This document shows, in pieces, positions 1 through 64,000 of a stretch of 64,000 nt of DNA. Location: positions 3,224,001 through 3,288,000 of the forward strand of contig OZ316776.1 of the NCBI GenBank assembly GCA_973851085.1. The letters are read 5' to 3'. Positions within the stretch are counted from its first letter, which is position 1, and the number at the start of each line of letters is the position of its first letter. Under the pieces are notes generated by a model. It was not told the origin of the DNA. It did no database searches and worked only from the letters and a program-made list of their open reading frames with translations. Source of the DNA: Ptychomitrium polyphyllum. Taxonomy: Eukaryota. The position numbers and the translations under genes were made by a program.

Positions 1-447
1 TGGATCTTTAGCCCTGCTGCTTTCGGCCCCACTTTTAGGTTTACGTTTAAGTGTTATATGCGCTGAATGCATTGTTGAAACTTGAAATTACACACTTCTC
101 TACGCACAACACTGCGGGATATCTGCAACTAGATCCCTGGAGTTCTGTCGTTTACATGTAGAATTGACCCTACTGTCGACACTTCAAAAGTGCATGGTAA
201 TACAATTAAGCAAACTCAGAAATTTAAAAGAACCTGAGCAATGGAGTTCAGGCGATTACGCAGGGCACATAAATATTTCATCTAAACGTTACGCTCCATC
301 GAGCTGCTTTACACTTCACCTCGAAATGCGTACCCATTTCGAGTGAGATAAACACGAGTGAGCACACTAGTGTAGTGGGTAGGCTACACACCGCACACTA
401 GGTGTAATTTTAGTCTCTTATCCTAAGCTTATCGGCAAAGGACTCAC

Positions 448-1437
448 CGTCAACTGCCTCTCCAGGAAACATAATGGCGCTGAAGCTAACCCACTCCAGA
501 ACTGTGCCGGTGCCTACATCTTCCTGGATACTGAAGAACTTTGCTCTTCATCAAGAAGGGTACAGCTCAGACGCTGCACTCTGGAGTCACTATGGTGGTT
601 CTTCCCAAGAGGCTTCCCTTTCTATGATGCAGCTCCAACCTATTTGGTACTTCGCCAAGCCCTCGTCGCTTTCTGCGAGTAGAACCAAATTCGAAACTGT
701 GCTGGTGTTCATGACCATGGTTTTTGCACAGTCCCTTGCAAAAGGCCGAGTCGATGGCACTCACAACAGCCTCTCTTTTCCCAGTAAGCAAGTTGTGATA
801 TCAACTTTCGTGATTGTGGAAACCCCACCCTGATCTGCTGATCTTCAGAATCTCTGAAATCCCTTTCATTCTGATCGTAATTCTTGTGTCGTCAGTTAAG
901 CAGAGAACAATTTGCTTATCTGTCCCCTCGTGGAAATATCGAAAGTCGGGAACTAGGAGTACGGATGTGCACTCTGACCCAAAATAAGGAGGATGGGTAC
1001 TTCAGTCACAATGTGACCGATTTCGTAGACTTAAAATCGTCAGCTTGGTATGCCATCAATTTTGCAGACACTCTGAAGATCAAATACGACATCAATTTAG
1101 GGTACTTTAGTGTAACCTTAGCTCGGTCAACCCTAGACCCCGCCCTGGAGTTGCACCGGTAATCAAAGCATTCTATGGGAACATAATAAGTGACTTTCAA
1201 GTTCTTCACCGTCTCATTGGGGATGTCAACAGCAAAAGCGCCGCCTCTCCTTGCAACCACCAGGTGGCTCTTGTGAACGCAGTTGACGGTTGTGACGTAA
1301 CCCTGGTCGACGTAGAATGCGTCAGGACTGCTCGACAGCCCAAAAAACGTGCCCTCTCCTGTCTCGTACACAAAAGAACGCTTTCGGGCAGCTCGACAAT
1401 CCTTATTCCTGAGTCATCCAGGATTTCAAGTAAAGTT
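448..1437 (-). pseudogene. Possible degraded gene of unknown family
   Basis: Protein-like stretches (RTLLEILDDSGIRIVELPESVLLYETGEG..; FFSIQEDVGTGTVLEWVSFSAIMFPGEAVD ending at a GTGAGT donor near 447) are interrupted by stops or frame changes. No family recognised. Confidence 0.25.
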
Positions 1438-2702
1438 CTGTCTGAGAATCGTGCTATACCTACTAAACTTCACGAATCTCAACTACAAGCATTAAATTAA
1501 AAAGATTGTTTTAGAAAATATTACCCGCTGAGATTTAACTGTGCTTACTTGACAGGATGCTAACCACAGTACATTCTTCAGAAGCGCATATCACGTAGTC
1601 ATAAAAGCCACAAAATCAAAAAGTTAAAAACAATAATAGCTCTTTGCTCTCGAATATCAATCTGGTTCAAAGGAATAGACATCTGGTCTGCTTCCATACC
1701 AATTGCCACAGAGCTGTGCAGAAACAATTACTAAAAAAAATTCTTGAAACCATTGACACGTGCAGACTCTTGATATCAAATGCCAGGACTCCACACCTCA
1801 TTATCAAGTATGCTTTGTGCCACAAGCATGATAATCAAAATTTTCATACATAAAAAAAACGGTACAATCTTCTGCAAAGCTTGTGCATTTGAGATGACAA
1901 TAAAATTTCAAAACTGCCAAGACGTCATAATGCTATAACTCATCCTCCGTTGCTGCTGGCCATATTGCACTAAATTCTGGCAACTAGGTATTGCTAACAG
2001 CTAAAAAAATTTAAGAAGCAGCAGCAAACGTATATCCATCACAAGCACCATGGATATCCATCCCGGTTCGAAAATTGTTTTATACCTAACAGACGGTAAA
2101 TTTTTGAAACCGGTAAGACCTTCGCGACTTTCAGAGATAAATAAAAAAAGTCATGAAGCTCAGAATCTTCGCAACACCCAATTAATAATTAAACATTATA
2201 ACAAGTAGAAAGAACTTCTCATTCGTTAACACACAGTCCCATAGTTCGTGTATAAGTTGATAGTACTGACAAGTTACATAAAGCTATCGCATGATTCTTT
2301 ATGTCAATGTGTGGATGATGGAAACCTGTACTGTCGCTCCAAATTACTGCAAGCTTCTGCTCCAAATGTGTAGAGGTTCCCTTCAGTTCCCCTCGCTCGT
2401 AAGAAACTGCACAATGCTCCAGCGTTCTGATACCCTAGCAATCTCATAGCCAAAAAATTCTCAATCATACAACAAAAACGTCCACATGCAAGCCAATGTA
2501 ATGGAAAACTCGAGGTACTCTCCAGTACTTCAAAATGACTACACCTATATGTTAAACAGATGAATCACAGGAAGTCACAAGCCATCTTCAATACCATATA
2601 CCAGTCTGGCGACAAACGAAGTCTTACCAGCAAGTGCTCCGTACCCTAACAGTAGTCCCCCAGTCCTTGAAGGCCAAATAAGTGTTGAACCCCTAGGGTT
2701 AC

Positions 2703-3704
2703 CTAAAAACAATTCTCTCTGAAAGATGCGAGCTCACTTCGACCACGAGAGACCTCCAACTCCCTGTAAAAGCTCTGAAATCCATACATGTCTGCAACAT
2801 CCGCAAGGGTTTTGCAGCGAGTCAGAGTCTTGCCCTCGGCAAATTCCAAGCACGAGTAATGCATGATCATCTCCTTCAACGTGTGCTTGGTCCAATGCAC
2901 ATCATTCTCCCACGCCACACACTTCTTGACATACTCCTGCTTCACATCCTCCCAAAACAACTTTCCCTCGGGCCGAAACACGGATGCATTCCAAACAGCT
3001 CCTCTCGCCACCATCACTGACGAGGAGCCAGTCGCATCCTTGATACGCTGAAAGTCCGAATACTCCAACACATCCCCGTTGGCAATCACGGGAATCGACA
3101 ATGCAGACACCACTGCCGCAATCCCGTCCCACTGAGCCGGATCCCGGTGCGTCCTATCCGACACTCGCCTCCCGTGCACAGCCAACGCCGCCACCCCGGT
3201 CTTCTCAATCCTCCGCGCCAGCTCAACCGTCTCCCCGTGCGTCTTCAGCAGCCGAATCTTGCACGTAACAGGGATGTTCAAATTCCGCCTCAACGTCGTC
3301 AAGATATCGGCGATCAACTCCGGCTTGGACAAGAGCGCCGCTCCCATGCCGCCACTCGTGGAGAAGCTCTTCGGACATCCCATGTTCACATCGAACGCCG
3401 CAACGTCCCCCGCCACCGCATTCGCCACCTTCAAGCACCGCACGGCGTCCGCTGTCCCGACCTGAAAGACCACGCGGTGCTTCTCCGCGTCACAGGTGCG
3501 GAACACAACCTCCTTGCTCGCCTTCTCCACAAAATCCACCGTCCCTAGGGTTTCATTCACGACGCGCCCGCACCGCAACATCTTGTGGTCCACTATCTCC
3601 TCTCCGTAGGTTATGTCCGCCCCGTAATCCGCCGTTAGCATCCGAAATGACAATCCCCCGACGCGCACCATCGGCGCCAGAACATGCTTCCCTCTGTACT
3701 CCAT
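2703..3704 (-). CDS. DUS2: tRNA-dihydrouridine synthase (DUS2-like, FMN-linked), intronless
   Basis: ORF with DUS motifs VLAPMVRVG..FR, FQVGTAD, DVNMGCPKSFS..GGMGAALL, PVTCKIR, VHGR, IPVIANGDV, VMVARGA. Likely start is MEYRGK (ATG at 3704); the ORF extends upstream to 3809. Confidence 0.92.
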   Translation of the reverse strand: MEYRGKHVLAPMVRVGGLSFRMLTADYGADITYGEEIVDHKMLRCGRVVNETLGTVDFVEKASKEVVFRTCDAEKHRVVFQVGTADAVRCLKVANAVAGDVAAFDVNMGCPKSFSTSGGMGAALLSKPELIADILTTLRRNLNIPVTCKIRLLKTHGETVELARRIEKTGVAALAVHGRRVSDRTHRDPAQWDGIAAVVSALSIPVIANGDVLEYSDFQRIKDATGSSSVMVARGAVWNASVFRPEGKLFWEDVKQEYVKKCVAWENDVHWTKHTLKEMIMHYSCLEFAEGKTLTRCKTLADVADMYGFQSFYRELEVSRGRSELASFRENCF

Positions 3705-3761
3705 CTCCGCACTCACAGCTCCTCCGGGCTCGTCCTCTCTCCTACAACACTGAACGCGAGT

Positions 3762-4180
3762 GAGAAGCTGTCGTGTCTGTCTGCAAAGAAGCTCGCTTGT
3801 CCACTTCATTTGATAACCTCCTGTGTATCATCATAGTATTTACCGAGTATAACAAGGGTATAATCATCAGTATCGATCGTATATAACCTAGATATCACCC
3901 GAGTACGTCCCCTACCCCACCACAACGACGAAGCCGAGCTTCTCCTCTCCTCGATAACGGGAATTCATTGTCCACTTCACATGATACCCGCTTAGTTATC
4001 ACAAGTGTATTGCAAGGTGAAAGCGAGTATAACAAACTCATCTCATATGTATCACTTGGATATCACCTCTACACACTGTACATCAAGAAGCCCAGCTTCT
4101 GGTCTCTCCTGTCACGAAGTAACCTTGTCCATAACTGATACCCGCTTTAGTACTACTATAGTATCACGCGGGTATTAAAG
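3762..4180. repeat. Three degenerate ~160-bp tandem units upstream of DUS2
   Basis: Shared blocks GAAGC..AGCTTCT / TTGTCCA(C/T) / TGATA(A/C)C recur near 3797, 3968 and 4125, each followed by phased GTAT tetramers. Confidence 0.7.
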
Positions 4181-5087
4181 CAGTGGCACATGTGCGTTTA
4201 AACTAGACATTATTTATTAAAAATTCACAATAAACTGCCCTCCTCCCTCTTTCCTTCGGATCTAAAAGTCGTAATTATGCTTAAAACCAAGAATATCAGC
4301 ATAAGTTAGAATTTTTGGAATCTTGAAAGGTCATCAATAGTGTCTCTTGTAGCGTAAAGGTGTCATCATTGTGTTAATACTTCTTGGCGGTTCAAAGGAA
4401 GAAAAACTTGAAATTAGGACTTTGTCGTGTGGACATCATTCGGAAGAGAAAACGTATGAGTGATGCACTAAAGAGTAACGGATGTACACCCAAAACCGTC
4501 ACTGGACCTACAGCCATAATCTACTAAAGTATACGTTTCATTTCATGGAATCTTCATAAACGTAGGTAATGTTAAATCTGTGTATAGTGAATCAATACTG
4601 TTGTATATAGTGGCTGTTAGTCACTGGGTTTAGAACCCATATTTTCTTCACTATACGTAGATTTTGTAAAATGAAATATACGTGAGCGCATGAGAATGTC
4701 AGTGAAGATTTGGGTACTGTGAGAATTATACGTATGCATCCTTTACGTTGCTGGATTCGCATTTCCGTATGCATTATCGTTTTGGAGAGTCGATGTTATT
4801 TAGTCATTTTCCAAATGGCGCATGAAAAATGCGATTTTATTTAGTGAAAGAGCAGAATAATCGAAAGAATGAGATGTGTCTAATTACACTAGAGTACTTA
4901 TAAGGTTCAGTCTACCACTGTCATCGTGCTGCGAACGGAATCCGAAGGCTGAGTCTTGTGCATGTTTCACTATTGTTCTAGCCATGAAGACCTTCCTACC
5001 CACGCCCAAGTGATCACTCCCTACTTTCCAAAACTGATGTAGTCAGCTAGAATGAATGTATGTTCACCAACTACGGGTTGATTGTGT

Positions 5088-7132
5088 TCAGATGAGCGCG
5101 ATGGAGTAGCCATCCGGATGCCGTTGGCGCCACCTCCAAGCGTCGGATAGGCTCTCTCTCAAGTCGAAGTGTTGCGCCGACCAGTTCAGTTCGCGTTGGA
5201 TCTTGGACGGATCGCTGTAAACTTCGGCGTAGTCTCCAGGTCGCCGGTCGAGGATCGTCACAGTGACGTTCACGCCTGTTGCGTACTTGCATGCTTCCAC
5301 GAATTCCTTCACAGAACTCCCTGTACCACAAGCAGACAGAGATGTTCGACTGTTAATTCAGAGACTCTCTCTCGGAGTTTTATGAACATGCATGCCGAAA
5401 TGAAGTAGAAGAAGGGCAGGTGGTAGGTGGATGGCTTGTACCTTTGCCAGTGCCGACGTTGTAAATAGAGACCTTCCCTCTCTCCGCCTTATTCATGGCC
5501 TTAACGTGAGCATCCACTAGATCTGTAACATGGATGTAATCACGAATGCATGTGCCATCTGAAGTGTTGTAGTCTTGTCCCCTCACCTAGCAGATACATA
5601 CACATGAGAAGATTCAGGACAACAAAATCTCTGTTAACACCTGGATTTCTCCACAATTTGCCCCTTCTGTACTTGTGTCTGAAAGTTGGCGATAGACCTA
5701 AAACATTTGAACACAATACAGCGCAAAAGGGTAGTATATACAAAGTGGTGTTGAATGCCCTGTGCGGATACTCCGTAGCAACTTCTGGAGAACAAACCTG
5801 TATTCCAGGGATGATCCCCGTTGCGGCGTCGAAACAAGCTCCGGAGATGCGCGCATGCTTGCGGAGCTCCGGTCGTGGTGCTTCACCTAGCCTGCCCTCT
5901 GGATCTGAACCGATGACATTGAAGTATCTGCACGCAAGGCATTTAATTTGTCAGGAACGTCATTTATTGGTACAGGCTGCTCTCTGGCCCGATCGGGTGA
6001 GAAAAGCGTTTGCTATTATGCTTCGCAGGATGCAAAAGACAGCTCACAAAACAACTTAAAGATACAATGCATCGTGAAGGTGGACCAGAGCAGTACCTCA
6101 AGATCATCACAGAAAAATCTGCTGTTCTTGCGAAGTCCTTGATCAAATCTTCCGACATCTTCTTTGCCTTTCCATAGGGGTTAATTGGTACCTGTTCCAT
6201 CGGCAATCAGCCATGGCGTTTTAAGGGTTTACACTACTTGGACTGCGACTTTCACGACGAAAAACAGCGACACACATTCGAAACGGATCAGAGTAAAATA
6301 CCTGGGGCGTGTCTTCAGTAATAGGCATCTGCTCAGGCTCCCCATACGTCGCGCAAGTGCTCGAGTAGATGAGCTTCTTCACTCCGTGCGTCTTCATGGC
6401 TTCCAAGACTGTCAAAGTATTAAACGTGATATTGTGGTAATACCGCAATGGATCCGCCATACTCTCGCTCACGTAAGCAATAGCTGCAAAGTGCATCACT
6501 GCATCGATGGCATTCCGTGCAAAAATCTCGTTCACGCGCTTGCTGTCACCGAGGTCGCCATAAAGGAACTGCAACCTGCCTGGCTCAGGAAACAACGCTT
6601 GCAATTGCTCCACCGCTCCTATGTTTCCGCGTGAAAGATTATCCTGCATTTCCCCGCAAAAGTTTAAAACATCTATCAAAGGGCACGAAAGTAAAGGTCT
6701 TACCTCATACAACGTGGTTGTTCTTTCTCCGCGGTTATAGCAAGAAACTTGGAACAAGGACGTAGTTAAGAGACATACAACGACGGTAACGCGGTGGCCG
6801 TCTTCAAGCAGGCGCAACGCGGCATGAGAGCCAATGAACCCGGCCCCTCCCGTCACCAGAACATGGATCACTTCTCTCTCGTGCATTGCAAACTGCACAC
6901 AGATCACAATTGTGAAGTCAAGCCACAGTCTGTAACCCTTGAAGATTCGCCGTTACCAGTGCAAAGAAGCATACTGGGTTTATCTTATCTGGGTACCTGG
7001 AGTAAGAGAAACTCAGAGCTATACCTTGTTGGGACCAGCAAGAGTACCCGAACGGCGTAAGGCACTCATGCAAAAGGCGGTGAGAAACACTGCCAGCACC
7101 ACCTTGCCAACGAAGTACAACCGAGGCTGCAT
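5088..7132 (-). CDS. UXE: UDP-D-xylose/UDP-L-arabinose 4-epimerase (MUR4/UXE family), type II membrane SDR
   Basis: Exons 7132-7025, 6892-6779, 6643-6302, 6191-6097, 5927-5798, 5586-5442, 5320-5088 (GT-AG). Motifs [65 protein letters not shown]-terminal TM segment [13 protein letters not shown]. True start uncertain; further 5' exons may exist up to ~8480. Confidence 0.93.
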
Positions 7133-9001
7133 ACTTGAGCAATCGAAACCTACAAAAAAAACACGTTTCCACGCGCAAGGTAAGTCGCCACTCCCATCCT
7201 TCCTTTAAGACCCGTGACAAACCTTCAGAGGGAGGCAATCATCGTCCTTCAAGCTGAAGCAACAGCGATCAAAACCTCTGCGCACCTTATAGCCTCTCCA
7301 ATTCCGTTTATTTGCGAGCCACTTCGCAAGTCAGTAGTCTCAAGGAAACTACCGTACCGAAAAGGACAATATCGTCCTTCGTTAAAATCTGTAACTAGAC
7401 ACGCTACCTGGGAAATTGAGGTTCAAAATTGTGAGTAGAGACACGTGTGTGTGCACGTCGAAGTTCGTAACTCTACCGATCACAAACAAGATCAGTGCCG
7501 GGTTCCCACGACCTTTCCGGCTATACGTACTCAAAACGCGATCCAGAATTCACTACCATTAAAGACTATTTCGCGCATCCTGAAAAACAAATTTAAAAAA
7601 TTGCATTCTGCTTCTGCAATCAAGAAAAGCTAAGGGAACTGCGCAAAGCTCGCCAAAACCACAGAAACGCAGCCTACTATGTTTCTCATAAACCCCTGTT
7701 CACCAACTCTGTTCCTCCGCTGTGAATGTAGAATGCACAGAAAAACAATCACCACTCTAAACAACACACGCGAAAGCACGCATTGCTTTGAAAACAAGGT
7801 TGTGGAGCATCTGAACACGAATCCCCTGCGCCCAACCACCACAGAAAGAGAGAGATACACATACAAAAAACTACAGGCAAGAAGCTACCTCCAAAAGTGT
7901 AGGTCCGCGAAAGCCTTGGACTTCGACGACGGAAAATAGGCGACGAAACGCCCGAAGGCAGCGCCGATCCCAAGCTCCCCATCACCACCACCCAGCCCCG
8001 TCAACAACCCCACCTTCTCCCACCTATCGCTCAAGCTTTTCCCGAGGCGCTATCACCAAGCTTCCATCACCAACACCAACACCAACGACAACAACAGCAA
8101 CGAGACTGTGAAGCCCTCTTCTCTTCCAAGTTTCTCCCCTCCTATCCTCCTCCTCGTCTTCCCAAACTCACACCCTGATACCTCTGAAAAAAACCAACAC
8201 CGCCTTGGAAACAACGCCCGGGGAATCCTGTTTGCAAATGAGCTTCACCAAAGGGAACAACAATAGCAGCAACAGCAACGTCAGTCTAAATCTCTCTGCA
8301 TCTGATGCTCTCCCATCAAAATGCAGGCTTCTCTCCCTCCCGCTGGAAGTCCCCAAAGAGCGGCAACAAAACTGCCGCCTTGAGTGAGCTGCCCCAGATG
8401 GTAGCGCCTCACTCGCACATCCGACACGGCCCTCCAAGCTGTCTCCTTTCCTAGAGCGAGTAGGGGAATACTCTCCCTCTCTCTCTCTCTACTTTCCTCT
8501 CACTTGTGCAGTAAAAGCAGCAAGCCGTCATCTTTTTATGCCTTCGCTTCATCCCCAATCGCGCCTACACGTAACGGCGGTCGGCGAGCCATGTGCATGT
8601 TGCAACCAGTCACTGGAACCTCAACCCGGCGCTGGCGCTGACAGTCAATAGAACAGTCGCACTAGTCCCAACGTGGCAGCTTGTCCACTTGGTGTGATAC
8701 CCGCCGGTATCGGCGGAGCAGGTCAGTATCCAGACATCGTACGTCGAGTAGCAAGGATTCGAACCGTGGTTCGATTTTTGGGGAGCGAAGGAGGGTGGCA
8801 GCGAATGATTGGCGGAAAAGGATCGGCACGTGAGGGCTGGCAAGAGAGTAAGAGGGCGGATGTAATTGCTGATTGGCAGGGGGCGCAATGCTTTCAGGTA
8901 AATGGTAGGATGGCGACGTAACATACTATATTACGTGGCCACATATATTCTTATATTCTTTTATGTTGTGATACACCATCCGTACGTATGTATTTGTTCT
9001 G

Positions 9002-9060
9002 TATTATTATTATTCTTATTATTATTCTTATTATTATTATTATTATTATTATATATTATT
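9002..9060. repeat. (TTA)n microsatellite
   Basis: Imperfect run of TTA/ATT units read directly. Confidence 0.9.
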
Positions 9061-11412
9061 TCCTAATAATATAAAGAAGGAAATTGTTAGGCAAAACTTA
9101 GTCTTTATAATAAATCTTTTATGCTATTGTGCTTTTTTAATGATGTTAGACAATTCTTTAGAGTTGCTTTTGGTGATAGTGTTTTGACTCCCGTATCCAA
9201 CTAGCTTTTATAGGATTTCTATTTGATGTTAGAACATGACAAGTTTCTAAATTGATGTAGTTACATGACTATTATTTTAATTCACATCATTTACAACAAG
9301 TTGACTATGAGATTGATTGAAATTATATGTGTGATCAAAAATTTTTGTGCCTCACCTTATTTATGTTGTTACGATTTGGAACATGATGTTTTTATATTAA
9401 AAAAAAATTTATGGCTTTGAAGGATTAGAAACAAAGGCTTATTACTACATGTTTTCGAAGCTTTTGATAAATTGTTGATTGTAGCCTTTGTCAATGCCGT
9501 CCTTACACCTTTTTATAATGTATTTTAAAACAAAAACATTAAGAATAAATGATTTGGTGTTGTTAAATTGTTTTCTAAAAAATATAATTATGAAGTTGAA
9601 TTTTAGTAGTTGTACATTCTATAGAAAAAAACTTATGAATTGTATCAATATTACATTAGAAGATTATAACATTTTATAACATTGAAATTATAATGCTTAG
9701 TTTTCTTGTGGTTTTGAAAATAGTTTTTAATATTCATAATAACGAAAAAATTATAACCTTGAAAAAAAAATCTTAGCTAAAGATTGATTAAAAAATCATG
9801 AAATTTATTAAAGCTTCAAATCATTCTTATAACTAGTTTGATAAAATTTGTAATACAGTTTTTTCTTCAAAATATACTATATTTAAGGCACGTTTAGCAT
9901 TAAAACTTTAAGTTTGGCAATGGGCTTCCAAACACAATGATTGAAATTAAAATATTCATTGTAAAACTTCTTAAAGAATTTTTGGAACTAGAAATTGACA
10001 TCTTCAATTATTTGACAAAGAAATTAATTTTAAAAGTACTAAACAATGAACAAATTAATTATTAGAGGAATTTTTAACTTTAAGTTGTAGATTATATCAA
10101 ATGTAGAAAGCTTAGGCTTATAATGGTTTAAAGCATAATTCATTATAATAACTATTTTGTTTTAATGGTATTCTAAAATAATGTTTTTCATTTTTATAAA
10201 ATCCAAAAGGCAATTTTTTTATTCTTTTGGATGCAATATAAATTTTATATTTTTCTCTATCAATACTTTATATTTGCATTTAAATGACGTCAGTTAATAT
10301 TGTTAAAATACAGTCCAATTGATTACAATGTTGTATGTTCAATAACTTATTATAAAATGGATAAAATCTTGCAATTTAACTAATGATATTTAATAAGAAA
10401 AAAACACATATGCAATTGATGGTGGTGTCCTATTTTATGGTCATTTTATAGGAAGATAAAATTTGCAATTGTGTCAAAAAGAAATATTGTGCATAAATTT
10501 TATCTTATCTTTGTAATTTTACTCTGCATAAAATTCTTATGCATATAAAAAATGATTTTTCCTTAAGATACATACATTTTATTGAGTATTTATATACAAA
10601 AAAATAATAATAATTCTTTTAAAGTTGTAGTAAATGAATATAACTTATGCCCGCAAGACATAGAGTAAAAATGCAAAAACATATTTTTTATGATGAAAAG
10701 TAGGCCTAAGTTGATTGATCTACATAGGGACCAAATTTTAATAGCAAAAGAATTGCATTTGGAATATATATTTATAATTATTTATCATTAAAATGGATGT
10801 TCAAGAGTTTTGCTTAATATCTTATGCTAAAATATTTTTACAGTTTTACAAAGATTTCTCTTAATACTCTTTAAAATCCAAAAGTGGTTTTTAAAAATTT
10901 TAGATTCATTTTTATAAAAAAATTAAACACTTCTTCAACACATATAATAGTTCATCTTCATACATTTTAGTAAAATTACTTCTAATGACTTAAGTAGATG
11001 TACCTTATACTATCTTATATTCAAAAGCTTCAGTTATAAATCAATATTGAACATATATTCGATATTCATGTTCAGAAAAAATCATAGATTTTAAAATATT
11101 CTTAATGGCATGAATACAAACAGAAATTTAGCTTTTCATAAAATTGTGCATGATTAAAGGTTTTTTATGATTGCATGCAATTACAAATCTTTACATATCT
11201 AAATAGAAATGGACACTTTCCATAATTTATGCATGATATCTTGAAGCATTTAAAATTCTAAAATCTGCATGCAGAAACAACCAATTTTGATTTTTATGTG
11301 CAAAACAATATTTTACATTCTAATATTCTATTAAACGAATTTAATTTTAGGAACTCAAAAGATGGACAAAATAAAAATGGATGCCTTTATAAATTTTTTT
11401 AACATCAAAATT

Positions 11413-11531
11413 GTATATGTGTATAAATATACACACACATATCTATATATATATATATATATATATAATCATACACATACATACACATACATACACATAT
11501 ATTTATGTATGTATACATATACATACATATA
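11413..11531. repeat. Compound (AT)n/(AC)n/(ACAT)n microsatellite
   Basis: Read directly inside an AT-rich intergenic block. Confidence 0.9.
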
Positions 11532-14503
11532 ATAGGTAGTTATAATTGATTTTTATAGGATATAAATTCTACATGCTTATGAATATTATGTATTTTAAAG
11601 TTAGACAAAATAATTTATTCTATTCCCTACTTTGTTGTATTTTTTTATAAAGTATTTTAGTTTTGTAATTTATTCCAGATTTTGCTTCGAAAAATGCATT
11701 GCAGATACAAATTAAAGCACTTAAGTATATAAGGAAAAAGAAAATCTCTTAAAATTATCAAATCATATTCTATTTCAAAATTCTTATCATTTTTAAGCTA
11801 CCATATGTCTGTAATTTGAAAAAACCAATCTTTTAAGATTTATAAATGTATCAAGCGGGTGCATTTGTTTTAAAACTTGTTCTTTTCACAATATCATATA
11901 AATGAAAAGCTGAAAGATAAATTACCAAAAAAATACCATTAGATTGTCAATTCAATAATCCATATCCATTACTAAAAGAAACGTGCTAATTCTGTCATCT
12001 TCTTCATGTAAATTATCAAAAACACCACTTTTTTGTCTTTTATGATACAAAGGATGAACAATTCCTATGAGTTTGTAATTAAATCTTGGCATGCTGTGCC
12101 CTTCAATACCAATGCACCAAGAGTGTAAAAAAACTTACACATGACTTCCCATAAAATTAAATCTCTAATTTGGATTTTTGCCAAACAAAGAGAGTCACCA
12201 CCTCATTTTGAAAATAGTGTGAAGGATCATGCTAATCTTCCAAGATATTGGGAAGCATATTTGACTTTACAATGGAGTAGTCTCTAGAAATTATTGCCTT
12301 TCGCATAAACTCAACTTTCAAAAATTTAATTATTTTTATCCAGAGCTTTATTCCTGTTTAATCTCCACTACATAGCATCACCAAACAATGGAAGGAGCTA
12401 CGCTTTGTAATAGAATATTATGATTGTTCTAATAAGTGGAGAAAAAACTACTCAAGATAGCAAGGGTTTACCTCTTACAATATCTTGTGAAAAACACTTG
12501 ACCTTGAAGCACATACAATACATTCTGGAACCTTCAATATTTTGAAAAAAACCCACCTTCCAAACAGGGATTGTAAATTGAGTCAAAACTGACATCCAAA
12601 ATCCTACAACCCTCATGCACAACTGGTAGTTACTGGTGAAGAATTATATGCAATGCTGCAATAATACGGGTGTGCTTCAAAGCAACCACTAGGAGGTCAA
12701 CACTCATGCATCCCATACTGTAATCTTTATTGTCTATGAATTTTACCACATGCACATCTACATCCACATTACTGTGTTAAAAGACATATATCCACCATAG
12801 TTAGTTGCATATATCACAATGATCTAGTTCTTTATTGCACAACTAGTTCACTCTTTCTGCTTCCACATATTGGTGAGTGGCAAATTATCAGGAATGCCTA
12901 CCTTGAGAGGGTTTCAGAATAAACATCCAGCCTCAGCTGACTGTAGTGCATCAGAGATTAGAGAGATGCTTTGAGAGTTGTACAACTTGAATTATTGGAA
13001 ACTGGACTCCAGTGAAGGCATTGGACTGCACTGTTTTGAATTGGCTTATTGCATGACCACTTTTGTCTTTGGCAATGTAATTGCCATATTGGATGTTGCA
13101 CAGTACGTTTGAACAATTCTACCAAGTCTGGATACACATGAACAACGTATTGCTACTGAAGCTTTGCCGAACTTAAATGGCATGCCTTTCCTTTCCGTTG
13201 TCCAGAAGACATTGAGACGGTGACTTGCTTGATAGGCTCCCAAGTCAGTTTCATGACAAGTACAATCTAGCAACACTTAGTGAAATAATCCACTTCCAAG
13301 TTGGTAGAGCTGAGCTGAAAGGACATCCGCCTCATATGTGAAACATGTACATAATTTCGAGTATCCCATTCACATTTATCAACTCTACATTCTTGTGTGC
13401 AATTGGATGAAATCTATTATGCCATAGGTAGTAAGTTAAATACATGTTATCTAGTTATAGCCAAAAACATTTTTAACATGCTAGGTAGAACTAGCAATAG
13501 ACGCTAGGTTGATGCAACTACAATCTAAAGTTATTCTCATGTAGGACTGGAGCAGATCTTTGCAGGTTTTTATACTAGATTCTAAATCTACTGTATTTCA
13601 AAGGCAAAGATGGATCAAAATCATGGTTGCTTTCAGGCGGTTCTCCCAAGGGGCATCATAGAACATGCAAGCTTTAGTTGCATGCAAATGTGTCATATAA
13701 TTGGGGTTGTCCTATTATGAAGTGTCATAATAAGGGGGTTAGAGACTTTAGAGTGTATCTGGCACTGAAAAGAGGAGTATACTGTATCAGGGCCATCTGG
13801 GCAGGCCATTTGAGCCTCTCCCTGTGAATGCCCATTTCCCAAGTACTGGAGTTCTTTATGAGCCCCAAATTAAGCACACTGTGCACATCACACGGACTCA
13901 TGTTGCTGTGAGCAGTGTTCACATGCATCGCACCCGTCCATGTTCTCTGGATCTTGACATATGGCAATATCCGGGTGCCTCCACAGAGACCAGGAGATGG
14001 GCTCCTAACTTGATGATTGTTCTCAGAGACAGGACTGAGACAAAGGACATCTACGAGTAGGGCGTGTCATGCGCTCCTTTCACAGTTTTGAGAATTCAGA
14101 GATATTCACTGGGGGAGTCATAATGTTCCAGATGTTTATGCATGTCTGTAGGTTTCAAAGGAGGTTTCAGTATTGAATGCTCACTGTTACGTAATACATT
14201 ATATTATGGACCCTTGCACATGCAAAACTTTGACCTCTACATCAGTTGTAATTTGGGACCTGCTTCCAGTGTGATATTAAATTTGTCTATATCTCACCAT
14301 GTAAAAATAATTTCATTTCTTGAAGAAGTGTGCATATTTATTCATGAAATGTACAAACCTCCCTTCCATTTCCTGTAGTATGCATCAGCAGTGATATATG
14401 CTACACCTGTCTTGCTTTACATAGTAGATTCACTTGTGCCATTCTTAAACCTCTGCCATGTAGAATCAGAATCCAAGGCAATTCAAGGAAATATCTTTAC
14501 AAG

Positions 14504-14587
14504 ACGAGTGCCATTTCAGAATGTCTCGTTCATAAACCATTTGGTCTCTTCTTTAATGAACGAGTGCCATTTCAGAATGTCTCGTTC
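14504..14587. repeat. 28-bp direct repeat, two copies, with internal inverted symmetry
   Basis: ACGAGTGCCATTTCAGAATGTCTCGTTC at 14504-14531 and 14560-14587. Confidence 0.85.
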
Positions 14588-15084
14588 TATGCTGTGATCT
14601 CACTTTGAGAAGCCCCGAACCTTTAAACCTAAACCAGTGGAATTTTGAATGCCATAAACCATCATAACTCCCACGTTTGTAGCTTTAAGACCTTCGTTGT
14701 AGGACCGCAAGTATCCTGTAGTAAATGCTACAGTATCTATGAAACTATATTCCGCATGTAGGGATTTCGTGCCAATCTAAAAAGAGATTCAAGACCCTTT
14801 CCTCGAAGGATACCGTCGGCCCACTGTCAACCGAAATGTAGCAAAGCATTCTTCTTTAAGAACCTGTTTGCATTTCCAGACAGAACATGCGACACAATGG
14901 CAAGACTGTCACGAAGCTATCCAGCCTCATAGAAGGATAACAATGGTGCCGCTAGGTCACTGCAATAACTACCACCGGGCAACACTAGCTCCTAAGACGC
15001 GGTTCAGAATCGATGGCATCTTACTAATAATCTTACCACTAAGTCAAAGGGCTGCAGAAGGTCATGTTGGGTACAGTTTATTGG

Positions 15085-18000
15085 TTAATCAACTGGCATT
15101 TCATTGTCTTGAGCAGGTGCCTTCTCATCCACACTAGTCACCTTTGTAGTACTTACAGTTAATGTTGAAGCTGCTGTAACAACAACTTCGACTTTTTGTG
15201 TAGACGCTGGTGAGCTCTTTGTTTGAGTAGAGGCTGAATCATTGTCTTGCACACTAGCCTTGTTTTCTTGGGTTACAGTTCGTGAAGGTGGGTCAGGAGG
15301 CTGGATAACTTGATCTGGATAAGCGGCTTTATATCGTGCACGCAACCCTTCATCCACAAGGCGAACTCCATTTAGCTGATTTCCAAGCGACATCCACCTG
15401 CGTACAAGCACAATACCCATCTTAGCAAACTAGAATGATATGACACAAAGTGCCTAGATGGTATGAAATAATCCTGAACTCCTGCAGGCCTGTTATCTGC
15501 AATCTAGTTCTTATGATAATTGCAATGGAGAAACATATAATCACTCTTAAATCTAGCAGTCTATATGACCTCCTTCATGGCATATGACAAGAAGGCAAAA
15601 AGCGGTGCTTAAGTAATAGTATACACAAGAAACCTAAGATATATGCAACATATATACCCTGCATGTGTGTTGTGCATTCGAGCAAACAACTCCAGCTTTC
15701 GAGTTCTTGGGCTTATTCGCTCCAATAAAGGGTACATCTGCAGGCAGCAGCAGACCTTTCTTAGAACATAATGAAATTGTAGGATTCACATATCAAGTGG
15801 GAGTGAGGAATCAAATATGTATGTCCAAGAATAATCCTTCATAATATCCAAGTATATAAAATTTTCAAATCCAACTTTAGATTTGTAGAGGTACATATCC
15901 ATACAATTCTAAATGTATGCAATATTCTAAATATACAGATAGATATACACATCACATACGGCATCCATCACACTTTAAAACGGATGACTGTTGAAAGAAG
16001 AATTAGTTCAAAGAGCCTATATGAGCCAGAATATAAATAAGTCCATAAGTATTAAGCAAATGCATTCTTCTCAAGGAAGACCAGAACCATACTGTATAAA
16101 ATTTAGGACACTAAGTGCTTAGGTTCTGTATTTAAATCGCCAAAGAAAGCAGAAAATTAACATCGAAGCTATACCTCATCAGGCTTCCGGCTTGTTTCTC
16201 GAACTTCTGCAACAATGACATCTGTGTCAATATTGCGGTTGACATCAGGGTGGCCTTTTATACCCACTAGGCAGTGCTCTTTGCTATGATTTAGCCAATG
16301 ACCTGTTCTCCCTGTTCGGATGATTCGCTGCAGCTGGTTGGTTTTCACCCAGATGATTTCTTCTACCCTCTTATAGCCCCATAACTCCAGGCTGATTGCA
16401 CAATTTACCGAATGGATAATATTAGAAGTGAACGCACAACGTTAAACCCACGGTTATGTTTTAAAGATGCACGAAACAGATTAGGAAGCCTGATATGCAC
16501 AATCCCTTAACGCATGAAGTCAGATTCGATTGATACATGCTCGAAGCATGCCTGCTCTTTCTGATATATACCAGTTCAGTTATAAGAAATGTCTATTAGG
16601 TGAAGAGAATTACCATTCTCGCCCAAGTTCCATAGCACGACCAGTAACCCAAAGGAATATAAGTCCATCTGTTTGCAATGCTGGTACATTCAAGTTACGC
16701 ATCTCATCGTCAGCCATAGTCCCATACGGTAACTCCATATGAATGTCCCATGGAGGGTCTGCCATAATAACTCCAAACTGTCCCAATACATCCATCTTGA
16801 AATTACGTATATCACATTGTACCCACTGAGGCTCCCCAAGTTCTGCATCTGAGCAATACTCTGCACGCTGAGGTCTGGATCCTGGCCTCTGATTAGGTGG
16901 TATGCCCGGAGTCATCATCAGATCTGGAACATCAGGAATGGGATCCAACTCATAGTGCACATACTTACATGTCTGCATCCATCAAACACATTTTGTATAA
17001 GAATCACAAGGCCATTATTAAGAGAGATAGACAAAACAGTACGCAACTTTATAGGTCAAGAGTAAATTGAATAGGAAATACATAAACTTAACAGGCTCTG
17101 GTGGCACCCAGAGTTAGCAGTCCAACCTCCGCCTACACTTCATCGACCTTTAGCACAAGGTGAAAAGGAGAAAACGAGAAAAATCGGTCAAGGAGATGGC
17201 CCAGTAAAGCAAGAAGGCGCACCTTCATGTGACGGCAAGTGTCCAGAAATGAGCAGTCTCCAAGATTTGAATCCGTGTGTGGAGCAATAATGCGGCGAAA
17301 ATGCATCTGATTTGGGATTTCACATGATGAATAAACATATAAGAAAAACACGAGTTCATAGATAACATGATAAAAAAATGATGTCCCTCACTGCTACATG
17401 TACCTTATTCAGCGGTACCTCAACAAGGGGCTAAACTTGGCCAGCTCTTACACAAACTCAGTGGTACAAATGCAGATGAGAAATGATACATACATACAGA
17501 ACTTCCAATTAATCACAAAAGCACTACTTCTGGAGTCAAAGTTTAGCTGACTTGTTACCTATCCATCATAGAAAAGGGTAAGTAGTGAATCCAGAGATTT
17601 ACATGTTCTTAAGAGGCAATTGGTAACTAACCAATAAACTCACACTAGGAAGTAGAGAAAAGCTATTGCGAATTTTCACCTTCTCACAAGCAATGAAATG
17701 GTTGCGTTGATGTCGACAGTCCTCCTTTGTGAGGGCTACACAGTACTCCTTCAACGCAGAACCCCCCTTTGTCTTGAACTGTTTAAACGACCAAGATCCA
17801 AAATACTCGGATATAAGCAGGCATGTAAAATGATACAATAAAATCAAGCACCCCCACTAGGCCTGCACACCGTCTTAAAATCCATCAATCCAAATAAAAT
17901 AAAATCAATTTCATGCCTGAGTTATTGGACAGCACTAACCTTCGCAGCATTTGCTGTTTCTTTCGCAGTAGGGCGATGCAATAGCTCTAAGAGCTCCTCA

Positions 18001-20153
18001 GCTGTCTTGAACTGCTGTTGCTCCTTGAATGACTTCTTATGTAATAATGCATCAATGTCCTCCTCTTCTGCGGGACCTCGACCCTTCCCACCCATGCCAC
18101 CATGGAGGCCCGGTCCATGCGGGGGCCTTGGAAAGGGTCCACCAAAACCACCCCCAAGCCCTGGACCTCCTCCAGGCATACCCAGCATGCCCATACCCCG
18201 AGGTCCGTTTCGTGGAACCATGAGAGGGGGGCCTCCTCCACTTGGAAACATGGGGCCACCAGGAGGAGGGCCTCCTTGATGATGATCCCACACATCAGGC
18301 CTTGTAGGCAGACCATAAGGTGCTCCATTTGGCTCCATCACGCCTCTATGGTGGTGCTCTCCACCCATTCGTGGAGGTGGAGGCAAGCAACCGCCAGGAA
18401 GCTCCTTCATCAACCGTCCTCTATCAAAGTTCAGAACCAAAACGTGCAGTCCTCCATACCTATAGTCCTCTATCTCCTCAATCTGTAGACCTCCCGCCTC
18501 TGTCATTGCCCGCAGGGCGTAATCCACAGCAGTAATACCACCTGCCTCCCCACCACCTCCCACTTCATGTAATGCATCCATCTCAATAGGATTCATTTCT
18601 TTGGCAAGCATTCGGTGGTGGATGTTCACAGAATCTATGGGCAAAGCTGTCGTGTGTGACAGCAAGCATCCAGCAACCATCGCCTTCACAACTCCTAGTG
18701 CATTCATAGGCCCAGCTCCCCGGCCACCGTCCCAACCACCACCCCCCCAACTGTCAGCCCCCCATCCCTCACCCACAGACCCATCACCTCCACCACCTCC
18801 ACCACCTCCACCACCTCCACCACCTCCACCCCAAGAGTCTCCTGGCAATCTTGGTCCGCCCATGTCCACATCCACGTTCGCCTTAAATGGAGCACCAAGA
18901 ATACCCCTTTGCTCAACAGAGCCATTAGACAATCCTGAAAAGCTCGGTCCATGACCCGTATACCTAGAACCTGTTGCAGGTTCTCTATGATCTCCAGCAC
19001 TAAATGTATGAACACTATCAGATCTTTTCTGAAGATCCTCCCGATTCTCAATTGTCTTATTCTTTTTTATCTCCAGTCCGCCAAACGCCGACGCAACCTG
19101 CATTACCAAGGATATGATCAACTTCAGTTTCAAAGCAATAATATAAGACAACACTCACTCCCGTCAAAGATTTCACAGGCATGTGTCAACAGCACTAGAA
19201 GCGAGAGGACATATGCGAAAAGTGATATCCCCTTCTCAATAAAAGAAAAGGGAGACAATGAGGCAATTTTTGAGCGAGTGCCTTAGCTCAGTAAGTTCAA
19301 ATAACGGGATGTTTCTGGGACCGTTCTTTTGCAAAGTTTCAACTGCTTCAGGATTAAATTGAAGAAAGTCCACAGCTTCTCTAGGGATTTTCTCAAGTTA
19401 TGCCACTTCTTCAAAGACTAGCTGTTGTACACAACGTCTCTAATCCTGAGGCTAAAATTGTTGTGAACAAAAAGCAAAGCATCATCTCTGTCTGCTTCCA
19501 AGGGTAGACCAAAGGAAGTAATTTAGCACTTTCTTTGTTATACAGTATCCCAGACTGAGGATAAGCTCGCACAGCCTCCAGTTTACCTGTCCTAAACCTA
19601 GATGTTTCAAAATCCTCAGTTACAGCACATTCAAACATACAAGGGCAATAAGTAAGAAAATTCCAACTTCGCTTTTGCGAACGTCATCCTCAATTAAGAA
19701 ATGTCGACTAAAACCATTTAGTTCAAGGAATCTTCCTGAACCTTGGACACTACACTACAGGTCTCCATCAGATATCAGAGAAAATTAACCAGAAAACCCA
19801 CAACATAACATCCGAGAAAACCGTCACCACATCAATAAGAAGCACATTCACCATCGCCAATAAAAAACCTAAGAAATCCGACTCATACCCTAAACCCCGC
19901 AACAGCTCAACTGGTCTCACTACCACAGCACAACTGACACAAAAACAGCAGCAGGAAGCCAAGGAAGTCGATCAGTCACCTTAAGCGAAAGCTCGACTGC
20001 AGCCTCGAGATCCGGCACTGTGACAGCCAAGCTCCGCGACTGCTCCAGTCCAATTCGCCGCAGGTGTTCCACTCTGCCTTGGACCTGGCGCAGCTGCTCC
20101 CGCAGCGCCACAATCTCGTCCTCCCCATTCTCCATCGCCACCGGCACGTCCAT
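15085..20153 (-). CDS. MTA: mRNA N6-adenosine methyltransferase catalytic subunit (MT-A70, METTL3 orthologue)
   Basis: Exons 20153-19980, 19097-17940, 17778-17680, 17306-17223, 16972-16614, 16391-16175, 15737-15658, 15397-15085 join in frame. CCCH-type zinc fingers ([33 protein letters not shown]), catalytic [43 protein letters not shown]. Confidence 0.97.
18781..18830. repeat. (CCACCTCCA)n coding repeat giving a poly-Gly tract in MTA
   Basis: 9-bp periodic repeat translating to ~15 consecutive Gly on the minus strand. Confidence 0.9.
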
Positions 20154-21978
20154 GGCTCCACCTCCTCTACCCTAACCCTAATCCTCACATCCTCCTCAAA
20201 GCTCGCCCCAAGACACCCTCCTCCCGCGCTTCTCTCTCCCACATTCTTTGCAGCCCCGCATTCCCTCAACTGATTGCATTCTCCGCATGAAGTTCCTGAA
20301 ACAGTCGTCCTCTCATCGCCAAAACCAAAACCCAATTCCTATCTCCAGGCCAATTCTGAAAACAATTCGTCCCAAGTCAATACCCGTGACGTGACGGTTT
20401 TTCGATTACGAGGAAATAACAAAGTCCGAGCTTTTCGATTCCCTGCATCCCTGTTCACATACTCGCACGTGGGTTGATCGATTGCCTCTCACCGACCTGT
20501 CTAAGAGGGAAAAAAGGTTATCTGTATGCACCTCGGATTGACCATCTGATGCAGGAATGGTTTGTGATGCGGATCGAAGTAGAATATTCACGTCAGAACC
20601 ATTCTGCCAGGAAAACATTTCTTCTACTCCGAAGGAGATAACTCTTCCGTATCCATGAAGCGATGTGATGGTCTTCACCGCCAATGCAAAGCTACATGTT
20701 GATCGATCCGAAGAGCATGTGTGTTGTGAGAAAGAATTTCTGCACATGTACATCGGTCCACAAAGGAGTCTCTGTCTGAAGGAGTTTGCTGCGTCCACCT
20801 TGAGAGTGATAACCAGATGAAACTCGTATGATACTGGTGTGATACGCTATTTATACCGATGTGGAACTGTTCCTGTTTGGTACATATGCAGGTATCACGA
20901 GGTTAGGGACAAGAATAGGGAGTCGATCAGTGCTAAAGGATCATACCAAGAACCGTTACTGTACGCGAAACTGACATCATTTACCGACAACACACATTTC
21001 TCTTCATGAAACCTACAACATTCCTAAAAGTGTGGAACAAAATATTCCACACCAGTCTGGTCATGCACGAGCTTCACCAAGAATAGTCCTCTTCAGCACT
21101 CATCAGAATGATCCTCTTTTCAATGGCTTTCACTCCCTCGTAGTTAAAGTGCTGTTTTGAAAGGGCCGCCTCTACACTAGTGAGGGACTTTCTTGCTTAT
21201 TAGACATTGCAAGAATTGTTGATTTTGGGCGTGAGGTGCTTGTTATTGCTGCGTCCATTGCTAATAACAGATGTGTACAGCATCGGGAGTGGCTTGTGTA
21301 GATAGTGGATTAAAGGAACATTGCCGTTCACTCCGTCTCTCCCACTGTCACATGTTGGTAGGAGATGAGCGATGAACTTGCAGAGTTGATCGAACTACGG
21401 TACTAGGCTAACATCTGGTGTTAGTCCAAATACCTAATTTTTGAACTAACACCAGCTGAGAAGAATACCCTAAGTATGAACTCGTTATGGGCCTGCAGAA
21501 GTTTAAGTCTGGACAACAAACGTGCATCAAGACGCCCGGCATAAAATGAAAAGGAAGTGTAGAAGAAGCAGAGGAATTAGAGACCCGAATCAACAAAGCC
21601 TTGCACCGGAGAGAACCACAATCGATATATTTCTACCTGAGAAAACGTCACTGCCCAAGAGAAACAGAGGCAGAACTAACAGTGAAGATTCAATCAACAA
21701 ACTGCCCTTCTAGATCACTTCTTCTAATCAAATCAATATTCAAATCAAATAAATTTATATAAATTCCCTGATAGCAAAGGCAGTCAGATAATAACCTTCA
21801 CACACTCGATCATCTGCGGCAAATCATTAAACCCTTAGTTAACAAAAAAGAACATTAAATCAAGATTTGCGATTACCGGAACTGTACAGATTGACTCCCC
21901 TGACTACATACTCGGCACTTACAGAAAATCCTTCGAACTACATATACCTCGCCATCCATACTGTATGATTACGTGCTC

Positions 21979-22030
21979 GTCGTTAACACAAATGAACCGT
22001 CATTGTCGTTAACACAAATGAACCGTCATT
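21979..22030. repeat. 26-bp perfect tandem duplication
   Basis: GTCGTTAACACAAATGAACCGTCATT twice, adjacent. Confidence 0.9.
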
Positions 22031-22492
22031 CAATTCCTGTCATTACCAGACTGCCAAGTTACACTTGCTCCACAGACGAGACTGCAACAAGTATTGACGT
22101 TATTGAAGGAGGGTCAAAATTGACCAGGAAATTAAGGGCCTAAGTGGAGATCATCACGTCTCCAAGTCTGTGGTCCTTCAAGAATCTGACCTGATTTTAT
22201 CACGATTACTTCTAACTCCGATAGTGTACACTCAAGCAGGATTACATCACCAACTAAATTACAATACTAACGCTGCAGTGGAGAATCTGGTGATTGTTCT
22301 TGGTCCTGAATCCCGACAATTGAACTTGGGAAGGTAATTGTTGTTCTACTCTTGTCACCGATTCCACTACAATCAACGCAAAATAGAAGTCTCACAGCTG
22401 GAAACAATGGCACAATCATCTCGGTAGCTACGTATTGTGACTCGCTCAAAAGGTACTCACCATGTCCACTGCAGTCCTGCTGGAGGAATCTA

Positions 22493-23749
22493 TCATTCTT
22501 TGGAGTAGGCCCGCCTGCAAATGGTCTCCGCAGACGGCGAATTCCACACGTTCCACTGCATTTGAAAATCCTCCACCTTCCGGATGCACTGCCGCAACGG
22601 CCTATCAGTAAAGTCTGGAATCTTCTCCCCATTCATGTCCCTCTCATAAATCTCCCAAGCAATCTGCCGCCAGTTCGACGGCCACGGCTGCTCCGCATTA
22701 CACACCGTCACCTTGCTCGCCATCACGCCAGGCCAGTCCCAATTCCGCATGCAGTTGTCCACAATCTCCCTGCTATACGTTGCATTGGCCTCGCGGTCAC
22801 ACGGTCTGCAGTAGGTCCCGCTCATGGGCCCCTCCCCCGCCATGGACAGCATGAGCAGCCCATACGGCGGGGGTGGGAACGCCTCCCGCCGCAGCGTCAT
22901 CACACAGAACGGGATCTGAATTCGCTGATACCCAACATTCAGAAGCTCGAACTGCGCCTTGTAGGCCGACTCCGAGTTCAATAAGCGCCACCCGTGCTTG
23001 TGCATCGCCGGCAACATGCTCAACCGTGCGTTCGCAGCGCGGCTCGTGTGGGGATTCCCCATGCCAAACCTGTCATTCAACCCGCCAAAATCGTTCCCCG
23101 CTGCAACATAGTAGTACTTGGAATCCAAGGCTTCAATATGTGGCAATGGCCCGTTCCAGTACCCGTCCACACGCGTGCGGATGATCCAGTCGTAGCGAAA
23201 CTTGTGCAGGACTTCGTATTTTCGAACCATCCCGTAGCACCCTTCCACGAGGTTGAAGTACTGCAGCAGCCCCTGCATTCCGTGTGGAGAGCCCCACGAG
23301 GTGATAACCTCGGCGGTGAGGGGCGTTTCTGGGAGGGGTTTCGGGGTGAAGATGCGCGCCACTCGGAGGTTGCGGCCAGCGAGGAGGGTAAGCTTGTGGC
23401 TGTCTTGATCGAGCGGGGAATGTAAGAACACGTCTGTATTGTTGTAGACATCCAGGAGGTGCCTGCGGAGCGTTCGGCCCGTGAGCTCAAACATGCGGGC
23501 GCCGCCCACGAGGCAAACGGCGATGCGGCGGGTGTCGTTGTAGAGCGGCGTGAACTCTTTCTTACCAGAAGGAGCTGAAGGCTCAATGGTTTCCGGTAGA
23601 AAATACTCCACGGCGCACCCGACTTGGGTACAATTCTCAGGGACGAGAAACTCGTAGTAGAAGTAGGTCAGGATGAAGGCCACCAGGAGCGTCCATGGCA
23701 GCCAGAAACGCAGGCGGAAGTCCCTGTCCTTGCCCTTGCAGCACGCCAT
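22493..23749 (-). CDS. Conserved uncharacterised plant type II membrane protein (glycosyltransferase-like luminal domain), intronless CDS
   Basis: 418-aa ORF, GC-rich. N-terminal TM (FWLPWTLLVAFILTYFYY), then motifs recalled from a plant family: RIAVCLVGGAR.FELTG, GLLQYFNLVEGC, YDWIIRTRVDGYW, FGGLNDRFG, LNSESAYKAQ. Confidence 0.85.
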   Translation of the reverse strand: MACCKGKDRDFRLRFWLPWTLLVAFILTYFYYEFLVPENCTQVGCAVEYFLPETIEPSAPSGKKEFTPLYNDTRRIAVCLVGGARMFELTGRTLRRHLLDVYNNTDVFLHSPLDQDSHKLTLLAGRNLRVARIFTPKPLPETPLTAEVITSWGSPHGMQGLLQYFNLVEGCYGMVRKYEVLHKFRYDWIIRTRVDGYWNGPLPHIEALDSKYYYVAAGNDFGGLNDRFGMGNPHTSRAANARLSMLPAMHKHGWRLLNSESAYKAQFELLNVGYQRIQIPFCVMTLRREAFPPPPYGLLMLSMAGEGPMSGTYCRPCDREANATYSREIVDNCMRNWDWPGVMASKVTVCNAEQPWPSNWRQIAWEIYERDMNGEKIPDFTDRPLRQCIRKVEDFQMQWNVWNSPSAETICRRAYSKE

Positions 23750-26700
23750 TGCTGGTTATGCCCCGCTCCGCATTCTTCCACCTGGACAATGGGCTGCAGA
23801 TCGGATTCAGAAAGCCATCACCAAGAGATTCAACAACATGAAAGCAGACGGAACACAATGCAGATCGGAATGTCAAGATTGCCGCTTCTTCGCCTTAAGA
23901 GTAGTGGGTCATAAATATGGAAAACGACTTTTTCGATTCCACACTAAGAATGGGCTTCTCTCCCACAGTCCCACAAATGCGAAAGTCTACAGAAGACCAT
24001 CTAACGATGGTTACCTTCTGCAACACCCGGATTAGGGCAAATGAGTTTGATCACCAAGGGCACTCTGAAAGCAACGGAGATTAACCTAGCGCGGGAGAAC
24101 AATACGCGGTGCCTGAACGAGATCCAACCAGAATAATTAAGATCTGGTCTACGTTCACGAAACCCCTGCCCGCGTATTCACAATGCTCACTTCCGCTCCG
24201 AATCAGAAAAACACCAGATCCGAGCGAAACCGAGACTCAATGTGAGCTCGCGCACCCAACGAAAACAAACGCAAACCTCGAGTCCAACCCAGAAACTCCC
24301 AGTTCGTTCTATAACCACACACTCCCACACACCCTGCACTCCATCACGCAACATAGCCTCACATCACCGCACCCAAAGTTAGAGAAGAGTACAACCAGCA
24401 AGCCCTCACATCGCGCACCACCACCAGATTCTCTCACATGAGCATCACATACTACCATAGCTGCGACGTGAAGCACATCGCTACACCACCATCACACAAT
24501 CATAGCACAGCCATCACAGTCGCCATGACTGCAGTCCGAAATGCTGCCAGATTCACTGCAAACCCAACCACCAGTCCCAAGTGCCCATCCACAAGCGCCA
24601 TAACCTGGATCGATCACCCGCCTCCTAGACAAGTATAAAACTGAAGTCAAAGGCCTAACCTTCAAGTCCACCTACAGTGACTGGATATGTACGAAGCTTG
24701 ACTGCACCACCGTGCATGCGACGAAGTTCACTGGTTGACGGCGTCTCTTTCTTCCTGTCTTGCTTCCTTGGTTGCAGTCAAGCTACAAACACTGAGTTTA
24801 GGTAGCATTTTTGTAACGTTTTTGTAGCACCACACATGCAGGCTCATTGGAGAACACAGTTACGGTTCTTCAGTGCCTGCTTGCCGGAGTGTTTTTGTGG
24901 AGATGCTACAACAAATCATTAGGATGCCATTGGGTTCACGTTGACCCAGCAACTGAGGATCTGGATTTCTGGTCTGATGATGGTGTGTGTACCTTGTTGA
25001 TTTTCAAGTGGGGGTTTTCATGTGGAAAGTTTTGATAAGATGAGGTATTGTTGGTGTCTTGTTTTCGTAGGGGAAGATATGCAGTTTGTGTAATGGTTTT
25101 TGTTGAGATGATATTTATGGTTGTACATTTTTATTGTTGCTTTGAAGAAAAGGTAATGTTTCTTTTATATTTGGTATGAACCTAAGTTGAGTTTTTTAGT
25201 GTCTGGATGTTTGCTAGGCATGGATGGTCCACTAGTGTATAGATTGTTGGATGAACGAATTTATGGATTTGAAAGCATTTGAATGGAAAAAGGAGATGGA
25301 GAAGTAGATTTGGACGGTTTTGGATAGAAAGACAAATAAACCATGATAAACATGGATGGAAATTGGTTGTAAACAATGAACAATTTGAAAACACCAAAAT
25401 AAACATTTTTGTTTGATTTCAAACTAATGTTTGATTATAAAAGGCCATATTCCATTTGTATACAAAAAATTACAATAATTATGACTAAAATATTACTATT
25501 TGAACACTCATTGAATCACTCTTACTTGCACCTTAGTTTCTGAGTACTATTGCCTTGTACTTTTATACCAATAGTCTCATTTGGATTTATGCTTAAATTC
25601 AATTCTACACAAGTATCTTTAAGTGTGTTTTATTGGATAAATCATTAGAAGAGGCTACATTTGCTTCTATTTCTTTTCAATCATTGCATCTAATTGATCT
25701 TATGAGCCTTTTCTTTGTAAGATTTATAAAACCTATATTATCTAATAAGAGTCTTATTCCTTCAAAGCATGCTATTTTGCAAATTAAAGTGCTTGAATGA
25801 TTTTCCTTGCTTGAATGTAAAAATTTCCATACCATCTACCAACTGTCAATTGTAAAGGCAAATCCATATTGGCTTAGGAGGTAGCAACAATAGTGGAGTT
25901 AATTTTCTTCTTCATACTTGAGGAAATTATGTCATAGTAGCTTTTATAATGCCATGATTAGCCATTGGAAATTGTAATGTCTTAAACAAAGGTTGCAGTT
26001 AGGATCTAACATATGTTTGAATAACACAATATTTGTAAAACATCACATTTCATATGAAAATGTCGTAAATGATGTTTACACAAAATATCACTTATGGCCA
26101 ACTTAAAAAACATTCTTTATAGAAAAGCCTAGGAGTAAATTGATGATTCATTCATTAAAAACAAGAAAAAAATATTATATACAAATATGGCATTTTTATA
26201 AACACAATGTTAAATGGCATCTTCTACAAATTAAATTTGATGTATAATATTCAATGCACAAGTGAATAATAACATAATGTTATTATAAAGGTTAAATTGT
26301 ATGTGATTCAAACATGGTAAAAGCATATGTGATTCTAGTGACATCAACACAATACTAAATTCTAATGAGGATCTTGTTCAAACTTTCACTTGAAGATAAA
26401 CTATTTGTCAAATAAATTTTTTTTCTCTAGAAATTGGCTGAAATTGGCAAATCTTACTTCAAAACATTCTTAAGAGGTGAATTCAATAAAGAACCAAGGT
26501 TGCTATGCGTTCCTCTTTAAAATATTTAAACAAGATATTTATTAAGTCTAGACTTTTTAAGAAATTTTGAAGTACGAAATTTAAGAAGAAACACCCATTC
26601 CAAAAAGGAGCTGAAGTTCCAAATCTTGAGCACCATCATTGTTAGCTGAATGACAATGATAGCCAAAATTTGAAACCATCGCTCCATTGGGATGGAGGCA

Positions 26701-29700
26701 TTTCTTCATGAATTTGGCAGTCCTGAATTTCCTAAAAGTCTCGTTTTAATGATAACTTTGGTGCTGATATGGATGAGCTCGAGCGGTGAAATAAATATTG
26801 GAAGAGCATTCCAAGACAATTAGCAATGGAGCTGGATACTTAGTGATCACTAAGAAGCCGCTTAATCGTGTGCAGGACATTGTGTGCTGGAGGCATGCAC
26901 TCCAATTGATGATGCATGTCTTCAGAGAGTGGAGACACTGACGATGTACATCTGAACACTCCATTTAGAATTATCAGAATGCATTGCTTAGAATAACAAT
27001 CTCTCATTCCAGATTTAGCACGGCGACGGTTATACTATATGTGATCCTTCAACAATCATCATGTCCTCCCAACTAGTGGTTATATTTGGCTTAACCAGGT
27101 CGGAAGCAGAGTTTAATAGCCGGTCCGTGTAGGATGAAGGATTGTTCCGAAATGGTTTGTCTGCGTTTTAAGAGTAACAAGTTCCCATTGCTACGGAATG
27201 CAGTAAAGTCATGAGTACTAACCTCGAAACATCTCAGCTGTCTCTTGAACTCTATGATGTTTCGGTATGATTCGATTGGCACCGACAGCAATAATAGCTG
27301 CGGCCTGCAAGTAATGCAGCAAACCAGGAAGCTAAATAACCAAGGCCGCTAGGAACAAAACAAACATATTTCAAGCCTTTTATACAAACGAGCTAATCAA
27401 GAAAACGTGTTATCAATATACATTGAACACAAGTATCAAAGCAACATATAGTCATCTAATTTAGCTAGATCTCAACTCTATCCAAAGGATTGTCTGTGAT
27501 GCTCTAATTAAGTGGACACGTTGGTTGGTCTTGACTGAGATGAAACGGAGCTGGGCAAGGAGGTCATACTCCACATCTTCTTCCTAGGTCCAGTCTTAGT
27601 ACTTATAAAATTTGAACAATATATTGCAAAATAGTTAGTAATGCTGCCAAATTCTCAACTGTACAAAGCTTCTCCTTAGAAAAGCCTTATTCACAATGAG
27701 TTACCATGGTCTTCAAGCAGGCTCAGGGCAAGTAAATCACAATCAAAGGAATATTGCACTTCGTACACTCAACTTGAGCACTTCAACATGAAGGTTGCTT
27801 TAAGTCTTTTCATTTGGACAATAAACTTCAGTATAAGGTCAAACAAATCTTCAAATAGAATAATTGACAGCAGGCGCCTTACGTGTCGATTGGCATCAAC
27901 TTCCTGAAATTATGTAATGCCGTTCAGAAACTCCATATACATGTATTGCCATCCAGAGAACAGATCCAATCATCTACAATACAAGAGTAACATTAATTGT
28001 TCACATATCAACTCTGTCTAAATATGAAGTAACTTTCAAGCCTTCTATACTGCAGAGCTAGAAAGTGCTTTGTAGCTTCCCATGTTTCTTCAATGCAATT
28101 GGCACACTCTTATAAAATCTGTCCAGACAATATAATTACTTCTATCTGTAGCTGGAGCTTAAAATATGGTAGGTTGCCTCGTGTCAAAGACAAAATCAAA
28201 TCATATCAAAAGCTGAAGATTGATGTGCCCTTATCGCTGTAGCTCGACAAGGAGCCTCGTGTGATTGAAGTGGTGGACCTCAAAGCATTTTGCATGGAAT
28301 TACGAGGAGTTGGTTCTCCGGCTACTGTTGCCTGCTCTAATAAGGAGTCTTCTGATGTAGTACTCCTGTTCAAAGAAATTGATGAAGAATTTGGGCAGGC
28401 GCTGGAGCCGTCCCTAATGATCAATTCAGTAGCATTCCTTCCTGACTTGTACCATATAATGACTTGTTGGAACGTGTTGGAACGTGGTTGTACACGATCT
28501 GTTGTTTGCTTACATCCATGCGTAGCGGGCGCCTGTGCAATTTGTGAAGGGAGGTCGGCCGACGTGCGGGAGTTGGTAGCTTCATGCAATCACAAGCACA
28601 CAAAATATAGCTGTAATCACTTGACTATTGAGTCGAGGATGCGGAACCGCTGGCATGATGCAAGCCATTGGCATTGCCCGAGCGCCCAGTCCTTGAAACG
28701 GGAGCATTACATATACCAGGAGGACTTCCACACTCTGTCCCTCACTACCCTTGGTTATTCGAACGGCCATCGTCCTCTTTTTCAAACTGTCATTTTTTTC
28801 AAACTAGCCATAGGTGGCTGTGTGGCGCCTACATGAGCACCTCTTATTAGCAAATCAACTCTCCCAAAGCTGTGCATGACCGGCATTCGTATGCACCAAT
28901 AATTTGCTCAACTATAACCGATCGGCTTCACGTCTTGCTTGTAGAAGTTCATGACTCTCATATCATTCAATAAAATAAAGAGCACCGTGATCCTCAACGG
29001 CAAAGGCAACTTTGCCATCAACATGAGCGCCAATCTAAAGCAACAATGACTCTTAATTTACCTCCAGATGAAACACTTAGTTAACAACTGATTGAGGGGA
29101 TGGCGTCTGTGCACTTGATCAATTGCAGCGCGAAGAACACCAAAACACTTCCACTCACTTCATGCGGTGCCACAGACGACTTTGCCCACTACGACTACAG
29201 CAGCGCTGGAAGCAACACTCAGGGTAGGATATTGGGCTGTCAGGTAGGAGAGATGAGAAACTGCGTCTCATCATCCACAGTTAGTCAACCTGGTCCGTTC
29301 ATATTTATTTGTCTACCTTTACTTTGTCCACATGCTATCGAAGATTGCTCTTTTGAACCTGTACTTTTAGCCCTTAACGACTGCATCACAGTAGTTTGAG
29401 TTGTGATTTGTCCAGCATCGGTGAGGAAGTGAGTCCAGGTATTATTGGAACATGGTTTTGAGGGGAAATTGAGTTAAAGCAGATGATTGCTGCTTGTAGG
29501 GAGGTCTAGAGGAGAGTTTGATTAAAGTGTGCAGAATGCAATTTCTTGACCTTGGAAGTTGGTGTGAACAATGTAGAGACTATGCAGGGAGCAAGGGCAT
29601 TGTGTTGATTGTTGTTTTGGTGCTTCTGCATCTTTCAATATCATATCATGAAATGTTTTAGTCTTGTGGAATAACAATGAAATGGTAGAGGAGGAATGAT

Positions 29701-30003
29701 TTGAGGTTTGTAAAGATGCGAAGTCCATAAGTGATCTGGTGCAAAGTCCACATGTGATGAGGTTTGCATAAAGTTGGCATTTACAGGAACGACTTAGATG
29801 CTTGTGTCTAATGGACTGGGGCACATGTATCAAGCATTTTAACTACATAAAATTATGATCTACAGATTTTGGATGTTGAATTTATCATTCATATGTTTGG
29901 AGAATTATCAAATTTATAAAATGTTTGTCATGATCAAGGGTGGATAATCTAGACCTAAAGAAGTATTCAAGAAATGCATTTTCATTGAATCAAACTTTTT
30001 AGC

Positions 30004-30082
30004 CATGGTGACGCAAAATCACACATTGTAAACATTTTAAAGAATTTTGTATGTTTACAATGTGTGATTTTGCGTCACCATG
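30004..30082. repeat. Perfect 32-bp inverted repeat with 15-nt spacer
   Basis: CATGGTGACGCAAAATCACACATTGTAAACAT (30004-30035) and its exact reverse complement (30051-30082). Confidence 0.92.
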
Positions 30083-31342
30083 ACCACCAATTGTTCATAT
30101 AAGTTACATGCATTTGTTTAGTGGCACAAAAATTCTAATTGATCAAGAATTGTACATTACAATGTGTTCATGTGTATTTGATTTTGTTACTAGCTATTTG
30201 TTGCACCTAGAGTTGTTTATTTTCATGTGACATTAATTTAATGTGACATAATATTGTAATGACATGAAACAGTGCCAACATGGTATTACCTTTATGTCTT
30301 GGTATTGTATCTTAATGCCATTTAGACAATTTATTAAAAATATAAAGTAAAAATCATTTAAATTTATCATACTTTAAACACCTTGGATATTACAAGTGGA
30401 TATATTAAATATTTATGGTGGAAAAAAAATCACATAAATAACCATGTAAATTCAAAAAAAGGAATATTAGATGAAAAACATAGTAACCTTGTTTAGGCCT
30501 TGACCACCTTCTTGTTTTATTTTGTTCCTAATGAAAACATGTGAAATCATCTTTGGCAAATGTAAAGAACTTATTGGATTATAAATGTACAAATTTGATT
30601 GGCCACAAGTATAAACTTCTTAAAAATGAAAAATACATATTAGGAGAAATTATAAACACTTTTCCATATTTTGTATTTGGAGTACTTCACTTAATTTCTT
30701 TTGCAGTTTAGATTTTGGAGGTATTTATCATGCCCTTATTGGATCAAAAACTCTTGAAGAATCTTTTCCATTTTTTGGATCTACTTATTAAATCTAGAGA
30801 TTGTATGAACATTTTTTAATCCTTAAAGGTTGAGGTGTTTGTTTCATCTATCTTTTGTCTACCATTTGATAAAGAAATATAAGACCATTTCATGAAGACA
30901 CATTTCATGAAGCATAAGAAGACAATGTAAAACTTCTAGGATTATTTTACAATTCTTTGAAGTTAAAGGTGTTTAGTGTTTAAGTCACCAAACACATTCA
31001 AATTTAGAAGGTTCAAAAATACTCATAAATTTCTAAATTTGATAAATGATATTATAAAAAAATTAGATGTAAAAAAATGACTATAGATGTTTTTATGCTT
31101 TTACAAATAGCCACTAGCACACAAAACGGCATACAAGAGGACAAAAGATGGAATCATGTGGAAGGGCATTAATAATAGATAAAGATAAATTTTTTGCTAC
31201 AACACACATATATACTAGCAACATAGATAACTATTTAATCCTTGCTTAATTGAAACCTATGTATCTATTGTGTCATGATGGGAAGGTCCATCTAAACATA
31301 ATTCAATTTAATGTGACAAAAACTACCTTCTATTTGTGTTAC

Positions 31343-31448
31343 TGTAGAAGCTACTACACCTTTCTAGAACACATAATTCACCCCTCCAAAAACCTTGTAG
31401 AAGCTACTACACCTTTCTAGAACACATAATTTACCCCTCCAAAAACCT
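31343..31448. repeat. 53-bp tandem duplication
   Basis: TGTAGAAGCTACTACACCTTTCTAGAACACATAATT(C/T)ACCCCTCCAAAAACCT twice, one mismatch. Confidence 0.92.
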
Positions 31449-32459
31449 TACATTTACTCAAAAACATGCGAAGTGATGGGTGTCCTTACCATAGTAGATT
31501 TTTCGGTGTCATCAACCCTGACAGTCTGCAAAACTGTCAACACTAAGACCATGATCTCGCCTCCTGATTGGTTGATTTGTTAAGAGTGAGTTTCAATAAA
31601 ACTCTGAAGTCCAAGTTCTGTTTTGCTACTGCCACCTCGCAAAGAAGGCTATGTTGTGGTCGTTCGGTATTTCAGGGATTGTTGAACTTGGGCATGAGAG
31701 GCTTATTGTTGCAGTATCCATTGCTCACCGCAAATTTCTACCGCATCGGGAGTGGTTTGTATAGATTGTGGTTAGGAGGGACCGTGTGCTGCATCACTCC
31801 CACTCTCATGTTGCTGGAGGACTTGAGCTGAATTTGGAAAGACTAGTTACACGTGGGAAGTGTGAAGCTGAGTTTGGGTCGGATGTTTAAGATATACTAG
31901 GAGTTATTCCTTGATCGCTTTTTTCAACAACATTTCGACAATAGACAAGACTCTTCCATTGGGGAATGATCAAAGAAACTTCTGGCCAGCACAGTGTCGT
32001 ACTAATACTGACAATTAGTTGGATCGCAGGAGTCATTATAACGTTTCCTGTAACTGATGATTACCTGTACAGAGTTGTGATGCACACAGAGGATGGTTTT
32101 TCACAACATCCCGCAAGCTGGGTTGGCCGCAACAAGCTACAAATCTCTTGGTGCAACAACCGGCCAGACCGATTGCTCCACCGCAAACTCCTCTCAGCAA
32201 TTAAATTCCCGAAGATCTCCCAGCCCACGTCGTAAAAGGGGAAAGAATTGAGCTGTAAACACTAAATGTGTATCAATCACCATTGCTGTACAGTCATTGT
32301 CAGTCTTGCATCTTGCATACTGAGGCCACTACAAGTGGACACAAGAATATTAGACTTTCTATCTACATGGTTCCTCATAGCTTCAAAACTTTGATACACT
32401 CCGGCCCACGCCTTGTTCCTTCCTATTTCAAAACACCGTGTCATCCTGTCAACGTACAG

Positions 32460-34574
32460 CTAGGGCGTGCTCATTCTACTCTCCAGCTCGAACAACTCTT
32501 CGTCCTCATGGTCGCTCTCATACTCGCCATCTGCAAGTCCGGATGCATAAGGTTACATAGCAAACCATAAAATTCATAATATTCGTAAACTAAGATATGT
32601 TTCACTTAAGCTTATACGGTAGTTCACACATCAGATGCAGAAAATGACGCTCCTGAGATTATAAAGTGTCACCTTTGACTGAAAATAAAGCACAACGCAG
32701 AAGGAACCTCATAAATGAATGACAATGACGTCTTTCAGTTCATGTGGGTTCTTAAACTTTCCAATCCACCTACCCTTAGTAGATAATTGCTCAAAAAGAA
32801 TAGGAGTTGCCATGCGCCTACTTTGCAACTTTCTCTTATTCTAATTGTTTTGTTCGTGTTCCAGTTAAGGTAATTAGAGATTTACATGGGTAGTTATCTG
32901 TAGTACACGTACCACTTTCAGGTGGACGCGCCAGGTAGTCTATGCCAGGCTGAAATTGGAGAGGCACGAGCTCCGTGGAGAAGTTTTCCAGCTTCACTAC
33001 GAGCCAATCTCGTTCCGTTGCCGCCTTCTTTGCCTGGTGTCATTCCAAGCTCAAATTTAAGTCACGTGCCACTATCAAATATAAGCATCAAAAATTTAAG
33101 AAGATTGTTGATTCCTTCCTCACCAATGAATCCCCCGTACATATACCAAGAGCAAATTTTGAGATGCATTTCTGAACGTCATTGCCAATTGAATAAGGTA
33201 TTTTGATCAACTAAAATTCCTAAGTCTGTAATAAGTTTGAAAACCTTGACTGATCTAACAGATAGAGAAGCCAATTCTGGTTCTTAAAGTAAGGTTCAAT
33301 ACTCGTGACCACATCTCTACCAAAAATCTAATACTAAAAGGGACAAAAAAGAGAAAAGGGGGCATCCATCAGACGATCAAATAGAATTGCAAGATTTGGA
33401 TTTTTCTAAGAAATCCGTAAGATATGCGAATTCTATTACTACAGATACAAAAATATATCTATGGTAACACCTCACATGTTCACCCAGATCAACCCTTGTG
33501 CTATGCTCAATGACCCGGAACTTCAGCTCACCGCAATTTTCCGGTCAAATACATCCAGTTACTATCGTTTGGTTTTCCACAACAAGGCCTTGATTGTTAT
33601 CCAAGAACAAGACTCAGCCATAATGATTACTTAAGCGTTAAGAAAATGAACTTGATAACGATACCATTAGTTCACACACCAATAGTCGAAATTGCTTTAC
33701 GCTTAACCAACATCCGAAAGGCTCCAAATATTAGTTTATGAAGGTAAATAAACCTGGAATTCTGAAAAAAGAGGAAAATAATGGAGGATAATTTTTATGT
33801 TGTAAGACTCCGTACGTGCATGTATGAGAGTGGAATCAAGAAGAGTTTGTGAGAAGAACTGAACTGTTTCGATGCTGCATATGGAAATGCTAACTAAGCT
33901 TACAATGCCTCTAACCTTAAACAGAAAGTAAATCTCAGGCTTCCTAAAAGCGGAACCTCGTGTCGTTCCTCGCCAATGCAACAATGACCAGAAAATTTGC
34001 CACCCAATGCATTGCGAGGGTTTGCCCTTACCTCTAATTCGGCACCACCCGAAGGCGCCGGTATCGTTTCATTCTTCAAAACCATGGACCCCAGCGCGTA
34101 ATGCAGCAACCTGCTGGCCTGCCGCAGCGCACTGTCCTTGGTCTCCCCTTGCCCTAGAAACTGCGGGTAATCCAGCACTATCGAAAAATAACTCTTGTAC
34201 TCGTTCACATGATCCTCCTCCGACGCCACCAACACCGCATACTCCCGCCTCTCCAGGTTCACGGCCGCCAGCGCCGGCACCAATTCCCTGCTCCCGGCCC
34301 CCACAGGCGCCCCAGGCACCGCTGGCGTACCGTCCGCATGCACGAACACCAACCCCACCCCCGGTACCGCCACCGACGGAACCCTCTCCTCACTACCCCC
34401 ATCGCTGTTGCTTCCTCCATGCCCCCCACTCATGCTCTCCGACACCGAATCACTGTCCGCACTCTCCACCACCGCGCTCCCCATCCCCTGCTTCTCCTCC
34501 CCCGGGCACTTCCTCACTCGATACTCCCGCTCCTCGTCCTCCCACGCAAAGTAGGGCTTGAATTCCAACCCCAT
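32460..34574 (-). CDS. Spliced gene encoding a ~244-aa protein with a HicB antitoxin-like (UPF0150-type) domain
   Basis: Exons 34574-34032 (donor GAG|GTAAGG), 33033-32913 (CAG|GCA..G|GTACGT), 32530-32460 (TGCAG|AT..TAG) join in frame. Residues ~110-175 REYAVLVASEED..YFSIVLDYPQFLGQGETKDSALRQASRLLHYALGSMVLKNETIPAPS match the HicB N-domain pattern Y.V...EED..Y....PD.P....QG.T..EA...A...L...L......E.IP.PS. Confidence 0.78.
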
Positions 34575-34614
34575 CTCTGCTCGCTGCTCTGCTCTACTCT
34601 GCTCTGGTATGCTC

Positions 34615-34970
34615 TCCTCTCCTCTCCTCTTCCAACACACCGACCCAACTACACAACCCCCCCAGACAGTAGTCAAAGGTGCAACCTTTGAGCAAAAACC
34701 GATCACAACATGACTATGTCGATATCCCGCTCCCTCCTCGTCCTCTTCAAGCAAAACCACCTACCTCCACAACCTGCACCAAAAAGTAGCCCCAAAGCAC
34801 AACCTTTGGGCCAAAACCGATCACAACACGACCATGATCACGACCTCTCTTCCTCCTCCACCTCTTCCAACAAACCGCCCAACTCCACAACCTGCAACAA
34901 CAAAAAAAGGTAGTAGCCCCAAACTGCAACCTTTGCGTCGAAACCGATCACAGCATGACCATGTCGTCGA
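34615..34970. repeat. ~3 degenerate ~120-bp tandem units upstream of the HicB-like gene
   Basis: CAACCTTTG....AAACCGATCACA.CA.GAC.ATG starts at 34682, 34800 and 34927; CCTCTT..A.CAAA..CC.ACAACC blocks also recur. Confidence 0.85.
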
Positions 34971-35332
34971 CGGCCAGTTCCTGGTTTCTCTTGGAATAAC
35001 AGCAACCCAACCCAAGCGAAGTAAAGCTGGAAGGCCAAAAGTGGCCTTGGGTGCGGGAATCTGGAGTCGGAGTCGGAATCGATCACAGGACCGTTTCGGA
35101 TCTTGGTCCGCTGCAACCCTACGGTGCTCCAGGCCTGGTGACGAAGATCTTGGCTGCCGAGCTGCGACCTCGCGTGGTGCTCGTTGCCTGCCATTCCCCA
35201 CTGCCCCTCCGCGTCTTGCCTGTGCCTGCCACGTTTCCCGGGCCCCACGCGGCCCCTAAACTTCCTTCTTGCGGGAGGCGAGGTGTTGTTGCTTGGTAAC
35301 GAAACGAAACGTGCCGACTTGGAGGAAAAGGC

Positions 35333-35437
35333 GGACTTAGTGGACTTGGTGAACTTTGGGGACTTAGTGGACTTGGGGGACTTGGTGGACTTGGAGGACT
35401 TGGTGGACTTGGGGGACTTAGTGGACTTGGGGGCTTG
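35333..35437. repeat. 9-bp minisatellite (GGACTTGGN / GGACTTAGT), ~11-12 units
   Basis: Read directly: ggacttagt ggacttggt gaactttgg ggacttagt ggacttggg ggacttggt ... Confidence 0.92.
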
Positions 35438-36913
35438 AAGGGCATGGGCTGAGCGCATGGTTGTTTGTGCCCATCAATGTGAGGAGTGTTTTATGCGATT
35501 TATTCAATGACAAATGAAAGCCAAGTAGCATAAATTTTTTAATGATTTAAAAGAAGAAAAGAGAGGATTTCAACAAAATTGTAATCTCTTTTAGAACAGC
35601 TTCGAATCATTTAAAAAGTTTTAAGGAATGATTTAGAAAATTCAACTCGATAAATTTACAAGAAATGATGCTTTGTGCCCTTCTGCAAAATTGATTCTTA
35701 CATGAAGATGCCAAAGTAAGTGACTTGTAATAACTTCGAGCAAGAAATTATCCATGTAAAAAACCAGTATGTCACATGAGTACTCGAGGGAAGAAACCTA
35801 TAATGGCGGAAGTATAGTTGCATCCTCTCTCCGAACAGCACTTTCTTGAAACCTTTTTTGAAAAGCCTTTCCTTGCAATTCATGGATTGTAATGGAAAAA
35901 GTAAAAAGCTTTGCAAGTCACTCATTGGTTTTATTTTGATCCTGTTCCACAGACTGCCTATGTACCTGGCAAATGCCACTACATTCCTTTCTTGCAACTA
36001 CTGGTAACAGGAAAGTTAGTATCTACTAACATATTTTGCAATAATATTCTATGCTAAAAATTCAAGCTAAGCTTTTATCATTCTTCATGAATAAGAGGCC
36101 ATTCAGTAACTTGTAGGCTCAGGAATTACCTATCCAATGCTCTGGATTACTATTTGATAATTTTCTGTAACTTTAAAAATTAAATTGAATTAATGATAGT
36201 ATTTAAAGTAAAGACTGATGTAAATTAAAATAAACAACACTAAAGTCCCTTCAAAAAGTGAAGCAATCCAAGGTTTTACGGTGAGCAATGAAAATATCTC
36301 CAAATAGCATCAAACGAATCTCGACAGAAGATGCCTCAAAAAGATTCCCCGGAATCACCGCTCCAATACAAACTTATACGTACACATGCAGACCCCGACC
36401 GCACCAAAATGTACAAACCTTCCCTTCAATTCTACCGAAACCTCTCAAACCTCAAGGATGCACACCTAAACCCGTCTCCACATCCCAAAACTGCTAATCT
36501 CCTAAAAGGGGAATATTCTACTTCACAAGATCTATGAAGAACATAGAGATCTCAGAACCTATATACAGTAACGGACCGTGACGGAATCCATTCCATACTG
36601 TATCTGAATTTGTTCAAAATTTGACAAGGAGAAATGTATGTCAGAAAAGATTGTGGCGGTGTTCGGGTGCAAAGACGGGTTTAGGCAGGCTTCCTAGAGG
36701 TTAGTGACGTTTCAGTAGATTTGAGGAGGAAAGAATTGGAATTAACGAAAATTTACGGAAATTCTACCAAATGTGCACAAATCTTCGCAGCAGGGGCTCG
36801 CCTTCTTGAGCTCGCCGTGGTCGCTGAGAGTGCCACTTCCAAAGCTCTCGTTTTGCGTTTTTTCGTTGCTGGTTGTCTATCTGTGTTGTGTTTTTTTCCT
36901 GAGTGTGATTGCC

Positions 36914-37171
36914 ATGGGTGTGACCGAGGACTTCGAGCAGGCCGCCAAGGACGTGAAGAACCTGACATCGAAGCCGTCGGACGAGGACCTGCTCATCCTA
37001 TACGGTTTGTTCAAGGTGGCCACCGTGGGGAAGGTGGACACGTCCAGGCCTGGCATATTCGACATGAAGGGCAGGGCCAAGTGGGATGCGTGGAAGAAGG
37101 TGGAGGACAAATCGCCGGAGGATGCCAAGCAGGACTACATCCTCAAGGTGCAGCAGCTCCAGGAAGCTTGA
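36914..37171 (+). CDS. ACBP: Small cytosolic acyl-CoA-binding protein (class I ACBP), intronless
   Basis: 85 aa MGVTEDFEQAAKDVKNL..KPSDEDLLILYGLFKVATVG...RPGIFDMKGRAKWDAWK..EDAKQDYI; canonical ACB motifs; GCCATGG start context. Confidence 0.96.
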   Translation: MGVTEDFEQAAKDVKNLTSKPSDEDLLILYGLFKVATVGKVDTSRPGIFDMKGRAKWDAWKKVEDKSPEDAKQDYILKVQQLQEA

Positions 37172-39739
37172 AGGCCCTAGCCTGGATGGGGTTTCATGTC
37201 ATGTGCTTGCTCACGTGATGTGATGTGGTGATGGATATGTTGTGAGCAACGTCATCGTGTGGATTGCGGTGGTGGAGGAGGGGGTTTGAGTTCTGTAAAT
37301 CAGTAGGTGGCAGGGTTGTTGATATGGGAGAGAGGGACGATTACAGATGTATATCATTTTGGGTGGCATGGAGATAATTATTCTTCTCGTCATTCTGTGG
37401 AGTTAAGATTCACTCTCCACAGTTTTTGGTTCGTATGGTTTGAGGCTCTGTTTTATTTTTTCCTGGTGTGGGGAATTGAAGGTTTACTCTATTTTTGTGG
37501 AGCTTTGGAAGTATCTGAATGTGTCATGGCGGGCTTCTTTACCTCGATGTGTGTGCGTACATTCAATTGGGTTCTCGTGTGCATTTCTGTTTTGGGAGTA
37601 GAATTGAAAAATGTTTGTGCAATGAGGAGCTTTTGAGTTTTTCTTACATGGAAGCATCTCTGTTGCTGAGAAGTTTACAATAGGATAGTCAGTGCTTGCA
37701 TAAGTTAGCAACCCCCAGGCGACAGGTTTGCAACCGATGTAGCATAGACCGCCCTGTTGCATGGTGGCTTGTCTGTTCACCGTTCACGCAAAATCTGCCA
37801 GAAATTTCTGAATGACGATATTGCACTCTGCCTTGTCGCTCGGATGTAGTGTAGGTGCACTGTGGAACTTCTTAGCCTATTGGTGAAAGTTTCGAGGTCA
37901 AGTATGACTAACTTGATGATCAATGAGCACTACTAAGGAAATGGCTACACACTGAACAATTCGGTAATTAAATTATCAAAAATGCGTGGATGCAGTGTGC
38001 ACATGCGAAGTGGCCAATTAGAATGCAGTCCATTCGGAATTCCCAATGAAGTGACAACCTTTGGCCTCTGCTGCTTCCTCTGGAACACTGCCACGTGCTG
38101 TGGCGTGTTGCGTTTTGTAACTCTGAATGCCTTGTTCCTGATAGTCTGGACTTAGAGCAGAATTCTTCCTGCAGAGTTGTAGCCGAAGCTTGTGAATAGA
38201 AGATTTTCCGTGCCGAATGTCATCTCACCCAGACTTACTTCAATTCTTTACATAATTACATTAAATGCAGAGGAAGGCTGCAATTTTTATGGCCCTGGTC
38301 ACCGACACTGTCCGCTTTCTAAAGATTGCAGATGATGCAGTTCCACAGGATTCTGTTATGTCACTGCTTTTCCTAAAGAGTGTGGGGTCTTGACGTTGTT
38401 TTCCAGGTTGCCATCTGTTAATGTGCAGAGATCCACGTCCCCAGATGTTTTTTATAATATCTGTTTGAAAGTACGATTCTGGCTGACTTACAATTCCCAT
38501 GATCCGTCAGAAAATTACTGAACCTTCACGAACACGTCTCTACTAGTGCAGAGGCGAACAGGGGTTAGGAGATCAGTACTATTTTGATTTCAGTATACGG
38601 CGACGAGACATCAAACTTATCCTAAGCAAGTAGTGATGACAATCACCGACACCACGACGAAGGCATGAGCTTTTTCGAATCCTCATCAGGCATTTGTGGA
38701 AATGTTCCTTTGATGATATGATAACAGCTCTGCCTCTGGGTGGCAGCCTGTGTCTGGAAGAAAATGTGTGTGAACGTGGGAATTCGATGAGAAACAAGTA
38801 AGAGTCTGGATATGATGAGGATATGTCATCCGGTTTATGAACTCCACGCCTTTGGGACGCAGGCGTTGCAGACACGGTTTCGAATCCAGGACGTTCACGG
38901 CTCTGAGGACCACCGATGATCCCCGTGGGATACAATCACTGACTGGTCTTCCGTGGAGACACGTTAGCGTGTAACGACGGTTTGTAGCTCGTTTCAGTCT
39001 TCTGCTGACCATTAGATGGGCAGGTAACGGACGCAACGATGCCTAACACGTCGTTTTCGCAAGTTTTGCCGTCGATTTGTTGCGTCGGACGGCTATGGCC
39101 TTCGCTGGTCGAGCAATTGACATTCGTCACCGTGTCCTGGTGATGGGATTTGTGGGACGTTTCGGAGTTTCGGAGTTTTGGACACACAGCTGATCAAGGA
39201 ATTTTGCATTGGTCTTGCGTCACGGAGAAATTTGTTCTTGGTACTGTTTAAATTATCTGGGCCTTCGCTTCCTCTGAATTACTGCTATGCTCAGCTTTTG
39301 TGGCAGAAGGGGACGGTGTTGCAGGTGAATCACTTGGTGCTCTTCGAATTCTGTTGGAGCTAGGTGATCAATTGCGAAGGCTATCTGAATTTGTCGAAAA
39401 CAATTTCGAAGTGAGATATCTTTACTTTCTTTATGCTTTTCTCTTGACGACGAAATTTTGGATGCAGCTTAGAATTAGGTCTTGTTGCTGTTATTCTTGT
39501 TGATGGTAATCGAATGCAAAGAAAGGCGTAGAAGGTCATGCCCTCTTGGAGTGCATGCTAATGCTCTGCAAGGTCGAACCCTACTCTTTCTCTCCTGTTT
39601 TTCTAACTATACATAATTGTAAGCACTTTCGCAGATATCCTACGCTTACCATCCTTTCAGAGCTGCTTCTGTGATTACGCGTAAGCGTTTTCGTGAGGCC
39701 AAACGCTCATGCAATGAATTCGGTTTCGCAGGTTACAAG

Positions 39740-40039
39740 ATGTCTCCAGGAGCAGTTACCCAGGTGGTACAAGGGCTGAGCGCTCTAGCGGGCGCCTGGG
39801 TAATAAAATCTATACTAGACGCAGAGCAGGAGAAACCCATGAGCGGATTTAGCCAGTGCCCGACGTGCAACGGATCTCGGAGAGTGCCCTGTCTGTGTAC
39901 ACGGTGGTCAGACGACGACGTCGGTTGCAACACCTGCGAAGGCTCCGGCATGATGCGGTGCAACGCTTGTGGAGGTAGTGGCACAGGGAGGCCGATTCCT
40001 GTGCAAATTCGAGCTTCCAATCCGCCGAGAAATACTTGA
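39740..40039 (+). CDS. Small DnaJ-type zinc-finger protein (CxxCxGxG repeats, no J-domain)
   Basis: 99 aa; hydrophobic N-terminus, then CPTCNGS, CLCTRWSDDDVGC, CNTCEGSG, CNACGGSGTGRP. Resembles, from memory, Arabidopsis At5g43260-type proteins. Splice acceptor GCAG just upstream suggests a 5'UTR intron. Confidence 0.9.
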   Translation: MSPGAVTQVVQGLSALAGAWVIKSILDAEQEKPMSGFSQCPTCNGSRRVPCLCTRWSDDDVGCNTCEGSGMMRCNACGGSGTGRPIPVQIRASNPPRNT

Positions 40040-40859
40040 AGCAGGTCCAACGTAACCCAATACATGTAGTTCTTACACATTCGAATAAAAGAAGTGTAAT
40101 CTGTATTTTAGTGAATTGTAGAAAGCTTTGTAGAGGGGACTAAGTTCTCTATGTCGAGTATACTATAAATTTTGATACTGTTTAGTAGGACTTGGGGAAA
40201 GCTGCCAGCTATGAACACTTGAGTCTTGCAACTCGTTTTTGTGTATACTATGTTTTCAGACTCTGTGCCTGTTGAGCATCTCATGAATTTATTGGCCATT
40301 TGCATGGTCTGAAAACTAATTTTGCATTAGGAGTTTGGCGTGTCGTCGTACTCAGAAGGGAGCATGCGACCAGCATTGGTTGCGTGGTAACTGTGAATGG
40401 AAACCAAATGAGGAACTACGTGTTTCGATTTTGTAATTGCATTTCTAGTAAGTCTAATCTGCAAGTATGATCATGGTCATACGCTGAGTTAGTGCGGTAT
40501 GTGCAGTATATAATGAGCTGCCTCGTTACATTCTTGTGGAATTCAGCAATGAGAATCATTAACCACCTCATGAGCCACTCTTTTGCATGCCTGTCTACCT
40601 AGACTGTGGAATATTGTTGTAAATTCTGTTGTGAATGCTGTGTACCGACTATCTCATGCTGCCTATAAAGAATGTTCATTTAGGTAGCTCGCAACTTCGT
40701 AAGCAGGGATTGCAACATGTTTCATAAAAACATTTGCACGTTGAAACTTTAGACAGACTAACTAAAGGGGTGAAATCTCTCATGTCAGGGTGGGTTCAGC
40801 CTCTAAGAGTCCTGTCAATTTTTAAAAAAGTGTCCCGATGAGTGAATTTATCTTTGCCA

Positions 40860-41812
40860 TGCAGAATTGATGTGGCTTCAGTACACGAGGAGATTTGAGA
40901 CAGAATTCGCTACCTATGGTGAAATGAAACCAAAACATTGTGCAGTGGAGTTTATCATCATCAGTGTTGAAGTTCTTTGGACCATCTTACACCTTCTCCC
41001 ACGGGAGATGGTGGAAGCAAAAATCTGTAGCCCAAAACATGGGTATTTTAATCAAGAACAGTTCATGGGAGAAGATGGAAAAAGTCTTGTCCACAACCTA
41101 CACCCCTAAATTTTGTACGACTCCTTTAATTTCCAGCGAATATGCATAAGAGTATCAAACGCCGCAAACGCAGAGAATGGAGTAGGAAACCCTACGTTGC
41201 GGCAACACAGATAGCTGAACTGAGTGGAAGCAGTCAAAAGCACGCCCTGAGAGAGGCCATAGAACCCAATTATTTAATATACACCAAAGCTCTTCTTTAG
41301 TCCAACTTTCGCCCAATCCGACATGCAAATGAATTCTCCTCATCCTCCCACTCAACCAGAGCCTTCCTGTACACGGGGTGCTGCTCAATTCTGGTTCAGC
41401 CCGTACGAGTGAGGCAGTCTTGTTAGATTCACCGATTCAGTTTGTCCTGAGATGTGGGTGATGGCTTTAGGTTGCCCTCGTCCAGCTGTCTCTGTTGCGT
41501 CAACTCCTCGCTCGATGTCAATGACTTCTTTGTCGGTAAGCTGCCGGTTCATCTCGTGGTTTTCCGCCTGGAGTGCAAGCTCAAGCTGTCTGGACCGTCG
41601 TGCGAAGGATTCTAGCTCTGGTTTGTCTAGATCAACAATGTCTGTGTCAATGGAAATTGAGTCTGGGTTGGGATTTGTATCCGATGTGCTTGATGACAAA
41701 GGAATGTTCAAGTTGTGATTTTCTTGTTCACTTGATGAAAATGTGGAGTTTAGAGCGTCCTGAATGTGGTGATGGACCAATAATTATTGCTCTGCTGTGC
41801 ATACATCTACAT
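40860..41812 (-). pseudogene. Disrupted paralogue of the membrane-protein gene at 63430
   Basis: ELESFARRSRQLELALQA..RQLTDKEVIDIER and IIGFYGLSQGVLLTA align to ELESYTRRCKELQLALEA..RQLTDKEVTDIKR and MIGFYSVFQG. Start ATG TAG (vs ATG GAG), several in-frame stops and frameshifts. The 3' limit is approximate. Confidence 0.8.
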
Positions 41813-42820
41813 TGCTAGCACTCCATGGCCATCATCGAATTTATTAAAGTTGAGAGAACAAAATTTCAATTGAAGAGAGCTATCAAGAAGTGATGAGATA
41901 ATAAGAGACCCTCAAAAAAGACCAAGCCCAAATTGCTTCTGACTTTAAGTCTTGAAAAGAAAAAGAAAAAGGAAAATCGGTGGAAACCACTGCTGTTTAA
42001 CGTAACCGTATTCAGTGTTCTATTAAATCAAGATCATTTTAGACTCACCAATTATCCTAACTAACCTACTTAATGCATTACCGTAATCTGCCCCAAGCCC
42101 AGTAAACTAATCTACTGTATATTAGTGACTGTACTGCAGAGCGCATTTCGTAGTCTGGTGTTAACAGCTGTTATGAGCCACGCTACACCACATTCTGAGC
42201 TCCGTGTTTAGCGTAGAAGGATATTATAAATATCGAAGAATTTAAGTTAATCAAAAAATTTCTAGTAAAACTTTACAGTTTACTGTGTAAATATTCCTAA
42301 TTATCATGAGACAAAGCGATTGTTAATTATCGAATTATCTGCTGAAACATTTAAATGGTCTTAGGCACTAGGTCCCTTTGTATTGCACTTGTGAGCACTA
42401 TCCCCGACTTCCAGCTTCTGTATCGTAGTCATACTCTTCCATTCTCTATGGTGACATTGAGAGGTTACAATGATATTGACATCATAAATTTACAAAAACC
42501 CTTGAGATGACTCAGCTGACTATGGCGTGCAAAAAACAGTAATTCATAACTTGAACTCTAAATGCAGCTCAATGGCGGGTAGATCGACTGGCCATCTACT
42601 CATGACTTTCTTTTTCCACCATTTCATTCTAAGTTTTGCATGTGAAGAGGACCATTGATGTGTAATGAATTATGTACACTCACTGTTTCTACCAATATCA
42701 ACTTCAGATGTATTGGCCCTAAAACTACTGATGGGCTTTGCTTGAAGGCCCTTTGAATAATCTTCACCCTGCTGAGACAGAAATAGGAACTCCCTACGGA
42801 CTCATCCCTAACAATCAGCC

Positions 42821-45694
42821 TTAGGAATCTTCAATATCTTTCATCGCGTTCTGCCACCACATGCCCACGTAGAAAAAATTGTGAAAAGAGAATACCACAT
42901 GAATATTGACAATGTACTTCCAAAGCATGCTTAAGACCCAGCCCCTCTCAGAATGTCCACTCTTAGAGTATATATTTTAGTTTTCTTGGGAACTTGACGT
43001 CAATATAGAGCCAGATTCTAGACGTCACTAGACAACTGTAGGTACGGAGTCTCTAAACAATCTTCACGTATACAGAAGCTCACTGGTGTTGAACAGAAAC
43101 ATGGAGAAGGAAAGCAACGAACCTTGGCCAATTTACCAACGTAAGATGCTGCAAAAATGGTCGCTACCAACCCAATTCCCAAAGTCCAGTAACTTTCTGG
43201 ACCGCCTGGAAAAACAGCATCTGCTTCTTGTTTCTGCAAATAGATAGGTGAACATTATTAACACTTGTCCGTGCGTATCCAATAAAGCTAGACTGCAGAG
43301 GCAATTCACTAATACTTCCTGAAACGTTCAAAGATGTTTCAACAGCTGTTAACCAATCGGGTCTAAGCCAGTGTACCCGATTGTTGAATCACCAACGCTA
43401 CGAAATGTAAAATTATGGGCTCCAAAGTTCTAAATACACGCGGTCCTGTATGAATTGCACAATCATAATTCAAAATAAGGTGTATGTATAAAGAACAATC
43501 AAATACCAACAAAGATTATGAATAGAGGAAAAAGTTGTAACTTACAATGAAAGCCCTTCCAATAGCACCTGCGCTTACGTATGCCCATGTCCCAGGCAGC
43601 ATACCCAACCAGCTGCACATCATATTCAGATGTTAAGGAGTAACGCACAACATAACGTCAAAGCAAATTCTAACAACATAAATATCATAGCACGTAGTCA
43701 TACTAATCATAGAGGGAGCAAGTAACGACAAACGCAGACTTTGTTAAACAATATAATGCTGTAATGTACCTTCCAAGCACGTAAGGGACTAATTCGACAG
43801 AAGTGAGACCGTAGAGGTAGTTTCCAAGAGAGAAAGGAAGTAAAGGACTAAGTCGCAGCAGAGTGACCACCCTAAAACTATCTGCTCCAATAGCCTTATC
43901 AATTGCCAGAAACTTTGGATTATTTTGTGCTAGTTTAAGAATACGATCCCTTGCAAAATACCGTGCTATCAGAAAAGCAACCGTTGCTGCTAGCTGCAAG
44001 AGATTCACAGAGAACGAGTCAGTACACCGTACCCCTGCAGAAAAGGTCATGTATGATTTCAGTAATCACAAGGGCTGAAGCCCTAATTTTACGAATGAAT
44101 AGATTTGCATGGTTTTGATTCTGCTTACTGTGCCTGCTATGGAAACCAGAATTGTCCCATATAAAGTACCAAACAGCAACCCTGCTGACATAGTCAAAGG
44201 AACAGCCGGAATAGCAAGCACCTGAAAATTGCCAACAGCAGAAACATAACAATAATTATCAAGACGCAGAGCGTTAGTTTGAAAGGGCTACTAGCTTAAC
44301 GTCATGATTACAAGTCCTGAAAACTGTCAAGGTCCAGCACCAACTTCCGCTAAAGTAAGCTTGAAATCACTATGCTGGCAATTGGCAATCTATAAACTCA
44401 TTCTTAAATTGAAAAAGGTTGGAACCAATTTTTTGTGATTTGATAAGAATACTATATATTGCTATCACTGATTGGAGTTGATTACCACAAGGAGACCAGC
44501 TGCTGCAGCGTTTTCTCAGTAATGCAACTGGATTACAAATTAGGGCTTTCAAAATGATCGTATGCTCTTAAACATATTCTCATCAAAAAACCTCGTCTAA
44601 ATGGCAACGGCTCGAACGATTGGCAGACACACAAGGTGAGAAAACGGAAGACTTACCTCTAAGCCGGCATACGCAAGCACAAACAGCACATATCCAGCAG
44701 GTCCATATCCTGAATTCCAGCGCCCACATCAATGCAATTAGCGCAATCTCAAACGCAGAGCTGCACGATCTAAACAGGCAATAAAAGGGATGCTGGACTA
44801 AAGAAGCCATCTACAAGAAACATAGATACTGATAACCCTAAACACAAATCTCAATGGTAAACACAAGAACCAAAGAACTATGTGTACACAAATGGTCAGC
44901 CTCCCAAATTTAAAGGCAGTAGAAGAATAACAGAGAACAAGAGATGAAGCTTGGACTGCCGTATCGGCGCTTTCCTAACCTTCAAGGAAATCAGAAAATT
45001 GAGTGAGGAGCTCATTTATTTGTTCCTTGTAGACAAAACTTAGAGCTCCAAAAGCGCCCACACACGCGAGCAGCAGAACCGTAGCTACAATAGTGCCTTT
45101 CACAGTCCCTAACATACCCCCCTCTGAGGCTTTAACCTCTTCCTTCAAACTAGCGCCCTCTACATCAGCTTTGGCTTTGAGGAAATCCGCTACCTCGTCA
45201 GGAGATTCTGAAGAATGCAAGTCCTCCCCTTCCCTCCCGTCGCTTCCATGTTCTGAACTCCCGTTAGGGGAAGGTGGAGAACCTAATTCTATAGGTTTTG
45301 CTTGCCCGTCTACTTCATGCAAAACCTCCCTCTGGCTATCTTTCAGAGAGGCGACTCGCACGCTACGCACTCTGTTCCTGCTTCTCTGCAAGAAATTGCC
45401 TCTCAACTGTTGTCTAAAAGGGCTGTCAGCGGATAAGAACAGTGGCATGCAGCTGGAGACTCGTAACGAAGTGACAAAACCTCCGACTTTCGACGTTTCC
45501 CCTCCACCAAAACCCAGAACCGGCTCCAACTGCCCCAGGTGAGAAAACAAAGCCGAGGAGCTACCCGGACATGAGCCACTCACAGACGCAATTGAGAGCG
45601 CCGTAGGCGCATCCGCATGCCATTCCTGGTGAGATGGCTGTTGCTGCACCCCAACGCGGAACGACAGCGCTCCTGACAGGAGTGCTGCTGCCAT
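42821..45694 (-). CDS. TVP38/TMEM64 (DedA/VTT, SNARE-associated Golgi family) membrane protein, probably plastid-targeted
   Basis: Exons 45694-44980, 44709-44657, 44221-44129, 43993-43770, 43612-43546, 43233-43123, 42850-42821. Motifs LEVLAIPAVPLTMSAGLLFG, AFLIARYFAR, VTLLRLSPLLPFSLGNYLYGLT, SWLGMLPGTWAYV. Ser/Ala-rich transit-peptide-like N-terminus. Confidence 0.93.
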
Positions 45695-47888
45695 CCCGTC
45701 TCCCGCTCACGCCCCTCAACCTCAACCTCGACCCCGACCCCACTCCCACCAACTTATCCTCCTCCGCAAACCTTCGACAAGCGCTACAAACCGTTCCAAC
45801 TGCTGAATGTGAAGCTCCACCCCAAACGACAGCCAGAGCCTGCGATCCCAACTGGCGCTATCTCGAAACAGACAGAAACCTCTAAAGTTTACGACACCAA
45901 CGACCCGAGGAAGTGCATGGCTGCTCCGCTTCGCACCACAACACGAACCATCATCCACTTTTGCTGCCAATCACGGGCACCTGCGCCTTTCCAGCAATCT
46001 CAACATCCAGCAAAACAGGCTTCTCTCCACCCAGACATGTAGGAAAGAAATCCACATCCGTGACTCTGATCCGCAGTAAACTAACTGTAAAGCATATTCG
46101 CCGCGACTGCCATGGTCTAGATCACGTTGAGCTCATTCTTCCAGCCCCTTTCCACGGACTCTCTGTCCAGGAATCCAAGTTCCTCCCATTCTGTGCCATG
46201 TTGTTTTTTTTCTTTTTTGGTGGATTGCCACTGGACTCATCAGAACTTAGAAGCAATTGGTTTCAAGAGGATGTCACGTATTTTTATGTTCAGGACGGGT
46301 GTGGTGAGTTACGAGTGCAGAAATAAGTGCTCCCGGTTGGAAAGAAATGGGTTCTATCTTTCTACAGTTTCTGTGCCATGTGTGGGTTTTACATAGATTA
46401 TAACACGTGGACAAAGCCAGGCTCTGTCAAGCTACTTGGTCCCTCCATGGACCCAGCATTATTTCTTAGTTGATGATGGGTTCACCATCCAGCCGCTGGT
46501 GCCGTGATGGAAACCAGGTGCTGAATTGCTTGTAGGGCTGGAGAACTGGAGAGCTGTTCCTTGAAGCTTCATTCTGGAAGGGAGGGCTTGTCACTTGCGA
46601 GAAGAAGAAGAGCTCATTACCAGTGAGAAGAAAAGGAACTTATTTTCTATGATTGCAATACAGAATGAGTTGTTTTTAGAAGGCAAAAGCCTATGATCCA
46701 TAATTGGGAGATCCGGAAGCTCATGGGCGGGATCCAAAATTGTGCATGCATTCTCTCGTGTGCATTGAGTAATGGAGGGCTGGGGTGTTTAGATGAGACC
46801 AAGCAAGATGAAACCTTGAGAAGCACACCAGAAGATCTTCACATCCTTACAGCCAGGTTTGAGCTCTTGGTTTTAGCAGCAATATGGCGCGTACGCCACG
46901 TGGACCCCAGCCCTACATCCAGATTGCTTGGATTTTGGACCTTTTCTATATGGAGTCAACTCAAGTGAAATTATGTCCAGACACTAGTACTGAACAACAC
47001 TTACAATTGCGTTTAAGGTAGTGGATTCTAATTCTGTTAGTTGAAGCTAGCAATCGTGAAACAAAGATAGATAGATCTTAAGGTTGAGGACCGATCCCAA
47101 ATAGAACACAATTTTCGCACTTTAAAGAAATTTCTAATGAACTTTTAAAGTTAAATTCCCTAGACTCCTATACAAGTTAACAGGTTAATCCATCCAAATT
47201 TCAAATTACATCTATAATTTCTACATGCAAAATGTACGATCACTATCTAAGAATCTTCAATAGGGTGATGCACTATTACACTTGGAAGACTGCAATGGAC
47301 ATGCTCCATGGTGTAAGGGACATGGGTAACAGGTTCCTCACTGTTACAGGTGCTCCTACTTTCATTTGAAGTTTAATATAGAAACAAAAAAAGACTCAAC
47401 AACTTCACATATTTTTGTTCGTGGCCGCAAGACAAGACAGAGAGAAAGCTTTGCAGACTTTTGCAGATCAATAACTAAAACGCAGCGGAACAAACCAGGA
47501 CTCGGTTTAGAACAATATCAAGAAGAGGTAGGCCGTTGGAAAGATACAGCACAAAGGTGGGTCTCTTCTTGTCTTCATTAAAGTTGGGACATTGAAATAC
47601 ATCAATCAACAAGCTATACAAAAGGTGACAGAGATTGTTAATGGGAAGGTTAAAATGAAATCATTGAAGGATTTTGCCTCAGAAGCATATGTGAACAAAG
47701 GCTTGCCCCTATCTTCAGCACTAATGATGTTTCCGTAGTTGGAAGTGCAGTGTCCACTGATTCGCTCGTCATGTTCTTGCAGTATCCTACACCACCATAT
47801 TTATGAAAGGCAGCAAGGATCAAAGAGCACCACTTCATGCAAGAGTCATTGATTAAGAAGTACAGTTGTGGGACTTGATGTAAGTAGT

Positions 47889-49249
47889 TCATTTTGTCAA
47901 ATAATATACTAGTAGGAAGATCACCACACAGGAAGCAACAATTGTTGCTAGATTGCGAGATGACTTGGTCTCAAATACCTGCACACCAAAAAACATCTCG
48001 TCAGACGTTGAAAAACAATCTAAAACAGGACGTTGGGCGGCTAATTCTCAACCATCTCGAAGCTGCTAGCTCAATTGAATTCCAGCAGCGGAAGGAATCC
48101 AGAGTTTCATCGGTTCGTACCCTTGTGAAGCGATCCATAGTTCCAGCAATCAAAGATCTCGATACATCCATGGCGTTTCCCTGCAGAGTAGAAAGGGCAA
48201 CCAACCTCACTTTAACATCAATGATATGGTTACACTTAAATCCAAATCATACGCCTATATCTACTCTTCCTTACCATTCACTAATACAAATAAACTCTCT
48301 GCACACGAAGGTTCATCGCAATCAAAGTGACTATACAAACAGCAACACAATAGATCAACTTAAAAAAATAGAAAAGAAGACCAACTGGAAAAGCATCAAG
48401 AGATAAATTACCATTCCCTCCAGCAGCTTGTTGTGGCTCTCCACCTCTTCATGTATATCCCCTGTCAACTGGAAACAACATCGCCCTTGGGCATCTCAGT
48501 AACAAAAAAGTACGAAAAACTGCCAGAATGTTGTCCACCCAGATACCCATCCCCACGGGCTACACAATATAGACTCAAGCCTAGCTGATCCCACAATCAG
48601 TGTTCAAGCATAGAGTAATTAGACCAACGAAACACTGCACTTTGCTGTTTAATGATCACATCTACATGTGTGTCAACTCTTGGGAGCATCTTTCAAATCC
48701 ACATACAAAACTCTAGAACTACCCTTATTCATTTCCTTCGTATGGGAAAACGATGCCCTAATTCTGTGTTTTATAATGGAAGTCAAAAACAGTTCCGCTG
48801 CAATGGTTCTGTAATTTCTTTTCTTGCAGTTCTATGTTCCTTTCATACGACACAATTGAATCGTATTGCTCACTACCTTGTAAATGAGAACTACACTTCC
48901 ATGGAAACGATGACAGACCCAATGGATGCAAAAAGTACTCCAGCAGGTAAAGTTTTGAAAAATTTATTCACCCGCTTGAGAACATTGACACGATCATGAA
49001 GCTCCCCTAAACCTCGCTCATTCTCCTGCTCCGCGATCTCATCGCTGGACGCATACGATGCCGACGATCGCAGCCCTCCTTCCAACGAATCGAACAACTG
49101 ACTCCGCGTTGCCCTGTGATCCCTGCTTACAACTCAGATCGTTTGCAAAAACCAACAACCAAGACCAGCCCCATTGAGAAAAACGCAATCCAAACCAACC
49201 TATAAGCCTAGAAATGGAGTTGCATGCTGTCTCACCTTCGCGGATTCAT
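47889..49249 (-). CDS. BET1: Bet1-like Qc-SNARE (123 aa)
   Basis: Exons 49249-49236, 49122-48972, 48468-48412, 48180-48121, 47978-47889 give MNPRRDHRATRSQLFDSLEGG..EQENERGLGELHDRVNVLKRLTGDIHEEVESHNKLLEGMGNAMD..GTMDRFTRVFETKSSR plus a C-terminal TM segment. Confidence 0.95.
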
Positions 49250-49280
49250 GATTGATGAGCGATCGCACAGCAACCAAATA

Positions 49281-49296
49281 AAACCCTAACCCTAAC
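49281..49296. promoter_or_regulatory. Telo-box (AAACCCTAACCCTAA) just upstream of the BET1 start
   Basis: Exact AAACCCTAA plant telo-box ~30 bp from the ATG. A similar ACCCTAACCCTAA lies at ~20169-20181, upstream of MTA. Confidence 0.6.
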
Positions 49297-49496
49297 TCTC
49301 GGTTGAAACCCTTAAAGAGTGCCAACTCTGGCACTCAGTGCTGGGGTTCAAAGCAGTGGTTTGCATTTCAAGTGAAGAGCGATGCCACCCCTGATTGAGT
49401 GCTCACTGTTAGTGGAGCACCGTGAAAAATCAGAATACCAGACTCCGAAGCGCAGAGTTCGCACACGAGTTCCTTCACAGGAAGGAATGCATCCCT

Positions 49497-49617
49497 TAAA
49501 CCGTCGCTACACCCAATACCGTCATTACGTACAAAACCGTTTCTACCCTAAACAGTTAGCTCGCCCGAAACCGTAGTGTCACCTAAAACCGGTAATGCAC
49601 CCCGAGACCGTCGCTAT
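49497..49617. repeat. Degenerate ~18-bp tandem repeat with an ACCGT core upstream of BET1
   Basis: ACCGT-like cores at 49500, 49518, 49536, 49552, 49570, 49588, 49607. Confidence 0.7.
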
Positions 49618-51533
49618 CAACCAGGGTGTACCCTGCACTCAAGGTCTGATTGCGTGAGTGGAAAATAAAATTAGTAAAATCTGGCATAACAATCAACATC
49701 TGATTGCCAGAATTCTGATTCAGTTCCTTATGAAAAAATACATGAAAGCACCAGATTTTGATGAAAACAGTATAGCATTATGCATGAACAATATTTTTCT
49801 ATTCAAAACATCAAAAAATGTAGATTTATGTGATTACAATGTAAGTTTTGTATATTTCCAATGTAATACTGTGAAATGATATGAAAAAAGAGATTATACA
49901 CCAAATATAAAGGTGAAGATTTTAAAAGAATTCTTGTCAGTTTAGCTTGTGTGTATTTTATAACGTTTTATGTTTATATGTCCACTGATCAAGCTTGTCT
50001 TTTCTGTGTGCAGCATCTTTGAAGCTTTTTTGTTTTATTGTAATCAATAACCACAATTCAATTATTAGCATTTTTGTTACAGTTGTAGATTTAAATTTTT
50101 GCATGTGTTTGGTGGATTCTTTTGCAAGTCTAATAACACTTGGTTTATATGGACTTAAATTGTAACTTTTTGAATATTAATTTAAGAATATAATATAAAA
50201 AAATGAAAGTATATTTTAAAGTATACTTGAAAGTTTTTAAATTGTTCTATATACTTTTGGAATAAACTAATGATAACAAGTATTATTAAAAAATCAAGAA
50301 AATCAAGCAAACATATATGCGTTTAATACCCAAAATTTTAATAATTAAAAGCCTTATTTTCTAAGATGTTTTATTAATGATAGATTTTTGACTTTAGCAT
50401 TTTCAGATTAAAAAATATAAATTTATTAAACACACTATGATCATTGTATAATGTTGAAAACGTTAAAATAAAACATTAAAATTTTATTTTTGCAATGAAT
50501 TATTGATTAGGAATAAATGGGCTAAAAACAGTTAATATATCAATCATATTTCACATAATAGTTTGTAAAAGAACCTAATAATTTTAGCTCAACGCTTAAA
50601 CATCATGACAAAAAATACAAGGATAATATTATATTTTCTTTCCAAGTGCTAAATTTTTTTCTATTATATACAATAGAATATTTAGACCAAATTCTATATT
50701 ACCATAGTGGTGTAAGACAATGCTATGATAAAAGATGCTATGTTGACTATAAACTTGTTGTAATATTTAATGAAGTAGACAAGTGATCCAATTGTTTTGA
50801 AAATATGTAGTTCAATCAAATGCACAACACTTTACAAAATTGAAGTTTACGCTCCAATCAAAAAGAAAAACATAACAAAGCAGGAAGTAACATCTTCAGT
50901 CAGATTTTTGTTAAAAAATGTGTTGAGTTTACAAAGAACTTTACCAAACCAGCAGTATTTCCAAAGCTTGGCCATACCGTAGAATACAACAATGTGAGTG
51001 TACGGTACGTGTGTGTAGCAAATGAAATGCCCACCTTCCACGCCACTTTCTCAAGCACCCAGCCAGGATCATTCCTTCAGCGGCGCGAGAAAAGCGCCTA
51101 CTCCACAAATCTACGCGTTCCCCACACCCCATGTAGCCCCTGCGAAGATATCCATCTCGCCTGAACAAATCGTCGTTCCGTCCACACGTCTCTCCATGCA
51201 ATTAACGCCACGAGCGTTTTCCCACTGCCAAGCATGCACGTGAACTTTTTAATCATGACACTCCCCCAGTACCACCAGTGTATTACGGACGTATCGTCGG
51301 TTGTCGACAGTGTATTTATCTGACATGCAGAGGTATCAACTGGTTCAGTTGATGTGGATACACGGGTATTCTCGTAGTATCGTCCTACTGCAGGGCCTTG
51401 TGTCTAGAGGGAGGAGAATCTGACGGTGGCTAAGCTGCTCGTAATTTTCGATCAGGTTCGGTTTTCGGAGGCAGTAGCGCAGGAGGCTTTGATGTGGAGT
51501 TTGCAACTGGACCTGCAACGTTGTGGGAGGAGA

Positions 51534-54500
51534 ATGGGATCAGCGATGGCGGTGAAGGTGTGGGCGATGGTGTTGGTAAGTGTTGCTGTTGTTGCAGCTG
51601 GAGCTGCGGCAGGTGGTGCAGGCCGGCGTGATGGTGCTGCTCTCGGAAGTACAATTGGGTTCGCGACGGTGGGGCGGTTGAGCTTCGGCTTCGATGTGTA
51701 CACAGTGGCGCTGCAGGGAGGTGATGGCGGAGACGGGAAGTTGAGGGAGACGCGGGTGGCGGGTGGGGAGTCGGTGAGCTATAATGCGCAGCTGGTGGAT
51801 GGCGGGCGGGGTTCGGCGGTGCTTGAGAGGTTGAAGCCGGGCGATGATGCGGTTGAGGGGGCGGAGTTCCTCGTTTACGTTTCGGAAGTTGAAGGCAGTG
51901 CGCAATTATACCTCGAGATGCCGATGCAAGGTGAAGGGTTGGGTTTTTGGCTTCATTTCCAGGACTTGGTTGACTGTTGAGATTCGATGGTGTCTGGACC
52001 ATCATAACCTAGATATGGTTTCTGCAATTGGTTGAGAAGGTTAGGTGATGTGAAATTATAAGTTCGATTGGCGGGAATTTTGGCCATGGCAGGCGCTCTT
52101 GAATCTTAAAGAAGATTATGGTTAGTTGCTCTTGCAGAATGATTTTAACGAGACGCGTTTTTTGTTACTGGATTCTTGTCGTAGAAGAACTATGGAGTCT
52201 CGAATTGGGTTGAATTCTTTACTTGAGGGGACTATGAAACATTTTAGGGTTCTCGTTTTCTTCGAGCATCTTATTGCTGTTTTGGGATTGGCAGATTCTG
52301 AGGGGCAAAACATCATGACAAGAAGCAGAAGGCGTATTGCGTTACGAGATACAGGTGTGAATGCTTCTCCGAAGGCTTATCTAAATGACAGACCATCAAT
52401 GAGCGGAGATACGGTTGTGTTTGTTTCCACTGAAGAAGACGTTGGAAAGCCTCTACAAGGTTGGAACGCTGTTTACTCGTTGAACTTCAAAACCTATGTT
52501 ACCAAGCGCTTGACTCCGTTAGGGATCACCGACTACAGCCCTGCACTTTCTCCTTCTGGTAAAGTTTCACCTTCATGTCACAAGGTTTTTGATCTTTTTT
52601 AGTTTCATTGAATATGAGACTCCTTTTTAAAAGAGTGATACTGGTAGAAACCTAGCTAGTTATTTAATAGCACAAATCACATTTCAATCATATGCGGGGT
52701 TCTTATTTAGTTTCTGAAGTCCGTATACTTACAACTGGGTTATAGAAGGCTGGATAATGAAACCTTCATTTCTTGACTTTATTTTCTAAAAAAATTCACG
52801 ACTGTTTCTGTGTTTTGAACATATAGATGAGATCGGTGAAATATTAATGCGTTGAATTTACATTTAAATGTTGTTTCTTTAGCTGATAAGGGTTGGGTAT
52901 ACAGGTGAGTGGGTTGCAGTGGCGTCCAACGAAGGACGAGGCTGGGAACGAGAGATTGAAGCTCTAAACTTGGACCTTCATGTTTTCAAAGCAGAGGATG
53001 GCTCTCAAAGGCGAATGGTAGTCAAGAATGCAGGGTGGCCTACCTGGGCGGATGAAAGTACGGTGTATTTTCACCGCGTAGCAGATGATGGATGGTGGAG
53101 CATATTCAGAATCAACGTATCTGAATCGAGTGCCGAACAAGGTCTGCCCCCATTCATTCCTTATTCTGTCTGGTATACACTTGGAGTTTACTTTGTCTTC
53201 CTCTTTTATCACATGATCTTTCAATGACCATGTACATCATGTGAGACAAGTAATGACCTTGTGGAGTTGTAGACGAGAGCCACTTTGATCACTGCAGAGT
53301 GTAGGAGTTCATGACAGCTGTTGGTTAGATTACAATTATCATCTTGCAATTTGTTTTTGTATATATAATCTAACTGAATTTGAAGCGTTTTGGTGTGGTT
53401 TCCTTCAACTAATATGGTATCAAACTTGTTCAGCCAATTTTGATTTGGTCACCATTTCTTGTTTTTGTAGTGACCAAGCCCAAACTTGTACTCTGCTCGG
53501 AAATTTACAAAGTGATAGTTGCGAAATTGGGTGTGGTATTGTTGGAACCGGGATTTAAGCTGTGATTTGACTAGGATGATTCACTTTCAAATAATCTGAC
53601 GCTTTCTTACTTGTTTTTTGTTCTGACAGACGCAGAGGCTGAGCGGGTGACTCCTCCAGGGGTACACGCCTTCACTCCAGCAGCTTCGAGATCGGGAAAG
53701 TGGATTGCAGTCGCCACACGCCGAGCATCAATTCGACACATTGAAATCTTTGATTTGCAAGTAAAGAAGTTCCTCCCCTTGACAGCTCTCATCAATCCCA
53801 GCACCCATCACTATAGTCCATTCGTCTCTCCAACCTCAAACAGAATTGGATATCATCGATGCAGGGGAATAGACCAGGGTGCCCAGAACGTAGAACCTCG
53901 AGTTGAGAATGTACAATCACCACTTGCAGGCGTTTCTTTAGTTCGAATACGTGGCAGTTTTCCAGTAATTTCACCAGATGGCTCATTAGTTGCTTACGTG
54001 GATAGCTGCAAGAATACAGAATGCTTAGCTGTGATGGACCTAAATGGCTCAAAAAAACGAATCTTGTACCGGGGTAATCTCTTCGGAACTGCCTGGGATC
54101 CTACAGGAAAGGTGGTGTATGTTGCACAGGGGCCTGGTTTTGCCTCTGTGGATAGCTCTGTGCACATAGTAGCCATTTCAAATGCGGATACTGCTGACGA
54201 GGCGAGCATCGGATATAAATACTTGACAAAGCAGGGCACTGCTAACAATGCATTTCCGAAACCTTCTCCAGATGGGAAGTATGTTGTTTTTCGTTCTGGA
54301 AGGGATGGTCATAACAATCTGTATATCATGGATGCTGTTGATGGAGAAGAGAAGTATTTGCGACGGCTTACTGAAGGGGCTTGGACTGATACCATGCCAT
54401 CATGGTCGCCTGACAATGAATGGATTGCGTTTTCGTCTAATCGGTTGCACCTAACTGGTTCGTGACGAGTGCCAACTTCTGGAGAATTGCTGTTCATGTG

Positions 54501-55114
54501 ATAGTCTCTTGTTTTGAAGTCCTTTTCTGGAATGTCAGATTTTTTATGTACAAGATACTGTCTAGTTTTTGTTTACTTGTAGCCGTTTATGTAGAATTGC
54601 TTCAAGTGAGTCTGGAGAAGCATTAGGCATTGACAATTCGTTTGATGACAATGGCGCAGGTGAGAAATCATTTTCTCTGTATCTTATTCGTCCCAACGGA
54701 ACAGGCCTTCACTTGCTCCTCGATACCGGAATCGGTGGGCTTGCGAACCATCCCACTTTCAGTCCCGACGGGAAGAGAATTGTTTTCACAAGCGACTATG
54801 CAGGAGTATCAGCCGAACCCATTGCCTGGCCGCATGCATACCAACCTTATGGTGAAATTTTTGTTATCAATATGGACGGCTCTGGGCTCACAAGGTTGAC
54901 ACACAACGCTTACGAAGACGGGACACCCACGTGGGGTCCACTACATTCACCAAAAGCAGATTTTGCCTCAACAGAAGGAGAGATTGCTGCATGTGATTTT
55001 GATGATGTGTGGTTCCTCAACAAGCCTCTGCAAATGCGAAGAGGTCAATGTCAAAGAAGGTGGAGCCCCTACATCCCAGCTGCTGCGGAAGTTGCAAATC
55101 ACACCTACCTGTAA
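51534..55114 (+). CDS. TolB-like / DPP6 N-terminal-like beta-propeller protein (PD40-type repeats) with signal peptide
   Basis: Exons 51534-51930, 52295-52558, 52905-53141, 53630-54457, 54660-55114 join in frame. Repeats PALSPSGEWVAVAS, FP.PSPDGKYVVFRSGRDG..NLYIMDA, RRLTEGAWTDTMPSWSPD.EWIAFSSNR, NHPTFSPDG, QPYGEIF, RLTHN.YEDGTP.W. Confidence 0.93.
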
Positions 55115-56557
55115 GTTAATGTCCATGGCCTCTTCTGAAGATCAAGGAGATCGTATGTTATGTTGTAGAATTAGTACTACTGGAGATTATTTTGAACTGT
55201 GTTGAGTTGTGAATATTTGCATATAGTGCTTGAGTTTCTAAGTATGAAACTTAGTGGATAGATACCGTAGGATGGAACGAGACTCATCACTCTAATCACC
55301 AGTAACCATGTTTGCCTGATTACTGTAAATACAGTTTGACGTGAAATACTGTTAGACAGTTTGGTGAGTATGTAAAGTCACCACTTGCAGGTGAGGATTA
55401 GTTTGGACTTGTAATGGACTTTAAGCTCGTAGCATGAAGAGGAAACTTTTGGCTTTAATTGCCGACCTGATCCCTCAAAGTGATTGAAACCAACAGGCAA
55501 ATGTGTTTAGACAGTGAAGCTCCTACATAACCAGTAGCGCAGATTATAAATGGCTTGTATGTTTCTGAACCTCAAACATCATGCTTGGATGGTGATATTG
55601 CGCAGCTGCATTCTCTGCAGAATTTCATCTTTGAGATTATACGGCTGTACGGGAACAGAGTTTCCGATGGTACTAGCTTGTTCATTGTTCACTAAAGCAT
55701 TTTGTGATCGTTTCGCGGATTACAGTACTGCCGAGGCATGCGTCCAACCTGGTCAGTTCCACAACTCAAAATATGGAAAAAAACTTAATACAGCACATCC
55801 GCATTCCAGCCCCCAATTGACCAGCCACCAAGTGTCACCCATTGATTGCATATTTTCAACCCAACCCACCACTCCGCCACTTGTCACCCCCAGCGCTGCT
55901 CTGACTTAGTCGCCCATTTCTATCGCTCCTGCCACCCTGGTACTCTCACAAGCTAATCGTGGCCCTTCCTGCAAATTAATCATCGCCTTGCGCCCTCCAT
56001 CGCTCCTCATTTGAAGCCAAAATGTAGCCAAAATGTAGCCAAAAGTTTAGCAAGAATTTGCTACGAATAATCACAAAAAATCCTGAGAAAATCCTTACAG
56101 AAAACGTACGTTATACCTAGTTATTATCTCAGTATCATCCTGACCTATCGTCTAGTATGACATAGGTATTAAATGAGTTAAAAGGAAAGGCATGGCTACA
56201 ATACAGAGATGGCGATTACTACCCTCATCGTTCATCGGTCCCGATCACTTCTGATCAGTGATCGCCATACCGCCTCGCTGATTGATCAGAAAACGGATCC
56301 CGGATGAGCATTACTTTAAGAATACCAGACCTGCACGATCGGAACATTCCATTGCCACCTGGGCGCAGTCCATCGATCACTCATCTCTATTAGAACGCCC
56401 CCATTCGACGACATCTACTCATTCTGCTTGTCTGTAGTGACTCATCTAGCATCTCGAGTCTCAATCGATCAGCTCTATCCAGTTGCTAGTTGCTAGCTAG
56501 ATTGTGTAGAGCTCGTGAGTACTTTAATACTAGCTAGTGAGGTTGATCAATCGAGCA

Positions 56558-57286
56558 ATGGCGTCGACTCTGATCATACAGAGTATGTTGGCGAGGGCGC
56601 CCGTTGGTATTCATGGCGTACGAGCTGGGCGCCATCGATCTCATCCTGCAGTGGCGGTGCTCGGCGGATTAGGATCGAGGTTGCAGCCGCGCGGAGGGAG
56701 ATGTGTGGCGCGTGAAGTCAGTGTTCGAGGTTCTCTGTCGTCGTCGTTGGCTGGGGAGTCGCTGTGGACTCAAGCAGATGCGCGTGCGAGTGCAAGGACG
56801 ACTTGTGCGGCTGGTGTTTATGTTTATAATGGGATTTCTACCGAGACGGTGCGGTGGTGTGTTGCTGCGGCGTGCGCGGTGCTGTTGCTGAAGCGCGACG
56901 CGGGCGCGAGGAAGCAGTTCTGGGCGGGGATCCTGGCGTTGGAGGCGCCGCGCGACTGGGTATCCTGGGCGAGGAGCGAGTACGGGCTGTGGGTGGCGTG
57001 CATTGGGCTGGCGCTCAAGCTCTTCTACAACATCCCGGCGGAGCTTGAGTACCCGCTAGCTGTGTACTTGTTGATCGTGTGCGCGCCCGCGCAGGCTCTG
57101 GCGCAGCGCGGGACCGTAGGAGCTGCGGTGCTATCCACGGCGCTCGCGCTCTTCGTGGCGTTCCAGTACTTCTCCAACACAGTACGGCTCTCTGATGCCT
57201 TCAAAGGGGAGCATCTACTCAATACCATCTTGATCTCCTTCGTCTCTCTGGCCTGCATCGGCTTCTTCGGCTTGACGGTCTTTTGA
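56558..57286 (+). CDS. COR413IM: Cold-regulated 413 inner-membrane (chloroplast) protein, intronless
   Basis: Transit-peptide-like N-terminus, then LALEAP...SW.RSEYGLW....L..KLF..IP.ELEYPL...LLIV.AP......RG, the WCOR413 pattern, with multiple TM segments. Confidence 0.88.
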   Translation: MASTLIIQSMLARAPVGIHGVRAGRHRSHPAVAVLGGLGSRLQPRGGRCVAREVSVRGSLSSSLAGESLWTQADARASARTTCAAGVYVYNGISTETVRWCVAAACAVLLLKRDAGARKQFWAGILALEAPRDWVSWARSEYGLWVACIGLALKLFYNIPAELEYPLAVYLLIVCAPAQALAQRGTVGAAVLSTALALFVAFQYFSNTVRLSDAFKGEHLLNTILISFVSLACIGFFGLTVF

Positions 57287-60200
57287 GCAACGCAATTTGT
57301 CGAATTCCAAATGGTTTCTGTACAGCCTGCTTATTTCGGAAGCCATAGCCATGTTTAAGATCCACCTTTCTTGCCATGAAGGATTTTCGTCCCGCACCAA
57401 TGGCGTGTTTCCGCCTCACGGCGATCGTTAGATTCTAAAGCCAGACTCGACTGTATTGCAAACTTTACAGATATGGCCTAGCTTTACATGCTCCAAGTTT
57501 ATGTGTGTTAGATATCATGATGACGGGCGCCATTAAATTGCATTTGCTTCAGAATTGTCTTTATGCGTTCTTCTTGTTCATTTTTTTTTTGTCTTCATGT
57601 GTCAGGTTGTAATATTGTGTATCATGTGAAGTACTCTTGGTTGTAATTCTGTTCAACAATGGTACTTCAATTGACTTGAAAAGGAGTACATAAGGTATCT
57701 GACTCATTATTGCATAAGGACTTCATATGTTATGCTAGGTTGAGTTTAGATGTGGTATACCGAACAATATTCAGAAGTCCTTGTTTCCTCCTGATTCTTG
57801 GAGACAAGCCTGTATAGGAGACAGGCTCTATGTGTCATGTGGACTCTCCGTTTTTTTAAAAATTTGTGTTGAACTTGTGCTGCTTGGTACAGGAGGTCAA
57901 GTATGGTCTTACAGGGTGGTCCCCTATATAGGCGGAGAGATGTAAGAGTAGGTGGTGCTGTGTGAACCTTATTTAAAATTTATTGATTGTGGCTACTGTC
58001 TGTATTTCCAATCCAGTCCATTCTGAGATGAGGACAGCTGTTTGGAGATAGCAGATAAATGAGTCTGCTCACTTCTCTCCAGACGAGCCTGACCATAACC
58101 ACCTCAAGTTATAGGATTCTTGAGGTTGACTGTTTGACTATTTGTAGAAGTAACCTTATACAATAAGGAAAAGACACAGATAGGGCATACAGCCACTTTG
58201 ATTGCTATCATTACCTGGTTATACAGCTAAGTATCAAAATGATGAAAACAGTATTCAAGCTGAAAATTACGGTAGTGCATTTCTGGAGGTAACGGAAGGA
58301 TAGAGAATTGGAGGTCTTGCAAATTCGTCGAGGATTTGAAATCCTGTTTCGTCACATTATTTCATGGGCCCTAATCTTGCTTTTGCCACTGCAAATCTGT
58401 TCACAAACTAACCTACTCTAGTTGATCCCCACACATCCCCTCAATCTGTCTGTGCAGATTAAGGGACTCAAGAAACATTGGAAATATCGTTTGAAAGAGT
58501 TACAGTATTCTGCAACAGCTCTCAATCATGTATCCTGCTCTATCTTGCCAATCCCAGCTTGTACTTCTGTTACTTCGTTAGAAAAAAGAAATTTCTTTTA
58601 GTCTAGGGCCAGTAATGTAGTGAGAGAGGCTGGCTATTTTGGCCATTGGTTTTAATATCTTTCTGGTGGCACGTATCAGCATTAATTCTCTCTCTATGAA
58701 CACTTGACTGTCTGCAAGAACAAGGAAAGGAATTAGAGTTGCAGTAAACCGAAAGACTCGCTTAGAATTGAAATATCCAATCACTGGCTCACCTTGCTTC
58801 CTCAACTTCAAGACCTAAAACTTTGAGGACTTCAGCTTTGGCCGCCAAATTCAATGGAAATTGAAGCTTGGCTCATATGTTGCCTGTCCACAATGGTTGA
58901 GGTGCAATGGTCAACATACTATGTCATGCGCATCGCAGAAAAAGTGGATTGTTACTTGAAAAACGTGACGTACTGCAGATAGTTTAACAGGCACCCCAAC
59001 ACTAGACAACCTGCAGGTAAACCACCAATTCATGGATGATAACTTTGTAATTTGAAGATTAATGAGAGCTCTAGTATAACATGATGCTCTTGTTGAGTTG
59101 TCGATGCATTGTCATGTCCATGCATTTACAATGAAGCCTAGGAGACAGGAATCAATTTGATAATCAACAAACGACTTGATAAAGTTATTTTAGAGCTTGG
59201 ACCAGCTTCACAGTGAGGTTACTAAGCGAAGAAAGCCACGAACATAAGCAGATGTAGCAGAGCAGGGATAAATGCTTACCCCTTCACATGTTACACCACG
59301 CTTGGAGCAACAGAGTCGGTTACTGAATATATTCAATACGTCAGATCATTTTATTGAAATCTGAAGTTAAGTGGATTCATTTGCCAACACTGTTTGTTAA
59401 CAGAAATTTTACCAAAACATCCTCTACAGAACAACTACTATGCAAGACAGTAACTTTGCAGGACATAGGTTATTATGGAAAAATCTCTTTGTTGACCAAG
59501 GTTTGAATGAAGGACAAGGTTAGTAGGTGGCAGATAGGGTGAAGCGATGGGTGCCTTCAAAAAAATTGTTTAGGATTCTTGGCTCTCACTCTCTTTTATT
59601 TTGATCCTTCTTGAAATCTAGAACTAAAAAGAGTCTTTTTAAATTTAGTTTGATGTGTTCAAAACTATGATTAAAGAAAAGGTTTTAGTTGTTGTTGTTT
59701 AAAAGCTATTGTCCAATTAATATGTATTTGTTGAATCTCATTTGAGATTAAGTTGAGTGCATATCATGATAGTATTGAAGGACAAGTTAAGGGTTTAATT
59801 TAGGAAACTATAACACTTACAACAAAAAGTTTTTTTTAGAAAAGATTTTTCCTTTTACACTATATTAGAAAATTTAATGAACCTATCAAAAGTGATTATT
59901 ATCTTTATTACGTAATAAGAAAGTCTTCCACATAACTAGTGTTATAAGATTGTTGTGCACAACCAACAGTTGCCCCTTTGGTAAAAGAAATCTTCCTTGT
60001 CTTTTGTTCCACCTATTTCAGATATTGATGTAACTGCAACTCCCCATTCCAACGTTTATGTATATGGTAGATGAATGTTATTCTACAGCTCAGATTCTGA
60101 TGCAGAGCACTCTTCGGCAGAATTTGTCAATAAAGTCAAGTGCGTGAGAACCTCACTCTCTCGAGGAGTGTAAGCCATCTCCATAAACAACAATAGAATA

Positions 60201-60922
60201 ATGTCGGCGCCAAGAGACGATTTCAAAGTTTGTACAGACATTCTGACACGGATTTCGCCCAATGTTGGAGACGATGATTCTTCGACATAAACTGACATGT
60301 AAAAGAACAATCCTCAACTAGGCAAAGTTTCAGCAAACTCATAAATGTCGTGTGGTACAACATAACACAATATCAGTACCAAGTTCGTTAGGAATCCTTG
60401 TAAACCCCCCAATTAGTTGCTTCAGTCTGTCTGCTCCTTTTCTTTGCATGTAGTTTACCATTCATGCTCATTTCTGCCGCATCACGAATCCTATGTTCGA
60501 GATTCTCTGAAGAAGTTCGTGAGGTTGGAGGTTTTGAAATGGGCCACGCGACCTCATGATTTGTAGGGCGTACATATATCTTGAGCTTGCAGGTGAGCAA
60601 CCAAGTCTTCTGTTAGGTCCTGATTATGGCCAATTACTTATTGGCTCCTTGTGGAATCGATGTGATGTTGCGAGGCTTGGTTCGTGTATGTTGAGCATTT
60701 TTCTCCGTTCATCTCTCCTCTCACTGACCTTTAAGAATTAATTCCGCAGGTTGATTCAATGTGACTAGAAAACTTTTAACTTAGGGTAACTGAATATGGA
60801 CTGCTGGCCATAGAGATCTCAACTTGCAGATGTATACAAACTAGTGGAGCACAAGTAACCATCATCGTAACGTATCTAAATCCTACCTGAATCACCAAGG
60901 CATATAGTTAAAAAGATTAAAG

Positions 60923-61318
60923 ATGAGGACAACGTTTGTCAATGGCACCAGCATCGAGATTACGTTAAAGGAAGCGAACAGTGGAATACAGAGGTACCTG
61001 TGCAAGCTGAATAAGAAGGACCATTCGCAGAGCTCCTTCGACATGGAACTGGATACAAATGCTACCTACAGGGAGTATCATTTGTGTGTGATACCTTCAT
61101 GTAATTCAGGAAGTGTTGTTGTGTCTTCTGATCATCTCTCAGATAATAAGGTCATCACCATAATGGAGGTGAAGCCGGGAGTATTTTCATGGGAGGGAAC
61201 TCCTAGAAAAGAGCTGACGAAGATCAAACCGGTACCAAAGGAAGAAGCAGGCAGCAGTGAAGATCGGGCAGCAGGTACCAAGTCTATGACACGGTGGCTC
61301 TCCAAGTTGATGTCCTGA
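60923..61318 (+). CDS. Small uncharacterised protein (131 aa) with a D.NATYREY motif
   Basis: Clean ATG-initiated ORF in AAAGATG context with globular, beta-rich composition (TTFVN.T...ITLKE.N.G; DTNATYREY; VVVSSD). Resembles a plant/bryophyte DUF family from memory only. Confidence 0.7.
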   Translation: MRTTFVNGTSIEITLKEANSGIQRYLCKLNKKDHSQSSFDMELDTNATYREYHLCVIPSCNSGSVVVSSDHLSDNKVITIMEVKPGVFSWEGTPRKELTKIKPVPKEEAGSSEDRAAGTKSMTRWLSKLMS

Positions 61319-63429
61319 ATCTTCGTAGCCAGCTCTAAGCCACAAAGGAGCTTTTCGTAGTTATCAATCAACTCTTCCATGGCCCGGGATCTATCTACTA
61401 TGTTAAGCCGTTTGGCATTGATCATGACATTTACGTTGATTTAACGAGCTTTCTGTGTGGTGTACATTCAAGAAGTAAATACATGCCTGCTCTATCCTGG
61501 AGTCTGTTTAAAAGTTTGAACAAGAAGAGTTCTTTTGTTCTATCTGGAGGGTTGGCGTGAGTCTGTTCCAACTTGGAACACGTAATGCAAATATAGCGTA
61601 TTGTTCAAGCCGTGAACTCGTAGGCCATACCAACAGGTGAATACTATTAAATGTAGATACAGATAGTGGGCGATTTAACCATCGATGTAATCACTTTCTG
61701 ATTAGTGGAATCAGAATTGCTTTCCTTGAAATATTTGCTAATCGTCAAATCAGACAAGAAAAATTTGAGTAGCAATAAAATGAACTATTTTCTTAAACCT
61801 GCTGGCCAGCACTTCCAGGTTATGGACTTCCGATGATTGTACCGTCGAATGCATTAAAGAATGAACTTCGCTCTTGTGGTGTCTGTCAAAATTAATTGAG
61901 GTTTATTAGAAATAATGGAGAGAGAACATTGTGGACTGGAGCAAAAACACAAAATAATACACAAAATACGAATACACAAAAACGATGGTACTAGTGATCT
62001 TAGTTCAGTTGGCAAGTGCAAGATAACTTAGTGTGGAAACCTCCCCTGCTTTTATGGCCCTCGCCACCGGCACCAAACAAAGAAGTTGATTGAGTGAATT
62101 GAAAAGTTGCCTTCGTACCAAGCCAGGTACCAAAGCAAAGTCGCGATAAGTAGAGTAGGGAAGTAAATTTTGACTTGTTTACCTCTTTCCATGGTGCCCT
62201 CCTTCCACTGTTAATCAGCCTGTGAACCATAAAGAATGCCTATAATGTTGGAGAGAAATAATTCACATATCAATGATTTTGTCCTACGATCCCTAAGACC
62301 TTCATTTGCTCACATCAACATTGAAGATTGATGATAGCTAAGCCTGCTTTGGCCAATCTTAATCATACTTCCATGCTAATCAAGCACGAAAGACAAAATG
62401 AACCACATGATTAATATGTTTAGTTGGCGGACACGTGAAACAATTGGCCTCGTGCTATCGAGAATATTTCTTTTCTTGACATACCGATCTTCTGAAATTG
62501 ATATTCTACCTACTGCTCTGAAGTTTCAACTTTCTTGAATATGTATAAATCTTTGTATCCAAAGTGCAATGCACTGTACTCGACCCCAGAACTATGCACC
62601 AAAAGTCAAGATTATGTTTCAGAATCTCTTGGGTCCAACTGGTCAAACTATATTTTGCTCTTGTAAATAAATTCGATCAATTGAAGAATCCGACAGACTC
62701 GGTCAAATTGATCTGTACAGACATTGCAATTCAGATAGAGCGTGTAAGTTCGTGTTGGAGAGCAATTAATTTAAAATACGCAAGCTTGTTTCGCATCAAA
62801 GCCGTGTAAGTCCTTATATAAATTCCAGCCATTGTACAGGCAGACGAAAACTGTCCTATTTATGGTGCTACTTGCCGCAATTTCGGTACTGTGCGAGGCG
62901 AAATATTTTTTCCTTGACGCGGCCCGCAGTTGCTCACGCATCGCGTTACTCGTAGACATTGAAATAACTAAGGTTAAGCCAGTGTGCTCGTCAGTTTCTT
63001 CCCAGATCGTTGGTCTTGATTCTCAGTTCTGCCGCTTGATATATCCTGCTTGTTGTTTTACTCTATGAAGTTGTTCATGAGGTTGGAGTTTTTGAATCAA
63101 ATCGTGCGATCATAGGTGCATCTGGATCGTGTGCTGCTACCATAAGATCAGTAAGTGGTGCGAGCATGGCAATCAACTAACCCTTTTGGTGAAGCACTGA
63201 GGCTATGACTATTTTTCCTGTAGATTTGCTCCATCTTTGCAGATTTAGTGCTATACAATGTAGCTTCAGACTTGGCAGGTCTTGTTGTTGATGATTTATA
63301 CATTTATTTCAGTTCCATTCCATTTTTATTCGACCTCTCATATATAATTTCTGCAGACATGCTCGTCGTTAAAGCACTTCAGCACAGAAATATTCATTTT
63401 GTGTTTTAAGGTCTCATGGAGTGCTGTTC

Positions 63430-64000
63430 ATGGAGATGCATGCAAAGTGGACCAGTAACCATCACCGTGTGCAGGCCGGCGCTAAGATTTCCATGTCGTT
63501 ACCAAATATTTCACACCAGAAACACACAGGTTGCACTAATCCAGCCAACTCATGGGCCATCACTATCGACTCACTCATCGCAGCAGTGGAGAAACTAGAG
63601 CTGGAGTCCTACACTCGCCGATGCAAGGAGCTTCAGCTTGCACTTGAGGCCAAACAACAGGAGGTGAACGGCCGTCAGCTTACCGACAAAGAAGTCACTG
63701 ACATAAAGCGTAAAATTGAAGCAATAGAAACTGCTGAACGAGTGCAATCGAAAACCATCACCATCACCCATACCTCAGGATCCACTGAATCAGTACCGCT
63801 ATCCTCCCTGTCCCACTCGTACCAGTCCATCCGGAACTTGCTGTGGATTGAGAACCAGCCTTTGTACAGGACAGCGCTGGCCGAGTGGAAAGAAAGGGTG
63901 GATCTGTTCGCATCTAGAGTTATGCGGAAGGTGAAGCGGAGTGAAGCCACAAAGAATGAAATCTATAACATGATTGGCTTCTACAGCGTCTTCCAGGGCG
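63430..64000 (+). CDS. Uncharacterised coiled-coil plus transmembrane protein, truncated by the window end
   Basis: Open frame from ATG 63430 to the window end: MEMHAKW..ELESYTRRCKELQLALEAKQQE..EWKERVD..KNEIYNMIGFYSVFQG. Acceptor TTTTAAG at 63410. Homology to the 41-kb pseudogene supports coding status. Confidence 0.8.
   Translation, partial: MEMHAKWTSNHHRVQAGAKISMSLPNISHQKHTGCTNPANSWAITIDSLIAAVEKLELESYTRRCKELQLALEAKQQEVNGRQLTDKEVTDIKRKIEAIETAERVQSKTITITHTSGSTESVPLSSLSHSYQSIRNLLWIENQPLYRTALAEWKERVDLFASRVMRKVKRSEATKNEIYNMIGFYSVFQG

What the first reader, a model, noticed from the sequence alone, without database searches (positions are those of the whole stretch)
3797..20815. Bipartite motif GTCCAC-N6-TGATA(C/A)C shared by promoters of unrelated genes
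Seen: TTGTCCAC-ttcatt-TGATAAC (3797), TTGTCCAC-ttcaca-TGATACCCGC (3968), TTGTCCAT-aac-TGATACCCGC (4125) upstream of DUS2; TTGTCCAC-ttggtg-TGATACCCGC (8681) upstream of UXE; GTCCAC-N8-TGATAAC (20793) upstream of MTA. Weaker matches are GTCCAC-N6-TGA (24666) and the reverse-orientation GGTTCA-N6-GTGGAT (51342) upstream of the + strand TolB-like gene. All have the same orientation relative to the downstream gene. Inference: an oriented composite cis-element, or a domesticated small repeat, marking promoters in this lineage. I do not recognise it as a catalogued plant element.
Basis: partly seen in the sequence, partly recalled or inferred. Interest (0 to 1): 0.72.

Follow-up and report, generated by a model that had tools for sequence, protein, structure and literature searches.

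The report
Helically phased moss promoter arrays
In this moss and two close relatives, a short DNA word is repeated about once per helical turn (every 11 bases), and in the stretch examined these arrays sit upstream of five unrelated genes, most likely as landing strips for a still unidentified protein that would bind in a row and help keep these promoters open.

Summary
Same-strand cores pile up at 11 and 22 bp (13 and 12 pairs; maximum 8 in 40 shuffles). A motif-blind scan finds the MTA array above its null. Arrays lie upstream of DUS2 (three old tandem copies, so one locus), MTA (strong), TolB-like and WCOR413 (moderate) and UXE (weak). Non-orthologous contigs of this moss and two relatives continue the register in unaligned sequence (8 of 12 slots). 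Linkers are nearly random; no shared flanks, TIRs or TSDs were found. Best explanation: docking platforms for a cooperatively binding protein, one subunit per turn, capped by a second site facing the gene (inferred, 0.6). A transposon-end origin is plausible but untested. No binder, start site, chromatin or expression data were available, and no genome-wide count was possible. Seven literature searches aimed at the element found no description.

The parts
3797..3910 (-). DUS2 promoter array, copy 1: cap at 3797-3804, one reversed unit at 3811, then 8 phased units (cores 3825, 3836, 3847, 3858, 3870, 3881, 3892, 3903); 93 bp upstream of the ATG at 3704
3968..4070 (-). DUS2 promoter array, copy 2 (cap 3968; reversed unit 3982; cores 3996, 4007, 4018, 4027, 4049, 4060); cap kept in the colinear contig of organism C, array interior diverged (84 vs 108 nt)
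4125..4190 (-). DUS2 promoter array, copy 3 (cap with 3-nt spacer; cores 4150, 4161, 4172, 4183)
8681..8755 (-). UXE/epimerase promoter: cap plus inverted pair TGATAC-N6-GTATCG, weak continuation (8726, 8737, 8748); 1.55 kb from the ATG at 7132, about 150 bp beyond the end (8536) of a piece laid from organism C
20791..20900 (-). MTA promoter array: cap with 8-nt spacer, six reversed units at an exact 11-bp period (20807-20867), one forward unit at 20892; 640 bp upstream of the ATG at 20153
24666..24720 (-). Weak cap-like site upstream of the DUF7796 gene; no scoring array; doubtful member
51266..51385 (+). TolB-like (PD40) promoter array (cores 51269, 51280, 51291, 51312, 51333, 51366, 51377); cap-like GTGGAT inside it at 51354; 150 bp upstream of the ATG at 51534
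56108..56173 (+).

Best explanation
These are promoter arrays of an RGTATHRY unit repeated every 11 bp, most likely docking platforms on which an unidentified DNA-binding protein would bind cooperatively, one subunit per helical turn, to help keep nearby promoters open. Shown: the unit, the 11-bp period, near-random linkers, an inverted TGATAC-N4..8-GTATCA junction at the DUS2, UXE and WCOR413 arrays, a GTGGAC cap on the gene-facing end at DUS2, UXE and MTA, location upstream of 5 of 12 recognisable gene starts, and the same register at other loci in three mosses. Inferred: a head-to-tail oligomer reads the cores from one face of the helix; the inverted pair is a dimer site that nucleates it; the cap is a second half-site or second factor that sets polarity and the boundary toward the start site; the result is a nucleosome-poor, unmethylated, active promoter. 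The protein may be transposase-derived, as TnpA and HIM-17 are (analogy only).
For: Spacing of same-strand cores: 13 pairs at 11 bp and 12 at 22 bp against means of 3.8 and 3.6 (max 8 in 40 shuffles); no other distance from 7 to 46 exceeds its shuffles. Chain scores at period 11: 12.7, 10.9, 6.4, 6.0, 5.5 against a maximum of 5.4 in 12 shuffles. A motif-blind scan ranks MTA (47.3) third, behind two simple tandem repeats and above the null maximum of 42.7; DUS copy 1 (42.6) sits at the null maximum. Leave-one-gene-out matrices peak at period 11 for DUS (30.4), MTA (29.3), TolB (12.8) and WCOR (12.7). Held-out test: in the unaligned ends of 5 non-orthologous contigs from organisms A, B and C, 8 of 12 predicted in-phase slots carry GTATCA with <=1 mismatch (read by eye; background 0.0048, binomial p about 1e-16). 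Information sits in the core (1.1-1.7 bits at 4 positions) and not in the linker (<0.1 bit at 2 positions). Linker identity is 0.33 within arrays and 0.28 between genes. Arrays keep CpG (o/e 1.09) while four AT-rich intergenic blocks have 0.10-0.35. None of the 22 pattern hits from the viral, metagenome and prokaryote collections forms an array (max 11.1, against 16.5-40.8 for six window arrays).
Against: No binder, footprint, start site, methylation or expression was observed. The UXE array is no better than one unit when held out (11.1, flat across periods), and TolB and WCOR do not beat a coding-region background hit at 6424 (13.1-14.0). Core-versus-linker constraint in the organism B ortholog is weak and depends on the definition: 3/61 vs 13/81 (p = 0.03) or 6/72 vs 10/70 (p = 0.20); the TGATAC next to the copy-2 cap is changed there (3985). 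Array interiors turn over between close relatives. Units for the matrix were picked by eye from the core, which inflates core information. CpG retention extends through the promoter flanks and is not specific to arrays. 7 of 12 gene starts have no array.
Confidence: 0.6

Rival explanations
1. The arrays are remnants of the subterminal transposase-binding repeats of a DNA transposon or MITE (CACTA-, hAT- or Mutator-like), or of an LTR promoter, left near genes with little or no host function.
For: A cap plus direct and inverted short repeats resembles transposon ends. Clustered motifs are the TnpA and VANC targets. ppdb reports many P. patens genes driven by LTR-located promoters (PMC3965062).
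Against: No TIR/TSD pair at MTA, UXE or TolB; the 6-9-nt inverted matches at DUS and WCOR lack a consistent TSD. Flanks are unrelated: 18 of 20 comparisons fall within the shuffle range, and 2 score 28 against null maxima of 23-24. No array scores in the AT-rich intergenic blocks, and the arrays are not CpG-depleted.
Confidence: 0.17
2. The arrays act through DNA shape: phased TA/AT steps bend DNA or position or exclude a nucleosome, with no sequence-specific reader.
For: The period is close to one helical turn; array length is 65-120 bp; periodic dinucleotides position nucleosomes in C. elegans germline promoters (PMC9757741).
Against: A polar 6-8-base word with G and C positions and a separate cap is conserved, more than a dinucleotide signal needs. 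The period is 11, not about 10; nucleosomal signals are recalled to be 10.0-10.4 bp.
Confidence: 0.12
3. They are decayed 11-bp minisatellites made by local slippage and kept by chance.
For: A small excess of linker identity within arrays (0.33 vs 0.28, permutation p = 0.03); tandem duplication of promoter pieces is common here.
Against: TRF does not call them. The same core and period recur at unrelated loci in three organisms while linkers are nearly random. All 5 loci are upstream of genes.
Confidence: 0.07
4. GTCCAC is a variant snRNA-type upstream sequence element driving divergent small RNAs.
For: GTCCAC resembles the land-plant USE (RTCCCAC..., recalled); USE-TATA spacings are given in PMC8287931.
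Against: No Rfam match in the window at gathering score; the cap lacks one C of the USE core; no TATA box at 23-34 bp is visible in the sequence; this reading does not explain the arrays.
Confidence: 0.04

Closest known systems
VANC21/VANC6 target arrays in Arabidopsis VANDAL transposons (PMC5735166; passages read)
   Same: Short motifs arrayed densely in one orientation in non-coding DNA. Some units here fit YAGTATTAY loosely, and the cap shares TTGTCC with the VANC6 motif AGTTGTCC.
   Different: VANC targets lie inside the transposon. The words spacing, periodic and interval do not occur in that paper's main text. Here the arrays are at host genes, have a fixed 11-bp period and a separate cap, and no VANC-like gene was looked for in this moss.
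Spm/CACTA TnpA and AtMu1 transposase motif clusters (bioRxiv 10.64898/2026.08.24.746577; abstract and parts 1-2 of 3 of the main text read)
   Same: Clustered cognate motifs that direct activation and hypomethylation and can drive a host gene.
   Different: Different motif (CCVTCGCAAA), at element termini; TnpA-like proteins are said to appear restricted to flowering plants; no CACTA ends were found here.
MITE-derived m1m2 promoters read by HIM-17 in Caenorhabditis (PMC9757741; abstract and passages read)
   Same: An oriented motif pair shared by promoters of unrelated genes in one lineage.
   Different: One pair, not a 4-9-unit phased array; its MITE origin, binder and function are shown there and none is shown here.
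LEAFY SAM-oligomer site clusters (PMC4844672; abstract and passages read)
   Same: A plant factor whose head-to-tail oligomer favours one site spacing and reaches weak sites and closed chromatin.
   Different: 19-bp sites 1 bp apart (20-bp step), mostly pairs; different sequence.
DnaA low-affinity site arrays in E. coli oriC (recalled; paper not held)
   Same: Oppositely oriented runs of weak sites at about 11-bp steps, nucleated from an end site.
   Different: A bacterial replication origin; architectural analogy only.

Membership tests
MITE / CACTA subterminal repeat | Terminal inverted repeats with a target-site duplication | tested here: not met
   none at UXE, MTA or TolB; short inverted matches at DUS and WCOR without a consistent TSD
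MITE / CACTA subterminal repeat | Copies share sequence along the whole element | tested here: not met
   linker identity between genes 0.28; flanks within the shuffle range in 18 of 20 comparisons
MITE / CACTA subterminal repeat | An autonomous or high-copy family elsewhere in the genome | not testable with these tools
   no genome held
VANC target array | Dense same-orientation motif array | tested here: met
VANC target array | Located inside a VANDAL element with a cognate VANC gene | tested here: not met
   arrays lie next to host genes; no transposase family among the 32 window ORFs scanned; the rest of the genome was not seen
Homotypic, helically phased transcription-factor site cluster | Repeated short word at a fixed spacing | tested here: met
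Homotypic, helically phased transcription-factor site cluster | Upstream-of-gene position | tested here: met
   5 of 5 loci within 1.6 kb of an ATG, p = 0.0015; start sites themselves unknown
Homotypic, helically phased transcription-factor site cluster | Purifying selection on cores | tested here: inconclusive
   p = 0.03 or 0.20 depending on the core definition
Homotypic, helically phased transcription-factor site cluster | Cooperative binding by a protein and an effect on transcription | not testable with these tools
   needs footprinting and reporter assays
Type 3 (USE/TATA) snRNA promoter | USE, TATA at 23-34 bp and an snRNA gene | tested here: not met
   sequence
Minisatellite | Head-to-tail copies alike over the whole unit | tested here: not met

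The most novel reading that the evidence does not exclude
Mosses have an undescribed promoter class, present at a large share of genes (5 of 12 here), in which a lineage-specific, possibly transposase-derived protein polymerises along 11-bp-phased GTATCA arrays up to a polar GTGGAC cap. This would build unmethylated, nucleosome-poor islands beside AT-rich, CpG-depleted DNA: a host-wide anti-silencing or promoter-defining filament.
Probability: 0.3. Interest if true: 0.87.

Novelty: new variant of a known kind. Interest (0 to 1): 0.66.

Why it matters
Plant promoter elements are catalogued as single short words, and word counting (octamers, MEME) tends to miss a degenerate 6-mer whose signal lies in its spacing. 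If 11-bp-phased arrays mark many moss promoters, there is an unknown general promoter-binding factor in a major land-plant lineage. It would offer a testable answer to how moss promoters stay CpG-rich and active next to silenced DNA, and a new part for moss synthetic promoters. The prediction is cheap to test on existing moss genomes with CAGE, ATAC and methylome data.

Tried and rejected
No whole genome is held, so no genome-wide count. No RNA holder listed. Collection scans gave 11 viral, 6 metagenome and 5 prokaryote-genome hits; none continues as an array, and none was shown to be moss, so they served only as a negative control. None of the five window proteins looked up is in the protein collection by exact sequence. 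In one search, organism D had no contig laid over 3926-4367, which says nothing about absence. Rfam: 0 matches. Earlier findings: none by place, sequence or relatives; one search returned only unrelated prokaryote and phage arrays. Literature: seven searches aimed at the element or at moss promoter motifs and three for comparators listed no paper that, by title or start of abstract, describes it. Passages of PMC11335568, PMC12316476, PMC13516842 and PMC3965062 did not mention it. The 198 P. patens octamers of ppdb, motif logos in figures and all supplements were not seen and could hold this word; subscription papers are not in the library. Matches to recalled motifs (animal SIX GGGTATCA, TCP GTGGNCCC, EIN3, GT-2 trihelix, tRNA-iMet primer site) were considered from memory only and not adopted.
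Full report
Setting. The window comes from a moss: its DUS protein is 84-85% identical to Ceratodon, 82-83% to Physcomitrium and 74% to Sphagnum proteins. No genome is held. Pfam supports the gene labels, and 12 gene starts were placed by eye and translation (the SNARE-like start near 49250 is approximate and unverified).

Observation. All quoted strings are present. GTCCAC-N3..10-TGATA occurs 4 times against 0.25 expected. Relaxed to 2 mismatches, the N6 pattern is not enriched. The three DUS2 hits belong to three old tandem copies of one promoter unit, so the independent strong loci are DUS2, UXE and MTA, with spacers of 6, 6, 3, 6 and 8.

What is really there. Written in 11-base rows, the sequence beyond each motif shows a column of GTATCA-like words. 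At DUS2 copy 1 the cores start at 3825, 3836, 3847, 3858, 3870, 3881, 3892 and 3903. At MTA six reversed units run at an exact 11-bp step from 20807. Window-wide, same-strand cores (<=1 mismatch) are 11 bp apart 13 times and 22 bp apart 12 times, against means of 3.8 and 3.6 and a maximum of 8 in 40 shuffles; these are the only two of 40 distances above their shuffles. Chain scores favour period 11 over 9, 10, 12 and 13. A scan that knows no motif ranks the MTA array third in the window, above the null maximum of three shuffles, and DUS2 copy 1 at that maximum. With each gene held out, the matrix recovers DUS2 and MTA strongly, TolB-like and WCOR413 only at the level of the best background hit (though peaking at 11), and UXE not at all beyond one unit. 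The consensus of 45 hand-picked units is R-G-T-A-T-(C/T/A)-(A/G)-Y, with uninformative linkers.

Anatomy, read on the gene's strand: optional reversed units, an inverted junction, one to six GTATCA units, 6-8 bases, GTGGAC, then the gene. All 5 loci are within 1.6 kb upstream of an ATG (27% of the window, p = 0.0015), and 4 of 5 are within 700 bp. No TATAWA was found in the 500 bp on the gene side of any array. Seven of 12 starts have no array.

Beyond the window. Laying contigs of coded runs on 3730-4230 at 80% likeness recruited, besides the orthologs, one other contig in the same organism, one in organism B and four in organism C. Their depths and lengths differ from the DUS-bearing contigs listed, so I treat them as other loci; that table was truncated. 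For five of them the tool printed the unaligned 30 letters on the array side (4 loose-end rows were not shown, including those of the sixth contig). The window's register predicts 12 complete slots there, and 8 hold GTATCA with at most one mismatch (read by eye; background 0.0048, p about 1e-16, or 8e-13 with one base of slack). One of these ends also shows ATGGACA eight bases after the last unit, which is the cap architecture. The colinear contig of organism C keeps 3924-3991 and 4076-4125 but has 108 letters where the window has 84. In organism B, substitutions avoid cores only weakly (p = 0.03 or 0.20). The 22 pattern hits in the public collections do not extend into arrays. I could not see which genes, if any, lie beside the other-locus arrays, so the promoter association rests on this window alone.

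What it is not. It is not a called tandem repeat: linkers are 33% alike within arrays and 28% between genes. It is not a recognisable MITE or transposon end, with no consistent TIR/TSD and unrelated flanks. It is not an Rfam RNA. The arrays keep CpG (o/e 1.09) where AT-rich intergenic blocks have lost it (0.10-0.35), but so do the surrounding promoter flanks.

Mechanism. A conserved polar core with random linkers at one helical turn is what a protein binding head-to-tail on one face of DNA would select for. The 11-bp step, slightly over 10.5, would wind the subunits slowly round the helix or fit underwound DNA (inference). The inverted pair would be a dimer site and the cap a second site giving polarity. 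The likely output is an open, unmethylated promoter. Plant precedents for each step exist: density-dependent binding and demethylation by VANC and TnpA, and spacing-dependent oligomer binding by LEAFY. A lineage-wide promoter motif pair read by a domesticated transposase is known in nematodes. None has this word or period, and no step past the sequence pattern is shown here. Confidence 0.6; transposon remnant 0.17, DNA shape 0.12, decayed minisatellite 0.07, USE variant 0.04.

Novelty and verdict. No description was found in the searches listed; figures, supplements and the ppdb moss octamer list were not seen. The element is real and larger than reported. As a kind, it is a new variant of phased homotypic site clusters, with an unknown reader and a 30% chance of being a moss-wide promoter class. 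Interest 0.66.

Noticed in passing
window 49496-49620: A second kind of periodic array: seven AACCGT-like words about 16-19 bp apart, upstream of a minus-strand SNARE-like gene; resembles MYB3R/MSA sites (recalled).
   Followed up: partly
window 4474-4516: A 40-bp stretch matched by many unrelated contigs in runs X1, X4 and X6. It holds GTAACGG and CCGTCAC as an imperfect inverted pair and the same AAAACCGT word as the 49.5-kb array: possibly a second dispersed element family.
   Followed up: no
window 3930-3945 and 4086-4100: Palindrome GAAGC-N3-GCTTC in DUS2 promoter copies 2 and 3, inside the pieces that organism C keeps better than the arrays.
   Followed up: partly
window 34667-34963: Three tandem copies of a 118-bp unit just upstream of an ORF (ATG 34574) with no Pfam match; promoter duplication like that at DUS2.
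   Followed up: no
window 36426-36724: MITE-like inverted repeat (69-nt arms, 75%) about 190 bp upstream of the ACBP gene.
   Followed up: no
window 30004-30082: Perfect 32-nt inverted repeat with a 15-nt loop in AT-rich intergenic DNA.
   Followed up: no
window 41403-41547 and 63672-63822: Two inverted, 73-81% alike coding-like pieces without a Pfam match in the one ORF scanned.
   Followed up: no
window 2779-6646 against record 2 of run X1: The same run holds a second contig carrying both a DUS paralog and an epimerase paralog, the latter inverted: likely a remnant of an old genome duplication.
   Followed up: no

What the first reader, a model, noticed from the sequence alone, without database searches (positions are those of the whole stretch)
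32460..34574. Bacterial HicB-antitoxin-like domain in a spliced plant nuclear gene, with no cognate toxin
Seen: three GT-AG exons give a ~244-aa protein. Residues ~110-175 (nt ~34247-34050) follow the HicB/UPF0150 N-domain pattern (Y.V...EED..Y....DYP...QGET..SA...A...L...L.......E.IP.PS), and exon 2 adds a helix and strand like the usual HicB continuation. Known: HicB neutralises the dsRBD-fold RNase toxin HicA in prokaryotic type II toxin-antitoxin systems and often carries a C-terminal HTH or RHH DNA-binding domain. Here that position holds an acidic tail (DGEYESDHEDEELFELE), a Ser/Gly-rich extension precedes the domain, and I found no HicA-like ORF in the window. Inference: a horizontally acquired, domesticated orphan antitoxin that may bind endogenous dsRBD-fold proteins or RNases, or microbial HicA-like proteins. 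I know of no characterised plant member but cannot confirm novelty.
Basis: partly seen in the sequence, partly recalled or inferred. Interest (0 to 1): 0.9.

Follow-up and report, generated by a model that had tools for sequence, protein, structure and literature searches.

The report
Moss gene built from bacterial antitoxin
A moss nuclear gene with two introns encodes a protein predicted to fold like the bacterial antitoxin HicB; it is conserved across mosses, has changed two residues that trap the toxin in bacteria, and was likely taken from bacteria long ago and repurposed to bind a moss protein.

Summary
The gene is real. Three exons (34574-34032, 33033-32913, 32530-32460) give 244 aa. Both junctions appear in contigs of relatives, and both introns sit at the same codons in Sphagnum-type loci. 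The core evolves under purifying selection (dN/dS 0.05-0.16). Residues ~98-220 are predicted to fold as a HicB N-domain: the top 7 structural matches are HicB/UPF0150-type (Z 9.5 against 4.4 for the next fold), and PHROG HicB-like hits at E 2e-5. Every named homologue is a moss protein. No close bacterial donor was found, so the transfer is ancient and its source unresolved. The antitoxin reading weakens: positions matching the Thr and Glu that trap HicA's catalytic His are Gly (36/36) and non-acidic, mostly Arg (0/36 acidic, against 24/30 in bacteria), and helix 1 lost its negative charge. No HicA-like ORF lies in the window. Best reading: a domesticated HicB domain, flanked by two conserved short motifs, that likely binds a conserved moss protein. 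The partner is unidentified. I found no paper on it.

The parts
34032..34574 (-). Exon 1, codons 1-181: N-terminal motif, linker and most of the HicB-like domain
   Evidence: covered by relatives' contigs 34031-34578; homologues begin at the same Met
34533..34574 (-). Conserved N-terminal short motif MGLEFKP-x(2-3)-WE, residues 1-14, predicted disordered
   Evidence: 14 distinct variants share GLEF.P; no amino-acid change between Sphagnum-type paralogues despite 3-6 synonymous changes; pLDDT about 30
34281..34532 (-). Variable Ser/Gly/acidic linker, residues 15-98, predicted disordered, length differs between paralogues
   Evidence: dN/dS about 0.3-0.5
34032..34283 (-). HicB-like domain, first part: extra helix (98-108), strands 1-3, helix 1, E.IP.PS motif
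   Evidence: AlphaFold2 model of the Ceratodon orthologue, pLDDT mostly 84-93 over the domain with a dip to 66 in the acidic loop; VIA-align Z 9.5 to 6g1n/6g1c; phrog_497 E 2.3e-5
34185..34187 (-). Phe130, equivalent to S. pneumoniae HicB Phe22 (needed for HicA binding); kept
   Evidence: register; 13 of 13 moss cores; PMC6159526 passages
34152..34154 (-). Gly141, equivalent to HicB Thr33 (contacts HicA catalytic His); changed
   Evidence: Gly in 36 of 36 distinct moss segments; Ser/Thr in 22 of 30 bacterial HicB
34110..34112 (-). Arg155, equivalent to HicB Glu47 (salt bridge to HicA catalytic His); charge reversed
   Evidence: acidic in 0 of 36 moss segments (Arg 27), acidic in 24 of 30 bacterial HicB
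33034..34031 (-). Intron 1, 998 nt, phase 0, GT-AG
   Evidence: skipped by X1/X2 contigs; same codon boundary in 7 of 7 Sphagnum-type genomic loci examined
32913..33033 (-). Exon 2, codons 182-221: end of helix 2 and strand 4 of the HicB N-domain (RHH-class type)
32531..32912 (-). Intron 2, 382 nt, phase 1, GT-AG
   Evidence: skipped by X1/X2 contigs; same position in 7 of 7 Sphagnum-type loci
32460..32530 (-). Exon 3 coding part: acidic tail with conserved EELFE motif and stop codon, in place of the HTH/RHH domain
   Evidence: predicted disordered
32110..32459 (-). Probable 3' UTR
   Evidence: relatives' spliced contigs continue along 32110/32126-32530

Best explanation
This is a spliced, conserved moss gene whose central domain is predicted to have the HicB antitoxin fold, likely acquired from a bacterium before Sphagnum and the true mosses split, and likely repurposed as a protein-binding module for a conserved moss partner rather than as a HicA antitoxin. 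Shown: gene structure, conserved introns, purifying selection, loss of the DNA-binding domain, changed His-trapping residues. Predicted: the fold. Inferred: the old toxin-binding face (strands 2-3 and helix 1) grips an endogenous protein, and the two disordered short motifs (N-terminal MGLEFKP..WE, C-terminal acidic EELFE) recruit or regulate further factors, so that the protein works as an adaptor or inhibitor. A dsRBD-fold partner is the natural guess from ancestry, but no partner is identified.
For: Fold: the top 7 VIA-align rows are HicB/UPF0150-type, Z 9.5 (rmsd 2.4, 83 aligned, 6g1c) against 4.4 for the next fold; repeated with a second paralogue, Z 8.6; Foldseek ranks 1-12 are the same class; the moss profile hits only two PDB sequences at E<=10, both HicB; phrog_497 hits 8 of 12 rows. 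Domestication: both introns conserved in 7 of 7 Sphagnum-type loci; core dN/dS 0.05-0.16 between paralogues and lineages; 17 synonymous against 3 changed codons versus a close relative; plant genes on both sides; several paralogues. Changed function: Thr33 to Gly 36/36, Glu47 acidic in 0/36 against 24/30, net charge of residues 144-165 is 0 to +1 in 13 moss cores against a median of -4 in 30 bacterial; no HTH/RHH; no HicA-like ORF nearby. Residues that vary among bacterial HicB are fixed in 13 of 13 moss cores (F130, I132, L140, Q142, R151, H158), as expected for one constant partner.
Against: No partner is identified. 51 core columns are invariant in the 13 moss cores, which include near-duplicates, so constancy of the binding face is not specific. 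Phe22 and Gln34 equivalents are kept. Only the Phe22 and Glu47 mutants lost neutralisation in S. pneumoniae; Thr33Ala was not reported to. 5 of 30 bacterial HicB lack both Ser/Thr and Asp/Glu at the two positions, and L171/L172 have Gly and Ala there yet lie beside a HicA, so these changes do not exclude HicA binding. No moss genome was available, so an unlinked HicA is not excluded. The tree gives no supported donor, cyanobacteria and archaea were not sampled at phylum scale, and bacterial matches reach only about 22 bits.
Confidence: 0.45

Rival explanations
1. It is still an antitoxin: it binds and blocks a HicA-type RNase, either an unlinked moss gene (a eukaryotic toxin-antitoxin pair) or one delivered by microbes (a decoy).
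For: Whole HicB N-domain kept; Phe22 and Gln34 equivalents kept; acidic loop between strands 1 and 2 and acidic tail could meet a basic RNase; bacterial HicB without DNA-binding domain are common (PMC10865869 passages); L171/L172 show Gly and a non-acidic residue at the two positions beside a HicA.
Against: Glu47 equivalent is never acidic and mostly Arg, and helix 1 is neutral; Glu47Ala abolished neutralisation in S. pneumoniae; no HicA-like ORF in 5821 ORFs of the window and moss loci; strong purifying selection does not look like an arms race.
Confidence: 0.17
2. The domain has become an RNA- or nucleic-acid-binding module: the added helix gives it the alpha-beta-beta-beta-alpha order of a dsRBD, and the acidic tail acts as an autoinhibitory mimic.
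For: Extra helix before strand 1 in both models; residues 113-176 of the model align with dsRBDs at Z 3.5-4.4; fixed Arg151, frequent Lys146 and Arg155; Gly141 fits the G-x-G-x-S-K-K-x-A pattern of dsRBDs (pattern recalled).
Against: Core pI 4.9; the second Lys position is Asp/Glu in 13 of 13; helix charge is only 0 to +1; no dsrm Pfam hit in 36 members.
Confidence: 0.15
3. Bacterial ancestry is right but timing or route differs: an older gain (organelle-derived or early streptophyte) followed by loss or unrecognisable divergence outside mosses.
Against: All named hits are mosses; scores fall from 59 bits to nothing at E<=10 among 7517 candidates; 25 hits among 1.84 billion representatives, all pieces of the same close family; unnamed rows fall among the moss rows in the tree.
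Confidence: 0.15
4. It is a degenerate eukaryotic dsRBD that resembles HicB by shared fold, with no horizontal transfer.
For: dsRBDs are the next structural neighbours.
Against: HicB Z 9.5 over 83-101 residues against 4.4 over about 60; HicB-specific D.P, GET and E.IP.PS motifs and the helix 2/strand 4 extension; sequence profiles point only to HicB.
Confidence: 0.04
5. Contamination, mis-splicing or a decaying pseudogene.
For: No curated Pfam or NCBIfam hit for the window's exon 1; degenerate copies exist in Sphagnum-type DNA.
Against: Intact frame, canonical introns shared with Sphagnum, junctions in relatives' contigs, dN/dS far below 1, plant neighbours.
Confidence: 0.01

Closest known systems
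HicB N-terminal domain of RHH-class antitoxins (PDB 6g1c/6g1n, 5yrz, 4p78; Pfam PF15919; COG1598)
   Same: Predicted beta-beta-beta-alpha-alpha-beta fold, Z 8.3-9.5 over 83-101 residues, 9-20% identity; Y.V, D.P, GET, E.IP.PS motifs; Phe22 and Gln34 equivalents kept.
   Different: Eukaryotic spliced gene; no RHH/HTH; no adjacent hicA; extra N-terminal helix, longer acidic loop, long disordered N-terminus with a conserved motif, acidic tail; Thr33 and Glu47 equivalents are Gly and mostly Arg; helix 1 neutral.
Class 1/2 small HicB without DNA-binding domain (PMC10865869, passages) and UPF0150 protein TTHA0281 (PDB 2dsy)
   Same: No DNA-binding domain; 2dsy aligns from within the extra helix (model 114-187, Z 5.5).
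   Different: Class 1/2 HicB are 63-103 aa and sit in hicAB/hicBA operons; the moss protein is 244 aa, stands alone and has helix 2/strand 4.
Horizontally acquired bryophyte genes (PMC12513842, passages)
   Same: Microbe-derived gene fixed in a moss lineage, flanked by plant genes.
   Different: That screen starts from BLASTP at E 1e-5; this gene's best non-moss hits are far weaker (E 0.04 against plasmids alone; none at E<=10), so such a screen would likely miss it. The paper's HGT tables were not available to check.
Double-stranded RNA-binding domain (HYL1, DRB, Dicer, RNase III)
   Same: alpha-beta-beta-beta-alpha order over about 60 residues, Z up to 4.4.
   Different: No dsrm profile hit, acidic core, HicB-type extension.

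Membership tests
HicB antitoxin (type II TA) | Partial RNase H fold (beta-beta-beta-alpha plus continuation) | tested here: met
   Predicted models only:
HicB antitoxin (type II TA) | Sequence-profile similarity to HicB | tested here: met
   phrog_497 E 2.3e-5, 8 of 12 rows; own bacterial profile 17-27 bits against shuffle maximum 8.1; PDB profile search returns only HicB, E 0.04
HicB antitoxin (type II TA) | Curated Pfam/NCBIfam assignment | tested here: inconclusive
   PF15919 in 9 of 36 members at E<=1, best E 0.0061, none for the window's exon 1; no HicB NCBIfam model listed
HicB antitoxin (type II TA) | [quoted passage not shown] | tested here: not met
   23-residue acidic tail, pLDDT under 50
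HicB antitoxin (type II TA) | hicA gene adjacent | tested here: not met
   HicA profile of 18 bacterial rows: best 8.0 bits in 5821 ORFs of the window and L001-L019
HicB antitoxin (type II TA) | hicA elsewhere in the genome | not testable with these tools
   No genome held for this window
HicB antitoxin (type II TA) | Ser/Thr on strand 3 and Glu/Asp on helix 1 that hold HicA's catalytic His | tested here: not met
   Gly 36/36; acidic 0/36; bacterial 21 of 30 have both, 5 of 30 neither; residues from PMC6159526, register
HicB antitoxin (type II TA) | Neutralises a HicA RNase | not testable with these tools
   Needs a rescue or binding experiment
dsRBD | alpha-beta-beta-beta-alpha order | tested here: met
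   Models; Z up to 4.4 only
dsRBD | Match to the dsrm profile and KKxA basic motif (motif recalled) | tested here: not met
   No dsrm family among 24 Pfam families listed for 36 members; T-K-[ED]-x-A in moss
Horizontally acquired plant gene | Integrated in plant nuclear DNA, with introns and orthologues in relatives | tested here: met
Horizontally acquired plant gene | Nearest non-plant homologues are prokaryotic | tested here: met
   Weak hits only:
Horizontally acquired plant gene | Nested with support inside a donor clade | tested here: inconclusive
   Moss clade 100/99; sister L020 at 91/80, not starred, 77 columns
Horizontally acquired plant gene | Absent from other eukaryote lineages | tested here: inconclusive
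   No non-moss named hit, but these searches also miss bacterial HicB, so equally distant eukaryotic relatives would be missed

The most novel reading that the evidence does not exclude
Mosses turned a bacterial antitoxin into a regulator of their own RNA-processing machinery: the HicB face that once blocked a dsRBD-fold toxin now binds the dsRBD of a moss DRB/Dicer-like/RNase III protein and tunes small-RNA production.
Probability: 0.12. Interest if true: 0.9.

Novelty: new variant of a known kind. Interest (0 to 1): 0.62.

Why it matters
HicAB is described as a prokaryotic system in the papers I read. A HicB domain kept under strong selection across mosses, with introns and new motifs, would be a clear case of a toxin-antitoxin part domesticated by a eukaryote. 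It also shows that some moss 'orphan' genes are old transfers too diverged for BLAST-based HGT screens. It is directly testable: Physcomitrium patens has two paralogues (XP_024393652.1, XP_024401636.1), both annotated as uncharacterised.

Tried and rejected
Homodimer prediction of the core (two copies, residues 106-228 of the Ceratodon orthologue): no answer, score 0.00, alignment not used, no evidence either way. No RNA holder listed for the window's own sequence. Pfam and NCBIfam on the window's exon 1: nothing; NCBIfam on 28 members: no relevant family. Pattern scans with the moss alignment in viral contigs (211 stretches) and prokaryote genomes (181 stretches): no confirmed relative. Search of six phylum samples (351, 201, 201, 251, 201, 201 genomes) with the moss core: 11 matches at E<=0.01, best 22.4 bits; 7 are HicB by my bacterial profile, 4 are not. 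Ten single genomes with a noisier alignment: 0. Longer or fused forms (484-2000 aa): none among 7987 candidates, weak evidence. Synteny: window ORFs hit only the gene itself in L001-L019. Second model with a short-linker paralogue: the N-terminal motif stayed low-confidence, no docking seen. Viral fold library: best E 2.5e-3, a phage antitoxin. Donor tree unresolved. Earlier findings of this scan: none by sequence or words. Literature: ten searches (listings only) found no paper on a plant HicB; the one moss paper with 'hicb' means hicBuildMatrix; six accession numbers give 0 main-text hits. Supplements: for PMC12513842 only one 22,685-character file was held, not the HGT tables; for PMC11228847 the file was cut when stored and lists the orthologue g8694 as uncharacterised. 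Subscription papers were not searched, so novelty is not proven.

Full report
Observation. The minus strand holds an ORF from ATG 34574 to a GT donor after 34032, a 121-nt exon 33033-32913 and a last exon 32530-32460. Joined they give 735 nt, 244 aa and one terminal stop, with GT-AG introns of 998 and 382 nt. Contigs of two runs from relatives (X1, X2; one study; RNA status is the tool's guess; about 88% alike) skip exactly these two introns. Three metagenome contigs (L001-L003) and NCBI models from Ceratodon purpureus, Physcomitrium patens and Sphagnum carry the same joined protein. No run on record as RNA holds the window's own sequence, so its transcription is inferred from relatives. Seven of 10 window ORFs scanned hit ordinary families (ACBP, DUF7796, PD40, WCOR413, Dus, DUF7748, VTT) and an eighth MT-A70: this is plant nuclear DNA, and the homologues point to a true moss.

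Family. The single-sequence search found 35 proteins, the profile search of 1.84 billion representatives 25, and the core-centred profile 45 among 7517 candidates, with nothing between 59 bits and E 10. Every hit with an organism name is a moss (Ceratodon, Physcomitrium, Sphagnum). Many hits are unnamed, but those in the tree fall among the moss rows. JGI's pipeline labels several metagenome copies 'predicted RNase H-like HicB family nuclease'; NCBI and UniRef call them hypothetical or uncharacterised. Both introns lie at the same codon and phase in 7 of 7 Sphagnum-type genomic loci examined, so the gene and its introns predate the Sphagnum/true-moss split. The core has dN/dS 0.05-0.16 between Sphagnum-type paralogues and 0.08-0.15 against the window (dS near saturation there); the N-terminal 14 codons show no amino-acid change between those paralogues. 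Against the close relative in X1/X2, 17 of 20 changed codons are synonymous (from the 21 differences listed for that contig).

Fold. VIA-align against 48,161 chains ranks seven HicB/UPF0150-type chains first (Z 9.5, 9.5, 9.1, 8.3, 8.0, 6.7, 5.5), then dsRBDs from Z 4.4. A second paralogue repeats the order with Z 8.6; Foldseek agrees, as does the Atlas structure search. The tool warns that Z under about 8 can be a common arrangement; here sequence evidence agrees: PDB profile search returns only HicB (E 0.04), phrog_497 scores E 2.3e-5, PF15919 is the most frequent Pfam family (9 of 36 members, best E 0.0061), 3 of the 4 distinct plasmid organisms hit by tblastn are HicB or HicB-like by annotation or alignment, and a 30-row bacterial profile scores moss cores 17-27 bits against a shuffle maximum of 8.1.

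Is it still an antitoxin? In S. pneumoniae HicB, Thr33 and Glu47 hold HicA's catalytic His36, and Phe22Ala or Glu47Ala abolish neutralisation (PMC6159526, passages; also PMC11594946, passages). The register runs without gaps from 5yrz through L021 to the moss core (a two-residue tag offset is inferred from six matching residue names). Phe22 is F130 and Gln34 is Q142, both kept. Thr33 is G141, Gly in 36 of 36 distinct moss segments (Ser/Thr in 22 of 30 bacterial rows). Glu47 is R155, acidic in 0 of 36 (Arg 27), against 24 of 30 in bacteria. The net charge of residues 144-165 is 0 to +1 in 13 moss cores against a bacterial median of -4. Against my reading: 5 of 30 bacterial rows lack both residues, and L171/L172 have Gly and Ala there while lying next to a HicA, though with a strongly acidic helix. 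The bacterial set is small and comes mostly from five genomes plus hits to the moss query. There is no DNA-binding domain, which is also true of class 1/2 HicB (PMC10865869, passages). A HicA profile finds nothing in 5821 ORFs of the window and moss loci (best 8.0 bits), while the HicB profile finds the gene at 21 bits in the same set. The rest of the genome could not be searched.

Origin. No close donor exists in what I could search: 1406 genome searches in six phyla gave 11 matches at E<=0.01, best 22.4 bits. In a 41-row tree the 8 moss rows form one clade (100/99) on a stem of 1.71 changes per column; the sister row, a Bdellovibrio plasmid protein, has 91/80 and is not reliable on 77 columns. 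Bacterial origin rests on HicB being known from prokaryotes and phages and on the moss-limited distribution; because my protein searches also miss bacterial HicB, equally distant eukaryotic relatives would be missed too. Cyanobacteria were not sampled, so an organelle route is open.

Mechanism. Shown: intact conserved gene, two conserved short motifs in disordered ends, loss of the repressor domain, altered His trap. Predicted: HicB fold with an added helix. Inferred: the sheet/helix-1 face, where F130, I132, L140, Q142, R151 and H158 are fixed although these columns vary in bacteria, binds one conserved moss protein, and the motifs link it to other factors, making it an adaptor or inhibitor (0.45). 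The caveat is that 51 core columns are invariant in this small set. Rivals: retained antitoxin or decoy (0.17), nucleic-acid binding (0.15), older or organelle-derived gain (0.15, a separate question from function), degenerate dsRBD (0.04), artefact (0.01). Solo antitoxins exapted for other roles are discussed for prokaryotes in PMC2701414 (passages).

Novelty. Ten literature searches found no description of a plant or bryophyte HicB (listings only). The large bryophyte HGT screen starts from BLASTP E 1e-5 (PMC12513842, passages), a bar this gene's bacterial matches do not reach in my searches; its HGT tables were not among the supplements I could see, which may bear on novelty. The Physcomitrellopsis africana orthologue is listed as uncharacterised (PMC11228847, supplement row). 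Verdict: a real, undescribed eukaryotic variant of the HicB domain, probably no longer a canonical antitoxin; interest 0.62.

Noticed in passing
runs X1-X4, records laid on window 32460-34575: A second paralogue: a DNA contig in X3/X4 matches all three exons with different introns at equivalent places, and X1/X2 hold a second spliced contig with a shorter linker; a short-linker group also appears among the proteins (P0017, P0019-P0023, P0030).
   Followed up: partly
L010:1641-3666, L011:2-3426, L012:141-3249: Mutually 86-94% alike multi-copy stretches that carry a fragment of the L004-type gene (exon 1 core plus intron 1; L011 has a stop): likely gene fragments captured by a transposon in Sphagnum-type DNA.
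   Followed up: partly
window 34667-34963: Three imperfect copies of a unit of about 120 bp directly upstream of the start codon.
   Followed up: no
window 35298-35450: 9-nt tandem repeat (GACTTGGTG-like) that opens long Pro/Ser/Lys-rich frames; not shown to be coding.
   Followed up: no
L171, L172 (G1151, G1190): Small HicB without DNA-binding domain that has GQGET and no acidic residue at the Glu47 position, beside a HicA; in L172 the HicA match is split over two frames.
   Followed up: partly
window 32463-32530: The acidic tail holds S-x-x-E/D sites of the casein kinase 2 type and ends in S/T-P (kinase motifs recalled, not tested).
   Followed up: no
P0089 (Ceratodon M758_2G195700, partial): A truncated second copy of the exon 1 core on the same 21.6-Mb record as the Ceratodon orthologue.
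   Followed up: no
window 51408-55114: Multi-exon PD40/TolB-like beta-propeller gene.
   Followed up: no
window 16610-19154: MT-A70 methyltransferase gene with a long Gly/Pro-rich N-terminal part.
   Followed up: no
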